Shown here piece after piece: positions 1 through 64,000 of a DNA stretch of 64,000 bases (positions are counted from its first letter, which is position 1; each line of letters starts with the position of its first letter). The stretch lies in the NCBI GenBank assembly GCA_044222185.1, contig JBGANV010000004.1, positions 448,001 through 512,000 of the forward strand. The letters are read 5' to 3'. The notes beneath the pieces are model-generated. The model made no database searches. It was not told the DNA's origin and saw nothing but the letters and a program-made list of their open reading frames with translations. This stretch comes from Planctomycetota bacterium (GTDB taxonomy: Bacteria; Planctomycetota; GCA-002687715; CAIWVZ01). The translations under genes and the position numbers were made by a program.

Positions 1-1
1 C

Positions 2-682
2 GGGGTCATGGGTGACGTGGCGGCGGACGCCTCCATCGGCGCCGTCGTGATCACGGGAGGCCCCACGGAGAAACGCCCCTCGTTCGTCGCGGGGGCGGAC
101 ATCGCCGAGCTCGCCGAGATGGGCATGCTGTCGGCACGGGATCACGCGATCCTCGGGCAGTCGGCGTTCCAGGCGGTGGAGGCTTCGCCGGTGCCGGTGA
201 TCGCGGCCATCAACGGGTTCGCGCTCGGCGGTGGTCTCGAACTCGCCATGTCGTGTCACATCCGATACGCCGCGAACGTGGCGACGATGGGTCAGCCGGA
301 GATCAACCTGGGGATCATCCCCGGGTTCGCCGGCACGCAGCGCCTGCCGCGGCTCGTGGGCCAGGGCGTGGCACTCGAGCTGCTGCTCTCGGGCGATGCG
401 ATCAACGCCGAGACGGCGCTTCGCATCGGCCTCGTCAACAAGGTCTGCGAGCCCACCGAGCTGATGGCCGCCGTGATGGAGCTGGCGAAGAAGCTCGCGT
501 CGAAGGCGCCCATCGCCCGCAAGCTCATCCTCGACGCGGTGATTCGCGGGATGTCCATGCCGTTCCTCGCGGCGCAATCACTGGAGGCCGACCTCTTCGG
601 CGTCGCCGGCGGGACGGAGGACACGAAGGACGGACTGCGTGCGTTCCTCGAGAAGCGTCAGGCGACGTGGAAAGGCAAGTGA
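2..682 (+). CDS. Enoyl-CoA hydratase/crotonase family protein (5' end outside window)
   Basis: FVAGADIAE, AAINGFALGGGLELAMSC and QPEINLGIIPGFAGTQRLPRLVG crotonase motifs; frame is open to the window edge. Confidence 0.93.
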   Translation, partial: GVMGDVAADASIGAVVITGGPTEKRPSFVAGADIAELAEMGMLSARDHAILGQSAFQAVEASPVPVIAAINGFALGGGLELAMSCHIRYAANVATMGQPEINLGIIPGFAGTQRLPRLVGQGVALELLLSGDAINAETALRIGLVNKVCEPTELMAAVMELAKKLASKAPIARKLILDAVIRGMSMPFLAAQSLEADLFGVAGGTEDTKDGLRAFLEKRQATWKGK

Positions 683-683
683 G

Positions 684-1889
684 ATGAGCCGAAACGAGAT
701 CATCATCGCCGGCGGCAAGCGCACGGCGATGGCCGAGTATTGCGGGACGCCCGGCTTCGGGTTGTTCAAGGACGTGTCGGCGACCGAACTCGGCGCCCAC
801 GCGATCCGCGGCGCCCTCGAGGACGCGGGCGTGAAGCCCGACCAGGTCGAGCACGTCGTGATGGGCAACGCCATGCAGACGGCGGTGGACGCGCACTACG
901 GCGCGCGACACTCGGCGCTGAAGGCGGGGATCCCCGTCGAGGTGCCCGCGCTCACCGTCAATCGCATCTGCGGGTCGGGCATTCAGAGCGTGGTGAACGC
1001 CGCGCAGATGCTGCTCCTCGACGAAGCGAGCGTCACCGTTGCCGGCGGCATGGAAAACATGAGCCAGGCGCCGTTCTGCCTCTACGGCAACGAGATGCGC
1101 GTCGGCATCCGATTCGGTTCGCAGCCCAAGCTCACGGACTACCTGTTCCAGGGGCTTCACGACACGTTCTGCAACAGCTTCATGGCGCAGACGGCGGAGA
1201 AGGCGGCGCGTGAAGTGGGCGTCTCACGCGCCGAGGGCGACGAGTACGCGTTCCGCAGCCACCAGCTCGGCTCGAAGGCGGCTGCCGCGGGTCGCTTCGA
1301 TCGCGAGATCGTGGCCGTCAAGGTGAAGCAGGGGCGCAAGGAAGTCGCCGTCACGCGGGACGACCACATCAAGCCGGAGACGACGCTGGAAGCGCTCGCG
1401 GGGCTCCGGCCGGCGTTCGGCGACGACGGACTCGTCACGGCCGGCAACGCGTCCGGGATCGTCGACGGCGCGGCCGCCCTCGTCGTGACGACCGCCGCCA
1501 AGGCTTCGGCGCTGGGGTTGAAGACGCGGGCTCGCATCACCGCGTGGCACATCGCCGGGATCCGTCCCGACATCATGGCCCTGGGCCCGGTCCCCGCCAT
1601 CGAAGGCCTGTTCAAGAAGACGGGACTGTCGGCCAAGGACGTCGACCTCTTCGAGATCAACGAAGCGTTCGCGCCCCAGGTCGTCGCCTGCGAGAAGGCG
1701 CTGAAGCTCGACCGCAGCCGCTTGAACGTCAACGGCGGCGCCGTGGCGCTGGGGCATCCGCTGGGTGCATCCGGCACGCGGCTCCTGATCACGCTCATGC
1801 ACGAGATGGAGATCCGCGGCGTCAAGCGCGGGATCGCGTCGGCGTGCATCGGCGGCGGTCAGGGCATCGCCATGATGATCGAGCGCTGA
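684..1889 (+). CDS. Acetyl-CoA C-acyltransferase (thiolase)
   Basis: NRICGSG catalytic Cys, EINEAFA, GHPLGASG and SACIGGGQG motifs; ATG 1 nt after the crotonase stop. Confidence 0.95.
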   Translation: MSRNEIIIAGGKRTAMAEYCGTPGFGLFKDVSATELGAHAIRGALEDAGVKPDQVEHVVMGNAMQTAVDAHYGARHSALKAGIPVEVPALTVNRICGSGIQSVVNAAQMLLLDEASVTVAGGMENMSQAPFCLYGNEMRVGIRFGSQPKLTDYLFQGLHDTFCNSFMAQTAEKAAREVGVSRAEGDEYAFRSHQLGSKAAAAGRFDREIVAVKVKQGRKEVAVTRDDHIKPETTLEALAGLRPAFGDDGLVTAGNASGIVDGAAALVVTTAAKASALGLKTRARITAWHIAGIRPDIMALGPVPAIEGLFKKTGLSAKDVDLFEINEAFAPQVVACEKALKLDRSRLNVNGGAVALGHPLGASGTRLLITLMHEMEIRGVKRGIASACIGGGQGIAMMIER

Positions 1890-1943
1890 ACCGCTGGCGC
1901 CGCACGATCGTGCGGCGCCGCCCTCACCAAACTGGATCCATTT

Positions 1944-3944
<2,001 letters not shown>

Positions 3945-4177
3945 CCGGCGGTCGAACGCGGCCGTCGGGGCCGGTGCACGCCGTCCACATCGCCGATCGC
4001 ACTCGGAGGTCGCGTTTTCCTCCTCCAAGAGCATGAGGCCCGCTCATGCGCACGCGGCGTCGTCAAGATGCCGCGGCTGGCACGTCGACAGTCTCAGGTG
4101 GGACCGGCACGGTAGACGCCGCGCCGGGTTGGAGCGGAACTCGCTCGAACCGGAAGTCCCGTGGAGGCGGAGGGATC

Positions 4178-4834
4178 ATGTCGACGACTCAGGCGGTCGG
4201 CGCTGGCGAGATGGCGAACGTGCGTGCGCGGACCAACCCGCTCACGACACGCAAGGTGCGCATGGCCCCGAGCTTCTTCCGACGTCGTCGTTTCATCGTG
4301 GACTGGCGGTTCCAGCTCGGGCTGGCGGGCGTGATGATGTCGCTCGTCGGGCTCTTCGGTCTCCTGGTCGGGCTCGCGCTCTTCCTTCCGCCCGCGCTCG
4401 AGTATCTCGCCGTGAGTGAGAACCCGGCCATGGCGGCTCAGGCGGCCGAGCGTGTGCTGTACTTCGATGCGGCGTTCTGGCCGGCAGTGTTGTTAGGCGC
4501 AGCGACCGTCTTCGTGATGGTCATCCGGACGTCGCATCGGATCGCCGGACCCCTCTACCGGATGAAGAAGGTGATCGGCGAAGTGTCGGCGGGCTTCGTT
4601 CCCCCGCAATTCAAGCTGCGCTCGGGCGATTATCTCCAGGACGAAGCCGTCTGCGTGAATCGCATGCTGGCGGTACTCCGCGAGCACGCGAGTGATCTCG
4701 CCGAGATGCGCCACGCCATCCAGGACGTACGCGACCGGCTCGACGCGCGTGAGGATGACCCGGTCGCGAAGGACGCTTCGAAGGTGCTGGCGAAGGCCTC
4801 CGAGAAGCTCACTCTCTTCATGGTGCGGTCATGA
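4178..4834 (+). CDS. Two-TM membrane protein with HAMP-like SHRIAGP segment
   Basis: Two hydrophobic helices followed by SHRIAGPLYRM...LRSGDYLQ; GGAGG upstream; stop overlaps next ATG (ATGA). Confidence 0.7.
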   Translation: MSTTQAVGAGEMANVRARTNPLTTRKVRMAPSFFRRRRFIVDWRFQLGLAGVMMSLVGLFGLLVGLALFLPPALEYLAVSENPAMAAQAAERVLYFDAAFWPAVLLGAATVFVMVIRTSHRIAGPLYRMKKVIGEVSAGFVPPQFKLRSGDYLQDEAVCVNRMLAVLREHASDLAEMRHAIQDVRDRLDAREDDPVAKDASKVLAKASEKLTLFMVRS

Positions 4835-5604
4835 GCGGGCGTGCTTCCGCATCGCACCGGGCCGGTCAACGAGGGTTGACCCTGGTGGAGATCATCATCG
4901 TGATTTCCATCGTCGGCGTCGTGATCGGCATGGCGATCCCCACCTACACCAAGATCGTCGGCAGCTCGTCGAAGACGAAGGGCGTCAACGACATGACGAC
5001 GATCATGACGGCCATCGACACGTACAAGAAGGAGCACGGCTATCTGCCGCGTTCACTCGTGGAGCTGGGACTGGATCATCTACGCGATCCATGGGGACGA
5101 CCCTACGTGTACGTGCCGCTGTCGGAGACTGCGCCGATCGGCGGACCGAACGCGAATGCAGACGGCAACGACGGCGAAAACGGGAACGCGGGCGAAGCCG
5201 GCAGCGAGAGCACCAACGCGGCCGAGAGTGGGAACGCACACGGCAGCGGCGGAAGCAGTGGCTACGGAAGCGTGAACTCGAACACGATCAGCAGCATCAT
5301 CTCGAATGAAAACGCGAATGCCGGAAGCTCCGGATCCACGAACGCCAGCACAAGCTACGCTGCGTCGAGCGAACCCAGGGCCGAGCGTGGCGGCCCGTCA
5401 CCAGCGAACGGCGGCCCCATGCCGACGATCAACATCGGGAGGGCACGGAAGGACCACAACCTCGTCCCGATCAACGGCGACTACGACCTGTACAGCGTCG
5501 GTGCGGACGGAAAGAGCGCTCCCGCGCTCACCGCAGAGGTGAGTCAGGACGACCTCGTCCGCGCCAACAACGGCGCGTTCGTCGGGTTCGCGCGAGACTA
5601 CTGA
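4831..5604 (+). CDS. Prepilin-type (GspG-like) pseudopilin with a low-complexity insert
   Basis: QRG|LTLVEIIIV class III signal with E5; DPWGRPY and YDLYSVGADG...DD GspG-like motifs. Confidence 0.85.
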   Translation: MSGRASASHRAGQRGLTLVEIIIVISIVGVVIGMAIPTYTKIVGSSSKTKGVNDMTTIMTAIDTYKKEHGYLPRSLVELGLDHLRDPWGRPYVYVPLSETAPIGGPNANADGNDGENGNAGEAGSESTNAAESGNAHGSGGSSGYGSVNSNTISSIISNENANAGSSGSTNASTSYAASSEPRAERGGPSPANGGPMPTINIGRARKDHNLVPINGDYDLYSVGADGKSAPALTAEVSQDDLVRANNGAFVGFARDY

Positions 5605-5634
5605 GCGGGACGCACGGGAGTCTCCGGCACGACC

Positions 5635-8262
5635 ATGCTTCGCATCCCAAGGCTGATCTCGGAACAATTCGTGCGCAGCCGGCTCGCCCGGCGGGTCTTC
5701 GGTCTCGTCGTCGCCTGCGCGCTCGTTCCGCTCGCCCTGTTCGCCGTCGTGACGCAGTTGCAGGTGGGCGACGAGATCCGGGCACGTGCCGAGGCGCTCG
5801 TCCGGCACGAAGCCAAGATGTCCGGCGTCATCTTCTACGAGCGCTTGATCGTCCTCCTCTCCGACATGCGGACGCTCGCCAGCGATCTGAGGACGCGCGG
5901 CGGCGTCGACGCGGCCAGTCTCTCGCAGGAGTTGAGCGAGCTGTGGCGCGCGCGCGTCACATCGCTCGGGGTTGGGAGTTCGGACGGGTACTCCCGCGCA
6001 TTCATCGGAGCCAGGTTCTCGTTGCCGGAGTTCGACGCCGCGCAGCGCCAGCATCTGGCCCGCGGACCCGAGTTGCTCGTGTTGCGACCGGGGAACGTGA
6101 CGAATCCCCTCCAGCTCGTGATGACCTTCGACGATGCAAGGAGGGGCCGGTGCTACCTCGTCGCGGAGCCGAGCCCCGCATTCATCTGGAACCCGGACGG
6201 ATGGTTCACGCCGGACAGCGCGGTCGCCGTCATGTCGCCGTCTGGCGCCGGGCTGTTCACCTCGGTCGACGACCCGCCGCCGACGACCGTGATGGCGCAG
6301 GCGATCGAGAAGGATCCGTCCCAGGGAGCGCTGGCGTTCGGGGACGGTGACCGCGCCGAAGTCGGTGCCTACCGGACGTTGTTCCTCGAGCCCCACCTCG
6401 GGACGAATCTCCTCATCGTCCAGCATCGGCCAGTGCGTGACATCGAGGCGCCACTGTCGTCGTTCCGCTTCTGGTTCATCCAGGTAGCGACGCTGGCACT
6501 GCTCGGTGTCGCATTCGCGAGTTCCAAGATGATCCGCAGGATCCTCGCGCCGGTCGATCAGCTGCTCGCCGCGACGCAGCGAGTGGCACAGAAGGACTTC
6601 GAGTCCCGCGTGGCGATCACGTCACGGGACGAGCTCGGCGACCTGGGTCGGTCGTTCAACGAGATGACGGCGTCGCTCGCGCGCCATGAGAACGTCATGA
6701 CGGCGGTCAACGACATCGGCAGCACGCTCGGACGCACGCGCGACCCGGCGTCGATGATCGAGCAGATCGTCGGTGCCGGCGCGACGCTGTTCAACGCTGA
6801 TGGTGCCGCGGTCTACCTCAATGGAAGCGACGGGGTGCTCGGCCTTGCGCGCATGCGCATCGCGTCCCTCGACCTCACCATCGCCGGCAACTCGCCGGAG
6901 GCCGAGCGTCTCGAAACGGGCGCGTGTTCGCGCGTGCTTCACTCGATCGTCAGCGTCGAAGACGTGTACCGCCAGGATCCAGTGGCGTTCGAGCCGCAGC
7001 GCAAGCTCGACGAGGTCCTCGGCTACCACACGCGTTCGTTGCTCAACGTGCCCATGCGGGATCACGAAGGCGAACTGATCGGCGTCCTCCGCCTGTTCAA
7101 CGCCCGGAACCCCGAGACCGGCGAGGTCGTCACGTTCTCCGGGGAGGCCCTCCAACTCGCGGAGTCGCTCGCGGCACAGGCGGCCATCGCCGTGACGAAC
7201 AACAAGCTCGTCGCGGAGTTCAAGAACCTGTTCGACTCGCTGATTCAACTGCTCGCGGTCGCCATCGACGAGAAGTCGCCCTACACGGGCGGACACTGCA
7301 GGCGCGTTCCCGAAATCACCATGCTGATCGCGGATGCCGTCAGCCGTACGGCCACCGGCCCGTTTCGCGAGGTGTCGTTCTCGCCCGACGAGCTGTACGA
7401 GCTCAAGGTGGCCGCGCTGCTTCACGACTGCGGCAAGGTCGCGACCCCCGTCCACGTCGTCGACAAGGCGACTAAGCTCGAGACGATTCACGACCGGATC
7501 GAACTCGTGGACACGCGCTTCGAGGTCGTGCGGCGGGATCTCGAGCTTCGCGCCCTGGGCGAGGTGCGGCGGGAGTCCAGAAGCGGCGAGTCGGGCCGTG
7601 CCCCGAGCGCGCGACACGAGGAGGCCATCCGTCAGCTCGAGAGCGACCGCGCGTTCCTCCGCAAGGCGAACATCGGTTCGGAGTTCATGACGGCCGAGCA
7701 TCGGGAACGCGTTCGCGACATCTCACGCCGCTATCGGTGGCGCAACGTCGCGGGCGAGGAGGTCGATTTCCTCACGGCGGACGAGATCGAGAACCTCACC
7801 ATCCCCAAGGGCACGCTCAACCAGACGGAACGCGAGATCATCAATCTCCACGTCACGTCGACGATCCGCATGCTCCAGGCGCTGCCCTACCCGCGTGCGC
7901 TGCGGCGCGTGCCCGAGATCGCGGGCGCGCACCACGAGCGCATGGACGGCAAGGGGTATCCGCACGGATTGCGGCGCGACGACATCTCCCTTCAAGGCCG
8001 GATTCTCGGCCTCGCCGACATCTTCGAGGCGCTGACGGCCAAGGATCGCCCCTACAAGCCGGGCAAGAAGCTCAGCGAAGTCATGACGATCATGGGGCAC
8101 ATGGCGAACGAGGGGCACGTCGATCGGGACCTGTTCCGCCTGTTCGTCGAACAGCGCGTCTACCTGGATTACGCGCGGAGCATGCTCGATCCCGAGCAGG
8201 TCGACGCCGTGGACGTCGCGCGGATACCGAGCCTCGAGCAGCCCGAGTTCGCGTTCTCCTGA
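5635..8262 (+). CDS. Membrane-bound HAMP-GAF-HD-GYP cyclic-dinucleotide phosphodiesterase
   Basis: 2 TMs, HAMP (DELGDLGRSFNEM), GAF (YHTRSLLNVPM..IGVL), YTGGHC, LHDCGK, HHERMDGKGYP, ADIFEALT..RPYK. Confidence 0.92.
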   Translation: MLRIPRLISEQFVRSRLARRVFGLVVACALVPLALFAVVTQLQVGDEIRARAEALVRHEAKMSGVIFYERLIVLLSDMRTLASDLRTRGGVDAASLSQELSELWRARVTSLGVGSSDGYSRAFIGARFSLPEFDAAQRQHLARGPELLVLRPGNVTNPLQLVMTFDDARRGRCYLVAEPSPAFIWNPDGWFTPDSAVAVMSPSGAGLFTSVDDPPPTTVMAQAIEKDPSQGALAFGDGDRAEVGAYRTLFLEPHLGTNLLIVQHRPVRDIEAPLSSFRFWFIQVATLALLGVAFASSKMIRRILAPVDQLLAATQRVAQKDFESRVAITSRDELGDLGRSFNEMTASLARHENVMTAVNDIGSTLGRTRDPASMIEQIVGAGATLFNADGAAVYLNGSDGVLGLARMRIASLDLTIAGNSPEAERLETGACSRVLHSIVSVEDVYRQDPVAFEPQRKLDEVLGYHTRSLLNVPMRDHEGELIGVLRLFNARNPETGEVVTFSGEALQLAESLAAQAAIAVTNNKLVAEFKNLFDSLIQLLAVAIDEKSPYTGGHCRRVPEITMLIADAVSRTATGPFREVSFSPDELYELKVAALLHDCGKVATPVHVVDKATKLETIHDRIELVDTRFEVVRRDLELRALGEVRRESRSGESGRAPSARHEEAIRQLESDRAFLRKANIGSEFMTAEHRERVRDISRRYRWRNVAGEEVDFLTADEIENLTIPKGTLNQTEREIINLHVTSTIRMLQALPYPRALRRVPEIAGAHHERMDGKGYPHGLRRDDISLQGRILGLADIFEALTAKDRPYKPGKKLSEVMTIMGHMANEGHVDRDLFRLFVEQRVYLDYARSMLDPEQVDAVDVARIPSLEQPEFAFS

Positions 8263-8383
8263 GTCCTCGCTGGAGCGCGCTCTCACCGCTGGCCGCGCTG
8301 GCGCTGAATGCGGATTGAAGGCGCCCGCGCCGATGCCAGAATCGCCGGCCTGCAGAAGCCAAGTGCGCGACGACGGGGAGACC

Positions 8384-8575
8384 ATGGAGGTTCGATTCGA
8401 TTGCGTGTTCGAGGGGAAGAGGATCTTCCAGGTCGTCCATTCCCAGAGTGACGCGGCGCTGTTCACCGGTACCGCAGCGCAGTGCAAGCGATTCCTCGAG
8501 ATCCATCACGAGAAGGCTGATCGGGCGAGCGGGGTGAGGCGACCCGGGACATCCGATCTCTCGACGGAAGGTTGA
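8384..8575 (+). CDS. Small hypothetical protein (63 aa)
   Basis: GGGGAG RBS before ATG; globular-looking sequence MEVRFDCVFEGKRIFQVVH... Confidence 0.5.
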   Translation: MEVRFDCVFEGKRIFQVVHSQSDAALFTGTAAQCKRFLEIHHEKADRASGVRRPGTSDLSTEG

Positions 8576-8841
8576 CGAGGCAGTGCGGCGGTGCGGGCTC
8601 CGGCTGGGGCGCGCCCTCCGACAAAAGAGCCGGCGAAGTTTGTTGCGCCGCCGAAGCGGCCACTGTAGTCTCGCGCCCCGTTGCTCCGGCCCGCCGCGGG
8701 CCGCTGCGTTTGAAGAGGGATGGACCTGGGGTTCGCATCGCCGCGTTGTGGCGACCGAAATGGCGTGGCATCGCTACGTGCGGGTTTCTCGTACGGACTG
8801 GCCAAACCAGGGCTTGTCGCATTCAACCGGAGTCGATGGGA

Positions 8842-10833
8842 ATGGCTCAGCCCGTTGCGCGCCGTGCGTTCGATCGCGTGCTGGTGATCATGTTCGAGAA
8901 CCAGTATCGCGGCTACGTCCTCGCCAATGCCTACATGCGCCAGTTGGCGAAGCGCGGGATCCAGCTCGGCAACTCGTTCGGGGTGATGCACCCCTCGCAG
9001 ACGAACTACATCGCGTCGATCGCGGGCGCGCTCTGCAACGTGACGAACGACGAAGTCCCGAAGCTGCTCACGGAGAAGACGCTTGCGGACCTCGTGCACG
9101 AGGCTCCGGGACGCCTAAGGTGGAAGGCCTACATGGACAGCTACGTCCCGGAGGCCACGCCCTGGACGCCGACCTTCACGCCGCGCGACGCACCTCCGTA
9201 CTACGTCAAGCACAACCCGTTTGCCTCGTTCGCGTCGGTCGTGCGCAACGAGGCGATGTGGCGATGCATCGACAACGAAGCCGGGTTCTTCGCCGACGTG
9301 CTGAACGGAACGCTGCCCGAGTTCTCCTGGTTCTCGCCGAACATCTGGAACGATGGCCACTGGCTCGACGGCACCACCGAAGAGTCCGTCCCTCGGGCGC
9401 CGGCCCTCGTCGACCAGGCCGCTCGGTGGCTCGAACGGTTCTTCAACCGGCTGCGGTTTCCCGGCGCCGACTCCCACCTTCCACCGGGGACCCTCGTCGT
9501 CGTGACGTTCGACGAGGCCGATTTCGAGGCCGACGATCTCCCAGAGCAGGCGTCGGCCTACGACGGCCCGAATCAGATCTACACCGTGCTGCTCGGTGAT
9601 CGCATCCGCCCCGGTTTCGAAGAGGAGGGCTTCAATCACTACAGCATGCTTCGGACGATCGAGATCAACTTCGGTCTGGGGCACCTCGGCCGCAACGACG
9701 CGGGGGCGAACTGGTTTCAGTTCCTCTGGGGGCGCCGTTTTCGATGGGGCCCGAGTCGGGAAACCCCGATCCACGGCGGTGGTGGTGTCTGCGCCGCAGG
9801 GCTCGGAGCGGCGCTCTTCGTCGCTCATGTGGGGGCTGATGGGGTCGTCCGCGTGAGAACGTATGCGGATGGGGCCTGGTCGGCCGCGGAGGACGTCCCG
9901 GTCGATGGGCGCGGTGGCGTCGCCATGGCGAGTACGTTTGAGCAGGTCGTGCTCGTCGCGTGTTCGGCCGGTGGAGCCGTTCATGCGACGACCTGGGATC
10001 CGCAGCATGGTTGGTCTGCACCGTCGGCGCGGCTGGACGGGCGGCGGATCACTGGCGTCGCCGCAGCCTCGTTCGACGGCGAACGGCGGATCATGCTGGC
10101 GATGAAGGACGATGCCGGGGGCATCGAGGCTCGCACGTGGCGGGGAGGGTCCTGGGGCCCGGCGGCCCCTGTCGGAGCCGTGCGATCCGAGGGCGCGATG
10201 ACGCTTGGCGCCTTGGGCGCGTCGCTCTACCTGATCGTCTCCGTCCCCGGCGAGAAGACCCTTCAAGTCGTGTCGTACAACTCGGCGGCGTTCAACGTTG
10301 TCACGGTCGCGAAGAACCCATACGGCGGCCCACAAGACGACACGACGGTCGATGAGTGGTCACCGTGCGCGTTTCCCGTGGCGCACTTCTCTTCGTGGCC
10401 GCAGCGGAACGAGTCGCGCGCGCCAACGACGCGAGCCTATGAAGCGGGCGGTCCTCTGGCGACCGCCACGCTCGACGGCGTCCTGCATCTGGTCCATCCG
10501 GGGGCGGCGAATTCGCTTCTACTCACGGAGACGTTCTCGATCGCCGGTTTGATGACGCCCTCGCAACCGGTCTCCTACAAGAGCCGGAGCGCCGCGAATT
10601 CGAGCAACGGGTTCGGAACCCTGGCCGAGGCCGGCTGGAGCAAGCAGGCAGCCCTGTTCGGGTCGCGGTGCGGGGCACGAGGTGCACTTGCCCTCGGGCG
10701 TGCCGATGGGCAGATCGTCCTCCTCTCGCGGGCCGAGGCTGGTTCCGCGGTGGAAATCCGCGTCGGACGGTACGTCGACGACGCGCAGCCCGAGCGTGTG
10801 TACGACGGGCATCGATCGAAGGAATGCCAATGA
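8842..10833 (+). CDS. Phosphoesterase (acid phosphatase/PLC, SapM-like) with a C-terminal repeat, probably beta-propeller, region
   Basis: VIMFENQ, HPSQTNY, YYVKHNPF, NDGH, VTFDE and FNHYSMLRTIE motifs; C-term ~W-S/G repeats; GGAG RBS. Confidence 0.85.
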   Translation: MAQPVARRAFDRVLVIMFENQYRGYVLANAYMRQLAKRGIQLGNSFGVMHPSQTNYIASIAGALCNVTNDEVPKLLTEKTLADLVHEAPGRLRWKAYMDSYVPEATPWTPTFTPRDAPPYYVKHNPFASFASVVRNEAMWRCIDNEAGFFADVLNGTLPEFSWFSPNIWNDGHWLDGTTEESVPRAPALVDQAARWLERFFNRLRFPGADSHLPPGTLVVVTFDEADFEADDLPEQASAYDGPNQIYTVLLGDRIRPGFEEEGFNHYSMLRTIEINFGLGHLGRNDAGANWFQFLWGRRFRWGPSRETPIHGGGGVCAAGLGAALFVAHVGADGVVRVRTYADGAWSAAEDVPVDGRGGVAMASTFEQVVLVACSAGGAVHATTWDPQHGWSAPSARLDGRRITGVAAASFDGERRIMLAMKDDAGGIEARTWRGGSWGPAAPVGAVRSEGAMTLGALGASLYLIVSVPGEKTLQVVSYNSAAFNVVTVAKNPYGGPQDDTTVDEWSPCAFPVAHFSSWPQRNESRAPTTRAYEAGGPLATATLDGVLHLVHPGAANSLLLTETFSIAGLMTPSQPVSYKSRSAANSSNGFGTLAEAGWSKQAALFGSRCGARGALALGRADGQIVLLSRAEAGSAVEIRVGRYVDDAQPERVYDGHRSKECQ

Positions 10834-13800
10834 GCACACCAAAGCAAGGCCGAGCGGCTCGAGATCCGTTGGAGTCGGCGTCGAGGACCGCGGCAGATCT
10901 GTCCACGGAACGGGCCCGGATGACGCACGATGCGGTCTGGCGCCTGGTGCAGCGTGGGCTGGTCTATCCGTCGCCGAATGCGATCTTCATCACGTTCTTC
11001 CGCAGTCGCAAGGCGTCGCCGCTGACGAAGGGGACCCTCGGCCAGGTGGTTCGTGGAACCCGCGCGCGGATCCATGCGGACTTCGGCAAGGCTCACACGA
11101 CGGCGATCCTGGGAGTCGGTTTCGATCTCTGGCGCGAGCTCTCCGCTCGGGACGGGACGTCGGTTCCCCTCGGGATGCAGCTCCACTCCGATGGTGAGAA
11201 AGCGGGCGGGGAGTCGTCCGACGGCGTGTTCGCGCGGCCGGGGACGGTTTTCGTCGACTCTGGCGCCGACCTGTGGTTCCACGTCAAGAGCGACAACCCC
11301 AAGCATTGCCAGGGCCTTCTCGAGTACTTGCGTCACGTGCTCGAGGTCGAGCTCGCGTGCATGGACCCGGCGCGGACCGTGTGGCAGGCGGCGGCGACCA
11401 AGTCCAACGCACCGGACCATCGGGGTGGCAAGGTGTTGGGCAGCCGGTTCTCCGAGAACCTCAACAACGCGACCGATCCCATCACGATCCAGCAGCAGAC
11501 GATCGTCGGGTTCGAGGATCCGACGCACATCGGTGGATCTTTCGTGTTGGCCCAGCGATTCGTGATCAACTGGGGGCAGATCCTCGCGATGGCTCCGCAG
11601 CACGTCGAAGACCTGGTGGGGCGCTCGACGGACGACCGGCTCGTCCCGTCCCACGATGACCGGAGCCACATCAAACGCGCTCGGGCGTTCGACGAGCACG
11701 GGAACGCCATGTCGGTCCTGCGGTTGGGCCTGCCATATGGTCGCTCGTCCGCGATCGAGAGCGACGACCTGCTCGCGAAGGGCGCGAGCCGTCGCGACGA
11801 GGAAGGTCTGTACTTCGCCGGGTACGCCAAGAGCGCGGCGGCGCTCGAGCGGATCATGGAGCAGCAGATCGGCGACGTCCCAGGGTTCATGTCCGACCGC
11901 TTGCTGGGGCACGTCCGCGCCAACCTCGGTGGCTTCTACTACGTCCCGAGCCTGCCCGATCTGGGGATCGAACCCGAGTCCGCGTCGTCGTGGCGGCGGT
12001 TCCCTGGGGTCGACTGGTCACGTCTGGATCGCCACTTCGACCAGACGTCGCCCAACGGCTACATGCACTACAACCACAAGGAGTACTTGTTCCGGATGGC
12101 GACGATGACGGCCGAGGAGCGAGCGACGTTCCTCCCGCCATCGCACCGCGTGCTCACTCTGCTCGCGGGCGTGTTCTCGCGCTGGCAGGACAACTGGTAC
12201 TTCGATCGCTCCCAGAAGGAGTTCTCCCACCTCCGCGTCTACCTCGAGCGCGAAGACGGACGCGAGGTGGCCGAGAAGGTCATGAGCCTCTCGATCGCCG
12301 AGCGCGGCGGCTGGGCGACCAAGGTCCTGCTGGGGCGCGTCCTCGTCAGCGACGAGTACGGGTTCCGGGGACGACGAAAGGATGGTCGCGGGAACCTCGT
12401 CAACGGTGCGGACACCTACCGGATCCACCCCAGCGAAATCCTCGTGGGTTCCATGCCGAATCTGGGCCTCGGCCAGGGAAAGCACCTCATCGATTTCGCG
12501 CGAGAGAGCGAACGGCTCGAGAACTTCTTCGACAACCTGAGCTATGCCTCGGGCGTCGGCCACATCGTCCCGCACTATGCGACGGCGCTGCGCGTCGGGC
12601 TCGGCCGGCTGACGGCCGACGTCGCCGCGCGGCGCGATCGGGCAAAGTCCGAGAGCAAGCGGCAGTTCTACGCCGGCGCGGTCCTCGCGCTGGAGGGCGT
12701 CGCCGAGCATTGTCGTGCGTTTGCACGGCTCGCCGCCAAGATGGCGGACGGCATGGGCCCGGGGCAGTCTGCGGAGCGGAGCAACCTTCAGGAGATCCGC
12801 GACCGGATGAACCGGATCGCCGAGACGGCACCCGCGACGTTCGTCGAAGGTGCGCAGCTCCTGTTCACCCTGCACTCGTGCCTCCATCACGCGGGCGAAC
12901 CGACCGCGATCGGGCGGATCGATCAACTCCTGCATCCGCTCTACGAGGCGGACGTCCGGGCCGGGCGCATAGACGAGAGCCTTGCGCAGGAAATCATCGA
13001 CTGCTTCTGGGTCAAGGTCGGCGAGAAGGCGCAGCTCAACCGGCAGTTCGTCGAGGATCACCAGGTCTTCGGGAACATGGCCATGGGAGGGGCGTCGGGG
13101 AACTACCCCCAGGGCTCCTCGCTGAATCAGTGGATCCAACAGGTGACCGTGGGCGGGACGATCGCCGACGACACGCCCGGCGCCGGGACACCGGCCTACA
13201 ACGACATCACCTGTCTGTGCCTCCGCGCCGCGCGACGGCTGCCGCTGAATGCACCGTGCCTTTCGCTCCGGATGCGGCCGGACATGCCGCAGGAACTGCT
13301 CCGCGAGGCCGCGCTCGCCATCCTCTCGGGTGGTGCCCACCCGGTCCTCGTTTCCGATGCGAAGGTCATTCCGGGGTTGGCGCAAAGCGGCGACGACGTC
13401 GGCCGCGGCACGCACGAAACGGCGTCGACGCCAGTCGCGGAGAAGGCCGCGGGGCTCTGGAACAGCAGGGTCCGCTTGCGAGATGCGCGCGATTACGCGT
13501 GTGACGGCTGTTACGAGCCGCAACTCACCGGCACGAGTTGGTTCACGCTGGGCGGAATGCCGTCCACGCAGCCGCTCGAGGCGGCCCTCAACCAGGGAAA
13601 GACGTGGCAGAGTGCGGGCCCCGTGTGGTTCCGTGGGCAGAAGGTGTCCTTCACCTCGGAGCCGGCGCGCGACATCCCGAGCTTCGAGCGCTTGCTCGAC
13701 CTCTACATCGAGCACCTGAAGTGGATGTACGCCAAGCAGGTCGACGGGCAGCTCGGACTCTTCGGCAGGATGAACTCCGTCTGCCCCGCTCCGCTGTTGT

Positions 13801-14750
13801 CGGTGTTCATCGAAGACTGCATCGACAAGGGGCTCGACTACTATGAGGGCGGCGCCCGCTACAACGTCGTGGCTCCGTGCTTCAGCGGGCTCTCGACGCT
13901 GATCGACTCGCTTTGGGCGATCCGCGCCATGGTGTTCGACGAGCGAACGGCGACGACGTCGCTCCCCGAACTGGTGACGGCGCTGCTCTGCAACTGGGGT
14001 GAGAACATGGCGGAGCCGTTCATCAGCACGCTCGAGGGGTCGGCGCGCATCGAAGCCCGTGCCGAGCGATTCCGCCAGCTCCGCGCCGTCGCCATGGCCC
14101 AGCCGAAGTTCGGGCGCGGGAATGCAGACGTCGATCGGTTCGGCGACGCAATCGTCGGCCGCATCGCTGCGGCAGCCGTCGACGTCTTCGTGAATCCGGC
14201 CGAGCGGACCGCGGCGAAGATGCTCGGTTTCGCGCAGCGCCTCGGGACCAAGGAGATGCCGTTCGGCGGGTTCCAAATCCAACCGGGCGTGGGTTCGTTC
14301 GAGAACTACCTCGACTGGGGGAACATGTCCGGCGCCTCGGCGGACGGGCGTCGCAGCGGCGATCCGTTCGCCTCCGACATCAGCCCGGCGCCGGGCTACG
14401 GCGATCGCGCGATCGACTCGCGCGAGGCTCCGATCATCCGTGTGATGGAGGGGTACTCGGGCCCCGGCATCGAGGCGATGTGGGACGGCGCTCCTGTCGA
14501 TCTGAACATCCGAGAGGACTTCCCGCTCGAATCGCTGGTCGCAGCGCTCGGCGCCTTCGCGCAAGGACGCGGGTCGTCGTTGATGACGATCACCTGCGCG
14601 GATGCGGCGACGATGGCGCAGGCGGCGCGAGACCCGGAGAAGTACGATTTGCTCCGAGTCCGCATGGGCGGTTGGACCGAGTTCTTCGTCGTGATGTTCC
14701 CGGCGCATCAGGCCCAGCACCAACGTCGCCCCATCAGCACCGTGGAGTGA
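10830..14750 (+). CDS. DyP-type peroxidase fused to a glycyl radical enzyme (PFL-like) domain
   Basis: N-term DyP motifs DLWFHVKSD, GGSFVLAQRF, SHIKR (proximal His), LRLGLPYG, GLYFAGY, GGFYYVPS; C-term GRE motifs GHIVPHY, IGRIDQLL, AQEIIDCFWVK, YACDGCYEP, PKFGRG, GASADGR, PEKYDLLRVRMGGW. Confidence 0.88.
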   Translation: MSTPKQGRAARDPLESASRTAADLSTERARMTHDAVWRLVQRGLVYPSPNAIFITFFRSRKASPLTKGTLGQVVRGTRARIHADFGKAHTTAILGVGFDLWRELSARDGTSVPLGMQLHSDGEKAGGESSDGVFARPGTVFVDSGADLWFHVKSDNPKHCQGLLEYLRHVLEVELACMDPARTVWQAAATKSNAPDHRGGKVLGSRFSENLNNATDPITIQQQTIVGFEDPTHIGGSFVLAQRFVINWGQILAMAPQHVEDLVGRSTDDRLVPSHDDRSHIKRARAFDEHGNAMSVLRLGLPYGRSSAIESDDLLAKGASRRDEEGLYFAGYAKSAAALERIMEQQIGDVPGFMSDRLLGHVRANLGGFYYVPSLPDLGIEPESASSWRRFPGVDWSRLDRHFDQTSPNGYMHYNHKEYLFRMATMTAEERATFLPPSHRVLTLLAGVFSRWQDNWYFDRSQKEFSHLRVYLEREDGREVAEKVMSLSIAERGGWATKVLLGRVLVSDEYGFRGRRKDGRGNLVNGADTYRIHPSEILVGSMPNLGLGQGKHLIDFARESERLENFFDNLSYASGVGHIVPHYATALRVGLGRLTADVAARRDRAKSESKRQFYAGAVLALEGVAEHCRAFARLAAKMADGMGPGQSAERSNLQEIRDRMNRIAETAPATFVEGAQLLFTLHSCLHHAGEPTAIGRIDQLLHPLYEADVRAGRIDESLAQEIIDCFWVKVGEKAQLNRQFVEDHQVFGNMAMGGASGNYPQGSSLNQWIQQVTVGGTIADDTPGAGTPAYNDITCLCLRAARRLPLNAPCLSLRMRPDMPQELLREAALAILSGGAHPVLVSDAKVIPGLAQSGDDVGRGTHETASTPVAEKAAGLWNSRVRLRDARDYACDGCYEPQLTGTSWFTLGGMPSTQPLEAALNQGKTWQSAGPVWFRGQKVSFTSEPARDIPSFERLLDLYIEHLKWMYAKQVDGQLGLFGRMNSVCPAPLLSVFIEDCIDKGLDYYEGGARYNVVAPCFSGLSTLIDSLWAIRAMVFDERTATTSLPELVTALLCNWGENMAEPFISTLEGSARIEARAERFRQLRAVAMAQPKFGRGNADVDRFGDAIVGRIAAAAVDVFVNPAERTAAKMLGFAQRLGTKEMPFGGFQIQPGVGSFENYLDWGNMSGASADGRRSGDPFASDISPAPGYGDRAIDSREAPIIRVMEGYSGPGIEAMWDGAPVDLNIREDFPLESLVAALGAFAQGRGSSLMTITCADAATMAQAARDPEKYDLLRVRMGGWTEFFVVMFPAHQAQHQRRPISTVE

Positions 14751-14753
14751 GCG

Positions 14754-16154
14754 ATGACCAACAAGAACGCAGTCAGCACGTACCTCGTGGAATCAATTCC
14801 CATCGGTCTCGAGGATCTCCGTGGGACGATGGGAGTGCAGTACACCGAGGACGTCCTCGTGCGGCTGGTCCGCGGCGCGAAAGAGTCCATCGACCTCACT
14901 GCGATGTACTGGAACCTCCTGCCGGATCCGGACGGTGACGACGAGAAGGGGTTCACGGCGCAGCAATTCGACGCCATGGGCGCCGCGACCGGCCGCAACC
15001 TCTTCGAGGCCCTTCGCGACGCGGCGCGCCGCAAGGTGCGGATCCGGATCGTCGAAAGCCCAGGATTCTCGGGGAAGAGGCAGGAGTCGACCGACCTCAA
15101 GGAGGCCTTCCCAGACTGCGTGACCGTCCGCCAGATATCGATGAACGACTGGTATGGCGGCGGGATCATGCATCAGAAGATCTGGGTGTTCGATGCCTGC
15201 CACGTCTACGTCGGCTCCGCCAATATGGACTGGAAGTCCATCATGCAGGTCAAGGAGATGGGCGTCGTCGTCGAGAATTTGCCCCCGTTCGCGCAGGACG
15301 TGACCCGGTACTTCGAAGGGTGGTGGGCGTTCTGCGCGCTGAAGCCGGCCACGGCCGTCGCGTTCGATCCGAGGGCGGGTGTGGAGCGCCTGGTGCCGCC
15401 CTGGTCGGCGCTGCTCCACGAAGCCCAGCGAAAGCCATCGCCCTTCGACGACGATCGTTTTCGCTCGGACGCGAACCGCTCGAAGCCCCTGTCGGTCCCG
15501 TTGGATGGTCAGACCGCCGGCTTCTTCTTGACTGGGTCGCCCGACGAAGTGCGTGGTCGAGGCAGGACGCTCGATGCGGACGGATTGGTCTACACGATCG
15601 ACGATGCGAAGAAGTCGATCTGCGTGAGCGTGATGGACTTCGGGCCCATGAGCCTGTACTCGCGGGCGCCACTGGGGCCCGGCGCCACGCGGGGGATTCC
15701 GACGGACACTCCCGTTTGGTGGCCGCAGCTGTTCGACGCCCTCCTCTCGGCGGTCCTGACGAGGAACGTCCACGTCCGCCTCCTGGTCAGCAAGTGGGCT
15801 CACACCTCTCCACTGATCGAGCCGTTTCTCGCGGCCTTGCAGCACGCGGCGGACGCCGGCCGTGTGGATCCTCGAATGTCGAGCGGCCAGCTCGAGATCA
15901 AGCTGTTCGTCATCCCGGGCTGGGACCAGACCGCAGGGACTCACCGGCGCTACCCGGGCCACAGCCGCGTCAACCACACGAAGTACATCGTGACGGACCG
16001 GCGCATCAACATCGGGACGTCGAACATGACGTGGGACTACTTTGCGGCAACCGCCGGCGGCAGCGTGAACACGGACCACGTCGGCCTCGTGTGCAGCTTG
16101 CAGGCCGTGTTCGACCGCGACTGGGGATCGAGCTACGCGTATCGGTTGGCCTGA
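14754..16154 (+). CDS. Phospholipase D superfamily protein, PLD3/K4-like
   Basis: Two HKD motifs, HQKIWVFD..GSANMDW and NHTKYIVTD..GTSN; N-term LVESIP. Confidence 0.9.
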   Translation: MTNKNAVSTYLVESIPIGLEDLRGTMGVQYTEDVLVRLVRGAKESIDLTAMYWNLLPDPDGDDEKGFTAQQFDAMGAATGRNLFEALRDAARRKVRIRIVESPGFSGKRQESTDLKEAFPDCVTVRQISMNDWYGGGIMHQKIWVFDACHVYVGSANMDWKSIMQVKEMGVVVENLPPFAQDVTRYFEGWWAFCALKPATAVAFDPRAGVERLVPPWSALLHEAQRKPSPFDDDRFRSDANRSKPLSVPLDGQTAGFFLTGSPDEVRGRGRTLDADGLVYTIDDAKKSICVSVMDFGPMSLYSRAPLGPGATRGIPTDTPVWWPQLFDALLSAVLTRNVHVRLLVSKWAHTSPLIEPFLAALQHAADAGRVDPRMSSGQLEIKLFVIPGWDQTAGTHRRYPGHSRVNHTKYIVTDRRINIGTSNMTWDYFAATAGGSVNTDHVGLVCSLQAVFDRDWGSSYAYRLA

Positions 16155-16221
16155 ACGCGTCGCCGCACCATGGTGCGGCGTCGGAACGGCGGTCGAACCG
16201 CTGGCACAGTGAGGATGAATC

Positions 16222-18225
16222 ATGGCGAAACGAACTCAGACGCCTGGAAAGCGCAGCGGGAAGGCGAGGAGTAGGACGGCCGCCGCCACGGGCGCGCCCA
16301 GGCCTCGCTCGCAATCGGGCCACAAGCCTTGGCTGGACGTTGCCGCGCCGGCGACGCGCGCGCTGCGGATCTACACACAGGACCCGAGTGCCGGGACCTA
16401 CGTCGGCAACCTAAGCACCGTTCACGTGCCGTGGGAGGCGGTGAGGCCCGGGCCCGTCGGCTCCAAGGTCGCCGTCGTCGATTACGACGCGTCGAATCGC
16501 TGCTACTACACCCCGATCGACCTCGATCATCCCTTCGTGCTGGCTCGCGACGGCGTCGACCCCTCCGAGTCGGATCCGCGGTTCCATCAGCAGATGGTCT
16601 ACGCCGTCGCGACGCGGACCATCGAGATGTTCGAGGCCGCGCTGGGGCGGAAGATCCGATGGCGACGTGCGGATCGCTTCTCCGACAAGTCCAACGAGCA
16701 GCAGTGGCACAAGACGGACGACATCGAGGTCCTCCATCTCTACCCCCATGCGATGCAGGAGGCGAACGCCTATTACAGTCCGCAGGCCCACGGCATCCTG
16801 TTTGGATACTTCACGGCGAACACGACGCGGCAAGGGCGCAACCTGCCGGGGCAGCGGGTCTTCACGTGCCTCTCGCACGACATCATCGCCCACGAAGTGA
16901 CGCACGCGATCATCGACGGGATCCGCACGTACTTCACCGAGGCGACGAATCCGGATGTCCTTGCATTCCACGAGGGCATCGCCGATGTCGCGGCGCTGTT
17001 CGCCCATTTCACGCAACGTGATGCCTTGTTCGAGACGATCAGGAAGACGGGCGGACGCTTGTACCAGGCGGACCTGGATGCGGATGCCTGTGGCAGCGAC
17101 CGTTCCGGTCACATGATCGCGGCCCAACGTCGCGAGGTGAATCCGTTGATCCAGCTCGCGCAGCAGTTCGGGGAAGCGCGGGGCACGGGACGCGGGCTTC
17201 GTTCAGCCTTGAGCACGCCGCCGTCGCCGGACGACATCGAAAAAAAGCCGACCGAGCCGCACACGCGAGGCGCCATCCTCGTCGCGGCCGTCTTCGATGC
17301 CTTCTTCTCGGTCTACGCGCGCAAGAGCGCCGACTTGTTCCGCATCTTCCACGCTGGCGGCGGGCGCCCCGACCAGGACGAGGTGCCAGCGCCGCTCGCG
17401 GAGCAACTCGCGCGCACGGCCACGGACCTCTCCCAGCGTTTCTTCCGGCTCTGCGTCCGGGCTCTCGACTACTGTCCGCCGGTCGACATCACGTTCGGCG
17501 ACTACTTGCGCGCCCTGATCACCGTCGGCACCGAGCTTCACCCGGAGGATCCCGATCGCATCCGTGACGCGCTCATGCAGGGCTTCCGGCTGCGCGGGAT
17601 CTTCCCGGAGAGCGCGAGTTTCTTCTCCGAGGACGCGTTGCGGTGGCCCCCCATGTTGCCTGGGATGCTCCCGCCGATCGGAGCACGGACGATCGGCGAT
17701 CCGCAGACCGGACGCAGCCTCGTCACTGGGCTGGTCTTCGGCGGGCCCAACGGCCTCACGCGACGCGAGAAGGACATCAACGGCCGCGTCCTGCGGGCCT
17801 ACATGAAGGAGAACGCCGCGGCGCTGGGCCTCGATCCGAAGTTGCCGGTCTCCGTCCCCTCGTTCCATCCGATGTTTCGGTCGGGGGATGACGGACGGAC
17901 CCGCGCCGAGATGGTGGTCGAGGTCGTGCAGCTGAGACGGGCGCCGTTCGATCCGGCGGTGACCGGGGTTGGGGAGTTCCCATTCCGCGGAGGCGCGACT
18001 GTGATCATTTCGGCACCGGAGGTTGCGCCTGATTCCTCGGGAAGCCTCACGGCGAAGGACCCGGAGATCCGCTTCGTGATCGGGAAACCGATTTCTGGGC
18101 CGGGAGGTGTCCAGCGCGAGTCCGCTCAGCGGCACTTCACGCTGTCCCTGGGCCTCGCGCAGGGGCACTGTGACGATGCCCGGCACTTCCAGGTGAACTT
18201 CGCATTGTTGCATGGAGACGGCTGA
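16222..18225 (+). CDS. Gluzincin-type (M4-like) metallopeptidase
   Basis: NAYYS, DIIAHEVTHA (HExxH), FHEGIAD third ligand, EPH. Confidence 0.8.
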   Translation: MAKRTQTPGKRSGKARSRTAAATGAPRPRSQSGHKPWLDVAAPATRALRIYTQDPSAGTYVGNLSTVHVPWEAVRPGPVGSKVAVVDYDASNRCYYTPIDLDHPFVLARDGVDPSESDPRFHQQMVYAVATRTIEMFEAALGRKIRWRRADRFSDKSNEQQWHKTDDIEVLHLYPHAMQEANAYYSPQAHGILFGYFTANTTRQGRNLPGQRVFTCLSHDIIAHEVTHAIIDGIRTYFTEATNPDVLAFHEGIADVAALFAHFTQRDALFETIRKTGGRLYQADLDADACGSDRSGHMIAAQRREVNPLIQLAQQFGEARGTGRGLRSALSTPPSPDDIEKKPTEPHTRGAILVAAVFDAFFSVYARKSADLFRIFHAGGGRPDQDEVPAPLAEQLARTATDLSQRFFRLCVRALDYCPPVDITFGDYLRALITVGTELHPEDPDRIRDALMQGFRLRGIFPESASFFSEDALRWPPMLPGMLPPIGARTIGDPQTGRSLVTGLVFGGPNGLTRREKDINGRVLRAYMKENAAALGLDPKLPVSVPSFHPMFRSGDDGRTRAEMVVEVVQLRRAPFDPAVTGVGEFPFRGGATVIISAPEVAPDSSGSLTAKDPEIRFVIGKPISGPGGVQRESAQRHFTLSLGLAQGHCDDARHFQVNFALLHGDG

Positions 18226-18227
18226 AC

Positions 18228-19706
18228 ATGGCGACGCGAAAGACCCGTTCCTCTTTGAAGTCGCCGGCCACGAAAAAGCCGGCCTCGTCCCCGCGCGCAC
18301 CGCGCAGGACGGGCGCGAAGGCTGCGGCTCGTGGACCCGGTCGCAAGGTGAGCTCGGCGCGCGGTTCCGTCCGCGTGCGCATGTACCGCGTCGGGTTCGG
18401 CGACTTCTTCCTCTTGACGGTGCCGGGCAACGACGGGCCGGCGCACATCCTTATCGACTGCGGCGTTCACGCCGCGAACATCGGGACGATGGACGCATGC
18501 GTCAAGGACCTCGTGAAGGCTACGGGCAACAAGCTCGCGCTGGTGATCGTCACGCACTACCACGCCGATCACATCTCGGGTTTCGCATCGAACTACGATG
18601 ATTTCGCGAAGTTCGATCACATCGGCGCCGTTTGGATCACCAATCGGCTCGACCCGAGCGACACCGGCAAGTCGAAGTTCCTCGCGCAACTGACGTCCGT
18701 GGCGCAGCAGTTGCAACTGCACCTGGGCGTGAGAGACGACGACGCGGCCGTCGAGGCGCGGTCCAAGGTCGAGAACGCGCTTGGTGTGGCCGCAGGTGGA
18801 GGGTCGAACGCCAAGGCGCTCCAACTCCTGCGGAGCGGCTTCAAATCCAAACCTCCCGTGCACTACTACCAGGGAGGGGACACCCCGTACCTGCCGCCGG
18901 AGCTCGATGGCGCGATCGAGGCCGAGATCCTCGCTCCATCGCCGAAGGACTCCGGTGGCGAGTTTGCTGCGAGCGACAACAAGACGGAGCAATATCTCGC
19001 GGCGGTCGGCGCCGACGGGCTCGAGGATCAGACTCGCGTGCAGCCGTTCGAGAAGGACTGGCCCGCGACGGCCGCGTCCTATCCTCCTGAGGCCTTCGAC
19101 GAGTTCGACTCGGGAATGGTCCGCGGGAGCAAGGCCCGGAACGCGGACGGTGCGCGTGCGATGGAGTCGTTGCTCGAGACGATGCAGCCGGACGTGCTCG
19201 CGGCCACCGCCGACAAGCTCGATGGCACACTGAACAACCAGAGCCTCGTCGTCCTATTCACGTGCCAGGGCAAGAAGCTTCTTTTCGTGGGCGACGCGCA
19301 GTGGGGCAACTGGGCCTACTGGCTCTACGGCAAGGCTGTCACAGGCAAAGACCCGGGAATCACCGACCGCGCGAAGCAGATCCTCGGCTCCATCGATTTC
19401 TACAAGGTGGGGCACCACGGCAGCACGAATGCGACGCCGATCCCGGCCGTCGCGGCCTTGAACAGCAGCTGCGCAGCCATGTGCTCGACGGCAACCGGCG
19501 CCTACGGTGATTCCAAGAAAGGCACGGAGGTCCCGCGCACCGTCCTGATCGAGAGCCTGGAGAAACAGCTGAAGAATCGACTCGTCCGCAGTGACTGGGT
19601 TGCCGCCTCCGGCGTCAAACCCGATCCGGAAGCGCTCGAAGAGATCCGGACGCTTCCCACCGGGTTTTCGACGCCCGGCGACCTGTACATCGACTTCACG
19701 CTCTGA
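18228..19706 (+). CDS. Metallo-beta-lactamase-fold hydrolase (ComEC-like)
   Basis: VGFGD, LIDCG, THYHADH, NNQSLV, LFVGDA and KVGHHGSTN motifs. Confidence 0.87.
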   Translation: MATRKTRSSLKSPATKKPASSPRAPRRTGAKAAARGPGRKVSSARGSVRVRMYRVGFGDFFLLTVPGNDGPAHILIDCGVHAANIGTMDACVKDLVKATGNKLALVIVTHYHADHISGFASNYDDFAKFDHIGAVWITNRLDPSDTGKSKFLAQLTSVAQQLQLHLGVRDDDAAVEARSKVENALGVAAGGGSNAKALQLLRSGFKSKPPVHYYQGGDTPYLPPELDGAIEAEILAPSPKDSGGEFAASDNKTEQYLAAVGADGLEDQTRVQPFEKDWPATAASYPPEAFDEFDSGMVRGSKARNADGARAMESLLETMQPDVLAATADKLDGTLNNQSLVVLFTCQGKKLLFVGDAQWGNWAYWLYGKAVTGKDPGITDRAKQILGSIDFYKVGHHGSTNATPIPAVAALNSSCAAMCSTATGAYGDSKKGTEVPRTVLIESLEKQLKNRLVRSDWVAASGVKPDPEALEEIRTLPTGFSTPGDLYIDFTL

Positions 19707-20036
19707 GCAGTCTGCCGACTCCATCTCGGTCGCTGCTTTCGGCGCGTGGCGGTCCGCCCCTGGGACGCCACATCGCGGTTTGAAACGACCTGATCGGCCT
19801 CCGTCAGGTCGCTGGCGCATGCCCCGCGCCGATTTCCTGCGAGGAGAAATGCAGGCTCCGAGAAGCCGCGAGTTGTCCCGAATGCAACGGCGCGATGCAG
19901 AGGCCCGGCGCGCCGGGCGAAGTTTCCGCGTTGCTGCTCGCGCCGATGACCACGTTTCCGCGGCGGCGTGAAGAAACCTGTCGCGCCGCGCGATCCATCC
20001 CGCTCGAACCTCCTGGATCGAAGAGGAGGCTCACCG

Positions 20037-20591
20037 ATGGAAGATCGCGAATGGACTCCGCTCGTCGATGAACTGCGAGCGGGGCGGATTGCAGCTTGGA
20101 ACGTGGCGTGCGAGGAGCTTCGACCGCGTGTCGTCGCCTACGTGGAGCGTCTCGGCGCCGATCGGCACGGTGCGGAAGACGTGGCGCAGGACGTGTTGGG
20201 CACCGTGTACGGGAAGCTCGATCGACTGAAGCGATCACGTCGCTTCTTGTCCTGGGTGATGGCCATCGCGCGGAACCGCCTGCGCTCGCGCGTGCGCGCC
20301 CGCCGTCCCACCGAAGAGCTGAGCGAGGAGATCGCGATGCCGACGGCCAACGGGCTCGATCGGATCTTCGGCGACGATCTGCGTCGTGCGGTGATGCGGG
20401 AAGTCCGACAGCTGGCCGAGCCCACACGGCGGATGGTCGAGCTTCGGCTGTTCGAGGATTGCGCTCCCCACGAGATCTCTCTTCGACTCGGGCTGCCCTG
20501 CGCCTTGGTCCGCCGTCGCTCGCACGACGCCATGTGCATGCTGCGCCGTCGACTGGCGCGCCGCATCGGCCATGGCCCCGAGTCCTCCTGA
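20037..20591 (+). CDS. ECF RNA polymerase sigma factor
   Basis: AEDVAQDV..FLSWVMAIARN (region 2) and EISLRLG HTH (region 4); GAGGAGG RBS. Confidence 0.85.
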   Translation: MEDREWTPLVDELRAGRIAAWNVACEELRPRVVAYVERLGADRHGAEDVAQDVLGTVYGKLDRLKRSRRFLSWVMAIARNRLRSRVRARRPTEELSEEIAMPTANGLDRIFGDDLRRAVMREVRQLAEPTRRMVELRLFEDCAPHEISLRLGLPCALVRRRSHDAMCMLRRRLARRIGHGPESS

Positions 20592-20659
20592 ACACCTGAT
20601 TCGGCCGGCCGCGGGGTCGGCTTCGTTTCGCCAAGTTCGTGAACATCTGGAGTCGTGAC

Positions 20660-21400
20660 ATGAAATCGATCGCTCTGTTCTTGTCGTTCGTGTTCGTCGT
20701 TCCATCCGTGGCGCTCGCGCAAGACAACGCCAAGTCCATGCTGGACGTGGCGGCGAAGAAGGCAGCCTCCGGCAAAGGCAAGGTCGGTGAGGAGCTGAAC
20801 GGCATCCTCAAGGAAGCGGCGGGGCTCTATGACCAGGTCGCCGCGAAGTTCCCCGCGGCGCAGACGGAGTGTGCACATGCCCATCTGGAGGCCGGGCGTC
20901 TGCGCAAGCGCGTCGGGGATCTCGCGGGCGCCGAGGCATCGTTGAAGCTCACGGCCGCGGTGGCGGCCGAGCCCAAGTTCGCGTCAGAAGCCCTGCACGA
21001 CCTGGCGACGATCTATCGGAAGACGAAGCGGGCTGCGGAGGCGCAGCAGGCACTCGAGCGGATCGTCTCGGAGTTCCGCAACGAACCCCGCCAGAGAGCG
21101 GAAGCGCTGAGCCGTCTGGCGGCCATGCACCGCGCCGCGAAGAAGCCGGATCTCGCCGAGGCGTCGCTCCGCCAGATCCTCAGTGACCACGGTGATCTGT
21201 GGAGTGCATCCACGGAGGCCCTCGACGATCTGGTGGCCCTCCAGATCGCTCAGGGCCAGGAGGCGGAAGCCAAGAAGACCCTCGCCGCGCAGGGCGAAGC
21301 GTTGAAGACCCGTTTCCACGGGACGCGCCACGAAGGGCGGTTGAAGGTCGTCCTGGATCGGATCGCGCTTCGGTTCAAACTCGACGATGACGGTGAGTGA
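20660..21400 (+). CDS. Secreted TPR-repeat protein
   Basis: Signal peptide ending ALA-Q; helical A..L..A repeats. Confidence 0.75.
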   Translation: MKSIALFLSFVFVVPSVALAQDNAKSMLDVAAKKAASGKGKVGEELNGILKEAAGLYDQVAAKFPAAQTECAHAHLEAGRLRKRVGDLAGAEASLKLTAAVAAEPKFASEALHDLATIYRKTKRAAEAQQALERIVSEFRNEPRQRAEALSRLAAMHRAAKKPDLAEASLRQILSDHGDLWSASTEALDDLVALQIAQGQEAEAKKTLAAQGEALKTRFHGTRHEGRLKVVLDRIALRFKLDDDGE

Positions 21401-22934
21401 GAGGCGTACGACCGTCGCGAGCGGGCCGCCGATCCGCGCCATCGGGGTGTGGGCGTTGATCCTTGCCGCCGTGCTGGTGGCCGGTTCCTTCGAGCCTGGC
21501 GACGGCGACACGGACGAAGCGGCGCCGCAGCCGCCAGCGTTCGTCGACGCGCAGCCGCCGCCGTCGTTGCCGTCGGACATCGTCGCGGCCCTGCGGCGCG
21601 TGGCCGTCGCACGCGAGGTCGTCGCGCGCGGTGGACCGCCGCCCAGGGCCTTTGGCGCTGATGCGCAGGTGGCGGCCGAATGGGCCGCGGAGCGCATGCC
21701 CCTCGACGAGTCGGGGAGCGCGCGTGCAGCGCTCGAGCTTCTGTGTGAAGCCGAGCGGGAGTTGGCCGGTGCGGTCGCGACGTCCGCGCGCGCGGCCGCG
21801 CACGGCGCTCGCGACGAGGCCGTCCGTTGGGCCGTCGGCTGGGGCGGCGGTGACGCGGTCGAACGTCTCGTGAGAACCCTGGACACTCCCGAGACGGTGC
21901 GGTTGCACGACGCGCTCACGGAGCGGTGCCGGGATGTCGATCGGGGCCTCGTAGCAGCGATCATCCTCGCTCGTGCGCGCGCCGGCGACGCGGACGTCGA
22001 GGGCGTGGTGGTGGACGCCCTGTCGCTGGACGACGGTGACGTCCTCGCGATCGCTGCGGAGGCAGCGTCGTGGCTGGGCCCGCTCCGCCCCGTCCCGGCG
22101 TTGCGGCGAGCGCTCGGGCGCACGCATTCGACTGCCGCTGCGTGGGCGATCGCGCGGGCGCTCGGCCCCGATCTCGACCGGAGCGATCTGCAGGGGCTCG
22201 TGTCGCGGCGCGACGTTCCGGCGGAGGATCTCGCGCGGGTGATCGCGTCCGCCTCGCGACGGGAGCCGCCGACGCCGATGCGGGCGGAGGCGTGGGCGCT
22301 CGTCCGCGCGCTGTTGGACGCGGAACGTGAGCCGTCGACGGCTGCTGGATGGACGCGCCTCGCCGCACGGGGCGTGACGCCGCTGGATCTGCGCGTCGCG
22401 GAGCGGTCGCGTGTTGCCGGTGATGTCGTGCGCCTGGCGATCGACGCCGAACTCACGGAGCTTCGGGCGGCCTCGACACGTCCGCCGCCCTCCGATGGCG
22501 CATCGACGACCGAGGCGTCGTGGATCCCGCTCGCGCGCGTCGCCTGGGAGCGGAGGGCGCGCCTCTCAGCCCGGCTGATCGAGTCGATGGTTGCGACTCC
22601 GGATCGCGTCGAGGCGTGCCTGGTGTTGGCCCAGCTCGGTCTTCGTCGGGGATTCGACGCGCTGAGCGAGATGGCCACCCGGCCAGGGGACCTGGGTCGC
22701 GCGGTGGTGGCCCTGCGGGCGCTTCGCCAAATCGCCGTCGTCGCGCCGGATGATGCGAAGGTCGGCGACCCCGAGGCCTGGGCGCCGCTCGCATCGTGGA
22801 TCCGCCGCGATGGCATTCCGGGAATCGAGGACGCGCTCGTCCGCAACGGGGTCATCACCGCGGCGGAAGCGGCGGAACGGAAGCAACCGGTGGTTCAGCC
22901 GCTGCCGTCGAGCGCGTCGACCCGCGCGAGGTAG
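21387..22934 (+). CDS. Hypothetical Ala/Arg-rich helical protein with N-terminal TM or signal
   Basis: Long ORF overlapping the TPR gene end; hydrophobic N-terminus; start uncertain. Confidence 0.5.
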   Translation: MTVSERRTTVASGPPIRAIGVWALILAAVLVAGSFEPGDGDTDEAAPQPPAFVDAQPPPSLPSDIVAALRRVAVAREVVARGGPPPRAFGADAQVAAEWAAERMPLDESGSARAALELLCEAERELAGAVATSARAAAHGARDEAVRWAVGWGGGDAVERLVRTLDTPETVRLHDALTERCRDVDRGLVAAIILARARAGDADVEGVVVDALSLDDGDVLAIAAEAASWLGPLRPVPALRRALGRTHSTAAAWAIARALGPDLDRSDLQGLVSRRDVPAEDLARVIASASRREPPTPMRAEAWALVRALLDAEREPSTAAGWTRLAARGVTPLDLRVAERSRVAGDVVRLAIDAELTELRAASTRPPPSDGASTTEASWIPLARVAWERRARLSARLIESMVATPDRVEACLVLAQLGLRRGFDALSEMATRPGDLGRAVVALRALRQIAVVAPDDAKVGDPEAWAPLASWIRRDGIPGIEDALVRNGVITAAEAAERKQPVVQPLPSSASTRAR

Positions 22935-24262
22935 GCGGCCTTGTCGAATTTCCGCCCCGTGCTCGCACCGCTCATGAAGCGGATCATCCCGAAGATCGGT
23001 CGCGCGGGGCCCCACGGGCGATCGTGGACGCCGCCGATTCCCCAGGCGATGCCGCAGTAGCCGTTGGGGTCTCGGCCGTCGAGTTCGAACGCGTCGTTCA
23101 TCGCGATGGCGATGGAGTAGGCGTCTTCCGGCGACGCCGTCCACTCGAGGATCTTCTTCACCCAGTACATGCGGAGGTAACCCTGCATGTGACCGGAGAG
23201 GACCATCTCTCGTTGCGTCGCGTTCCACAGGTCGTCGTGAGTGCGGGCCTCGCGCAGCTCCGCGGCGTCGTAGAGGTAGGGACGGGGATCCGCTCGATGC
23301 TGATCGAGCGTCTTCTGCGCCCACGACGGCGCGCCGGCGAGGGTGTCGTATTGCGGGTTGCGCAGGACGTAGTTGATCGCAAGCTCCCGCCGCACGAGGA
23401 ACTCCTCCAGGAAGGCCTCGATGTCCACGGCGGGTGCGCCCGACTCGTGCACCGCCCACGCCACCTGTTGCGGGCCCAGATGCCCGAAGTGCAGGTAGGG
23501 CGAGAGGCGGCTCGTGCCGAGGAGATCGGGCTTGTTGCGCGTCGTCGCGTAACCGGCGAGCCGCTCTTCGAGGAACTGGTCGAGGGCCCGCCGGGCTGCC
23601 GTCGGCCCTGGATCGAACGTGGTGACGGGCGCCACCGAGCGGTCGATCTTCCAACCCTTCGGGACCGATGCCTTCGCCGGGTCCTCGCCCCGTATTGCAA
23701 ACGACGCTGGGACCCGCGCCCGCGTGCGGGTCGGCTTCGTGAGCCACGACGCCAGGACGCGGTGGTACTTGGGTCGAAGGGTGCGGGCCGCGTACTCGGC
23801 CTTCGGGAAGTGCGCGGAGGGGACGAGGCACTCGGTGTCGACGGTCACCAGCGGAACAGCGAGCCTCTCGGCCGCGAGTTGGCGCCATCGCTCCGTCTCA
23901 CGCAGCGGGTTCTCGTCGCCGACGACGAGCGCCGGGCGGACTTCGTCGCAGAAGTCGCGGAGATCGTGCGCGGGGAACGGGCGGTACACGAAGCGGCATC
24001 CGCGGGATTCGACCTCGCGGGCCAGGTCGGGGATGCCGCCGAAGAGGAACGTGTAGGCACGCAGGTTCGCCCGGGGGAAGAACGGGACCGGGGCGAGGAA
24101 GACGATGACCGGCAATCCGCGGGCATTTGCCAGCTCGATGGCCAGATCGAGTGCCGGGTTGCCGTCCGCGCGCTGAGCGCGCTGCATCCAGTAGACGACG
24201 CAGCGGGCGCCGTCGGACTCGGGTCCGTCGCGACGCAGGCGGAGGCGGGGATCGGCCGTCAC
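22895..24262 (-). CDS. phrB: Deoxyribodipyrimidine photolyase, class II
   Basis: YWMQRAQR..NPAL, SRLSPYLHFG, THDDLWNA, YLRMYWVKKILEW and LDGRDPNGY; GTG start approximate. Confidence 0.92.
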   Translation of the reverse strand: MTADPRLRLRRDGPESDGARCVVYWMQRAQRADGNPALDLAIELANARGLPVIVFLAPVPFFPRANLRAYTFLFGGIPDLAREVESRGCRFVYRPFPAHDLRDFCDEVRPALVVGDENPLRETERWRQLAAERLAVPLVTVDTECLVPSAHFPKAEYAARTLRPKYHRVLASWLTKPTRTRARVPASFAIRGEDPAKASVPKGWKIDRSVAPVTTFDPGPTAARRALDQFLEERLAGYATTRNKPDLLGTSRLSPYLHFGHLGPQQVAWAVHESGAPAVDIEAFLEEFLVRRELAINYVLRNPQYDTLAGAPSWAQKTLDQHRADPRPYLYDAAELREARTHDDLWNATQREMVLSGHMQGYLRMYWVKKILEWTASPEDAYSIAIAMNDAFELDGRDPNGYCGIAWGIGGVHDRPWGPARPIFGMIRFMSGASTGRKFDKAAYLARVDALDGSG

Positions 24263-24446
24263 GCGCCGTGCGAGCGCCGAAGTTCCAAAGGTCACGGTGG
24301 ATGTGGGTGCGGCCGGGCGGGATGTGGGATGCACGCGGGGTTCTATCAGTCGGCACCTGGCGCCGTCCTGCGCACGCGACCAAAGTTCACCGCTGGGCCA
24401 CGGCGGGGACGCCGATACCATGGACCTCAGATCCGGGGGAAATCAC

Positions 24447-25481
24447 ATGTCTTGCAGGGCCATCACGTGCCTCGCGCTCACGATCGCGGTCTCGTGGGCG
24501 CAGGACGCACCGCGCCCGGCCGAGGTCGTCGAGACCCGGCCGTTGCGCACCATGCCGGAGGCGATCCATCGCACGGCGCTGCCGCAGTCCGGGCTCGGTC
24601 TCGCCGCGGGGTATCCGGGCGACGTCAACATCCGCAAGGATCGTCGCGTGCTGTTCTCGGAGGACTTCGAGGGCAAGGATCCGTTCCGCAACTGGACGGA
24701 CGTGAAGGGCGGTGACGGCGTGCGGCTCGTCGAAGACGGGACGCACGCGGGCAAGCGCTCCGTGTCCATCGCCGCCGACCTGTCGCGCGACGACGGCGGA
24801 CACCTCTTTCGCCGCCTCGCGTTCGGTGAAGACTCGGTGTACGTGCGCTTCTACGTGAAGTTCGTGGCGCCGGTGGAATACGTGCATCACTTCGTCACGC
24901 TGTCGGCTGACGATCCGCCGCAGAAGTTTCCGGCTGGCGGCGCGGGCGTGTGCCCCGATGGTGGCCGACGGTTCTCGACGGCCATCGAGCCGTTCGGCTA
25001 CCACGGGAAGGCCGCGGCGCCGGGGAACTGGAGGCTCGCGTCCTATTGGTGCGAGATGGGGATCTCCTCCGACCTGAAGTACTGGGGGAACGCCTTCGAA
25101 CCCGAGACGCCGATTCCGGCCGTTGCCGACACCTGGACCTGCGTCGAGTTCATGATTCGTGCGAACACCACGGCCACGTCGTCCGACGGCGCGCAGGCGT
25201 TCTGGATCAACGGTGAGTCCGGGACGGCCTTCGAGGGTTATCGCTGGCGCACGAACCCCAAGCTCAAGCTGAACGGCGTGTGGTTCCTGTATTTCATGTC
25301 GGCCGACGGCGCGAAGATGCACGGCTCGCTCGAACCGCGGCGCCAGACGTCCGTCCTGTTCGACGACATCGTCGTGGCGCGCGAGTACATCGGCCCGCAA
25401 ACGGCTCCGCCGCCGGAACCCGAACCGCCCAAGCCTGAAGGCGACGGCAAGGACGGCGACAACCACTCGGCATCGCGCTGA
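24447..25481 (+). CDS. Secreted beta-jelly-roll (polysaccharide lyase/ConA-like) protein
   Basis: Signal peptide; FSEDFE, YVRFYVKF, WTCVEFMI, DG..AFWING, FDDIVVA. Confidence 0.65.
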   Translation: MSCRAITCLALTIAVSWAQDAPRPAEVVETRPLRTMPEAIHRTALPQSGLGLAAGYPGDVNIRKDRRVLFSEDFEGKDPFRNWTDVKGGDGVRLVEDGTHAGKRSVSIAADLSRDDGGHLFRRLAFGEDSVYVRFYVKFVAPVEYVHHFVTLSADDPPQKFPAGGAGVCPDGGRRFSTAIEPFGYHGKAAAPGNWRLASYWCEMGISSDLKYWGNAFEPETPIPAVADTWTCVEFMIRANTTATSSDGAQAFWINGESGTAFEGYRWRTNPKLKLNGVWFLYFMSADGAKMHGSLEPRRQTSVLFDDIVVAREYIGPQTAPPPEPEPPKPEGDGKDGDNHSASR

Positions 25482-25503
25482 TCGTGCCCGGAGGCCTTGG
25501 CGC

Positions 25504-25914
25504 CTATTCGAACACGAAGTCGATCGGCGCGTCGATGTCCGGATGGATGCTCCGGTGCACGGGGCATCCGTGGGCGGCGGCCATGAGCGCCTTGTGATCC
25601 TCGTCCGACAGCCGCATGGGGAACTTCACCGTGACGGGCAGCCGGGCGATGCGCCGCGGCGCCTCCGCAGTCATGTGCTTCTCGACCTTCACGGTGATTC
25701 CGCGCAGGTCGATGCCACGCCGCTCCGCGACCATCGACATGATCGTGACGACGCAGGTCCCGAGCGCCGTGGCCATCAGGTCGGTGGGCGAGAACGCACT
25801 CCCGTCACCGCCGTTGTCCTTCGGCGCCGTCGTCTGAAGCTCTGAGCCGCTGGGCCCGTGCTTCGCCTTGCACGACGTCTTGCCCAGATAGTTGACCTGG
25901 ATTTCCACTACCAT
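25504..25914 (-). CDS. OsmC/Ohr family protein
   Basis: FSPTDLMATALGTC and CPVHRS cysteine motifs. Confidence 0.9.
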   Translation of the reverse strand: MVVEIQVNYLGKTSCKAKHGPSGSELQTTAPKDNGGDGSAFSPTDLMATALGTCVVTIMSMVAERRGIDLRGITVKVEKHMTAEAPRRIARLPVTVKFPMRLSDEDHKALMAAAHGCPVHRSIHPDIDAPIDFVFE

Positions 25915-26002
25915 GGCGTGCTCCTGGATCGGACCCGCAGCCCGCGGATCGGTGGGACAATCCGCGGTGGAGCACGCGCCGGCAAGGGGCGCTGGCGTCA
26001 GC

Positions 26003-26662
26003 TCACCGATCCATCATTTCCGGATGGGCGTCCCCGCGGGACATGCGCCACGAGTGGTAGGCGATCTCGATCGCGTCGACGGACTTCTGGGATTCTTCAC
26101 GTACCCAGCGGTCGCGTTCGTCGTGGCAGTGGGCCCTGAGAGCGTCGAGCGCCGGATAGCCGTGGTGGCCCATGCGGCCGAGAGCCATGGCGGCAAACCG
26201 CCGGACGTAGGCGTCCGTGTCGTCCATGGCGCGGGTGAGAGCCGGAACGGCTTCGAGGAACGCCGGCTCGCCGATGTGGTAGAGGGTGAACGCGGCCTGG
26301 CGTCGCACGGGCACGTCGGGATCGGCGAGGCAAGCGGAGAGCTTGGGCGACGCGGGCAGGGCCTCGGCGCGGTAATTCGCGAGCGTGGAGATGGCTGAGT
26401 ACCGCACGTCGGAGTCGGCGTCCGCGAGCTCGGGCTCGACGGCCGGAATCGCCGAGGGTCCCATCTTGGTGAGCGCCGCGACGGCCGCATCCCGGGTCGC
26501 GCGGTCCTTCGTGTGGAAGTCCTTCGCCCAGTCGGCCGCCGAGCGCCCCTCGGCGACGGGGCGCGACTCGGCATCGGCTTCGGCCGTCGTCTCGCACGCG
26601 GAAGTGAAACCGAGCCCTGCCACCAGGACTACGAACGCGAGTCGATTGATCATGTCCTTCAA
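26003..26662 (-). CDS. HEAT-repeat lipoprotein
   Basis: Lipobox-like FTSAC; D.D..VR..AA..L repeats. Confidence 0.8.
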   Translation of the reverse strand: MKDMINRLAFVVLVAGLGFTSACETTAEADAESRPVAEGRSAADWAKDFHTKDRATRDAAVAALTKMGPSAIPAVEPELADADSDVRYSAISTLANYRAEALPASPKLSACLADPDVPVRRQAAFTLYHIGEPAFLEAVPALTRAMDDTDAYVRRFAAMALGRMGHHGYPALDALRAHCHDERDRWVREESQKSVDAIEIAYHSWRMSRGDAHPEMMDR

Positions 26663-26835
26663 CGTCCAAGCTCCCTTGAGCGCGCCATCCTATGTCTCGA
26701 GGACAGTTATCGGAATGCGGAGCCGCCCGACCGCACCCGGGATCGCCGGGGATACGGCCTGAGACTTCCACGAGACGGTGGCGCAGGGTCGTACAGCCGC
26801 TTGTCGCCGCCGCCTGGACGGTGCATCTTGCGGAC

Positions 26836-27336
26836 ATGAGCCTTGCTGCCACGACTTTTGGCGAGCTGTACTCGGTGAACTGGGGCTCCTTGCGCGCCAC
26901 GTGCCGGGACGTCAGCGAGGACGAGGCGCGCATCCGCCCCGGCGGACGCCAGAACCCGATCCACTGGCTTGCGGGCCACGTCGCTGCATACCGAGCCCAC
27001 GTCTTGAAGCGCCTCGACGCGCCGCTCGACGTCGGCCTGGAGCTCGCTCGCCACTTCGGGAAGGACACCCAACCGGGCGAGACGGGCACGACGCCCACCC
27101 TCGCCGAGATCCTCGCAGCGTGCGCCAGGCTGCACGAAGCGCTCCTGGCACGCCTCAAGACCCTGGGTGACGACGCGCTCTCCGTGAAGACGCCCACCCC
27201 GGGCGGCCGTGAGATGCCCGTCGTGTCGTTCTTCTATTTCCACGAGACGTACCACATCGGCCAGATCGGTTACGCCCGCACCTGGCTGGGCAAGGCGCCC
27301 CTGGTCCCCAAGGGCCCGGTGGCGGGCGCGTCCTGA
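26836..27336 (+). CDS. DinB family protein
   Basis: NPIHWLAGH and FHETYHIGQI. Confidence 0.85.
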   Translation: MSLAATTFGELYSVNWGSLRATCRDVSEDEARIRPGGRQNPIHWLAGHVAAYRAHVLKRLDAPLDVGLELARHFGKDTQPGETGTTPTLAEILAACARLHEALLARLKTLGDDALSVKTPTPGGREMPVVSFFYFHETYHIGQIGYARTWLGKAPLVPKGPVAGAS

Positions 27337-27380
27337 ATCCGACGCCGCACTGCGGCATCGAGAACCGGATCGGCTGAAGC

Positions 27381-28520
27381 ATGCACGTGTTCATCCTGGG
27401 TCGGGCCGAGCGGGCCGAGCGTATCGACCTCCTTCGTCGCGACACGCTCGAGTTTCGCAGTCGCCGCGGCCTGCGGCACGTGGATCGGATCCTCGTCGAA
27501 GCTCTGCCCAAGGTCGCTCCGACGCGCGCCCTGACGGGGCTCGACTCCGAGGGCTCGGTCGCCCTGGCGCTGAACGCCATCCATCCCCAGACGCGCGCCA
27601 CCTGGTTTCACTTGGATGCGTACGTTGCCGATCGCGTCGCGGGGAACCTGCGCACGCATGGCGCCGACCCGGCGATCGCCGTCGTCGCGCCGGATCTCCC
27701 GGGTCACCAACCGGCCGGCGACGTGACGCCGGAATTCGACCTCATCGCCCTGCCGTTTCCGGCGGGCGGCGAGGCGCTCTTCGCCCGGGAACTCGTCGAG
27801 GAGGCGCACGATCTCCTGCTCGAAGGTGGCAAGCTCATCGCGGCGACGGACCGATCACCGGAGTGGACGGCCAGAGTGGCCCGCGAGGTCTTCGGCAAGA
27901 TCGACATCGTGAAGGCCGAGGGCGGTGGGGCCGTCATCCACTGCGTGCGCCGGTCGATGAAGCGCGCGTGGAAGGATCACAGTCACGTCGTTCACCTCGA
28001 ACAGGGCGAGCGCACGCTGGCGTTCCGCACGCGGCCCGGGGTGTTCTCCTACGGTCACGTGGACCGAGGAACGAAGGCGCTCCTCGACGTGGCGAGAATC
28101 CCCAATCGCTCACGGATCCTGGACATCGGCTGCGGCTACGGAGTCCTCGGGATCGCCACGGCCGTGGCGTGCGGCGGATCGACGGTGCTCGTGGACTCGA
28201 ACGCCCGCGCCGTGCAGCTTGCGGGGGAGAACGCCGCGACCTCCGGTGTGGCCGACGCCAGGGCGATCCTCGTGGCCGATGCGCCGCGCTTCGACGAGAC
28301 GGGGTTCGACGCCGTGCTCGCAAACCCGCCCTACTTCGCCGACTACCGCATCGCCGAATCGTTCATCGAAGGCGCGTGGCGCGCGCTAAAAGCGGGCGGA
28401 TCCCTCTGGCTCGTCGCGAAGGCCATCGACGAGCACATGACGCGCGTCGAGGATCGCTTCGGCGTGGCGCACGTGGAGGAGTGCGACGGCTACGGCGTGA
28501 TCCACGCGACGCGGGCCTGA
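27381..28520 (+). CDS. Class I SAM methyltransferase, RsmC/MTS-like
   Basis: PGVFS..VDRGT, ILDIGCGYG, ANPPY. Confidence 0.87.
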   Translation: MHVFILGRAERAERIDLLRRDTLEFRSRRGLRHVDRILVEALPKVAPTRALTGLDSEGSVALALNAIHPQTRATWFHLDAYVADRVAGNLRTHGADPAIAVVAPDLPGHQPAGDVTPEFDLIALPFPAGGEALFARELVEEAHDLLLEGGKLIAATDRSPEWTARVAREVFGKIDIVKAEGGGAVIHCVRRSMKRAWKDHSHVVHLEQGERTLAFRTRPGVFSYGHVDRGTKALLDVARIPNRSRILDIGCGYGVLGIATAVACGGSTVLVDSNARAVQLAGENAATSGVADARAILVADAPRFDETGFDAVLANPPYFADYRIAESFIEGAWRALKAGGSLWLVAKAIDEHMTRVEDRFGVAHVEECDGYGVIHATRA

Positions 28521-28530
28521 GCGGAGCGGC

Positions 28531-28552
28531 CGCGGCAGCAAGCGCTGCCGCG
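28531..28552. terminator. GC hairpin between convergent genes
   Basis: CGCGGCAGC-aagc-GCTGCCGCG perfect 9-bp stem; no U-tract. Confidence 0.4.
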
Positions 28553-28566
28553 ACGCGCGAGACGCC

Positions 28567-30714
28567 TCAGATCACGACCATGTTGAGGATGTAGGCGCGG
28601 GTCGTCGTCGCCGTGCCGAAGATCAGCTGCTGCTGGATGAAGAGCAGCCAGGACTGGCCGGGGATCGTGAGGCCGCCTTCATTGACGAGGATGGCCGAGT
28701 TGAAGCCGATGCCCGGGCTGCCGCCGTTCGGCCACGCGAACGGGAACGGCGTGACGCCGTCGTCGTCGTTCGTGGCGACGAGCGGGTTGCCGCCCGAGGC
28801 GTACAGGGCGATGAACGGGTTGTAGACGCCGTTCGCCGCGGCGCCCGTCTCGAAGAGCGAGTCGACGAGCGAGTACTGCGACGTTCCCGTCTGCACCTTC
28901 ACGCCGAGCACCTCGATGTAGATGTTCTGCCCGGCGCTGACCGGGATGCCGACGATCGTGCCCGGCGGGCTGCCGGTCGTGCCCGTCGCGCCGTAGGTCT
29001 GCGTGTTCGGCGTGCCGGCAGCGCCGCCCGTCGGAACCGCGGACACCGTGCCGCTCTTCACGAACAGAAGTTCGGGAAGGATGCCCACGGGCGCGAAGAA
29101 CGAGTTGTCCCAGGTCAGGCTCGTACGGCCCGAGGCGTTGTCCGTGACCGTCACGGAGTGGCCGCCGATCAAGAACCGCGGGTTCGTCGTCGCCAGGTTC
29201 GGGATGGTGAACGTGAGCGTCGTCGCGTTCGTCGGCGTCGCGGTCACGGTGACCGGCGAATACAGGCCGTGGATCGGCGTCAGCGTGATCGTGCAGGGGC
29301 CGGCCGGGAAGTTGTTGCCGGAAATGTCGATGGCCGTGCCGGCAGCCTTGGCGTTGACCTGGAGGCCCGCCGAGTTGAACTGCTTCACCGACGGGGCGTT
29401 CGTGATGACGTGGACGTTCAGCATGTAGTCGCCCGTGGCGAACGCCGCCGGGACGACCGAACCGACGAGGACCTGGTAGGAGTCGGTGACGCGGGCTTGG
29501 AACGTGAGCTTGGGATTGAAGCCCGGGCCGCTGTCGTCGTCGCCGTGGATGAGGAAGTTGTTGGTGCCCGTCGAGTCGTAGGTGAGCGGCAGGCCGTTCC
29601 CGATCTCGATGAAGTTCAGGAGAAGGTCTGCACCCTGCGTCGCGCCGGGGTTGAACGTGCGGCCGTACCCGTCGAGCAGCGTCGTGCGACCGACGTTCAT
29701 CGAGAACGCCTCGACGGTGACGACGTCGCCCGCGTTCAGCGTCATCGTGTAGGTGTGGACCGCGGTGGCCGAGATCAGCGCGTTCGTGACCGTCGCGTAC
29801 TTGTCGGTCGTCGAGTACGGGCTCGTCGTCAGCGTCAATGTGTTGGCGACGCCCGTGACCGCCGTGGGGCCGTTGGGATTGATCACGGCGAGGAACGTGC
29901 GCATCTCGTCGGGATCGGATTCGGACGGATATCCTGGCGCCGTGGAATCTTCGTAGGTCACCGGGCCGGAGCCCGCACCGAGCGGCACGGAGAAGTTCAG
30001 CGAGGGCGAGTTGACGGGGAGCGTGGCTCCACCGTTGCCGTTCGCCGGGTTGAACCGCGTGAAATTCGCGACGCCGCCCGAGCCGCCGGACGTGGAGAGG
30101 GAAACCGGCGTGAACTCACCGGCGAAGTTCGGCGTGATCGATGCGATGCCGGGGTGAACTTCGAGCTGGACTGCGTTGCTGAGGCGCAGCGAGTTGAAGG
30201 CCGCCGGATCGAGGATGGCTGTCTGAAGCGTCCAGCAGGTGTTGTTGATGCCGGGGACGTTCGCCAGGTTCATCGAGAGCTGGAAGACGAACTGGGGGCT
30301 CGGCGTCGCGATGAACGGGTTCGGGATCCCGAAGTTGAAGAGACCGATGCCATCGGCGATCGCGCCGAACGGCACGGAGAAGTCGAGCCACACGTCTCCC
30401 GATCCCGGAATCGACTGCGGGCCTGCGACGGGCGGGCCCGCCGTGTAGACGATCGAGAGCGGAAGTCCCGCGGAGCCCGAGACGTTCGTCAACTGCATCG
30501 TGATCGGACCCAGTGCCGACGACACCGCGATGTTGTCCTGCGCCGTCGGGGTGAACAGGCTGTTGGCCGTCGAGTTCGTCTGCGTGAAGACGTTGAACTC
30601 GTTGCCGGTGACGGTCGTGTTGTTCAGGAAGGCCGTCGGCGGCGTATTCGGGCATTGCGCCGCGACCACCCAGGCGAGGGCGAGCGCGAACGGAACGGAG
30701 AGGGATCGTGACAT
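28567..30714 (-). CDS. Secreted/surface protein with PPC-like and IPT/TIG-like beta domains
   Basis: Signal peptide (VVAA-Q); DDDSGPG and NDDDG PPC-type motifs; ISGNNF TIG-like; Thr/Asn/Gly rich. Confidence 0.7.
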   Translation of the reverse strand: MSRSLSVPFALALAWVVAAQCPNTPPTAFLNNTTVTGNEFNVFTQTNSTANSLFTPTAQDNIAVSSALGPITMQLTNVSGSAGLPLSIVYTAGPPVAGPQSIPGSGDVWLDFSVPFGAIADGIGLFNFGIPNPFIATPSPQFVFQLSMNLANVPGINNTCWTLQTAILDPAAFNSLRLSNAVQLEVHPGIASITPNFAGEFTPVSLSTSGGSGGVANFTRFNPANGNGGATLPVNSPSLNFSVPLGAGSGPVTYEDSTAPGYPSESDPDEMRTFLAVINPNGPTAVTGVANTLTLTTSPYSTTDKYATVTNALISATAVHTYTMTLNAGDVVTVEAFSMNVGRTTLLDGYGRTFNPGATQGADLLLNFIEIGNGLPLTYDSTGTNNFLIHGDDDSGPGFNPKLTFQARVTDSYQVLVGSVVPAAFATGDYMLNVHVITNAPSVKQFNSAGLQVNAKAAGTAIDISGNNFPAGPCTITLTPIHGLYSPVTVTATPTNATTLTFTIPNLATTNPRFLIGGHSVTVTDNASGRTSLTWDNSFFAPVGILPELLFVKSGTVSAVPTGGAAGTPNTQTYGATGTTGSPPGTIVGIPVSAGQNIYIEVLGVKVQTGTSQYSLVDSLFETGAAANGVYNPFIALYASGGNPLVATNDDDGVTPFPFAWPNGGSPGIGFNSAILVNEGGLTIPGQSWLLFIQQQLIFGTATTTRAYILNMVVI

Positions 30715-30898
30715 GGGGATCTCCGAAAGCGGGAGCGTTCCTCTGATGGAAGCAGCGGCTGTTCGCCGCTGGGTGAAGTTCAAGCGCGTCGAGTCTATGA
30801 AGCGCGAGGCCGGACCTGCAAGGTCCTGGCACGATCGGAGATCGGTCTCGTGTGGACCGCGTGGCGCTGGGGATCGGTGGCGGCCGACGCAGGAATGG

Positions 30899-32701
30899 TC
30901 AGCCGAGGTGGGCGCGCGCGCTGTCTCCCATCGGAAGTCCCTCGGGGAAATAGTCTTTCCACCGCCGGTCGACCGTCTCCGCCGTACGTGAGTCGCAGAT
31001 TAACTCGGCGGGGTGGTGAGGTTTCTTGCGCGCGTCGATGACGACAGGGGGTGTCCATGACGGGTGGTTGCGCACCAGTTCGAGGCTCGCGGCGTGGATG
31101 TCCGCGGCGGGTTCGAAGCGCGTGAATGTCGTCCAGAGGAACGATGCTTCGGATCGGACGGCCTCGGCGACATCGTCCACGAGTACGACCAGCGGCCACT
31201 TCGCAAACGACGACGTTCGTGCGACCCGCCGTCCGGCATCGGGTTCGGCGGCGAACGAAGGCCCCGAGACGACGAGACATCCGGGACACCAGGCACGGGC
31301 GTCTTCGACCTCGGGCGGGAGAGCGCCATCGAACACGGCCGGCAGCGCGCGGATTGCGGGGCCGACTCCCAGGAGCACGCCCTTGCTGCCTTCGTTCACC
31401 TTGGGGCCGCAGTAGTCGAGCGTGTCCATGGAGAGGTTGCCGAAGACGTAGAGGTCCGAGCGGAAATCGGCGCGCGCAAGCACGTGCTCGAGCACGCGAC
31501 GGAAGTCGCGCAACGGAACGGACTCGTCCAGGACGAGCAGGAATTTCGTGAGCGAGAGCTGGCCCTCGCCGAGTATGCGGAACGCGCTCGCCATCGCCTC
31601 GCGCTTGTAGCGCTGCGCGACCACGGCGGCAGAAAGCGAGTGGTAGCCCGTCTCGCCGTAGGACCACAGATCGCGCACGGCGGGCATCACGACCGGGAAT
31701 AGCGGCGACAACAGCTCCTGGAGGAAGTCTCCGATGAAGAAGTCCTCCTGGCGCGGCTTGCCGACGACGGTCGCGGGGAGGATCGCATCGCGTCGGTGAT
31801 AGATCGTCCGCGGACGGAACACCGGATAGTCGTGCGTGAGCGAGTAGTAGCCGTAGTGATCGCCGAACGGGCCCTCGGGGCGACGCTCGTGCGGGCGCAC
31901 CTCACCGACCAGGGCGAACTCGGCCTCCGCGGGCACGGGCAGGGTCGTTTCCGGGACGCGCACGAGTGGCAGTTTCTCGCCGAGGACGAGCGAGGCGAGC
32001 AGGAGTTCGGGGACGTTCTCGGGAAGTGGGGCGATGGCCGCGAGAATCAGCGCCGGAGGGCCGCCGAGGAACACGTTCACGGGCAGCGGTTCGTTGCGTC
32101 CCTCGGCGACGGCGTGGTGGAATCCGCCGCCCTTGCCGATCTGCCAGTGCATGCCGAACGTGGCGTCCGAGAAGCGCTGCATCCGGTACATGCCCAGGTT
32201 GTGTCCGTGCGTGAGCGGATGCTGCGTGTAGACGAGAGGCAGCGTGAGGAACGCGCCGCCGTCTTCGGCCCAGGTTCGCAGGAGCGGCATGGTCGCCGCC
32301 ACGCCTGGTTCGCCACGCACGGCGGACACGGGGCCGGTTCCTCGACGCGCCATCCCTACTTTCGTGAGGGACCGAATCAGGCGTCGCTGTGACCACAGTC
32401 GCCCGAGCGACGGCGGCATGAGCTCTTCCGGCAGCCGCGCGACCTGGGCGATGATCTCGCGCGGCCGATCGCCGAACGCGAGCTGAACGCGTTCGCGAGT
32501 CCCGAACAGGTTGGTCACGAGCGGGAAGGCCGCGCCCTTCACGTTCTCGAAGAGGAGCGCCGGGCCGCCGGCGGCGATCACGCGGCGGTGGATCTCCGCA
32601 GCCTCCAGGTCCGAATCGACCTCGACGCGGATGCGTCGCAAATCGTTCCGATCGTTCAGTGCGGCGAGGAACTGCCTCAGGTTGCGAAATGCGGCGCCCA
32701 T
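30899..32701 (-). CDS. ubiD: UbiD-family prFMN decarboxylase (long form, possibly the menaquinone pathway)
   Basis: GPALLFENVKG, NLGMYRMQ, EGPFGDHYGYY, VGKPRQED. Confidence 0.9.
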   Translation of the reverse strand: MGAAFRNLRQFLAALNDRNDLRRIRVEVDSDLEAAEIHRRVIAAGGPALLFENVKGAAFPLVTNLFGTRERVQLAFGDRPREIIAQVARLPEELMPPSLGRLWSQRRLIRSLTKVGMARRGTGPVSAVRGEPGVAATMPLLRTWAEDGGAFLTLPLVYTQHPLTHGHNLGMYRMQRFSDATFGMHWQIGKGGGFHHAVAEGRNEPLPVNVFLGGPPALILAAIAPLPENVPELLLASLVLGEKLPLVRVPETTLPVPAEAEFALVGEVRPHERRPEGPFGDHYGYYSLTHDYPVFRPRTIYHRRDAILPATVVGKPRQEDFFIGDFLQELLSPLFPVVMPAVRDLWSYGETGYHSLSAAVVAQRYKREAMASAFRILGEGQLSLTKFLLVLDESVPLRDFRRVLEHVLARADFRSDLYVFGNLSMDTLDYCGPKVNEGSKGVLLGVGPAIRALPAVFDGALPPEVEDARAWCPGCLVVSGPSFAAEPDAGRRVARTSSFAKWPLVVLVDDVAEAVRSEASFLWTTFTRFEPAADIHAASLELVRNHPSWTPPVVIDARKKPHHPAELICDSRTAETVDRRWKDYFPEGLPMGDSARAHLG

Positions 32702-32815
32702 GGCGTGGCAGCTTTGTAACCGGCGGGGTCGTTCGCCTGCAGGCCCGCGCGAGGGACGATCGCCATCGTCGCGGTGCTTTTCGCTGGCGGTCGCGCGGCT
32801 ACCGTGGAGCACGTC

Positions 32816-33334
32816 ATGGCCGCTCCTCCGTCCTCATCGTCGTCCCACCGGCAGCCCGCGTCCGGCAGCAAACGCGAACGAAGTCCGGCCCAGATCCGCG
32901 AGTTCGAGCTGCGTGTCTGGGATCTCGCCAAGAACCTCATCCATCCGGCGTTCGTGTACGCGACGTGCCAGGTTGCCATGTGGTGCGCGTTCGAGCGCAA
33001 CGGGGCCTTCGCGTGGCCGCACCCCGGGTTCTGGTGGCGGACGGGAATTCACGCCATCCAATTCCTGGGTGCTTGGGCCGTGTTCTACGGCACTTTGCTC
33101 CGTGACATGCTCGTCGAGACCGTGACGCCGACCGTCATCGCCTGGATCGCCGTCGTCGGCACCGTGATCGCCTGGACGTGGCCGTCACCGCGGTCCGAGC
33201 TGGCCTGCGTCGCCTACTGGGTCATCCTCGGAGTTCAGCTCGCAACGGCGCTCACCGGGTGGGGAATCGCGGCCGCTCAGTGGTTCCGCTCGAAGCGCCG
33301 GTACCTGGCGGAGCATCCGGAGGAGGACGCGTGA
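32816..33334 (+). CDS. Hypothetical membrane protein (about 4 TM)
   Basis: GGAG RBS; several Trp-rich hydrophobic helices; GTGA overlap with next gene. Confidence 0.65.
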   Translation: MAAPPSSSSSHRQPASGSKRERSPAQIREFELRVWDLAKNLIHPAFVYATCQVAMWCAFERNGAFAWPHPGFWWRTGIHAIQFLGAWAVFYGTLLRDMLVETVTPTVIAWIAVVGTVIAWTWPSPRSELACVAYWVILGVQLATALTGWGIAAAQWFRSKRRYLAEHPEEDA

Positions 33335-33831
33335 TCCACGGGGTCCTTGCAAGTCTCCAGAGCAACGCCGAACGGAGTCAGGAAGACTTCTTCGGCTGGA
33401 AGGTCGCGGCCTGGACGATCATCCCCATGTTGATCGTGTTCCTGCTCGCACGGTCACGGCGGCAGAAGGAGCCCGAGCCGCCGCACGTCACGGACGCCGA
33501 TTTCGACGCCGAGGTGCTCCAGAGCCCCGTGCCGGTCCTCGTCCATTTCTACCGGGAGTGGAGCATCGGTGACCGCGTGATGATCAACCAGGCCCGCAGG
33601 CTCGCCGAGCGGAACGGCCCGGCCCTGAAAGTCCGCTGGCTCGAGGTCGAGCAGTCGCCGGCCACCGTCGCACGGTTCAGCCACATCGAAACGCCGGCGT
33701 TCCTGTTCTTCGCCGATGGGAAGTGCCTTTTCCACTGCGAAGGCGTCGTGGACGAGGCGGACGTTCATCGAGAAATCTGGCAGGCCCACGAAAAACACCT
33801 CAAGCGCCGCCAAAGTCCGCCAGCGGGCTGA
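33331..33831 (+). CDS. Membrane-anchored thioredoxin-fold protein lacking CxxC
   Basis: VTDADFDAEVLQSPVPVLVHFY.EW..., cis-Pro TP..FF.DG; WSIGD replaces WCGPC. Confidence 0.75.
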   Translation: MIHGVLASLQSNAERSQEDFFGWKVAAWTIIPMLIVFLLARSRRQKEPEPPHVTDADFDAEVLQSPVPVLVHFYREWSIGDRVMINQARRLAERNGPALKVRWLEVEQSPATVARFSHIETPAFLFFADGKCLFHCEGVVDEADVHREIWQAHEKHLKRRQSPPAG

Positions 33832-33892
33832 CCCGCCGTGCTTGCGGGAGCTTGGCGGCCCAATATGATCTCCGGACTCATCGGGAACCCAG

Positions 33893-34210
33893 ATGGCTGA
33901 AGCACTCATCAACACCAAGCGCAAGCGCAAGCCCAAGGACATCGCTGTCATCACCGACAACTGCACGGGCTGCGCAGGGTCGCCGGTGTGCCAGGAGCTG
34001 TGCCCCGTCGAGGACTGCATGAACCTCATCGTCGACGAGGATCACCAGCCCTTCGGCTACATCTGGGTCGACCCGGTGAAGTGCATCGGCTGCAAGAAGT
34101 GCGTGACCAAGGGTCCGGACGGCACCTGGCTCGAAGGCTGCCCCTGGAACGCCATCGTCATGCAGCCCACGGCCGAGTGGGAAGCCAGCAACGGCGTCCT
34201 GCCGTTCTGA
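33893..34210 (+). CDS. 2x[4Fe-4S] ferredoxin
   Basis: CTGCAGSPVCQELCP and CIGCKKC...CPWNAI. Confidence 0.9.
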   Translation: MAEALINTKRKRKPKDIAVITDNCTGCAGSPVCQELCPVEDCMNLIVDEDHQPFGYIWVDPVKCIGCKKCVTKGPDGTWLEGCPWNAIVMQPTAEWEASNGVLPF

Positions 34211-34488
34211 TCAGGCGCCCCCGCCAAGTACGAGCCGCGGTTGCGTGCGGCGTACCGCGATCGTCGACGTAGCGTGGTTCGTGGAGCGACGTCTGCGGGG
34301 GTTTCACCGCAGGATCGATCATCGCGGCGAGTTCCAGTCAGGCGATCAACTCGATCTATCACCGTGGTCGGGCCAACCTTCGAGCCTCGGCGGCGGCGTT
34401 CCGCCAAGGCTCTCACCCCATCGCGCGGGCTCGGTTCGGCACTCGACGGCGCGTCGACCGCGGCGCGAGTCGGGCCCTGGCCCCTCGG

Positions 34489-36084
34489 TCAGAGCGTGAT
34501 GCGCGCAACGTTCGAGACTGCCGCGATGAACGGCGGCGCCGAACCGAACACGACCGTGACGACGTCGAAGGTCGAGCCGCAAAGGGTGAACGCGCCCGTC
34601 GTCGCGTAGGTCAGATTGATCGGGGGCGTCGTGCCACTCAGCGGGAGCGTTCCATTGAAGGGCGCCGTGAGCACGCAGAGTTCCAGCACCGACCACGGCA
34701 CGTCGACGTCGAAGAACCAACCCGTCGGCGGAGCGGCCGGAAGGGCCGGGCCGGCCACCGTGAGGTACTTGGATCCCGCCAGCGAGCAGAACTTGTTCTG
34801 CCAACCGAAGCCGCCCGTGCAGTTGCCTCCGTGAACGGTGAGGGCGGGCCCCGCCCAGATCGTGACCTTGAAGACTCCGGCGGCCGTCGGCGTCGTCGCG
34901 AAACTGCAGTCCATCCACTCCGGGACGCAATCCCCGTTCACGTCACCGAGGAATGCTGCCGCGCAGGCCGCGCCCTGCGTCGTGTCGACGAACAGCAGCT
35001 GGCCCGTCGCGCCCGAGTAGATCCGTCCAGACACCGAATAGTCGCTCACGCCGTCCGAGTCGAAGTCCTTCCCGCCTGCGCAGACTCCTTGAATGGCCGG
35101 GTGCGAACGGATCAGGCCCAGGTTCGTTCCGCTCACGACATCGGTGAAGGCGCTCGCCGTGTTGTTCGACACGGCGATGTCACCGAGAAGGTTGTTGTTG
35201 ACGTCACCAACACCAGCGATCCAGTTTGCGTACTGCCCGCCGGGGATCGATCCGTCGCGTGGAGTCGTGTACTGCGTCGGAAGGAATCCCCCGACCGGGA
35301 CGGTGAAGACATGGAGGCGGCCTCCGAGCGGGTGATTCGGCGCACCGACCGCGAAGTCAGGCCGGCCATCGCCGTTGCCATCACCGATCGCCGCGACGGA
35401 CGTGCCGAACGAGTCCCCGTTCGCCGACCCGGCGAGGAACGTCGCCGAGGAGAAGCTCGGTCCCCAGAACACGAAGACACGCCCCGGATTCGGCGCAAGC
35501 ATGTTCGAGCCGACCACGATGTCGGGGAAACCGTCCGCATTCAGGTCGCCGGGAAGGGCGATGGTGCCACCGAACTCGAGGGTCGGCGGAAGGCCGGGCG
35601 GCGGCGAAGGCGGGTAGAGGAACGCGGGAAGTCCCGGCGTCGCGCTGAGTATGGCGACGCGGCCCGTGAACGCCCCTCCCACGACGGCGCCGTTGAAGTT
35701 TGGCGCGCCGATGAGCACGGCCGCCGTGCCCGTCGGTGTGACGGGTCCCATCGTGACGTTCGAGCCGAGGTTCTCGCCCGCCGTCGCGCCATTCGCCTGC
35801 GTGACCAGCGCCCCCGTGCTTCCCGAGTAGACGAACGCTGCCCCCGGGGCCGTCGGATTACCCGATGGATACAACGGCGCGCCGATGGCGTAATCCGGAA
35901 CGCCGTCGCCGGTGAAGTCGCCGCCAGTGCCGATCTGGTTGCTTCCGAAATAGATGGGGCCGCCGACGGGTGCCGCGTGAGAGCGGGCCACCCGCAAGGC
36001 CGGGAACACCGCCTGGGCGCCGGCAACGCTTGCGAGCGCTGTGGCGACGAAGACGAGAGAGAGTACGCGAGTCGCTGCGGACAT
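34489..36084 (-). CDS. Secreted FG-GAP (integrin-alpha-like beta-propeller) repeat protein
   Basis: Signal peptide; repeated GD.NGDG.PD..VGAP. Confidence 0.88.
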   Translation of the reverse strand: MSAATRVLSLVFVATALASVAGAQAVFPALRVARSHAAPVGGPIYFGSNQIGTGGDFTGDGVPDYAIGAPLYPSGNPTAPGAAFVYSGSTGALVTQANGATAGENLGSNVTMGPVTPTGTAAVLIGAPNFNGAVVGGAFTGRVAILSATPGLPAFLYPPSPPPGLPPTLEFGGTIALPGDLNADGFPDIVVGSNMLAPNPGRVFVFWGPSFSSATFLAGSANGDSFGTSVAAIGDGNGDGRPDFAVGAPNHPLGGRLHVFTVPVGGFLPTQYTTPRDGSIPGGQYANWIAGVGDVNNNLLGDIAVSNNTASAFTDVVSGTNLGLIRSHPAIQGVCAGGKDFDSDGVSDYSVSGRIYSGATGQLLFVDTTQGAACAAAFLGDVNGDCVPEWMDCSFATTPTAAGVFKVTIWAGPALTVHGGNCTGGFGWQNKFCSLAGSKYLTVAGPALPAAPPTGWFFDVDVPWSVLELCVLTAPFNGTLPLSGTTPPINLTYATTGAFTLCGSTFDVVTVVFGSAPPFIAAVSNVARITL

Positions 36085-36219
36085 GGGTTTCCTCCGAAAA
36101 CGTCGTGGCTTGAAGTCACGGCCTGCGAGTGGCCGTGTACGGATCCCCCATGGCCGGAGTGCCGATTTCGTGACACGCGCGCCGCGAGATTCTCGCGCTC
36201 GCCGTCCGTCATGAACCCG

Positions 36220-36475
36220 AGGAGCGCCAGGCTTCGCCTGGCCGGACCGCGAGGCCTCCGGCCTCGCGCGAACGTCGCCGAAACTCAATTCGCGTCGATC
36301 GCCGCCGCCAGTTCCCGGCAGCCCAAGACCCTGCCGTCCATCCGCGTAGAAAGCGCGGCCCGTCGCCGCTGGCCCGAGGTCGTCCGACGGCAGGAGCGCC
36401 AGGCTTCGCCTGGCCGGATCGCGAGGCCTCCGGCCTCGCGCGAACGTCGACGAAACGAAGTTCGCGTCGATTGCC
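36220..36475. repeat. Two 84-bp direct repeats, each with internal hairpins (REP-like)
   Basis: 36220-36303 and 36392-36475 nearly identical; each has GCCAGGC-ttc-GCCTGGC and CGCGAGGCC-tcc-GGCCTCGCG. Confidence 0.85.
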
Positions 36476-36575
36476 AGCGTGATCTCCGTCGCGCGCTCAA
36501 TGCCCGCGACGAGTTCCAAGCAGCTCAGAACCCCGCCGCCGGCCGGCGTAGAGAGCGCGGCGCGCCCTCGCTCGG

Positions 36576-37415
36576 CTACCGCGTGCGCGCCCGCAGGAGC
36601 GTGATCGCTTCCTTCGCCTGCGCCTCCACGTCCTTGTCCAGATCGGGGGTCGCCGCGAGGAACGCTTCGATGTCGGCGGCATGTTCGGCGCGGCCGACGC
36701 CGGGGAACATGAGGGCGATGATGGCGTCACGGGCGTGCGACTGGGCTGCGCCGAGGGAGGCGATGAGATCACCCTTCGTGAGGTTTGCGTTGGCGGCGGC
36801 GAGTTTGGTGATCTTGCCGACGAAGGGGGGCTCGATGATCAGCGTGCCGCCGGAGGCCTTCGCCAGCGATCCGATCTGGTGACCTCGGTCGAGCGTGTCG
36901 CCCACGTGCGACTTGGGGGTGAACACACCGGCCTCGGGGGCCAGGATCTCGGTGGGCTTCAGCATGCTGCGGAGGATCTCGACTCCGGCGGCCGAGCCGT
37001 GACGGGCCGTCGAAAGCGCAGCGTTGCGGGCGACGATGGCGACGGGGTCGCCGAGCAGGGGCAGCAGCGCGGCACGGAACGTCTCGTCCTTGTTGTCCTC
37101 GCCCATGACCCACGCGGCGGCCTTGCGGTGCTCCGGGTCCTCGGCCTTCGCCATGGCGATGACGGCGGGGTAGAAGGCCTTCACGCTCGCGTCCTTGGCC
37201 TGGATGCGCCGGGAGACCTCCTCGGCGGCGTGGTAGGCGTCACGCCCCGAACTCGAGTCCGCGAGAAACGCCGTGAGTTCGGCGTCGCTCAGCGGCCTGC
37301 GGAGCGAGTCGCGATTCAGCATGAACAGGCCCGTGCCGAACACGATCACGAGGATCACGAAGGGAAGTAGACGATTCTTCCGTGGAGGATGCGGCGCGTC
37401 GGTGGGCTCGGACAT
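36576..37415 (-). CDS. Membrane-anchored HEAT-repeat protein with a biotinyl/lipoyl-like barrel
   Basis: N-term TM; HEAT-like AAWVMG/NAAL; ILAPEAG..IEPPFVGKI..GDLIA barrel-sandwich pattern; follows the bc operon. Confidence 0.7.
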   Translation of the reverse strand: MSEPTDAPHPPRKNRLLPFVILVIVFGTGLFMLNRDSLRRPLSDAELTAFLADSSSGRDAYHAAEEVSRRIQAKDASVKAFYPAVIAMAKAEDPEHRKAAAWVMGEDNKDETFRAALLPLLGDPVAIVARNAALSTARHGSAAGVEILRSMLKPTEILAPEAGVFTPKSHVGDTLDRGHQIGSLAKASGGTLIIEPPFVGKITKLAAANANLTKGDLIASLGAAQSHARDAIIALMFPGVGRAEHAADIEAFLAATPDLDKDVEAQAKEAITLLRARTR

Positions 37416-37578
37416 GGCCGGGGATGCTAACGACGGACCCTGAGGGTTCATCGTTCCGGGAGTCGCGCGCGGAGGAAGTCGCGTCGGGTCGACGCTCGCG
37501 CGGGGTGTCCGCGCCGGCGCGAGCGTGTCGCGCCGGGCGGTGGCGGTCACGGCGAAGTACCGCGACCGCGCAAGACGG

Positions 37579-40500
37579 TCACTTCGGCTTGAACACGCCC
37601 GGGCTGTTGAACTGGGCGAGGAAGCGAGCCATCAGGTCGGCGTGGTCGCCGGTGTAGGACTTGAGGGCCTCCGGGACGTCGTTCTTGTTCACGACCCACC
37701 GTCGGCCGTCCCGCTTGAACAGGCCGGTCGGCATGTTCGAGCCCGGGATCAGCTGGGCGGGATCGAGGATCCAGCGCTGGATCCACTGCGGCCGCAGACG
37801 CGCCGCCGCGAGGTGGAAGCCTGGAGCGTTGATGTCCTTCGTGAACGTCGTCTGCTCGCCGGTCGCGTGGCACTTCGCGCAGCCGTTGACCTCGTTGAAG
37901 ATCGCGCGTCCAGCCGCCGCCTCGGCGTCCGTGAGCGGCACCTGCTCGGGGCGAACGTAGGGCGTCGTCTGGTTCGCGAGGGCGCCGAAGAACCGAACGA
38001 TCTTCGAGATCTCGCCGTCCGACATGTCGTACGTCGGCATGCGGACGTTCAGGTATGGGCGAACGCCGTTGCGGTGGACGTTGGTTCGCGAGAGCGCAGG
38101 GTTGCGGAGGAACTCCGCGAGCCACTGCGGGTCGACGCGCGCGCCTTCACCGACGAGGGTCGGCGGACGACGGCCCGGACCACCGCGGTGCGACTCGCCG
38201 TTCTGTCCAAGCACCTCGGGCATGTCCTCGCCCGCCTTCGAGAACCACGGCGTCGTCCACAGCGCGGGCAGCGCGCCCGCCTCGAATGCGTGGCATCCGA
38301 CGCAGTTGTACTTCTTCACGACCCACCAGCCGTCCTGGACCGCCTGGCGCTGATCGGCGGGGAGGTACTGGTACTTCGGTGGGATGTTCGTCTCGAGCGA
38401 TCCCTGGATGAAGGTCGAGACCGCCGTGATGTCGCCGTCCGAGAGGCGGAAGTTGGGCATCTTCAGGCCACCCAGCTCCTCCGCGGGCTCCTTGCCCTGG
38501 TCCCAGATCTGCGGGTCCTTGAGCTTGCGGTCGACGAAGCCCTTCACGTTGTAGTAGCCGTCGTGCTCGGCGACGTGCGTGAGCTGGCCGAAGTCGAGGC
38601 GCTCGATCGGCTTCGACCCCTCCTTCGTCAGCTCGGTGCCGATGCGCTGAGCATCTTCCATCCCGGCGATCTCGTGGCATCCGGCGCAGCCGTAGTTCTT
38701 CACCAGCCGCTCGCCGCGGTCGATGAGCTCCTTCGACGCGCCCGTGATGCCCGCCGCATCCGGGTAGCTCGCGCCGTCCTGCTTCTGCGTCATGAGGTAC
38801 GACGCGATGTCGCGTGCATCCTCATCCGAGAGGCGGAGGTTCGGCATCACCGTCATCTGGTGGGTGAGGAGCGTGCCCCACTCCTTCGGCCAGGACGGAT
38901 TCTGGTGGTCGAACTCGAACGGGAAACCTGCCTTCTGGAAGTCCTCGGGCGTCAGGTCACGCTTCAGTCCGAAGCTGAACGGCAGCGTCTTCTGCTTGGG
39001 ATTCGAAACCCAGCGAACGAGGTAGTCGAAGTTGTCCTTCTCACCGACGCGCGAGAGGTTCGCCGCGAAGTCGTTCCCGACGATCTCGCCGCCGATCTTG
39101 GCCGAGTGGCAGGCCACGCAGCCGCGATCACGGACGAGGACTTCACCGCGCGCCGCATCGCCCGGCTGCTTCTTCTCGAGCGGGCCGACGACGCCGCGCG
39201 ACCAGATGAACGCCGCGATCGCCTGCGCCTGCCCCTCGTCGATGCGCGCGTAGGTCGGCATCTTCGTGTCGGGCCGGAACACCGACGGGTCCTTGATCCA
39301 GCCCGGCAACCAGGCCGGGTTGATCTTCATGCGCACTTCCTTCAGGCTCGGGCCGACCTTCTTCATCTCGAGGATCAGCTCGTGCTCGCGGGCGGACTTC
39401 GTTCCCCGATTCGTCTGGGCCTGGGAGACCTGCTGCGTCAGGGCCGGGATGCGGTCTTGGAGCGCTTCGATCACCGTCGACTTGAGCTCGTCATCAAGAC
39501 GCCCCATCGACAGCGCCGCCGACAAGCCGGCGTGCTTCGCGGCCGGGACGACGGGCGAGGTCATCGCGACCTCGGCGCACAGCGCGCGAGTTGCGGAATC
39601 GAGGATGTCGCTGCCTTCATGGGCGCCGACACGCGCGATGGCCTTGTTGACGTCCGCGATCTTCGTCTTGACGGCATCCTCAGCGAGATCGAGGGCCTGG
39701 ATGTCCTTTCGGACGATCGTCAGTTCCTCGTTCTCCGTGTCGTAGCCCTCGTAACGGTGGCAGCCCCAGCACCCGCGCTTGCGGAAGAGCTCCTTGCCCT
39801 GGTTCAGCGTCGCGGCGTGTCCGAGGACGAGGTCCTTGCCGTGGCACTGATTGCAGCCCGCCTCGCGGTTCTCCTTCTCCCACATGGGCCACAGCCAGTG
39901 TTTGAACTTGCCGTGGGCCGTCTCGACGTTGATGACGCCGACACCATTGCCCCCGTGGCACGGGCTGCATCCGAAACGATCCGGATCGTGGATCGCCAGG
40001 AGCTCACCGTTCGGGTGACTCACGAACGTGCGCTCGCCGCCCACGTCTTCCGCCTTGATCGGGATCGGGCTGCGTGCACCCAGGTGGCACGACTCACAGC
40101 GATCGACGAGTTCGCCCATGTCGGCGACGTGGATCTGCTTGATCTCGTACTTGAAGGTCTCGAGCTCGCCCTTCATCGACGCGATGGCGCCCGACGAGAC
40201 GCCGCGGAGCTGCTTCGCCTTGAAGGCGTCGAGTGCCTTGGCGGCCTCCTGCTCAGGACCGGCGAGGATGCCCCGCTCGCCCTGAAGACGGCCCTGCTCC
40301 GCCTTGAGGTACTGGAAGCGCTTCACCAGGCTCACGGGCGTGTACTTGGCCTGGATCGTCTTCGTCGGGTCCTTCGGATCGGGAACCTCGACCGAGAACT
40401 CCTTCTGCTTGAAGCTCTCGAGCTCGGCGCGGAGTGAGTCCTTGCTCGACCCCTCGGCGTTCTCGATGCGGTTCGTGTACTCGTCCATGCGACCCTTCGA

Positions 40501-40866
40501 GTCGCGGAACGTGTAATCCAGAGCCTTGAGCTCGGGGTCGATGGCGTTGAGCTTCGCGATCACCTCGCGCAGTCCGGCCTCGCTCGCCTTCTTCGCGGCT
40601 TGGACGTTTGCGCTCAGCGTCTTGTACTCGGCGGAGGCGATGATCCTCGACTCGCGGTCGCGGACGTCGCCTTCGATGCTCGTCAGGTAGTCGCCGAAGC
40701 TCCCGACCCAACGCTGCTGGTACTCGATGTAGGGGCGCTTGTGGACGGCCTCGTCCCAGATCGCCCACCCGGTGGTGACGATGAGGAGGAACGTCGATAC
40801 GGCAATCGGCATGCTCAAGGACTGCGTGCGGATGGGATCCGGCGGGATCGGCTGCTCTTCAGCCAT
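37579..40866 (-). CDS. Membrane-anchored octaheme cytochrome c of the Rieske/cyt b complex
   Basis: Eight CxxCH (CESCH, CSPCH, CNQCH, CWGCH, CVACH, CAGCH, CVGCH, CAKCH); distal MP motifs; N-term TM and coiled coil. Confidence 0.9.
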   Translation of the reverse strand: MAEEQPIPPDPIRTQSLSMPIAVSTFLLIVTTGWAIWDEAVHKRPYIEYQQRWVGSFGDYLTSIEGDVRDRESRIIASAEYKTLSANVQAAKKASEAGLREVIAKLNAIDPELKALDYTFRDSKGRMDEYTNRIENAEGSSKDSLRAELESFKQKEFSVEVPDPKDPTKTIQAKYTPVSLVKRFQYLKAEQGRLQGERGILAGPEQEAAKALDAFKAKQLRGVSSGAIASMKGELETFKYEIKQIHVADMGELVDRCESCHLGARSPIPIKAEDVGGERTFVSHPNGELLAIHDPDRFGCSPCHGGNGVGVINVETAHGKFKHWLWPMWEKENREAGCNQCHGKDLVLGHAATLNQGKELFRKRGCWGCHRYEGYDTENEELTIVRKDIQALDLAEDAVKTKIADVNKAIARVGAHEGSDILDSATRALCAEVAMTSPVVPAAKHAGLSAALSMGRLDDELKSTVIEALQDRIPALTQQVSQAQTNRGTKSAREHELILEMKKVGPSLKEVRMKINPAWLPGWIKDPSVFRPDTKMPTYARIDEGQAQAIAAFIWSRGVVGPLEKKQPGDAARGEVLVRDRGCVACHSAKIGGEIVGNDFAANLSRVGEKDNFDYLVRWVSNPKQKTLPFSFGLKRDLTPEDFQKAGFPFEFDHQNPSWPKEWGTLLTHQMTVMPNLRLSDEDARDIASYLMTQKQDGASYPDAAGITGASKELIDRGERLVKNYGCAGCHEIAGMEDAQRIGTELTKEGSKPIERLDFGQLTHVAEHDGYYNVKGFVDRKLKDPQIWDQGKEPAEELGGLKMPNFRLSDGDITAVSTFIQGSLETNIPPKYQYLPADQRQAVQDGWWVVKKYNCVGCHAFEAGALPALWTTPWFSKAGEDMPEVLGQNGESHRGGPGRRPPTLVGEGARVDPQWLAEFLRNPALSRTNVHRNGVRPYLNVRMPTYDMSDGEISKIVRFFGALANQTTPYVRPEQVPLTDAEAAAGRAIFNEVNGCAKCHATGEQTTFTKDINAPGFHLAAARLRPQWIQRWILDPAQLIPGSNMPTGLFKRDGRRWVVNKNDVPEALKSYTGDHADLMARFLAQFNSPGVFKPK

Positions 40867-40991
40867 GAGTTCAGTGCTCCTTCGCTTCAGGCGGCTCGTC
40901 ATGCCGCCTCGTCGGAATCGGTGTTTGGATCAGCGCCGGCGCGTGCCGTGCGCGGGTTTGGTGCGCGCACGAGGCGCGCACCAGGGGGGCG

Positions 40992-41927
40992 TCAGACGTT
41001 GAACCACGGTGTGACGCAGACGTACTTCACCGTGAACGCGAGGCGCAGGATGATCTTGATCGGGAGGCCGAACATCATGAGCGTCAGCAGGACCGTCGTG
41101 ATGTACTGCGGCTTGCTGCAGCGCTTCACGATCTCCGGCAGGTACTTGCGTACCAGCTTGTCCATGATGAAACCGCCGGCCGCGAAGTAGACGCCGAGCA
41201 CGGTGAGTCCGAAGAGGGACTTCACCAGCATGGACGCGTCCGTCAGGCCCACGAACTCGTGGAGGTCGCGGTTGAGGGCGTGCACGATGCGATGGTGGTC
41301 CCACGTCTCACCCGGCCAGAACCACATCCAGCCCGGGCCGCGGATGAACGTGCCGATCACGATCAACAGCAGCCAGAGGATGAGGAAGCCGATGAAGAAC
41401 ATCCACAGGGAGAACTTCCGCTGCTTGTAGGTGTAGTAGCCGTTGCCCCGCGGGTTCGTGTCGATGTAGGGGATCGCCATGAGCCCGAGCAGGATGATCG
41501 ACGGGAGCACCACGCCTGCGATCCAGGGATCGAAGTAGACGAGCATCTCCTGGAGCCCGAGGAAGTACCACGGGGCTTTCGAGGGATTCATCGTCAGGTT
41601 CGGGTTCGATGGCTCCTCCAGCGGCGCGTTCAGCACGATCGACCACACCACGAGGATCACCGTGACGATGATCGCCGCCAGGAATTCGATCTTCAGCAGG
41701 TACGGCCACACGTGAACCGTCGAGTCCCATCCCTTGGCCCAGGGCTGGGTCTTGCGGTGATGGGTCTTCGCCAGTTCAGGGTCGGCCTCGAGGCGGGCGA
41801 TGAGACGGTCGTTCGCGAATGCCTGCCGCAGGCCGTACCACGTGTAGAACGGCATGAGGAAAAGCATGATCACGATCGGGACGTTGTCCGCCGCCGACGT
41901 GATCTTCCACAGTTGATGCCAGTCCAT
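40992..41927 (-). CDS. Cytochrome b C-terminal subunit (subunit IV-like), extended
   Basis: VWPYLL..E, APLEEPSNP, SKAPWYFLGLQE (PEWY-equivalent), IPYID. Confidence 0.85.
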   Translation of the reverse strand: MDWHQLWKITSAADNVPIVIMLFLMPFYTWYGLRQAFANDRLIARLEADPELAKTHHRKTQPWAKGWDSTVHVWPYLLKIEFLAAIIVTVILVVWSIVLNAPLEEPSNPNLTMNPSKAPWYFLGLQEMLVYFDPWIAGVVLPSIILLGLMAIPYIDTNPRGNGYYTYKQRKFSLWMFFIGFLILWLLLIVIGTFIRGPGWMWFWPGETWDHHRIVHALNRDLHEFVGLTDASMLVKSLFGLTVLGVYFAAGGFIMDKLVRKYLPEIVKRCSKPQYITTVLLTLMMFGLPIKIILRLAFTVKYVCVTPWFNV

Positions 41928-41960
41928 GGACTCGGTGTCCTTCCTTGTTCTCTTGTTGAC

Positions 41961-42908
41961 TCAGCGCGTCTTCACAGGGCCGGCGAGATCGGACTCGATC
42001 ATCACCGGAGCCGGACCCGAGATCGCCCCGTCCTTACGGATGCGCCAGAAGTGCACGATCATCAGCACGGAGGCGATGATCGGGATCGCGATGCAGTGCC
42101 AGATGTAGGCGCGGAGCAGCGCGTTGGCGTCGACGATCGAACCGCCGAGGAGCGCGAAGCGCACGTCGTTGAATGCCGTCATGCCGAGCTCGGGACCGAG
42201 GGGACCCTCGTGGCCGAGGAGCGGCGTCGCGCGGGCCATGTTGGTACCGACCGTGACGGCCCAGAATCCGAGCTGATCGTCCGGCAGGAGGTAGCCCGTG
42301 AACGAGAGCAGCATGGTGAACAGGAGGAGGAGCACGCCGATGTTCCAGTTGAACTCACGCGGCGGCTTGTAGGACCCCGTGAGGAACACGCGGAACATGT
42401 GCAACCACACCGTGATGATCATGGAGTGGGCGGCCCAGCGGTGCATGTTCCGCATGAAGTTGCCGAACGGCACGTCATGCTGGAGGTACATGATGTCGCG
42501 GTACGCCTGGCCCTTGCTCGGGTGGTAGTAGTACATGAGCAGCACGCCGGTCAGCGTGAGCACCACGAAGAGGTAGAAGGTGATGCCTCCCATGCCCCAC
42601 GTGTAGTTGTACTTGACGGCGTCGCGGTTGATCTTCGCCGGGTGGAGGTGGAGGAAGACGTTCGACAGGACCGCGAGCGACCGATTGCGCGGGGACTCGT
42701 CGAGCTTGTGACGGAAGACCGACTTCCAGATCTGGCCTTCCTTCATCTTCTCCGTGAGCTCGCCCGGGCTCGGGAGCTTGAACTTGGGCTTCTCTGCCTT
42801 GGGCGGTGCCGTCGCCGTGCTGGCGGCGGGCTTGGCAGCTGGCGGAGGGTTGGGGGATGATCCCGCCGGCGGCGGCGTGGCGGGCGTGGGGTCCTTCGTC
42901 TCGGACAT
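41961..42908 (-). CDS. qcrB: Cytochrome b (b6-like N-terminal subunit)
   Basis: LTGVLLM, RNMHRWAAH, PREFNW..G, FTGYLLP, WH..VHFWRIRK heme ligands. Confidence 0.92.
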   Translation of the reverse strand: MSETKDPTPATPPPAGSSPNPPPAAKPAASTATAPPKAEKPKFKLPSPGELTEKMKEGQIWKSVFRHKLDESPRNRSLAVLSNVFLHLHPAKINRDAVKYNYTWGMGGITFYLFVVLTLTGVLLMYYYHPSKGQAYRDIMYLQHDVPFGNFMRNMHRWAAHSMIITVWLHMFRVFLTGSYKPPREFNWNIGVLLLLFTMLLSFTGYLLPDDQLGFWAVTVGTNMARATPLLGHEGPLGPELGMTAFNDVRFALLGGSIVDANALLRAYIWHCIAIPIIASVLMIVHFWRIRKDGAISGPAPVMIESDLAGPVKTR

Positions 42909-42945
42909 CTCGTTCTCCGTTTCCGGTGTGTTTCAGGCTTGCGGA

Positions 42946-43569
42946 TCAGACCGCCAGGAACGCGCCCTGCTTGTCGAAGTTCTCGGCTTCGTACTTCTTG
43001 AGCTTGTCGACGACGATCTTGCCCTCGGCGTTCAGCTCGACGTGGCAACGGGCCATGGGGCGCGGCGCGGGACCGGCGAAGTTGCGGCCCTCGCTGTCGT
43101 AGGTGCTGCCGTGGCAGGGGCACTTGAACAGGTTTTCCGTCGCGAGCCAGTCCGGGGTGCAGCCCAGGTGGGTGCAGATGGCCAGGATGACGTAGACGCC
43201 CTGGGCGCCGCGGCAGACCCAGATCCGCTGGGACTGCTGGTACTTGGTGTCGACGCCGAACCCGTAGTCGCTCGGATACCCGATGGTGAACCGGGTCTTG
43301 GGCTCGAAGAGCGCACGGGGGAAGAAGATCCGGCAGAAGGTGATCAGCGACACCGCGATGAGGCCGGCGACGCCATACCACACGAAGTCACGGCGGCGCT
43401 GGAGAGCCGGGTCCACGGCCACCGCGGGTTCGCCCTTGGCGAGGGGCTTGGGGGGCTGGGGCTTCAATGCGGCGGTGGCGGCGGCGGGCTTGGGCGCCGG
43501 GGCTGCCGCAGGTGTGGCGGGTGCTGCTGCGGCGGGCGGTGGCGGCTGCGGGACTTTCTCTTCGGACAT
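42946..43569 (-). CDS. qcrA: Rieske [2Fe-2S] protein
   Basis: Tat-like RRRDF plus TM; [21 protein letters not shown]. Confidence 0.93.
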
Positions 43570-44152
43570 CGCGCGAGTCTCCTGGGTCTTTGAGACGCTG
43601 CAGGACATGCCGAAGCGTTCGATCGAGGCGCGGACACGGAGTCCGCGTCGGTCAGGAAACGGGCGGCACGCCCCGAAATTGACGACGGCACGCCCGGGTC
43701 GTGGATCTCATCACGCCGCTCTCGCCCAGCAGTGCGGAGAAACGGGAGCGAGCCCGGCCGAACGTCGGCGGATCTTATAAGCGAAGGAGTCTCGTTCAAG
43801 CGTCCGCGAGTGGCTCCGGAACGGCGGCGATGCGAGTCATTCGCGAAGCTGCGGGAGCGGTTTGAACGACCTCCGCGCGACGACTCCGACGACACCAAGT
43901 CTGGTCGCAGCGCGGTCGTCAGAATTCACTCCGCGCCGTTGATCCCGAGAACCGGTCGAAGCAACATGGGGCCGCTCGTCGAAGCCCGTGCCGCTGGAAC
44001 GCTCGGGAAGGCTGACGCGGTGCCCTCGTTGTCCGAAGACACGCCGGAATCACCGTGTTTGGTCAGGCCTCGCTGCGTGGCGGCTCGCGGCCGGGTCACC
44101 GTTCGAGCCGAATGCTTGACAGCGAAACTCGACTTCGCTGAGGAGAACTCTC

Positions 44153-44971
44153 GTGTCCAAATCCATCCTGATCGGTGTTGCCCTGGCGGCGTTGGTCGTC
44201 GGGGGTTGCGGCAGCAAGAAAGAAGGCGGCGCGGGCACCGGAGGGAGCGGCGGTGGTGGCGCGGCGAAGCCGGAGGCGTCGGCACCCCAGGCTGAAGTCA
44301 AGCTCGACGCGGCGACGGCCGGCGTCATCAAGGGCAAGGTGACCCTCAAGGGCACGGCCCCGAAGATGAAGGAGATCGACTACGGCGCGAAGGAGCAGGA
44401 GTGCCTCGCCGGGTCGGGCAAGGGCAGCGAGGAGTGGTGCGTGGTGGGCGACGGCAACGCGCTCGCGAACGTCATCGTCACCGTCAAGAAGGGTCCGGCC
44501 CTCGGTGTGAAGACGCCGGTCCCGTCCGAGCCGGTCGTCATCGACCAGCTGCACTGCAAGTACGTCCCTCACGTCGCTGCGATGCGCGCGGGCCAGACGA
44601 TGATCGTGAAGAGCAGTGACAAGACGCAGCACAACGTCCACATGACGAGCAAGCTCAACGGCGAGCGCAACCTGTCGATGAACGAGCCGGGCGAGATCAA
44701 GCTCGAAGGCGACAAGGCCATCTCCTTGGCAGAATCGCCGAAGGACCTGCGATTCAAGTGTGACGTGCACCCCTGGATGGGTGCCTACATCGGCGCGTTC
44801 AAGCACGACTATTTCTCGGTCACGAAGCTCGACGGCGCGTTCGAGCTCAAGAACCTGCCGCCGGGCGACTACGAAATCGAGGCCTGGCACGAGCGGTTCA
44901 AGTCGAAGCCGGCCAAGGTCACGGTTGGCGCGAAGGAAACGAAGGACGTCAACTTCGAACTCGAGCAGTGA
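44153..44971 (+). CDS. Lipoprotein with cupredoxin-like and carboxypeptidase-regulatory-like domains
   Basis: Lipobox VGGC; HNVH...CDVHPWM; DGAFEL..LPPGDY.IEAWHE; GAGGAG RBS with GTG. Confidence 0.8.
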   Translation: MSKSILIGVALAALVVGGCGSKKEGGAGTGGSGGGGAAKPEASAPQAEVKLDAATAGVIKGKVTLKGTAPKMKEIDYGAKEQECLAGSGKGSEEWCVVGDGNALANVIVTVKKGPALGVKTPVPSEPVVIDQLHCKYVPHVAAMRAGQTMIVKSSDKTQHNVHMTSKLNGERNLSMNEPGEIKLEGDKAISLAESPKDLRFKCDVHPWMGAYIGAFKHDYFSVTKLDGAFELKNLPPGDYEIEAWHERFKSKPAKVTVGAKETKDVNFELEQ

Positions 44972-45029
44972 TCGCAGGCGCGGATCGGTCCCGGCCCCTC
45001 GTTCAGAACCCGCGGAGTTTCATCGTCTC

Positions 45030-46064
45030 ATGAAGCGTCTTCTTCGCGTCATTTGCCCGCTCGTGGCCTTCCTGGTCACCGTAGCGGTTCCGGCCGTCGC
45101 CCAGGATGACGGCCACGCGCCGGCGACCTACTGGCTGCCGCCGCGTTCGTCGAACGATCAGGTACCGGTCCGGATCGATCACCTCTTCAGCGTCATCCTC
45201 TGGTTGACGTCCGTCGTGATGATCGCCGTCTTCATCACGCTCATCTATTTCCTGCTGAAGTACCGCGCTCGCCCGGGACGGCGCGGCACGTTCACGCACG
45301 GCAACCACTCGCTCGAACTCATCTGGACGATCGTGCCCGCGTGCATCCTCGTCTGGCTGGGCATCACCCAGGTACCGGACTGGAACCGTGCCAAGGTGCC
45401 GTCCCAGTTCCCGGACGCGAGCCAGGCGACGGTCGTGCGCGTCTTTGCGCAGCAGTTCGACTGGAACTTCCGTCAGGCCGGAATCGACGGCAAGTTCGAG
45501 AGCTACGACAACGCCAAGGCGAAGGACGAGTGGAAGGCGTCGAAGAACGATCCGACGAAGGCGATGATCGAGGAGTTCGACCCGCTCGCCGACAAGTACT
45601 TCGGCGCCGAGGACGACGACGACATCGTCATGAGCAGCCTCGTCGTTCCCGTCGGCAAGCCGGTGCTCATCGAATTGCGGGCGGCCGACGTGACTCACGC
45701 GATATTCCTCCCGGAGTTCCGCCTGAAGCAGGATGCGGTTCCCGGCAAGCCGATGCCCGTCTGGTTCATGCCCTCGAAGGTCGGCGAGTACGAAATCGCG
45801 TGCGCCGAGCTCTGCGGCAACAATCACACGACCATGCGCGCCTGGCTGAAGGTCGTGACGCAGGACGAATGGGAGAACGGCGTCAAGGACCCGAACACCC
45901 GAGTCAAATGGGCGGGCTTCAAGAAGGAATCGGAGAAGCACAACGGCACCGTCGATCGCGGTGGCGAGAACGTGTGGAAGAACTGGTTCCGCCAGGATCC
46001 CGTGAGGCCGTGGAACGAGCTGCGGCTCGAGAAGCAACTTCTGACGGGCCCGAAGAGCGAGTGA
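45030..46064 (+). CDS. coxB: Cytochrome c oxidase subunit II
   Basis: LELIWTIVP, DVTH, KQDAVPG, CAELCGNNHTTM (CuA). Confidence 0.93.
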   Translation: MKRLLRVICPLVAFLVTVAVPAVAQDDGHAPATYWLPPRSSNDQVPVRIDHLFSVILWLTSVVMIAVFITLIYFLLKYRARPGRRGTFTHGNHSLELIWTIVPACILVWLGITQVPDWNRAKVPSQFPDASQATVVRVFAQQFDWNFRQAGIDGKFESYDNAKAKDEWKASKNDPTKAMIEEFDPLADKYFGAEDDDDIVMSSLVVPVGKPVLIELRAADVTHAIFLPEFRLKQDAVPGKPMPVWFMPSKVGEYEIACAELCGNNHTTMRAWLKVVTQDEWENGVKDPNTRVKWAGFKKESEKHNGTVDRGGENVWKNWFRQDPVRPWNELRLEKQLLTGPKSE

Positions 46065-46071
46065 TTTCGAA

Positions 46072-47829
<1,758 letters not shown>

Positions 47830-47832
47830 TCG

Positions 47833-48756
47833 TTGTCGACGCACGTCACAGCCATGCCGGCTGAACCCGAACACGCCTCCGCCTCGCCGCGGGGGCGTGG
47901 TCGTTTTGCGGCCGCGCTCGTCGGGGCCACTCTTTTCCTCATTTTCTACGGAGGACAGGTCACCACGACGTTGTCGGGTGACAGCGTCCCGAGTTGGCCT
48001 GCGTCGTTCTTCCTCCCGGCCGACAAGCATCAGTTCTGGGAGCTGGGGCATCGTTGGGTCGCTGGCACCGTCGGGCTCCTGACCGTCGCCCTGGCGGTGG
48101 TCGTTTTCGGCACGGACCGACGGCGCGGAGTGCGTTGGCTCGCTGGCAGCAGCGTCGCCGCGGTGATCGTGCAGGCGCTGATCGGCGGGCTCCGCGTCCG
48201 TCTCGGCCTCGAGCACTCGAACGTCGTCCCGATCATCCACACGATGCTCGGTCAGACGTTCTTCGCGCTCGTCGTGGCCCTCGCCGCCGTCCTTCGGCCG
48301 CTTTGGCTTTCCGGGATCCCGGCGACCGCCGCGCTCGCGACGTCCGTCGTTCGGGGGCGCGCTCGGGCCCTGCTCGTCATGGTGTGGTGCCAGATCCTGC
48401 TTGGCGCGATCCTGCGCCACGCGACGCAGGACAAGACCGCCCTCGGAACCATCGCTCACATCCTCGGCGCGGTGGCGACGGTGATCTTCGGCGCGCGACT
48501 GGTCGCCTCGGTCGTGATCGGCCTGCCGGCGGACTCGGTCTTGCGGCGTCCCGCGTTGTGGCTTGCTGGCGCACTCGGCGTCCAACTCCTGCTGGGACTC
48601 GGTGCGTTCCTCGTGACCCACACGGCGACGGGGTACGTCAATCCGCAGGACGTCCTGTCGTTGCTGCCGACCCTTCACCTCGTGCTCGGGTCGACCATCC
48701 TGGGACTCGGCGTCTTGATCCTGCTCCGCGCCTTCCGCCACCATCGCCCGCGCTGA
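47833..48756 (+). CDS. ctaA: Heme A synthase (COX15/CtaA)
   Basis: WELGHRW, QALIGGLRV, four conserved His-bearing helices; start could be 47854. Confidence 0.82.
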   Translation: MSTHVTAMPAEPEHASASPRGRGRFAAALVGATLFLIFYGGQVTTTLSGDSVPSWPASFFLPADKHQFWELGHRWVAGTVGLLTVALAVVVFGTDRRRGVRWLAGSSVAAVIVQALIGGLRVRLGLEHSNVVPIIHTMLGQTFFALVVALAAVLRPLWLSGIPATAALATSVVRGRARALLVMVWCQILLGAILRHATQDKTALGTIAHILGAVATVIFGARLVASVVIGLPADSVLRRPALWLAGALGVQLLLGLGAFLVTHTATGYVNPQDVLSLLPTLHLVLGSTILGLGVLILLRAFRHHRPR

Positions 48757-48802
48757 CCATTCGCGGTTACCGTGGTGCCGCGCGCGCGAGCGCGAACCCG
48801 TC

Positions 48803-49684
48803 ATGTCGTCCGAATCCCGCCCGATCCTCCCACTCCGCGCCTGGCTCGACCTGGCCAAGCTCCGGCTGAACGCGCTCGTCGTGTTCGCGGTCGGAGCCAC
48901 GTTCGTGATCGCCGAGCGCGGGGAGATTCACTGGCTGCGGCTCATTTCGACGGTCGCGGGAGCCACACTGACGGCCTCCGCCAGCAGCGCCTTGAACATG
49001 GCGATCGAGCACGACTTCGATGCGCTGATGCAGCGCACGCAGCAGCGGCCGATTCCGCGCGGGGCGATCGGTCGTCGAGCAGCCATCGCGTTCGGGGCCG
49101 CGCTCGCCCTGTCGGGCCTTGCGATCCTGGTCGTCTTCGTGAACCCGACCGCGACGCTCGTCGCCGCGGCGACGCTCGGCATCTATCTGGGCGTCTACAC
49201 GCCGCTGAAACGGCGCACCACGTTGAACACCATCGTCGGCGCGGTGCCCGGCGCGCTTCCCGTGATGCTCGGGTGGGCGGGCGCGCGGGGCAACGTCCAC
49301 GATCCCGACGTGTGGGCGCTGTGCGGTGTGCTCTTCCTGTGGCAGATCCCGCACTTCCTTGCGATCGCGCGACGCCACAGGGAAGACTACGCCCGCGGTG
49401 GCTTCCGCATGCTTCCAGTCGTCGACCCCGAGGGAATCACCATCGGGCGCCAGGTGGTCCTCTATTCCGCGGCAATCCTGCCGCTGAGCCTGCTGCCCGT
49501 CCGGACTGGGCTCGCGGGCGGCTACTACTGCGCGGTCGCCATCGCAGCCGGGCTGCTCCTCATCGGATTCTCTCTGGACCACGCCGTCGAGCGCGGGGCC
49601 GACTCGGCTCGGCGCCTCTTCCGTGCGACCCTCGCGTACATCCCGATCGTCTGGCTGGCGCTGCTCTTCGACAAACAGACCTGA
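48803..49684 (+). CDS. ctaB: Protoheme IX farnesyltransferase (heme O synthase)
   Basis: D.LMQRT..RPIP, YTPLKR, GAVPGALP, WQIPHF, DY..GG. Confidence 0.93.
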   Translation: MSSESRPILPLRAWLDLAKLRLNALVVFAVGATFVIAERGEIHWLRLISTVAGATLTASASSALNMAIEHDFDALMQRTQQRPIPRGAIGRRAAIAFGAALALSGLAILVVFVNPTATLVAAATLGIYLGVYTPLKRRTTLNTIVGAVPGALPVMLGWAGARGNVHDPDVWALCGVLFLWQIPHFLAIARRHREDYARGGFRMLPVVDPEGITIGRQVVLYSAAILPLSLLPVRTGLAGGYYCAVAIAAGLLLIGFSLDHAVERGADSARRLFRATLAYIPIVWLALLFDKQT

Positions 49685-49798
49685 GCGGCGACCTCCAGTC
49701 GGGTTTGCCGACGAGTGAGGCCGCGCCCAGACCCGTGGCGCTGGCTCCTCTCCTCGCTATCCTGCACCGGTTTTTCCACCGCCAGGAGTCACGTGCCG

Positions 49799-50422
49799 AT
49801 GAGCGACCCCGGAGTTCTCTACCGGATTCCCGATTCCGGTCCGCCGATCTCGCGCGGCCGATTCGCGCTGTACCTGTGGCTCGTCTGCGAGACCATGGTC
49901 TTCGTCGGTCTGCTCGGTGCGTTCGTGGTGACGCGTTTCAGCAACGCGCGGATGTGGCCGCCGTCCTACGAAGGGCCTCACAACACGATCGTCACGCCGC
50001 CGCTCGTGGGACTCGCGGCGCCGGTCGCGAACGCCATCGTCTTGGGCCTCCTGATGGCGGTGATCGTGTCCGCAAGGCGTCCGGCACGTCAGGGCGACGT
50101 CCTCGGCACACAGAAGAGGCTGATGGTGGTGACGACGCTCGGCATCACCTTCCTCGCGATCATGGCCTACGAGTTCGTCCATGAAGCGAGTCGAGGGCTG
50201 ACCCTCACCTCCGGACAGTACGGCGCATACATCGTCGTGATCTCGGCGGTCCACGGTCTGCACGTGCTCGCCGGGGTGATCTGGCAGTTCCTGTCCGGCG
50301 GCGCCAGGCTGAGGATGCCGCTGGGTGGGGTCGACGTGGAACGCGTCGAGCAGCTCTGCGTGTACTGGGGATTCGTCGCCGTCGCGTGGGCCGTGCTGCT
50401 TCTGCTCCTCTACATCCTGTGA
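49799..50422 (+). CDS. Cytochrome c oxidase subunit III-like protein (divergent paralog)
   Basis: WLVCETMVF, HGLHV, VYWGFV. Confidence 0.8.
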   Translation: MSDPGVLYRIPDSGPPISRGRFALYLWLVCETMVFVGLLGAFVVTRFSNARMWPPSYEGPHNTIVTPPLVGLAAPVANAIVLGLLMAVIVSARRPARQGDVLGTQKRLMVVTTLGITFLAIMAYEFVHEASRGLTLTSGQYGAYIVVISAVHGLHVLAGVIWQFLSGGARLRMPLGGVDVERVEQLCVYWGFVAVAWAVLLLLLYIL

Positions 50423-51396
50423 CCGGGGAGCCAGCCATCCAGGTCTGCGACCTGCGCGTGCGCTACGGCGAGACCGAGGCCCTCAAAGGGGTCTCGTTCG
50501 ACGTCGAGCGCGGCGTCATCTTCGGCCTGCTCGGTCCGAACGGCGGGGGAAAGACCACGCTGTTCCGAGTGCTTTCGACCTTGCTTCGCCCGACTTCGGG
50601 AGGGGCCCGGGTCGGTGGATTCGACGTCACATCGCAGGCGGCCGACGTTCGCCGGCACCTTGGAGTCGTCTTCCAGTCGCCGGGACTCGACAAGGTCCTG
50701 ACGGTTGCGGAGAACCTGCGCTTCCACGGAGCCCTCTTCGGCCTCGCGGGGGCCGATCTGGAGCGTCGTATCGGTGACGCTCTGACGCGCGTCGGACTCG
50801 CCGATCATCTCGGTGCGCGTGTGAGCACGCTTTCGGGCGGCATGAAACGGCGCGTCGAGATCGCCAAGGGCATCGTGCCCAACCCGACGATCCTCCTCCT
50901 GGACGAGCCGACGACCGGCCTCGATCCCGGCGCGCGGCGGGACGTCTGGGCCTACCTGGCGGAGCTTCGCGACCGCTCGGGCGTCACCTGCCTCGTCACC
51001 ACACACTTGATGGAAGAGGCCGAGAAGTGCGATCGGCTGGCGATCCTCCATCGTGGGAGCCTCGTGGCCGGGGGAACTCCCGACGAGCTCCGCAACTCGA
51101 TCGGCGGCGACATCGTCAGCGTGGAGACCGCAGACGCCGGATCGCTCGCTACGCGGGTATCCGCGCAGTTCGACGTGGCCGCGGTTTCCGACGAATCCAC
51201 CGTTCGCTTCGAGTGTGCGGACGCCCACCGCGTGGTGCCTCGGTTGTTCGACGCGTTCCCGGGAGAGATCCGGTCGCTCCGAATCGGGAAGCCGACGCTC
51301 GAGGACGTGTTCCTGAAACGCACCGGGCACCGATTCCTCGACGGTCAAGCCGACGGTGAGCCCGCGGTCGACAGGGCCAGGAGGAGGCACCGATGA
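50419..51396 (+). CDS. ABC transporter ATP-binding protein (DrrA-like)
   Basis: GPNGGGKT, LSGGMKRR, LLLDEPT, TTH. Confidence 0.93.
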   Translation: MTGEPAIQVCDLRVRYGETEALKGVSFDVERGVIFGLLGPNGGGKTTLFRVLSTLLRPTSGGARVGGFDVTSQAADVRRHLGVVFQSPGLDKVLTVAENLRFHGALFGLAGADLERRIGDALTRVGLADHLGARVSTLSGGMKRRVEIAKGIVPNPTILLLDEPTTGLDPGARRDVWAYLAELRDRSGVTCLVTTHLMEEAEKCDRLAILHRGSLVAGGTPDELRNSIGGDIVSVETADAGSLATRVSAQFDVAAVSDESTVRFECADAHRVVPRLFDAFPGEIRSLRIGKPTLEDVFLKRTGHRFLDGQADGEPAVDRARRRHR

Positions 51397-52196
51397 GTCG
51401 CCTGGTCGGACCTGGACTGGCCCTGTGGCGGCGTGAAGTCATTCGCTTCTTTCGCCAACCGAGCCGCGTCGTCGGCGTGCTCGGAACTGCACTCGTGTTC
51501 TGGGCGATCCTCGGATTTGGCCTCTCCGACTCGTTTCGTTGGGGTGGCGCGGAGCGACCCCTCGAGGCCGGCGGATACCAGGCGTACTTCTTCCCCGGCA
51601 TCCTGGCGATGATCCTCTTGTTCACGGCGATCTTCTCGAGCTTCTCCCTGATCGAAGATCGCAACGAAGGGTTCCTCCAGGGCGTGCTCGTGGCGCCCGT
51701 GCATCCGGGAGCCATCGTTCTCGGCAAGCTGCTCGGGGGGACGACGATCGCGACGCTCCAGGGCGCGTTGTTCCTCCTGCTTGCACCCACCGTCCACATC
51801 CCGGTCGGTCTCGCCAGCGCCGCGCAGGCGATCGTCGTCATGATCGTCGTTTCGTTCGGGCTGAGCGGGCTGGGATTCTGCGCTGCCTGGTGGTTCAACT
51901 CGGTCCAGGGCTTCCACGGCGTGATGAACCTCGTGCTGATGCCGATGTGGTTCCTGTCAGGAGCCATTTTTCCGTCGGACGGCGCGCATGCGGTGATCCG
52001 GTTCACGATGGCGTTGAACCCCATGACCTACGGTGTGGCCGCGCTGCGTGGCGCGCTCTGGCCGGCGAGCGTCGTGAACCACGCCGATCTGCCGTCGGTC
52101 CTGTCCGGCCTCTCCGTCAGCGTGGTCTTCGCTGCCGTGGCGTTCACGGCGGCCATGGGAATCGCGCGCCGTGTTTCCGCGAGGAACCTCGCATGA
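51393..52196 (+). CDS. ABC-2 type permease
   Basis: FFPGIL, EDRNEGFLQGVLVAP, FLSGAIFP, NPMTY. Confidence 0.9.
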   Translation: MSRLVGPGLALWRREVIRFFRQPSRVVGVLGTALVFWAILGFGLSDSFRWGGAERPLEAGGYQAYFFPGILAMILLFTAIFSSFSLIEDRNEGFLQGVLVAPVHPGAIVLGKLLGGTTIATLQGALFLLLAPTVHIPVGLASAAQAIVVMIVVSFGLSGLGFCAAWWFNSVQGFHGVMNLVLMPMWFLSGAIFPSDGAHAVIRFTMALNPMTYGVAALRGALWPASVVNHADLPSVLSGLSVSVVFAAVAFTAAMGIARRVSARNLA

Positions 52197-52867
52197 ACGA
52201 ACTGAACCCGTCACCGGCCGTCGAGTCATCCAAGGGACCGCCCATCGGGAAACTGATCGTCGCCCTTTTCGTCCTCATGGGCGTCGCTGCCGGGGTGTTG
52301 CGCGTGATCGACCGGAATCGGGCCTACGAGAACGCGGTCAAGACCGCGGCCCCGCAGTCGGCCGCGGATCTGCCGGTTCTCGCGACCGTTCCCGACTTCG
52401 CGTTGACCGATCAGGACGGCCGTCCTGTGAGCGTCGCGTCCCTGCGCGGGAAGGTCTGGGTCGCGGACGTCTTCTACACCTATTGCCGCGGAATCTGCGT
52501 CGACATGAGCCGGGAGATGTCGAAACTCCACGGTGAATACGCGGGCCGGGCCGAGCCGCTGTTCGTTTCCGTGACGTCCGACCCGGGTCGCGACAAGCCC
52601 TCGGTGCTCAAGGACTATTCCGAGCTCTACAAGGCCGACACGTCGCGGTGGATGTTCCTGACGGGCGACCTCGACACCATCCACAACGTCGTCACCAAGG
52701 GCTTCCTCCTCTCCAACAAGAAGGGTGAGCCGGAGGGGCACAGCTGGCGTTTCGTGCTGATCGACCGCGACGGGAAGCTCCGCGGGGTGTACGACAGCAA
52801 GGAAAAGGACCGCCTGATGGAGCTGCGGCGCGACATCTCCTTCCTCCTGAAAGCGACGAAATCCTGA
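52193..52867 (+). CDS. SCO family copper chaperone
   Basis: F.LTDQDG, YTYCRGIC (CxxxC), DPGRD, WMFLTG, GHS. Confidence 0.9.
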   Translation: MNELNPSPAVESSKGPPIGKLIVALFVLMGVAAGVLRVIDRNRAYENAVKTAAPQSAADLPVLATVPDFALTDQDGRPVSVASLRGKVWVADVFYTYCRGICVDMSREMSKLHGEYAGRAEPLFVSVTSDPGRDKPSVLKDYSELYKADTSRWMFLTGDLDTIHNVVTKGFLLSNKKGEPEGHSWRFVLIDRDGKLRGVYDSKEKDRLMELRRDISFLLKATKS

Positions 52868-52868
52868 C

Positions 52869-53291
52869 GTGGACTGGACGATTCTTCCGGCGGTCAACGC
52901 CACCCTGAACGCGACGTCGGCCGTACTGATCGTGACCGGGCTCGTCCTGATCCGCCGGGGCCGGCGCGAGTTGCACGCCCGAGTGATGGCCGCGGCTGTG
53001 GGCGTCTCGGCCCTCTTCCTCGTGAGCTATCTCCTGCACAAGGCCATGGTTGGGCCCCGAGCGTTTGGCCACGAAGGGGAGGGGGTTCGGACCTTCTACC
53101 TGGCGCTGCTCGGGAGTCACACGATCCTCGCGGCGGCGATCGTGCCCATGGTGATCGTGACGGTCCTGCGGGCGCGCCGCGGAGACTTCGTGAAGCACAA
53201 GCGCCTCGCGCGCTGGACGGCGCCGATCTGGCTGTACGTGTCGGTGACCGGGGTCCTCGTCTACTTCATGCTCTATCGGTGGTACGCCTGA
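52869..53291 (+). CDS. DUF420/CtaM membrane protein
   Basis: LPAVNATLN, H..VM, FLVSY, H..LA, H..LARWTAPIWLYVSVTG. Confidence 0.88.
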   Translation: MDWTILPAVNATLNATSAVLIVTGLVLIRRGRRELHARVMAAAVGVSALFLVSYLLHKAMVGPRAFGHEGEGVRTFYLALLGSHTILAAAIVPMVIVTVLRARRGDFVKHKRLARWTAPIWLYVSVTGVLVYFMLYRWYA

Positions 53292-53340
53292 AGGAGTGGT
53301 CCTGGGCGTCGACGCGGCACACGGCTACACTGCGCCCCTC

Positions 53341-53586
53341 ATGGTGACCCTCCGCCGCATCCTTCCGAGCCTGGTCGTCTTCCTGGTCGTCGCAGCCGTC
53401 TCGGCCGCTCCGGCTCACGGATGCCCACGGTGCAAGGACGGGCTTTCGGCATTCGAGCAGGATGCCTGGTTCTGGAGCATCGTCTGCATGGCGTTCTCGC
53501 CGTTCATCGTGGGCTTGAGTGTGGTCGGCGTCCTGGTTCGCGCCTCCAAGAAGGCCGCGGCCGCCGGCGTCGTCGATGGGCGATGA
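53341..53586 (+). CDS. Small membrane protein with CxxC after a signal peptide
   Basis: Signal-like helix, AHG-CPRC, C-term TM; ends the oxidase assembly run. Confidence 0.6.
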   Translation: MVTLRRILPSLVVFLVVAAVSAAPAHGCPRCKDGLSAFEQDAWFWSIVCMAFSPFIVGLSVVGVLVRASKKAAAAGVVDGR

Positions 53587-53649
53587 GGGATTCGAACCCC
53601 CGACCGACCGCGTGTAAGGCGGACGCTCTAACCGCTGAGCTAATCGCCC
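53577..53649 (-). tRNA. tRNA-Val(TAC)
   Basis: Reverse complement GGGCGATTAGCTCAGCGGTTAGAGCG..CTTACAC..GGTTCGAATCC..ATCGCCCA; no encoded CCA. Confidence 0.93.
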
Positions 53650-53918
53650 GGTCGGCGGCGTTGTAACACGGGCCATTTTTGCCCGGCCGGACCCCGCCGC
53701 CACCCCCCGTTTGGAACTTCCGGCGGAGTCTGGAGTCTTGCGACGACCGTGAGACAATACCGGCCTCATGCCCGGGCGGGGTGCGTTCGTCGACGCAGCC
53801 CACTCGGATCGAATCGGTTCGGCGGGGTGACATCGCAGGTCCTCCTCGCGTCTGGCCGATGGGAGAAAGGTTGTGATCCCGGTCGGCCGTCGGTCGAGCG
53901 TGGGACAAGGAGTGACGC

Positions 53919-54572
53919 GTGAGCACAGCGGCAGTCGCTGATCATCACGGCCATGACGTGGCCATCCCGGTCGAGAAGACGCCCTTCGGCGTGACGAACG
54001 GCAAGTTCGCGATGTGGCTCTTCCTGTGCCAGGACTGCATGGGATTCGTGGGCCTGTTCGCCGCGTACACGGCGACGCGCGTTCTCGCGTCCAAGTGGCC
54101 CGACCCGAACGAGATGCTGGGCATCACGTTCACGGCCATCATGACGTTCGTCCTGATCTGCTCGTCAGTCACCATGGTGCTCGCGCACGATGCCTGCACG
54201 AAGAACGACCAGGCCGGCCTGAAGAAGTGGCTCGGGTTGACCATCCTCGGCGGCGCCTTCTTCCTCTGCGGTCAGGTGTACGAGTACTCGCACCTGATTC
54301 TCGTGGAGGGCATCGAGCCGAGCCTCCACAACTTCTGGGCGACGTTCTTCTCGCTCACGAGCTTCCACGGGCTCCACGTCCTTGGCGGCGTCATCTACCT
54401 GTCCTGCATGTGGATCGGTGCGGCGCGCGGGAAGTACGGCCCGAAGAACGCGACCCCCATCGAGATCGTCGGCCTCTATTGGCACTTCGTCGACCTCGTG
54501 TGGATCCTCCTCTTCACCTTCGTGTACCTGCTGCCGCCGGCGCACAACGCCATCCTTCACCTTCCGCACTGA
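53919..54572 (+). CDS. coxC: Cytochrome c oxidase subunit III
   Basis: KFAMWLFL, LICSSVTM, YEY, FHGLHV, GLYWHFVDLVW; AAGGAG RBS. Confidence 0.92.
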   Translation: MSTAAVADHHGHDVAIPVEKTPFGVTNGKFAMWLFLCQDCMGFVGLFAAYTATRVLASKWPDPNEMLGITFTAIMTFVLICSSVTMVLAHDACTKNDQAGLKKWLGLTILGGAFFLCGQVYEYSHLILVEGIEPSLHNFWATFFSLTSFHGLHVLGGVIYLSCMWIGAARGKYGPKNATPIEIVGLYWHFVDLVWILLFTFVYLLPPAHNAILHLPH

Positions 54573-54595
54573 ACTCGCACTGGAGTGATGTCGAC

Positions 54596-54904
54596 GTGAG
54601 TGACTCTGAACACGACGCGGGCGCACACGGCTCGCACAAGAAGATCTATCTCCAAATCTTCGGCTGGCTCGTCCTGCTGACGGTCGTCGAACTGCTCTTC
54701 GTGAAGATGTTCACGGGCGCCGGACTGGTGATCATGCTGGTCGGGGCGGCCGTGACGAAGGCGGCGCTCGTCGCCATGTACTTCATGCACCTGCGCTTCG
54801 ACAAGCGGACTCTGGCGATGGTCGCCTGCATGCCGCTGCTGTTCGCCACGATCCTCGTGATCGGGCTGATGCCGGACTCGGCACATTGGGGCCTGCGCGG
54901 GTAG
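54596..54904 (+). CDS. Prokaryotic cytochrome c oxidase subunit IV
   Basis: LVLLTVVE, KAALVAMYFMHL; GGAG upstream of GTG. Confidence 0.88.
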   Translation: MSDSEHDAGAHGSHKKIYLQIFGWLVLLTVVELLFVKMFTGAGLVIMLVGAAVTKAALVAMYFMHLRFDKRTLAMVACMPLLFATILVIGLMPDSAHWGLRG

Positions 54905-54931
54905 TCACTCCCGCCGCGCCGGGCGGCTCAA

Positions 54932-55087
54932 ATGAATGCCGATCGCGAACCGCCCGTGCCCGCTCCCGCCTCCGCCCAGGATCCGTCCGATCGACGCCTG
55001 TGGCGCCTTCTCATCCTTCTCATCTCGCTGGGGTTCCTGGTGGGAATCGGCGTCCTCGTCCTCGCCATCCGGCTCGACTGGACCTGA
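54932..55087 (+). CDS. Small single-TM protein (51 aa)
   Basis: MNADREPPVPAPASAQDPSDRRLWRLLILLISLGFLVGIGVLVLAIRLDWT; read directly from sequence, below the ORF track cutoff. Confidence 0.5.
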   Translation: MNADREPPVPAPASAQDPSDRRLWRLLILLISLGFLVGIGVLVLAIRLDWT

Positions 55088-55145
55088 CGCCTGAGCCTGG
55101 CCGAATGAACTCCCATGGAGGCGCCCTCTCGGGCTCTTGCCGCAC

Positions 55146-56450
55146 ATGAAAATCGCAGTCTTCGGAGCCGGGTACGTGGGGTTGGTCGCTGGCACCTGTT
55201 TCGCCGACTCGGGCCATGACGTGACGCTCGTCGACGTGGACGAATCCCGCGTGCAGATGCTGCGCGACGGGAAGGTCCCGATCTACGAGCCGGGGCTCGA
55301 AGAACTGCTCAAGCGCAACGTCGCCGAGGAGCGGCTTGCGTTCACCACGGATGCTCCCGGTGCCGTGCGCAGCGCCGAGGTGATCTTCGTGGCGGTCGGC
55401 ACCCCGCCGGACGCGCAGGGCCGCGCCGACCTGAAATACGTGATGGCGGTTGCGCGCACGATCGGGCAGAACCTGAACGGCTACAAGGTCATCGTCGACA
55501 AGTCGACGGTGCCCGTCGGAACGGCCGATCGGGTGCGCGCAGCGATCGCATCGAACGCCCCGGAGGGCGCCCAGTTCGACGTGGTCTCGAATCCCGAGTT
55601 CTTGAAGGAAGGCGCCGCCATCGACGACTTCATGAAGCCGGACCGGGTCGTCATCGGCGCGAACAGCGATCGCGCCCGCTCGATCATGGCCGATCTGTAC
55701 GCGCCATTCGTGCGCACGAACAAGCCGATCCTCTTCATGGACGTGCGCAGCGCCGAGCTCACGAAATACGCAGCCAACGCCATGCTCGCGACCCGGATCT
55801 CGTTCATGAACGAGATCGCGCGGCTGTGCGAGCTTCTCGGCGCCAACGTGGAGCACGTGAGGAAGGGGATCGGGACGGATTCGCGCATCGGGTTCCCGTT
55901 CCTGTTCCCGGGGCCGGGGTACGGCGGGTCGTGCTTCCCGAAGGACGTTCAGGCCCTCGTTCAAACGTCCGCGGAGGTCGGCTACGACCTCAAGATCATG
56001 AAGGCCGTCGAGGACGTGAACGACCTCCAGAAGCACCGCCTCACGGAGAAGGTCCTGAAGAAGTTCGGGAACGACCTGTCAGGGCGCACCATCTGCGTGT
56101 GGGGGCTGGCGTTCAAGCCGAACACGGACGACATCCGCGAGGCCCCGAGCCTCGTGCTGATCCGCGACCTGGTCGAGCGCGGGGCCAAGGTTCATGCGAC
56201 CGACCCCGAGGCCCTGGAGTCGACGCGCCGCGCCATTGGCGACAGCGTGCGGTACTTCGAACGGAACTACGACGCCCTCACCGGCTGCGATGCCCTCGTG
56301 ATCGTCACCGAATGGAACGAGTACCGTCGCCCGAACTTCCAGCTGATCAAAGAGCGCCTTCGCACACCCGTGATCTTCGACGGCCGCAACATCTATGACC
56401 GCGGGATCCTCGAGGGGCTGGGGATCGAGTACCACGGAATCGGCCTCTGA
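55146..56450 (+). CDS. ugd: UDP-glucose/GDP-mannose 6-dehydrogenase
   Basis: GAGYVG, KSTVPVG, SNPEFLKEG, GYGGSCFPKD, FKPNTDD.RE. Confidence 0.95.
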   Translation: MKIAVFGAGYVGLVAGTCFADSGHDVTLVDVDESRVQMLRDGKVPIYEPGLEELLKRNVAEERLAFTTDAPGAVRSAEVIFVAVGTPPDAQGRADLKYVMAVARTIGQNLNGYKVIVDKSTVPVGTADRVRAAIASNAPEGAQFDVVSNPEFLKEGAAIDDFMKPDRVVIGANSDRARSIMADLYAPFVRTNKPILFMDVRSAELTKYAANAMLATRISFMNEIARLCELLGANVEHVRKGIGTDSRIGFPFLFPGPGYGGSCFPKDVQALVQTSAEVGYDLKIMKAVEDVNDLQKHRLTEKVLKKFGNDLSGRTICVWGLAFKPNTDDIREAPSLVLIRDLVERGAKVHATDPEALESTRRAIGDSVRYFERNYDALTGCDALVIVTEWNEYRRPNFQLIKERLRTPVIFDGRNIYDRGILEGLGIEYHGIGL

Positions 56451-56546
56451 AGGTCGGTTCGTGCGCCTCCCGGCGGGCTCGCCGGACCCGGAGCGAAAGG
56501 TCACAAAAAAATTTCGCCGTTTTCGCCGACCCCCTCGCCAATACCA

Positions 56547-56762
56547 GTGAACGTCAACGGGGCCGAACAGGAACGACCTCGAGGACGCTTCGGTCGAACA
56601 AGCGGACGACTCGCGAGAGTCCGAAGCCAGCGAGACTGAAGCCCGCGACTTTTCGGGACCGGCACGGGGCCGGGACCGATGAAGGCAGGGGAGTCGGGGC
56701 TTCGTTGAGGGCCGGTTCACGGGGCATGTGCGTGACCCCATGAGCCGGCCCTGACTTTTTTT
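56547..56762 (+). ncRNA. Candidate multi-hairpin small RNA ending in an intrinsic terminator
   Basis: Closing stem 56554-56564/56698-56708 enclosing about six short hairpins; six GGA motifs; terminator follows directly. Confidence 0.5.
56708..56762 (+). terminator. Rho-independent terminator
   Basis: AGGGCCGGTTCACGGGG...CCCCATGAGCCGGCCCT stem then GAC-T7. Confidence 0.7.
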
Positions 56763-56858
56763 CGGCCATCTCTCGCCCCGCCAGGCTGCGCGTCCGCCGA
56801 TGGCCCGGCGAGTGGATGCCGTTAGAGTCGCGGCCCGCCGTTGTTGCGGCGGCTCCAC

Positions 56859-59800
56859 ATGTCCGTCTCCGAGCCGCTCCATTCCCCGACCCGCGCCGTC
56901 CACCTGCTCACCGAGTCGGTCAGTCCCGCGGTACGCGAACGCGCGGACTCCTATCTCGGGGCCTCCCGCGTGGACTTCGTCGGACCCACGCTCGTTCGGG
57001 GGTGCGCCTCCGGAAGCGATTCCTATCAGGTCACTCTGTCCCAGTCCGGGGACATGGTCTTCGTTACCTGCGACTGCCCGTACTTCACGGGGAACCCGTC
57101 CGCGTGCAAGCACATCTGGGCCATGATGCTCGTGGCCGCTCCACGAGGATTTCCGGGGCGCCTCCCCGCGAACCTCACGCCGGTCCTCGTGCCACTCCCC
57201 GAGCATCGCCTCCACGCCGACGACGAGGATGGCCGGCAGGCTCGTGAGGCGCGTTCAGCGAAGATCGTCCGGAAGACGCCGGTTCCTGCGTGGGAGCTCC
57301 AGCTTCGGCGCGCCATGGGGAGCCGCCCCGAGCGCAAACGCGTCGAGGCCGTCGTCATCCAGCGCCCGCTCGCGATGGCCTGCGTCATCGACCGGGTCGC
57401 CTCGAACGGGCAGGTGCTCGCGCTCGATCTCCTGTTCCGCGAGACGCGCCAGGACGGCACCCCAGGTGCATTCAAATCCATGATGCTCAATCGCGCGGAC
57501 GCCGGGCAGCGGCTCGATCGCGCGACGTTCCAGCTACTGGTCGGGATCATCGGAGCGGGAAGCGAGCTCTTCAACTTGAGCGACGCCATGTTCCTGTCAC
57601 CGATCCCCAATCGCGTCGTGTTGCCGAGGGCTCTCGCGGAGGTCTCGCTGCCGGCGTTGTCGGCGGCGGGATGTTTGTTTGGCGGAACAGCCGGTTCCAA
57701 GGAGTGGACCCCTCTCGCATGGGATGCCGGTGGGGCGTGGGAGCTGGCTCTCTATCTCGAGCCGGCGAAGACTCCGCCCGAGTCGTATCTCCTCGAGCCG
57801 CGACTTCGTCGGGACTCGCAGTGGCTGGGTGTCGATGCGATCGCGGCGTTGACCTCCGACGGGATCGTCGTCACGCAGTCCACGGTCGGGGCTGCGGAGC
57901 TTCGCGGCGGCGCGCACCTCGTCGACCTCACGCGAACGGACGGCCCGCTCGTCGTCCATCGCAGCGACGTCCTCCGTTTCGCCGATCACATCTTGAAGAT
58001 GAAGGACCTGCCGCCGCTCGTCCTTCCCGAGTTCGTGCGAGTTCCCGCGTCGCCGCCCGTCCCGGTGCCGTGCGCCGTGATCACGAAAGGCGAGGACCGC
58101 TCGCGCGCGAATTCGGAATTCGATGCGGCCGTCAAGTTTGCCTACGGCGAGCGCACGTATGAACTCGGCGACGTGGGGTCGGGGTGGTGCGACGAAGCGA
58201 CGGCGACCGTGACGCTCCGAAACACCGCACGGGAGAAGCAGGCGATCGACGAACTCCTCGAGTCGGGGTTCCGGCTCTCGACGGACATGAACGGGCGCCT
58301 CTCGGTCACACTGCCGAAGGCCCGGGCGTCCGAAGCGATGCGCGCGCTCATCGCACTCGGCTGGCGTCTCGAAGCCGACGGACGCGTGTTCCGCGCGTCC
58401 GGCGCGTGGAAGCTGTCGGTGGGGTCCGGACTCGACTGGTTCGATCTGGAGGGCGGGCTCGCGTTCGGGGACGAGATCGTCCCGCTGCCGCGCCTTCTCG
58501 CGGCGATGCGCGACGGGGAGACGACGGTTCTCTTGGGCGACGGCGCGCTCGGGATGATCCCAGAGGAGTGGCTTCGGCGCTTCGGCGGACTCGCCACGCT
58601 GGGCAAGGAGGAGGGCGAGCGGATCCGTTTCACGAGCGGGCAGGTCGGACTGCTCGACGCGATGCTCGCGGTTCAGCCCGAGATCTCGTTCGACGCCAGG
58701 TTCCGCCAGGCCCGTGAAAGGCTCGCGCAGTTCGACCGGATCTCGGCGAAGGACGAGCCCGAAGGATTCGTCGGTACGCTTCGCCCGTATCAGCGCGAGG
58801 GCCTCGGGTGGCTGTGCTTCCTCGAGGAGTTTGGCTTCGGCGGATGCCTCGCCGACGACATGGGACTCGGGAAGACGATCCAGGTGCTCGCGTACCTTCT
58901 CGCGCGCAAGCGGTCGGGCCCGGCCCTCGTCGTCTGTCCGCGGTCGCTCGTGTTCAACTGGACGGCCGAGGCGAAGCGCTTTGCACCGGGGCTGCGTGTC
59001 CTCGATCACAGTCATGCGGAACGCGGAGTGCCTGGCGACCACTTCGACGAGCACGACCTCGTTCTCACCACGTACGGCATCTTGCGGCGAGACATCACGC
59101 AGCTCCGCGAGCGTGAGTTCGACGTCGTGATTCTCGATGAGGCGCAGTCGATCAAGAACGCGGGGACGGAGGCGGCGAAGGCGGCGCGGCTGCTGAATGG
59201 GCGGCATCGCCTCGCGCTCAGTGGCACGCCCATCGAGAATCGCCTCTCCGAGCTGTGGAGTCTGTTCGAGTTCCTGAACCCTGGCCTGCTCGGGGCGGCG
59301 AAGGCGTTCGACTCTTTGGCGGCCGCGGCGTCCGACCCCCAGTCGTTGACTGCCGTTTCGCGGGCCGTCCGGCCGTACATCCTTCGCCGGACGAAGGACC
59401 AGGTCGTGAAAGACCTGCCCAAGAAACTGGAGCAGACGCTGGTTTGTGAGCTGGAGCCTGCGCAGCGCAAGCTCTACGACGAACTCCGCGATCACTACCG
59501 GTCCGCGCTCCTGGGTGAGGTCGATCGACTCGGGCTCGCGCGCGCGAAGATCCAGGTTCTCGAGGCGCTGCTCCGACTGCGTCAGGCCGCGTGCCATCCG
59601 GGACTCATCGACAAGAAGCGAGTCTCCGACTCGTCGGCGAAGCTGGACACGCTCCTCGATCAGATCGAGGAAGTGACGGCGGAGGATCACAAACTGCTCG
59701 TGTTCTCTCAGTTCACGAGCATGTTGTCGATCGTGAAGGCGCGGTTGACGGCGAAGAAGATCGACTTCGAGTACCTGGACGGGAAGACGCGCGATCGCGA

Positions 59801-60140
59801 GGCGAACGTATCGCGGTTTCGCAACGACCCAGGATGCCGCGTCTTCTTGATCAGCCTTCGGGCGGGCGGGCTCGGGTTGAATCTCGTCGAGGCCGACTAC
59901 GTGTTTCTTCTCGATCCGTGGTGGAACCCAGCCGTCGAGGCGCAAGCCGTGGATCGCGCGCACAGAATCGGACAGACGCGCGCGGTGTTCGCGTACCGAC
60001 TCATCGCGAAGGACACGGTCGAGGAGAAGGTCGTTCAACTGCAGCAGCAGAAGAAAGCGCTCGCGGACGCCATCATTCGCGCCGACGAGTCGTTGATCCG
60101 ATCGCTCACGCGCGAGGATCTCGAATTGTTGCTGTCGTGA
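56859..60140 (+). CDS. SWIM zinc finger-SNF2 family helicase/translocase
   Basis: CDCP..CKH SWIM; LRPYQ, ADDMGLGKT, DEAQ, SGTPIEN, FSQF, DPWWNPA, DRAHRIGQ. Confidence 0.94.
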   Translation: MSVSEPLHSPTRAVHLLTESVSPAVRERADSYLGASRVDFVGPTLVRGCASGSDSYQVTLSQSGDMVFVTCDCPYFTGNPSACKHIWAMMLVAAPRGFPGRLPANLTPVLVPLPEHRLHADDEDGRQAREARSAKIVRKTPVPAWELQLRRAMGSRPERKRVEAVVIQRPLAMACVIDRVASNGQVLALDLLFRETRQDGTPGAFKSMMLNRADAGQRLDRATFQLLVGIIGAGSELFNLSDAMFLSPIPNRVVLPRALAEVSLPALSAAGCLFGGTAGSKEWTPLAWDAGGAWELALYLEPAKTPPESYLLEPRLRRDSQWLGVDAIAALTSDGIVVTQSTVGAAELRGGAHLVDLTRTDGPLVVHRSDVLRFADHILKMKDLPPLVLPEFVRVPASPPVPVPCAVITKGEDRSRANSEFDAAVKFAYGERTYELGDVGSGWCDEATATVTLRNTAREKQAIDELLESGFRLSTDMNGRLSVTLPKARASEAMRALIALGWRLEADGRVFRASGAWKLSVGSGLDWFDLEGGLAFGDEIVPLPRLLAAMRDGETTVLLGDGALGMIPEEWLRRFGGLATLGKEEGERIRFTSGQVGLLDAMLAVQPEISFDARFRQARERLAQFDRISAKDEPEGFVGTLRPYQREGLGWLCFLEEFGFGGCLADDMGLGKTIQVLAYLLARKRSGPALVVCPRSLVFNWTAEAKRFAPGLRVLDHSHAERGVPGDHFDEHDLVLTTYGILRRDITQLREREFDVVILDEAQSIKNAGTEAAKAARLLNGRHRLALSGTPIENRLSELWSLFEFLNPGLLGAAKAFDSLAAAASDPQSLTAVSRAVRPYILRRTKDQVVKDLPKKLEQTLVCELEPAQRKLYDELRDHYRSALLGEVDRLGLARAKIQVLEALLRLRQAACHPGLIDKKRVSDSSAKLDTLLDQIEEVTAEDHKLLVFSQFTSMLSIVKARLTAKKIDFEYLDGKTRDREANVSRFRNDPGCRVFLISLRAGGLGLNLVEADYVFLLDPWWNPAVEAQAVDRAHRIGQTRAVFAYRLIAKDTVEEKVVQLQQQKKALADAIIRADESLIRSLTREDLELLLS

Positions 60141-60360
60141 TGCCGAGTGCTCGAACGCGAGGCTGAGACCCCATCGCACGGGCCACCTTTCGTCGGACTG
60201 GCCGCACGCTGCCCTTCCCGGAATCGCGCCATCGTTCGGATGTACGGAGCGGGGGTCGCTCTATAGCATCCAGGTCCAGTCGTTGGACGTTCACTCGCCG
60301 GGCCGCGTGCGGAACCCTTCACTGAGCGCGCCCTGCCGGAGTCCCGACCGGAGGCTCGTG

Positions 60361-62670
60361 ATGTTCCGATTCCGACCAGGCGGGCTGTTTGCGGCGCTGG
60401 TGTGCGTACTCGTCAGTGGGCTCACGCTCGTCCCACCACCTCCGCCGGCGTGGAAGGTGATCGGGTGGAACGACACGGGCATGCATCAGGTGGATCCCGA
60501 TTACTCCGTGTTCTCGTTCCATCCGCTCGGGAACGACATCCGCGCGCAGGTGATCTCTCCGCAAGGCGTCCTGATGACGGCACCGGCTGGGATGTCGGTG
60601 ACTTACGAAGCCGTCGCTGACGGCAGGGGTTCGCAGAATCGATCATCGGCCGCGAAGTCGAACTTCTGGAGTTTCGTCGGAGGGACATACGGCGCAACGC
60701 CCGCGCCGGACACCGGCCTCGCGGGCGCCATGATGCCGGGGTCGTCGAATACGCCTCGAGCGATGAGCTTCGATCCGACGACGAACGCGTTCCGCGCCAG
60801 CGGGATCCCGGTGACTCCATTCGACGACGGCGGACACTTACGCCCGTTTCCGATGATGAAGCTCGTGCTTCGTGATCCCGCGGGCGCGCCCCTCGCCAGC
60901 ACGAAGGTCGTGCTGCCCGTGTCCGACGAATTCAATTGCCGAGTCTGTCACGGATCAGGCATCGGCATCGCACAGCCAACGCACGGGTGGGCGTGGGATC
61001 CGAACGTCGACCGGGATTACCGATTGAACATCCTGCGCATTCACGACGAGTTGAACTCTGGATCACAGGCGTATGCCGCGGCGTTGTTGGCGGCCGGATA
61101 TGCGCCCGCGGGACTCGAGTTGACGGCGGCGGGCGGCACGGCCGTGCGCTGTGCGAAGTGCCACGCTTCGAACGCGTATCCGGGCTCGGGCATGGCGGGA
61201 ATCATGCCGCTGACCGCAGCGATCCACTCGCTGCATGCCTACGCTCCCGATCCGCAGTTCGGTGTACCGCTCGACTTCAAGAGCGACCGGAGCGCCTGCT
61301 ATCGCTGCCATGCCGGTGCGAACACGCAGAGTCTCCGGGGTGTCATGGGGAACCACGTGAGCGATTACGGCACGCGAGACATCCAGTGCCAGAGCTGCCA
61401 CGGCTCGATCCTCGCCGTGGGTGCGCCGACGCGACAAGGCTGGCTCGACGAGCCCACGTGCCAGAATTGCCACACGGGAACGGCGATGAACAACAACGGT
61501 GGCATTCGGTACTCGTCGGCGTTCGACGTCAACGGGGCACTGCGCCCTGCCGCGGATCCGCGATTCGCGACGACGCCCGATGTCCCGTCCCCAGGGCACT
61601 CGCTCTACCGGTATTCGACGGGACACGGCGGCTTGTCTTGTGAAGCCTGCCACGGGCCGGCGCACGCCGAGGTCGCGTCGTCTCAGGCGAACGACAACGT
61701 GCAGAACGTCGCTCTGCAGGGCCATGGTGGGAAGCTTGCCGAGTGCACGGCCTGTCACGACACGCAACCGGTGACCGTGAACGGCGGGCCGCACGGAATG
61801 CATCCGATCGGCGGCAGCTGGATCGATGGCCATGAGAACGTGGGGAGTGCCGCTCTCGCAGGCTGCCGGGATTGCCACGGCTCCGACTATCGGGGGACCG
61901 TTCTCTCGCGGATGCAGAAGACGCGCACGTTCCAAACCGATTTCGGGACCGTTACGTTCGCCGCGGGATCCCAGATCGGCTGTTACTCGTGCCACCAGGG
62001 GCCGCAGAACGAGAACGCCAATCCGAACCACAGACCCGTGGTACAGAACGCGACGGGCGTATCGCAGCTCGGCAACTCCGTCACGGTCCCGCTCTCCGTC
62101 ACGGATCAGGACAATGATCCGCTCAATTTGCGAGTCGTGACCCAGCCCGCGCACGGGCGGGTCTCGTTTTCTGGAACGGACGCGATCTATGAGCCGGACC
62201 CGGGCTTCGCCGGATCGGACGCATTCACCTACCTTGCGTGGGACGGCTCGATCGACTCCAACCTCGGCTCGGTCACCATCACGCGCGGTGGGGAGTGGAG
62301 CCTCTACGGCGACGGCGTTCCTGGCTCGACCTATCAAGCGCCCGTGATCTACCTCTCGTCGACGCCGACCATCGGTTCCACCTCCAACATCTTCGTCGAG
62401 AACTCCTCCTACATGCCGAGCACGGCGTTCCTCATTTTCTCTTCCGAGAAGGCCGCGATTGCGCCGGGTTACGGAGGCCGTTTGTTGTGTGAGCCGGAGT
62501 TCGTGGTGCCAGTGCCTCTGCCCGCGTTCGGCCTCACTCTTCAGTGGGCCATCCCCAACCTCCAGTCCCTGATCGGCGTCACGATCTACGGCCAGGTGAT
62601 CGAAGTCGATCCCGGCGCCCATTTCGGTTTCTCGGCGACGCGCGGGCTTCGCGTGACCATCGGTCCGTGA
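60361..62670 (+). CDS. Secreted nonaheme cytochrome c with cadherin-like/Ig domain and C-terminal beta domain
   Basis: Signal peptide; WNDTGMH N-domain; nine CxxCH; DQDNDPL..PAHG..Y.PDPGF.G.D.FTY (Big_9-like). Confidence 0.87.
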   Translation: MFRFRPGGLFAALVCVLVSGLTLVPPPPPAWKVIGWNDTGMHQVDPDYSVFSFHPLGNDIRAQVISPQGVLMTAPAGMSVTYEAVADGRGSQNRSSAAKSNFWSFVGGTYGATPAPDTGLAGAMMPGSSNTPRAMSFDPTTNAFRASGIPVTPFDDGGHLRPFPMMKLVLRDPAGAPLASTKVVLPVSDEFNCRVCHGSGIGIAQPTHGWAWDPNVDRDYRLNILRIHDELNSGSQAYAAALLAAGYAPAGLELTAAGGTAVRCAKCHASNAYPGSGMAGIMPLTAAIHSLHAYAPDPQFGVPLDFKSDRSACYRCHAGANTQSLRGVMGNHVSDYGTRDIQCQSCHGSILAVGAPTRQGWLDEPTCQNCHTGTAMNNNGGIRYSSAFDVNGALRPAADPRFATTPDVPSPGHSLYRYSTGHGGLSCEACHGPAHAEVASSQANDNVQNVALQGHGGKLAECTACHDTQPVTVNGGPHGMHPIGGSWIDGHENVGSAALAGCRDCHGSDYRGTVLSRMQKTRTFQTDFGTVTFAAGSQIGCYSCHQGPQNENANPNHRPVVQNATGVSQLGNSVTVPLSVTDQDNDPLNLRVVTQPAHGRVSFSGTDAIYEPDPGFAGSDAFTYLAWDGSIDSNLGSVTITRGGEWSLYGDGVPGSTYQAPVIYLSSTPTIGSTSNIFVENSSYMPSTAFLIFSSEKAAIAPGYGGRLLCEPEFVVPVPLPAFGLTLQWAIPNLQSLIGVTIYGQVIEVDPGAHFGFSATRGLRVTIGP

Positions 62671-62995
62671 TCCCGCACGGGGCGCGGCGCCGCCGTCTCG
62701 CCCGCGCCCTCTCCCGCCTCCGTTCGCCCTTCCGTTTCTCCGCCGGGCGCCCGCCTCCTGGGACCGCGCTGACATCGCCCCGCTCCGACTTGTTCTCTCC
62801 AACTCCCTCGGCCGATCCCCCGCGGTCCCAAGTCCGCGAGGCTGGGATTCGCCCCACTTCCCTCGCGCACCGTGTCGTTCATCGCCCGCTCGGCTCCGGT
62901 TGACCCCCCCAGACCCGAGGGTTACGATCCGGCCCCCAAGTTCTTCGCTGGGACGCCGTTGCTCGCAACATCGCCCCAGCCAGTCCAGTTCGTTT

Positions 62996-63070
62996 CGGGG
63001 CGTGGCGCAGCCTGGCTAGCGCGCTTGAATGGGGTTCAAGAGGTCGTGGGTTCAAATCCCATCGCCCCGA
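62996..63070 (+). tRNA. tRNA-Pro(GGG)
   Basis: CGGGGCGTGGCGCAGCCTGG..CTTGA-ATGGGGT-TCAAG..GGTTCAAATCC..CGCCCCGA. Confidence 0.93.
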
Positions 63071-63078
63071 CTTTCGCA

Positions 63079-63119
63079 AGGCCCGACGTGTCAAAGAGAT
63101 ACGTCGGGCCTCGCTTTTT
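63079..63119 (+). terminator. Terminator hairpin after tRNA-Pro
   Basis: AGGCCCGACGTGTC/GATACGTCGGGCCT stem followed by cgcTTTTT. Confidence 0.7.
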
Positions 63120-63496
63120 CCGGCCGGCCCCGAAAACGGCTCTGTACACGCTTAGTACACGCATTCGGCGGGGAGTGCGGGGTTCCGGGGGGAGAGGGGG
63201 ACTTGTGACTCCGCGAGGCTTCACGCGGTCGCGATGGACACGACCGCCCCCCACGTGAATGCGATTCGAGCGGTCGTCCCCTCCGGCGCATCGAGGCGGC
63301 TGGCCGAGAAGCGTCACTGCGCTGACGAATATGAATGTCGGGCACGACGTCGTAGAACTCGCCAGTCGGGCCTGGACACGATTCATGCACCCGAGACCGG
63401 ATCGAAACGGTCCCGAGACCACGGGAGCGCGCCAGGACGGCTCCCGCGCGCTCGCACGGACGAGTCACGCGAGCTTCGTGTCTTCCGAATCCAGTC

Positions 63497-64000
63497 TTAT
63501 CGGCGCACGGTTCCGTTGGAAAAACGGCGAAGCAGCTCGATGCTTTCGGGCGCAATCGTCCGGAAGTTGTGAACCACGCGTTCCAGCGCCCTCGATGTAC
63601 CACGATTCACAAAGGCGATCTCGGTGCGCCAGCCGCGCTCGACCGCCTTCTCGAGTGCGGGCACGTAGTCGGCATCGCCCGCAACCAGGATAAGCGTGGA
63701 GGGGCCTGCTTCCTGAAAGAGTGCGGAAGTCATGTCAACCGTAAGATACGAATCGTCTTGCTTGGATCGGTTGTTCGCGCCCAGGTAACCGCGCCGAACC
63801 GTAAATCCTTGATTCTCTGCGTTCGCCCAAAAGGTGTCGTCATCGGGAATCACTCCCGCGATATATGCACTCTTCACAGGTCGTACCACACCGTCTGCGT
63901 TTCGCGAGACCTCGGTCAAGAGCTCTCCAAAGTCAATTCGGAACTCCGGCCCTTTCAGGTCGTTCACGATTCCCCAGAAGAGGTTCTGATCATCGACAAA
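63497..64000 (-). CDS. NYN (LabA/DUF88, PIN-like) domain protein, 5' end outside window
   Basis: FVDDQN at the window edge, KQDD..LTVD, LVAGDADYVP, G.RTEI; visibly more AT-rich than its neighbours. Confidence 0.85.
   Translation of the reverse strand, partial: FVDDQNLFWGIVNDLKGPEFRIDFGELLTEVSRNADGVVRPVKSAYIAGVIPDDDTFWANAENQGFTVRRGYLGANNRSKQDDSYLTVDMTSALFQEAGPSTLILVAGDADYVPALEKAVERGWRTEIAFVNRGTSRALERVVHNFRTIAPESIELLRRFSNGTVRR

Follow-up and report, generated by a model that had tools for sequence, protein, structure and literature searches.

A peroxidase fused to a glycyl radical enzyme fold in a planctomycete, usually found without an activase: a candidate for heme-started radical chemistry

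Glycyl radical enzymes (GREs) cleave C-C, C-O, C-N and C-S bonds by means of a thiyl radical, and their chemistry is regarded as strictly anaerobic and dependent on a dedicated, oxygen-sensitive radical-SAM activase. What, then, might be the role of a gene in which a GRE fold is joined to a DyP-type heme peroxidase, in a bacterium that encodes a terminal oxidase? Such a gene is found in the 64,000-nucleotide stretch of a Planctomycetota contig analysed here (the window), and the initial annotation, made from the letters alone, had suggested that the heme domain might install or protect the radical. It had also named an oxidase and a photolyase in this host, and both genes are present: a COX1 gene at window positions 46072-47829 and a photolyase gene at 22895-24421 on the minus strand.

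The fusion gene occupies positions 10830-14750 of the plus strand as the single uninterrupted reading frame of 1306 residues that had been described, with domain matches in both halves and full-length homologs of 49-74% identity. The frame is open without interruption from 10668 to 14750. A GAAGGA motif lies 6 nt before the ATG at 10830, and this ATG shares the sequence ATGA with the TGA stop of the preceding ORF; the source gene call (P0002) begins at ATG 10920 and gives 1276 residues. An assembly chimera can be ruled out, since the same unbroken architecture was confirmed in the species-genome collection at 135 of the 160 stretches that matched the pattern, complete chromosomes among them. 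In the host the gene is horizontally acquired, as none of 40 relatives carries it, and it belongs to a five-gene block whose other members encode PLC-like, PLD-like, HExxH and MBL proteins.

The N-terminal half looks catalytically intact as a heme-peroxidase domain. The NCBIfam DyP family model TIGR01413, a two-ferredoxin-fold model, covers residues 41-376 (10950-11957, plus strand) at 111 bits against a cut-off of 100.5 and over profile positions 1-321 of 323, and Pfam Dyp_perox_C matches residues 212-375 (E 4.3e-14). In alignments with TyrA (2hag) and other DyPs, SHIKR pairs with SHIKR and LRLGLPYG with LRQSMPYG. The fusion thus resembles class P/B DyPs (TyrA 2hag/2iiz, DypB 3qnr, YfeX 5gt2 and encapsulin-associated DyPs) in its above-cut-off match to the whole-domain model and in its aligned proximal His280 (11667-11669, plus strand) and distal Arg298 (11721-11723, plus strand). 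Unlike them, it has RFSEN in place of GFVDG, the usual distal Asp of GXXDG being replaced by Glu209 (11454-11456, plus strand), and in the fusion clade the DyP domain is never free-standing but joined to a GRE of ~920 residues. Glu209, His280 and Arg298, the putative heme ligands among them, are retained throughout the family (116 of 116 sequences). A Glu at the distal site is described for DyP subclass P2 in the excerpt of PMC9719856, as able to support Compound I formation.

The remainder of the protein also looks catalytically intact, and its fold is that of diol dehydratases and choline lyases (1,2-eliminases). The complete GRE fold, supported by Foldseek matches of the AlphaFold2 (AF2) model, spans residues ~386-1306 (11985-14747, plus strand) and takes in residues 386-563, to which no Pfam name is attached, as well as the Pfam PFL-like domain (PF02901) at residues 564-1114 (E 2.1e-101). 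The PFL-like ten-stranded barrel that defines the superfamily is recognised both by PF02901 and in the AF2 model compared with full GRE chains, and a complete DyP domain followed by a full barrel is indeed what the annotation had described. In phmmer alignments with propanediol dehydratase (5i2a) and glycerol dehydratase (1r8w), the counterparts of GCYEP and RMGGW are GCVEPQ and RVAGYS. The finger loop G893-C894-Y895-E896-P897, at 13506-13520 of the plus strand, aligns with GCVEP (Cys433/Glu435), and the Gly loop R1278-M-G-G1281-W1282, at 14661-14675 of the same strand with its Gly codon at 14670-14672, aligns with RVAGY (Gly763); these motif positions match those given earlier. His578 (12561-12563, plus strand), within GVGH, aligns with His164 of 1r8w. 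The Cys-x-Glu pair and the general acid of 1,2-eliminases, the roles of which come from the glycerol dehydratase literature, are thus both in place.

The annotation had made its idea depend on conservation of the Gly and the Cys across homologs. C894 and H578 occur in all of the 116 sequences, E896 in 115 and G1281 in 113, the remaining three having A, N or a gap; at position 895, Y stands in 111 sequences and F in four. All four residues are invariant in a 53-sequence set reaching down to 33% identity, which together with a 34-sequence set includes fern, brittle-star and protist members. Among the domain models proposed as a check, those for DyP and PFL-like matched as expected; Pfam Gly_radical (PF01228), run on the C-terminal 200 residues, stayed at 18.9 bits, under its cut-off of 22.2, and the Gly domain is therefore divergent.

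The closest relatives of this half are glycerol dehydratase (1r8w), propanediol dehydratase (5i2a/5i2g) and CutC (5fau), which are the best matches in sequence (E 2.7e-43 to 2.5e-39) as well as in fold and share the aligned GVGH His, GCxEP Cys and Glu, and C-terminal RxxG[YW] Gly. The fusion differs from these GRE 1,2-eliminases, however, in being only ~20% identical, in falling far under the cut-off of all equivalog models (TIGR01774 224 bits against 678; CutC 148 against 1050), in its N-terminal DyP domain, in the absence of an activase, and in its hosts, which we take to be mostly aerobes. Its predicted pocket is also unlike that of glycerol dehydratase, E690, P691, T906 and G1155 standing where 1r8w has H281, S282, D447 and Y640. 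Pyruvate formate-lyase (PFL) proper, which carries an adjacent Cys-Cys pair at the finger loop, was considered and rejected (TIGR01255 22.9 bits against 994; a single Cys in GCYEP).

The AF2 model of residues 107-1306 has a mean pLDDT of 89.9 and a pTM of 0.91, on account of which one fixed two-domain body is predicted. Foldseek gives it TMt values of 0.78-0.79 with the ~790-residue GRE chains 5i2g, 5fau and 1r8w, with an E of 9e-42 at best, and the whole fold, Gly domain included, is modelled confidently and resembles active GREs. In the GRE phylogeny that had been suggested as a check, 38 long (fused) proteins group in a clade of their own, to which none of 30 stand-alone GREs belongs. Because of this clade, of the retention of the DyP domain in five of seven distant members tested, and of an identity of 54-63% in all regions, the inter-domain stretch included (115 homologs), the fusion is, judged by sequence, old and obligatory. 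A relative of 860 residues without the DyP domain (P0138) lies on a 146-kb contig. Carriers of the fusion include a fern and a brittle star. The portrayal of the family as one of oxic cells holds in part: the carrier genera named in the collection search are presumably mostly aerobes, but not all members come from aerobes, divergent ones occurring in the Archamoebae Mastigamoeba and Pelomyxa, which are anaerobes having PFL systems.

How such an enzyme could acquire a radical depends on the activase, and as a rule the fusion family has no radical-SAM activase available. In the host genome (assembly 93.8% complete) the activase models TIGR02494 and TIGR02493 reach at best 23.3 bits against a cut-off of 174 and 27.5 against 232, NrdD was not found, and the fusion is the only PFL-like gene. 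None of the 38 radical-SAM (PF04055) matches of the genome falls in the window (C14:448001-512000), the nearest lying at C14:304746, in agreement with the earlier remark that no radical-SAM gene was seen in the 64 kb. The annotation had held that a dedicated activase consistently accompanying the homologs would speak against its idea, and this is not the pattern found: among 50 fusion-bearing genomes, both models reach cut-off in the same four only, pflA is present only in pieces in two more, and the remaining 44 give no score above ~66 bits. Acinetobacter, Pedobacter and myxobacterial carriers, including complete chromosomes, are among those at or below ~66 bits against the cut-off of 232. 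In four of the six pflA-bearing carriers pflA directly adjoins an ordinary PFL of 770-860 residues; in Chromobacterium the contig with the fusion also carries a pflB-pflA pair, at a distance of ~8 kb. Across 81 fusion loci, CxxxCxxC occurs in 6 of 1164 neighbouring ORFs, three of which look like radical-SAM proteins, each of a different kind, and no radical-SAM neighbour recurs; in many carriers the fusion gene stands alone.

Since most fusion genomes lack an activase, it may be the peroxidase half that switches the enzyme on, and we tentatively favour, as a reading that is quite possible though short of probable, that the fusion is a cytoplasmic, self-contained radical eliminase in which heme and H2O2 set off the chemistry and a diol-like compound is the substrate. 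The conserved residues of both halves, the age of the fusion and the predicted fixed two-domain body also speak for this reading, as does the peroxide response in Chaetomium: in the excerpt of PMC5041501, no other peroxidase gene was induced as strongly as the fused gene, H2O2 raising it 3-fold and peracetic acid 18.5-fold. Heme and H2O2 would yield Compound I, and the oxidising equivalent would migrate within the protein until it reached the GRE core, where a thiyl radical would form at Cys894, with Gly1281 as a possible radical store. The thiyl would abstract a hydrogen atom from a substrate with a hydroxyl beside the leaving group, and Glu896 and His578 would assist a 1,2-elimination to an aldehyde or ketone. 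A glycyl radical is awkward in aerobes, because such radicals are destroyed by O2. By analogy, the logic would resemble that of prostaglandin H synthase, in which a heme site generates a Tyr radical, and of class I ribonucleotide reductase (RNR), in which a radical made at a metal site is passed on to a Cys, as a thiyl, in the barrel fold that GREs share; the DyP half has no sequence relationship to either.

Among the alternatives, the one that survives best, unlikely as it is, holds that the GRE-like half performs no radical chemistry at all, the protein being a peroxidase with a substrate-binding C-terminal body, or one in which Cys, Glu and His carry out acid-base or thiol chemistry while Gly1281 merely shapes a loop. 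The 44 carriers without an activase, the presumably aerobic habits of most named carriers, the sub-threshold Gly_radical match and the four pocket residues that differ from those of 1r8w would all be accommodated by it. The low Gly_radical score and the three sequences without G1281 also count against a heme start, and the invariant Gly-Gly could serve loop shape alone. A GRE half without radical chemistry is nevertheless hard to accept, because the Gly, Cys, Glu and His that define eliminases are conserved together in bacteria, plant, animal and protists, and because the entire fold, Gly domain included, is predicted to resemble active GREs.

Distinctly less likely is a conventional GRE served by an unrecognised radical-SAM activase encoded elsewhere, in which the DyP domain only removes H2O2 and so protects the radical. 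A protective role is proposed in the excerpt of PMC9719856, and a putative PFL activase in one fungus, Chaetomium, in that of PMC5041501. The 38 radical-SAM matches of the host, the pflA genes, intact or in pieces, of 6 of 50 carriers and the Archamoebae members point the same way. These circumstances also weigh against a heme start, as any of the 38 matches could be an unrecognised activase, and the DyP-less relative P0138 does so too. However, the pflA genes are accounted for in four of the six carriers by the standard PFL that adjoins them, the Acinetobacter, Pedobacter and myxobacterial genomes score no higher than ~66 bits, no radical-SAM neighbour recurs in the 81 loci, and covalent fusion with co-conservation at 54% identity is more than a peroxide scavenger would need. 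The fusion is also present in the fern and the brittle star, and we know of no GRE activase in organisms such as these.

That the heme domain is a mere sensor or gate, at which binding of H2O2, O2 or NO switches the C-terminal enzyme without radical transfer, is improbable: the predicted fixed two-domain body, the defence-like MBL and PLD members of the gene block in the window's clade, and the peroxide response of the Chaetomium gene (PMC5041501) would suit it, but an invariant distal Arg and acidic residue, which belong to Compound I chemistry, would be superfluous, and the source of the radical would be left unexplained.

The guess that the domain pairing might already be catalogued proved right. 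As far as the excerpts of PMC9719856, PMC5041501 and PMC8469222 extend, the fusion is published as DyP "subclass P2" or "DyP-B-PFL", of which the host gene, alike in architecture and in its distal Glu, is a member; they note the architecture, assume a PFL-type activase, and report no activity, carrier-wide activase survey or gene neighbourhood. No report of activity, heme content or a radical for the fusion was found in the literature searched, within which activation by heme and H2O2, unlike the domain pairing, appears to be unpublished. New here are the carrier-wide activase survey, the neighbourhood, the clade and the predicted fold, the fusion itself being already in print.

What emerges is a conserved GRE lineage, fused to a peroxidase and usually without an activase, that extends over many phyla of bacteria and several groups of eukaryotes. 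It is possible, if rather doubtful, that this is the first GRE-fold enzyme to generate its catalytic radical itself, from H2O2 and a heme of its own and activase-free, enabling glycyl/thiyl-radical elimination in bacteria, fungi, plants and animals that respire oxygen, and in the window's clade working inside a mobile five-gene phosphoesterase block on polyol or ribose released there, in catabolism or even defence. Were heme indeed to start the radical, the assumptions that GREs are confined to anaerobes and depend on an activase would both be overturned, and a third route for feeding a radical into the barrel fold would be added to radical-SAM and the RNR cofactors; were it not, the family would still be an uncharacterised enzyme.

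Because phosphoesterase neighbours recur beside the fusion, its substrate might be a diol or polyol released by phosphoester cleavage, for instance a lipid head group, sugar or nucleoside. The gene upstream (8572-10833, plus strand) encodes a PLC/AcpA-type phosphoesterase (PF04185, E 9.8e-16) without a signal peptide at its N-terminus; its stop overlaps the fusion start codon, and its true start is probably ATG 8836 or 8842. Homologs of 642-693 residues adjoin the fusion at loci L036-L039 and L074, and a cut piece of 137 residues is found at a contig end in L061. Three nucleotides past the fusion stop begins a PLD-superfamily gene (14754-16154, plus strand; Pfam PLDc_2, PLDc_3 and PLDc) with two HxKx4D (HKD) motifs at residues 140 and 408 and weak DrmC and NucT matches, homologs of which (64-68% identity) adjoin the fusion in L037, L038, L039, L045 and L061. 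It is followed by a 667-residue protein (16222-18225, plus strand) with HExxH at residue 224, for which Pfam, NCBIfam and PDB gave no match and which the Atlas assigns to 'hypothetical protein' clusters whose features point distantly to M4/M36 peptidases. The block ends with an MBL-fold hydrolase gene (18228-19706, plus strand), 2 nt past the preceding stop, with a Pfam Lactamase_B match, HxHxDH at residue 110, and matches to the PADLOC LmuA-type model (70 bits) and to the Avs1a and RT-associated MBL models. Both the HExxH and the MBL genes are conserved in L037, L039 and L061.

The initial annotation had described one uninterrupted reading frame joining a DyP heme peroxidase to a glycyl radical enzyme (GRE), and on analysis the frame was found to run without a break from 10668 to 14750 on the forward strand, encoding 1306 residues from the ATG at 10830. 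Judging from the sequence context this ATG is the likely start of the gene; it carries a GAAGGA motif 6 nt upstream and shares an ATGA overlap with the TGA of the upstream ORF, while the source's gene call (P0002, 1276 aa) uses an alternative ATG at 10920. The coordinates of the GCYEP motif (13506-13520) and of Gly1281 (14670-14672) were identical to those first reported. An assembly chimera was ruled out, since the same uninterrupted ORF recurs at 135 confirmed places among the species genomes (of 160 stretches picked up by the genome scan, 135 were verified as relatives, and 80 loci were kept). The fusion protein is real, intact and already catalogued.

It had been anticipated that the domain pairing may already be listed, and passages in three papers (PMC5041501, PMC9719856 and PMC8469222) do mention it. 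The 2016 paper names the 'DyP-PFL' fusion, found in proteobacteria and ascomycetes, describes its induction by H2O2 and by peracetic acid, notes that Chaetomium has a putative activase and, in the same passages, calls the significance of the fusion elusive (PMC5041501). A passage in the 2022 paper treats it as an unexplored subclass, P2 (PMC9719856), and one fungal fusion gene is mentioned in a passage of PMC8469222. A full-text literature search, with subscription journals outside its coverage, found no characterisation of the fusion, in line with the initial annotation, which knew of no biochemical one, and no claim that fusion carriers lack activases.

The DyP domain is complete, as had been proposed, with the NCBIfam family model spanning residues 41-376 above its cut-off (111 bits against 100.5) and Pfam Dyp_perox_C covering residues 212-375. 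On comparison with solved DyPs using phmmer, SHIKR of the fusion aligned with the proximal-His segment of TyrA and LRLGLPYG with the distal-Arg segment, and RFSEN was found where solved DyPs have the GFVDG motif; the heme-site residues are therefore His280, Arg298 and Glu209. Each is kept in 116/116 sequences, a set comprising the query and the 115 homologs of at least 1200 aa out of 120 listed. According to a passage in PMC9719856, the Asp-to-Glu change is a trait of subclass P2, and Glu is able to support Compound I formation.

For the GRE half, the proposed PFL-like barrel was recovered by Pfam at residues 564-1114 (E 2.1e-101) and by an AlphaFold2 model of residues 107-1306 (53 aligned sequences; mean pLDDT 89.9, pTM 0.91), which Foldseek matched to the entire GRE chains 5i2g, 5fau and 1r8w with TMt of 0.78-0.79. 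Residues 386-563, unnamed by Pfam, thus belong to the N-terminal GRE fold and are not a spacer. Among solved structures the best matches are to propanediol dehydratase 5i2a (E 2.7e-43), glycerol dehydratase 1r8w and CutC. His578, Cys894, Glu896 and Gly1281 align with His164, Cys433, Glu435 and Gly763 of 1r8w (numbering taken from the sequence alignment), and presumably play the roles described for these residues in the glycerol dehydratase literature. Both radical-relay residues are present, as had been claimed; across the family Cys894 is kept in 116/116 sequences and Gly1281 in 113/116, His578 is found in 116/116 and Glu896 in 115/116, and all four are invariant in the 53-sequence alignment down to 33% identity. 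The pocket residues differ from those of the known dehydratases, with E690, P691, T906 and G1155 of the fusion replacing H281, S282, D447 and Y640 of 1r8w. The curated GRE models all score far under their cut-offs (for example TIGR01774, 224 bits against 678).

Considering that the heme and radical-eliminase residues are jointly invariant, that the fusion is obligate with a confident single-body model, and that an activase (the radical-SAM GRE-activating enzyme) is generally absent, the best single explanation, put forward tentatively, is a built-in, heme-based radical source, a mechanism that we infer. The invariant aromatic residues W396, W452, W456, Y457, W495, Y510, Y895 and W1282 would be candidates for a relay. 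An alternative is that the C-terminal body of the fusion is non-radical. The initial annotation needs amending on one point, the Gly domain: Pfam Gly_radical on the C-terminal 200 aa reaches 18.9 bits, below its cut-off of 22.2, so that this domain of the fusion is divergent; nevertheless, set beside the invariant residues that favour the heme-based radical source, a non-radical body appears unlikely.

A further alternative combines a protective role of the DyP with an activase that the models fail to recognise, and a passage in PMC9719856 suggests that the DyP shields PFL and its activase from H2O2. This combination we consider quite improbable, given the general absence of activases on which the preference for a heme-based radical source partly rests. 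In the host genome (7.08 Mb, 16 contigs, 93.8% complete) no activase was found above cut-off, the best scores for the two activase models being 23.3 bits against a cut-off of 174 and 27.5 bits against one of 232. There are 38 Radical_SAM matches in this genome, none of which falls in the window, in agreement with the claim that the 64 kb hold no radical-SAM gene. The genome contains one PFL-like gene, and a search of it for NrdD found none. As to the aa3-type oxidase and photolyase attributed to the host, the genome gave four COX1 matches and a photolyase.

The activase survey was extended to 50 whole genomes drawn from the 80 fusion loci kept in the genome scan. Both activase models (TIGR02494 and TIGR02493) reached cut-off in the same 4/50 carriers, namely Shewanella abyssi, Chromobacterium alticapitis, Actinophytocola oryzae and Saccharothrix sp., and two more carriers (G001 and G038) contain the PFL activase gene, pflA, in pieces only, over several frames. 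In the other 44/50 genomes, which include complete chromosomes of Archangium, Cystobacter, Corallococcus, Pedobacter, a Chitinophagaceae strain and Acinetobacter, the best activase-model score was about 66 bits or less. Where pflA directly adjoins a PFL (carriers G001, G014, G024 and G044), the partner is an ordinary 770-860-aa protein. Amongst 1164 non-overlapping ORFs lying within 10 kb of the fusion at 81 loci, CxxxCxxC occurs in six, and three of these resemble radical-SAM genes: a B12-type gene, the Chromobacterium pflA, and one that we take from its motif to be AmmeMemoRadiSam-like. With activases in few carriers and these three mixed neighbours, the fusion therefore does not consistently co-occur with an activase, and the proposal is not refuted on this ground. 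That the heme, whose site residues are invariant along with those of the eliminase, serves as a sensor is very improbable.

The split pflA-like sequences lie at G001:C7:742935-743611, directly after an intact canonical PFL, and at G038:C7:51778-52246 in a genome where no canonical PFL was found; each is broken over two or three frames, and they could be decaying genes or assembly indel errors. In Chromobacterium alticapitis (locus L103, 10001-13897 and 21596-22375) the fusion lies about 8 kb from a canonical pflB-pflA pair on the same contig, with opposite-strand genes between them.

When the GRE part alone was used as query, a full HMMER scan gave 3342 matches. Of the listed matches that cover the greater part of the GRE region, almost all above about 370 bits have a length of 1000-1836 aa, and their GRE part begins at residue 350-690; the two exceptions are P0123 (1021 aa) and P0138 (860 aa), and the shorter matches listed align with the query in part only. 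Stand-alone GREs (740-850 aa), which are uncharacterised members of the PFL2/glycerol-dehydratase subfamily, appear from 294 bits and 33% identity downwards. Dyp_perox_C was present in five of seven distant members tested. A FastTree phylogeny of 69 GRE domains groups the 38 long proteins in a clade of their own (support 0.686, or 0.958 with the DyP-less P0138 added), and the 30 stand-alone GREs fall outside it. Protein P0138, encoded on a 146-kb contig, is a fused-type GRE without a DyP domain at the base of this clade; it could represent either an ancestor-like form that is free-standing or a gene that has been split. Identity across the 115 homologs is 54% for the DyP, 61% for the inter-domain stretch, 63% for the barrel and 61% for the Gly domain, so all parts are similarly conserved.

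Bacterial carriers, by name, include Myxococcota, Pseudonocardiales, cyanobacteria, Bacteroidota, Acinetobacter and Hahella, and eukaryotic ones a fern, a brittle star, a choanoflagellate and Amoebozoa. Protist members are P0133 (Diaphanoeca grandis, the choanoflagellate, with an additional N-terminal C2 lipid-binding domain), P0146 (Mastigamoeba balamuthi), P0147 (Pelomyxa schiedti) and P0141 (Phalansterium solitarium). Mastigamoeba and Pelomyxa (Archamoebae) are anaerobes, and the family is thus not restricted to aerobes. The fusion was found in 0/40 sampled relatives of the host (4 of the same family, 18 of the same order and 18 of the same phylum) and in 4/81 sampled Acinetobacter genomes; the gene thus has a patchy distribution and has moved horizontally. 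The host COX1 in the window (46072-47829) is nearest to Planctomycetota proteins, at 62-66% identity.

In the window the fusion belongs to a tightly spaced five-gene block (8572-19706), in which a PLC/AcpA-type phosphoesterase with the ATGA overlap precedes it and a PLD-like protein with two HKD motifs follows after a 3-nt gap, succeeded by a 667-aa HExxH protein and, after a 2-nt gap, an MBL-fold hydrolase. The whole block is found again, with 56-71% identity, in MAGs of other phyla (labelled Reyranella, Myxococcales and Acidobacteriaceae), and partially in three further MAGs, with unconserved flanking genes. No signal peptide was found in the four block neighbours, and no PDB relatives for the PLC-like and 667-aa proteins. 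A 70-bit match to the PADLOC LmuA-type model was obtained for the MBL protein, and a weak match to DrmC for the PLD-like protein, so that either a defence or a catabolic role is possible for the block; the fusion itself has no PADLOC match. Rfam gave two tRNAs only and no riboswitch cue for the operon, no promoter-like sites were found, and terminator-like sites occurred about as often as expected by chance. Just upstream, at 5635-8262 (+), is an 875-aa HAMP-GAF-HD/HD-GYP-type signalling protein, a gene not kept beside the fusion at other loci. Downstream, between 19804 and 30783, long ORFs without a Pfam match lie at 19804-20811 (-), 20984-22858 (-), 26097-27197 (-), 27209-28594 (+) and 28567-30783 (-), some of which may be non-genes, the sequence being 66% GC.

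No conserved partner gene was found across the 81 loci, the commonest non-overlapping neighbour family being present in 13 of them at 5-8 kb, and in Acinetobacter and Pedobacter the fusion gene stands alone. A phosphoesterase-type neighbour occurs in 17/81 loci when the clade of the window is counted; those beside the fusion in other clades are unrelated to the window's. A second PLD-like family is found beside it in six loci (L045, L050, L066, L074, L089 and L093) and a 5'-nucleotidase/metallophosphoesterase in five (L046, L077, L099, L100 and L104), with an S1/P1 nuclease also near the fusion in Hahella (L100:8316-9107).

Follow-up and report, generated by a model that had tools for sequence, protein, structure and literature searches.

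What does a heme peroxidase fused to a glycyl radical enzyme (GRE) accomplish when it is encoded together with a phosphoesterase, a PLD3-like phosphodiesterase, a metallopeptidase and an MBL-fold hydrolase? The window that we analyzed is a 64,000-nucleotide stretch of a Planctomycetota genome, in which these five adjacent genes (g1 to g5), all plus-strand open reading frames, occupy positions 8842-19706. A first-pass annotation had proposed the five genes and their domain assignments, which we could confirm, and its junctions proved exact: g1 and g2 overlap by 4 nt (-4, ATGA), and the gaps are +3 nt for g2/g3, +67 nt for g3/g4 and +2 nt for g4/g5. The flanking gaps of ~270-330 nt that it gave are likewise found, depending on the boundary chosen; upstream, the gap is 266 nt if counted from a short 70-aa ORF (8363-8575) that carries no annotation, or 579 nt if counted from an HD-GYP gene, and downstream the gap is 261-330 nt, varying with the start of the ECF sigma gene. 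A simple hydropathy scan, rather than a trained predictor, showed neither an N-terminal hydrophobic stretch nor a Tat motif, in agreement with the claim that no signal peptide is evident. Because a promoter/terminator scan of the locus found no promoter-like site, and terminator-like sites only at the level of shuffled sequence (6 vs 5.7), we infer co-transcription from the junctions only.

The second gene, g2 (10830..14750, + strand, 1306 aa), encodes in a single ORF a DyP-GRE fusion of DyP subclass P2 ('DyP-PFL'). It matches the DyP model TIGR01413 over the cut-off and, C-terminal to this, PF02901 with an E value of 2e-101, and the AlphaFold model of aa 107-1306 has a pLDDT of 89.7 and a pTM of 0.92. 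The DyP heme domain (10950..11957, + strand, aa 41-376) shows a predicted proximal His280, distal Arg298 and Glu324, with Glu209 replacing the Asp of the GXXDG motif, so that the P2 set of proximal His, distal Arg and distal Asp or Glu is represented by H280, R298 and E209. Among 114 aligned sequences H280 and E324 are present in 114/114 and R298 and E209 in 110/114, with His at position 209 in 4/114; by structure the domain matches DtpB/DypB (Z 22). The GRE barrel (12117..14750, + strand, aa ~430-1306) contains His578, an Asp892-Gly-Cys894-Tyr-Glu896 loop and a Gly loop, RVRMG-Gly1281-Trp, and H578, D892, G893, C894, E896, R1276, R1278, G1280, G1281 and W1282 are all kept in 114/114. It has the GRE superfamily fold, with 710 residues aligned to 1r8w at Z 32.7 and rmsd 2.8. 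A complex prediction of the DyP domain, linker and heme against the C-terminal Gly-loop piece scored 0.01, with the fold of the partner piece uncertain, and was given no weight.

The four partners are of recognizable types, and catalytic residues are kept in all five enzymes. The product of g1 (8842..10833, + strand, 663 aa; an upstream in-frame ATG at 8836 would add 2 aa) is a phosphoesterase of the acid phosphatase/PLC superfamily over aa 33-279 (PF04185, E 7e-16), with E19 N20, H50 S52, H124, D171 H173, D224 and H266 identical in 5/5 homologs. Its C-terminal repeat domain is possibly a PLL-like lectin propeller; the ESM Atlas value for g1, 0.82, is under the reliability mark of that resource. 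Gene g3 (14754..16154, + strand, 466 aa) encodes a soluble PLD3/PLD4-like phosphodiesterase with two HxK motifs (H140/K142 and H408/K410) and full-length similarity to its relatives, of which human PLD3 is the closest solved one (E 1.6e-56), followed by PLD4 (1.5e-49) and the poxvirus nicking-joining enzyme (1.2e-46). Gene g4 (16222..18225, + strand, 667 aa) encodes a cytoplasmic M4/M36-like gluzincin metallopeptidase (H224-E225-x-x-H228, E251) with an extra C-terminal beta domain. Its HExxH and downstream Glu are invariant in 81 aligned sequences, and its model (pLDDT 83, pTM 0.85) has a thermolysin-like fold, Foldseek returning M36 7qfy (E 8e-6) and thermolysin (6e-5); by sequence g4 has no Pfam M4/M36 match, nor any other Pfam hit. 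Gene g5 (18228..19706, + strand, 492 aa) encodes a ComEC/LmuA-type MBL-fold hydrolase (PF00753; H110-x-H112-x-D114-H115, D356, KVGHHGS) whose motifs are conserved across an alignment of 13 homologs, except that H115 is present in 12, and for which PADLOC gave partial matches only (LmuA, E 4e-20; Avs1a, 1e-9). PDB sequence searches with g1, g4 and g5 returned nothing meaningful. Lipids and nucleic acids are both known substrates for each of the partner folds.

The first-pass annotation had made the locus depend on co-occurrence of its genes elsewhere, and this is what we found: all five stand in the same order in 3/44 other DyP-GRE loci, in three phyla (L001, L016, L018), an identity of order that makes the arrangement more than chance. 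Partial gene order is kept in L015, L017 and L002, and a fourth genome has the five genes split over two sites. In one DyP-GRE clade, which spans five phyla, the five are transferred as a set, and the modules also occur apart, so that to the choice between five or 3+2 genes moving as a unit the answer is both. The seven PLD3-linked DyP-GREs form a single clade (SH 100) in a FastTree phylogeny, our trees being made without bootstrap or clade tests, which indicates a single origin rather than seven independent associations. Within the fetched flanks, the four partners are all missing from 38/44 loci, and a close g3 is found in only 6/43 and a close g1 in only 5/43 other carrier genomes; the partners are therefore dispensable for most DyP-GREs. 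Breakpoints fall at g1|g2 in L002, at g2|g3 in G017 and at g3|g4 in G015 and G002. The gene was not found in 40/40 relatives and is present in 3/121, 2/301 and 1/251 genomes of other samples, sample centres included (the phylum sample around G039 comprised only 2 genomes), and viral contigs yielded one DyP-GRE locus and no g4. On a Bradyrhizobium conjugative plasmid a scar of the g2 3' end precedes g3-g4-g5; given this remnant, g2 was deleted there and not replaced by the GMC oxidoreductase. The cassette is genuine, rare and modular, and it has been passed on horizontally.

Its g4-g5 half occurs without g1-g3 in 7/8 own-phylum matches (the eighth lies at a contig end), in 4/8 metagenome loci and in 3/4 plasmid loci opened. 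The g4 family numbers at least 8000 scored candidates, and a metagenome scan with g4 gave only 8 loci, all distant. Peptidase-MBL pairs are found in defence islands on plasmids, and in L093 an M4-like peptidase and MBL pair lies between CBASS and Hachiman; in such islands the pair is widespread and apparently unnamed. DyP-GRE operons also adjoin defence genes, namely CBASS in L012 and a PtuAB-type (Septu-type) fusion in L044. These settings favor the role in conflict or stress that the first-pass annotation had offered as one of two, but the window itself is no defence island: its flanks are housekeeping genes, and PADLOC gave one partial match among the 24 flanking ORFs. PADLOC and profile matches to the cassette were partial and no named defence system fits it, as had been said; DISARM is excluded by the DrmC score (47.5 vs 133 bits) and by the absence of DrmA/B and methylase among the 24 flanking ORFs. 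We regard it as possible, if doubtful, that g4-g5 forms a defence module complete in itself, which inserted a single time next to g1-g2-g3, and that the two halves have moved together from then on while being functionally unlinked. The frequency of the pair by itself, the size of the g4 family, the g3|g4 gap (the largest of the four), the lack of g4 in G015 and G002 and the single origin of the cassette would all be expected of such stacking, whereas an unrelated S8 protease and MBL at the same position in L002, an MBL in the split GRE-DyP-HAD operon of L077, and the persistence of g3 with g4-g5 in G017 and on the Bradyrhizobium plasmid would not.

To our knowledge, every glycyl radical enzyme characterized so far depends on anoxia and on a radical-SAM activase that is itself sensitive to oxygen. 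Normally a GRE has its own activase, encoded next to it. In our control, an activase gene immediately follows 6/6 of the stand-alone sister GREs inspected, but none of the DyP-GRE loci (0/44) has one directly beside the fusion. The activase model TIGR02494 has no match in 34/44 carrier genomes, which include the source genome (G000) and four closed chromosomes (G005, G007, G019, G040). No GRE activase was detected in the source genome (93.8% complete), where TIGR02494, TIGR02491 and TIGR04041 have no match, TIGR02495 stays below its cut-off and NrdG, NrdD and YjjW-type matches are absent; it does have other radical-SAM genes (5 weak Fer4_12 matches). G007 contributes only an NrdG-like gene that falls below the cut-off, and it lacks NrdD. 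Some activase match occurs in 10/44 carriers. TIGR02494 exceeds its cut-off in 7 genomes, 6/7 of which have the activase beside a separate canonical GRE, and in L014 PFL and PflA lie 5-8 kb from the DyP-GRE. The published view, proposed in the accessible part of PMC9719856, is that DyP does no more than protect an ordinary GRE against peroxide while a distant or unrecognized radical-SAM activase installs the glycyl radical under anoxia. It gains from the weak Fer4_12 matches and incompleteness of G000, the ten carriers with an activase match, a putative PFL activase reported for Chaetomium in the accessible part of PMC5041501, and a Gly loop in g2 identical to that of activase-paired relatives; against the 34 carriers lacking TIGR02494, closed chromosomes among them, the state of G007 and the contrast with sister GREs, we find it improbable. 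The missing radical-SAM activase, not stressed in the earlier annotation, is the strongest feature of the locus.

We then asked which GRE the barrel resembles. Its structural match is closer to diol dehydratases and CutC (Z 32.6-32.7) than to PFL (24.6), and all its GRE equivalog scores are far below cut-off; PF01228 is unmatched in g2. Pyruvate formate-lyase is excluded by the D-G-C-Y-E loop, which has no adjacent Cys-Cys pair, and by TIGR01255 (22.9 vs 994 bits). CutC is excluded since, in a pairwise alignment, His578, Phe905 and Gly909 take the places of its choline-binding Asp, Thr502 and Tyr (equivalog 148 vs 1050 bits). For a B12-independent glycerol/propanediol dehydratase, sequence alignment shows 3/6 positions kept: His578, Cys894 and Glu896 align with His164, Cys433 and Glu435 of glycerol dehydratase, and Glu690, Thr906 and Gly1155 replace its His281, Asp447 and Tyr640. 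As the RMGGW loop is also present in activase-paired sister GREs, Trp1282 is not a peroxidase adaptation. The metabolic role first suggested, with a lipid head group or polyol released by PLD and phosphoesterase and then catabolized or detoxified by an eliminase-type GRE, has in its favor this fold and the three aligned residues, the recurrence of PLD and phosphatase partners, eukaryotic homologs with a C2 domain (P0254) and a xanthine dehydrogenase gene overlapping the DyP-GRE gene in 2 loci, which would fit purine catabolism, but is quite unlikely given the replaced substrate residues, the low equivalog scores, a cassette with no transporter or aldehyde/alcohol dehydrogenase gene, the 37/43 other carriers without a PLD3-like gene, a patchy distribution that includes cyanobacteria, and a g4-g5 pair that it leaves unexplained.

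Three modes of linkage connect DyP with this GRE lineage, and PLD and phosphatase genes are usually near when partners exist. Besides the P2 fusion there is another one whose DyP is of the GXXDG type (P0298, P0308), which the FastTree phylogeny and the different DyP type suggest to be independent, and an arrangement with DyP as a separate next gene (L044, L075, L077). A second PLD family is found near L002, L012, L039, L041, L044 and L075, HAD-motif proteins near L039, L041, L044, L075 and L077, and EEP and cytidine deaminase near L044; the S8 and MBL genes of L002 stand where the cassette has M4 and MBL. Carriers include Scalindua and Desulfobacca, which we take to be anaerobes, and in their clade the distal residue is His; Reyranella and Corallococcus are examples of non-pathogenic carriers. 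Lectin- and C2-fused DyP-GRE copies were seen in a mussel and a choanoflagellate.

Judged by their company, the five genes look less like a nutritional pathway than like a weapon used in defence or stress. Our best explanation, held tentatively, is that the cassette spreads horizontally and serves in conflict or stress, with an enzyme of the glycyl radical family at its core that works without an activase and is coupled to heme. Peroxide would oxidize the DyP heme, and the oxidizing equivalent would pass via Trp/Tyr to Gly1281/Cys894, replacing the radical-SAM activase, a step whose chances we put at even; candidates for such a relay are the invariant W248, W452, W456, Y457, W1056 and W1282. 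Class I ribonucleotide reductase offers an analogy, since there the same barrel is supplied by a separate cofactor. With rather less assurance, the PLD3-like enzyme may cut phosphodiesters and the phosphoesterase remove phosphate to leave a vicinal diol, from which the His578/Cys894/Glu896 site would eliminate a hydroxyl, destroying the substrate or making a reactive carbonyl; nucleosides from degraded nucleic acid would be favored over lipid-derived glycerol. The M4-like protease and MBL hydrolase could act as an effector arm gated by proteolysis, the MBL being turned on by cleavage, for and against which the arguments seem to us balanced. The net effect would be damage to nucleic acid or membrane upon infection or oxidative attack. 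We counted for this explanation the conserved order, the single clade, the rarity of the gene among other genomes, the plasmid scar, the missing activase, the three modes of DyP linkage, the recurring partner types, the defence context and the induction of a Chaetomium homolog by peracetic acid (18.5-fold, in the accessible part of PMC5041501), and against it the partnerless majority, the single origin, the breakpoints, the housekeeping flanks, the RMGGW loop of activase-paired GREs, the anaerobic carriers, the PFL and PflA of L014 and the lipid activity known for the partner folds. A bolder form, which we think unlikely, would make g2 the founder of a glycyl-radical class self-activated by heme and peroxide, usable in air and deployed as an immune effector on nucleosides or glycerol fed by nucleases and phosphatases, yielding dead-end or toxic products, with the protease-MBL arm as trigger or second effector; if so, the mussel and choanoflagellate copies would be eukaryotic versions. 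If a heme peroxidase has taken over from the activase, apparently on more than one occasion, glycyl radical chemistry would come within reach of aerobes and of biocatalysis.

Class I ribonucleotide reductase and heme dioxygenases (cyclooxygenase) use an oxygen-compatible cofactor to make a protein radical relayed to a catalytic site. With these g2 shares a functional analogy only: no sequence evidence places it among them, and the relay in g2 is hypothetical. As in protease and MBL defence modules (AVAST type 1 Avs1a/Avs1b, Lamassu LmuA-MBL, 6A-MBL), a ComEC-type MBL with partial profile matches adjoins a protease, but the protease here belongs with the M4/M36-like gluzincins, the five genes include neither a STAND nor an SMC ATPase and the scores lie far below the cut-offs (Avs1a, 45.7 vs 420 bits), and we therefore rejected membership. 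Like PLD3/PLD4 and the poxvirus K4-type nicking-joining enzyme, g3 keeps both HxK motifs over a full-length match, but it is bacterial, operonic and free of a membrane anchor, and its nuclease or lipid activity is putative. With the eliminase-type GREs (propanediol/glycerol dehydratase, CutC, HypD) g2 shares the ten-stranded barrel, the Cys-X-Glu finger, the C-terminal Gly loop and the His at the glycerol dehydratase His164 position; it differs in its ~20-24% identity, replaced substrate residues, invariant Asp892, lack of a PF01228 match or adjacent activase, and fused peroxidase. The DyP-PFL fusion itself is already published but uncharacterized, and the significance of the family is called elusive in the accessible part of a 2016 paper. 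A literature search, from which subscription journals mostly fell outside, found no account of the cassette or of the M4-MBL pair, which supplements of defence screens could list. Like the published DyP-PFL/P2 proteins (PMC5041501; PMC9719856), g2 is an N-terminal class P DyP fused to a PF02901 domain with a patchy bacterial and eukaryotic spread, and the distal Asp-to-Glu change is common to both as far as the accessible parts of those papers go. In the same parts the C-terminal portion is treated as a PFL dependent on PFL-AE, with nothing said of gene context, whereas g2 has one Cys in a Cys-X-Glu loop, most carriers have no activase, and the four co-mobile partner genes provide the first gene-context clues, in the searches made, to DyP-PFL substrate and role.

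The five plus-strand ORFs lie at 8842-10833 (g1, phosphoesterase), 10830-14750 (g2, DyP-GRE fusion), 14754-16154 (g3, PLD3-like phosphodiesterase), 16222-18225 (g4, M4/M36-like metallopeptidase) and 18228-19706 (g5, MBL hydrolase), coordinates that bear out the junctions of -4, +3, +67 and +2 nt read in the first-pass annotation. Its remark that no signal peptide is evident also held, since neither signal nor membrane segments appeared in a hydropathy scan of the five products. The 7.08 Mb genome (G000) has one copy of each gene, and the GC content of the cassette (65-67%) is similar to that of its flanks. Upstream lie pilin-like genes and one for an HD-GYP protein; the downstream side has ECF sigma, TPR, HEAT and photolyase genes. 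A PADLOC scan of 24 flanking ORFs gave one partial match, to a methyltransferase domain, placing this copy outside any recognisable defence island. A 70-aa ORF without a Pfam match (8363-8575) separates the HD-GYP gene from the cassette, and the aconitase-family protein encoded at 1944-3944 is a fusion in which the small subunit precedes the large one. A near-perfect inverted repeat, spotted by eye at 16161-16189 within the 67-nt g3/g4 gap, may form a regulatory hairpin where the two modules join.

Pfam identifies g1 as a PF04185 phosphoesterase; its C-terminal domain resembles PLL-type propellers in the Atlas, below the Atlas reliability mark. g3 is related over its full length to human PLD3/PLD4 and the poxvirus nicking-joining enzyme and has both HxK motifs. 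g4 had no sequence match in Pfam or PDB; its HExxH and downstream Glu are invariant across 81 sequences, and its predicted structure matches M36/M4 proteases. g5 is a ComEC/LmuA-type MBL that keeps the metal ligands, with partial, under-cut-off profile matches to LmuA and Avs1a.

Our DyP-GRE scan sampled one genome per species and covered 44 loci in 43 genomes. The complete cassette, in the same order, was found in Acidobacteriaceae (L001, where a contig end cuts g1), Myxococcales (L016) and Reyranella (L018), and partial cassettes at L015 (g1-g2-g3), L017 (g1-g2) and L002 (g2-g3). None of g1, g3, g4 and g5 was detected at the other 38 of 44 loci, searched up to 10 kb on contigs of which several were short. 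On the question of the first-pass annotation, whether all five or 3 + 2 genes travel together, the answer is both: one DyP-GRE clade has the five-gene cassette, and its modules are also found separately. Whole-genome searches were concordant (close g3 in 6/43 genomes, close g1 in 5/43). In G017, the genome of L017, g3-g4-g5 lie on a separate contig with g4 and g5 frameshifted, and g3-g4-g5 are also present on a Bradyrhizobium conjugative plasmid (L090, NZ_CP088023.1). Just upstream of the latter is a frameshifted 40-codon remnant of the g2 C-terminus (L090:14823-14941, identity 81-93%), which is a deletion scar; the genes upstream of it are now a GMC oxidoreductase cluster. The seven PLD3-linked DyP-GREs form a single clade (SH 100) spanning five phyla, the g2 gene was not found in the 40 relatives of G000 searched, and DyP-GRE genes are rare in other samples (3/121, 2/301 and 1/251 genomes, centres included). 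The cassette therefore arose a single time and was then transferred horizontally, and its separate occurrences do not count as independent events.

Homologs of g4 number at least 8000 (every scored candidate). Eight of 250 other genomes of the phylum have g4, adjoined by g5 in seven, and g1-g3 were absent from the fetched regions of all eight. The pair occurs in 4/8 metagenome loci, and an MBL adjoins g4 in all four inspected of 32 plasmid records. One plasmid pair (L093:7968-11452, NZ_CP048285.1) has a CBASS-plus-patatin cluster on one side and Hachiman on the other, two more come after an integrase accompanied by patatin/ThiF or AAA/JAB genes, and the fourth, on the Bradyrhizobium plasmid described above, has S8, patatin, PLD and CHAT genes nearby. 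The M4-like peptidase with MBL (L093, L091, L092) is a widespread stand-alone module of defence islands; none of the named systems of PADLOC 2.0 and NCBIfam matches it, and it is a candidate anti-phage system. g4-type peptidases also occur tandem-duplicated (P0154, P0155, others) or fused to S8 (L070). As an alternative reading of the cassette, a stack of independent modules is somewhat unlikely.

g2 combines a DyP domain, which scores over the TIGR01413 cut-off, with a GRE barrel. Across 114 aligned homologs, His280, Glu324 and His578 of the DyP and barrel, the Asp892-Gly-Cys894-x-Glu896 finger and the Gly loop Arg1276-x-Arg1278-x-Gly1280-Gly1281-Trp1282 are invariant, and Arg298 and Glu209 are conserved in 110. 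The predicted structure of residues 107-1306 (pTM 0.92) suggests that the two domains pack rigidly against each other.

TIGR02494, the activase profile, matched in 10/44 carrier genomes, over cut-off in seven, and had no match in G000 or in four carriers with closed chromosomes. In six of the seven the activase adjoins a separate canonical GRE; G030 has a PflA-like gene without visible partner. G000, 93.8% complete and with other radical-SAM genes present, had no PF01228, NrdG, NrdD or YjjW-type match, and NrdG2 only below cut-off. A control profile from 24 stand-alone GRE relatives (DGCWE/RMGGW group) matched 7/301 genomes of the phylum, and in each of the best six of these seven loci, when inspected, the GRE gene was followed immediately by an activase-like gene, with no DyP. 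One of these activase-like genes was confirmed by a TIGR02494 score over the cut-off, and another, at a contig end, is incomplete. The control makes Gly1281 a credible radical site and argues that the activase was lost in the DyP branch. We rejected the Gly-loop sequence as a peroxidase adaptation because it occurs in these activase-paired, DyP-free relatives. The DGCWE, RMGGW clade with adjoining activase (L084-L089) has class V aminotransferase and mandelate-racemase-like neighbours.

The DyP-GRE link comes in three forms: the published P2 fusion; another fusion (P0298, P0308), made with a different DyP type with intact GXXDG motif, in a sister branch that also includes seven unfused members; and a separate DyP gene right after the GRE (L044, L075, L077). 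In operonic DyP-GREs the partner theme recurs with members of other families. Nuc-like PLDs, a second PLD family, are present at L002, L012, L039, L041, L044 and L075, and HAD-motif proteins at L039, L041, L044, L075 and L077 (motif by eye; L075 annotated). L002 has S8 + MBL at the position taken by M4 + MBL in the five-gene locus. A Caulobacterales operon (L044:815-11596) encodes GRE, DyP, cytidine deaminase, HAD-motif protein, PLD, EEP nuclease and a PtuB-PtuA fusion, and in Longimicrobium (L012:7621-17800) PLD and DyP-GRE directly precede CBASS with HORMA and AAA genes. At L010:5466-13849 and L013:5439-13819 the start of the DyP-GRE gene has a 4-nt overlap with a single-chain xanthine dehydrogenase-like gene, a possible peroxide source. 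DUF2278 adjoins DyP-GRE in two plasmid loci and is fused to it in one protein. By record name, putative eukaryotic homologs (P0079, P0119, P0254, P0260, P0267) come from a fern, brittle star, choanoflagellate, mussel and Pelomyxa, with fusions to C2 (choanoflagellate), C-type lectin (mussel) and DUF2278 (Pelomyxa). A distant clade (L038, L039, L041, L042) has His, not Asp/Glu, at the distal heme position. Most DyP-GREs of myxobacteria, actinomycetes and cyanobacteria stand alone.

Anatomy, co-mobility, residue conservation and the lack of a detectable activase are established, and only these. We tentatively favour a conflict or stress cassette with a heme/peroxide-started radical enzyme. Heme and peroxide would start the g2 radical, PLD and phosphatase would release a diol whose hydroxyl the barrel would eliminate, and an MBL gated by the protease would form the second arm. 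Given the deaminase, EEP and PLD3 company, a nucleoside would be a likelier diol than the head group of a lipid. That g2 is itself a peroxide-started radical enzyme serving as immune effector is rather unlikely. Catabolism of head groups, the metabolic option of the first-pass annotation, or of purines is improbable; equally doubtful is the published model in which DyP shields the GRE from peroxide.

The g2 barrel is nearest to diol dehydratases and CutC (Z 32.6-32.7), PFL being more distant (Z 24.6). Alignment nevertheless excludes PFL, CutC and diol/glycerol dehydratase, as residues differ: the finger has one Cys, three substrate positions of CutC are His, Phe and Gly in g2, and glycerol dehydratase His281, Asp447 and Tyr640 become Glu690, Thr906 and Gly1155. 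The literature searched, supplements aside, contained no description of the cassette, activase-free activation or the M4-MBL pair. A study of Chaetomium reports a DyP-PFL fusion of significance called elusive, induced 18.5-fold by peracetic acid, and points to a putative PFL activase (PMC5041501); another study names subclass P2 and suggests that DyP protects PFL and activase from H2O2 (PMC9719856). The locus is a real feature and a variant of this already known, uncharacterised DyP-PFL kind, to which we add the cassette with its modularity and deletion scar, the control from the sister clade, the repeated coupling of DyP to GRE and the partners that recur (PLD, phosphatase and protease-MBL).
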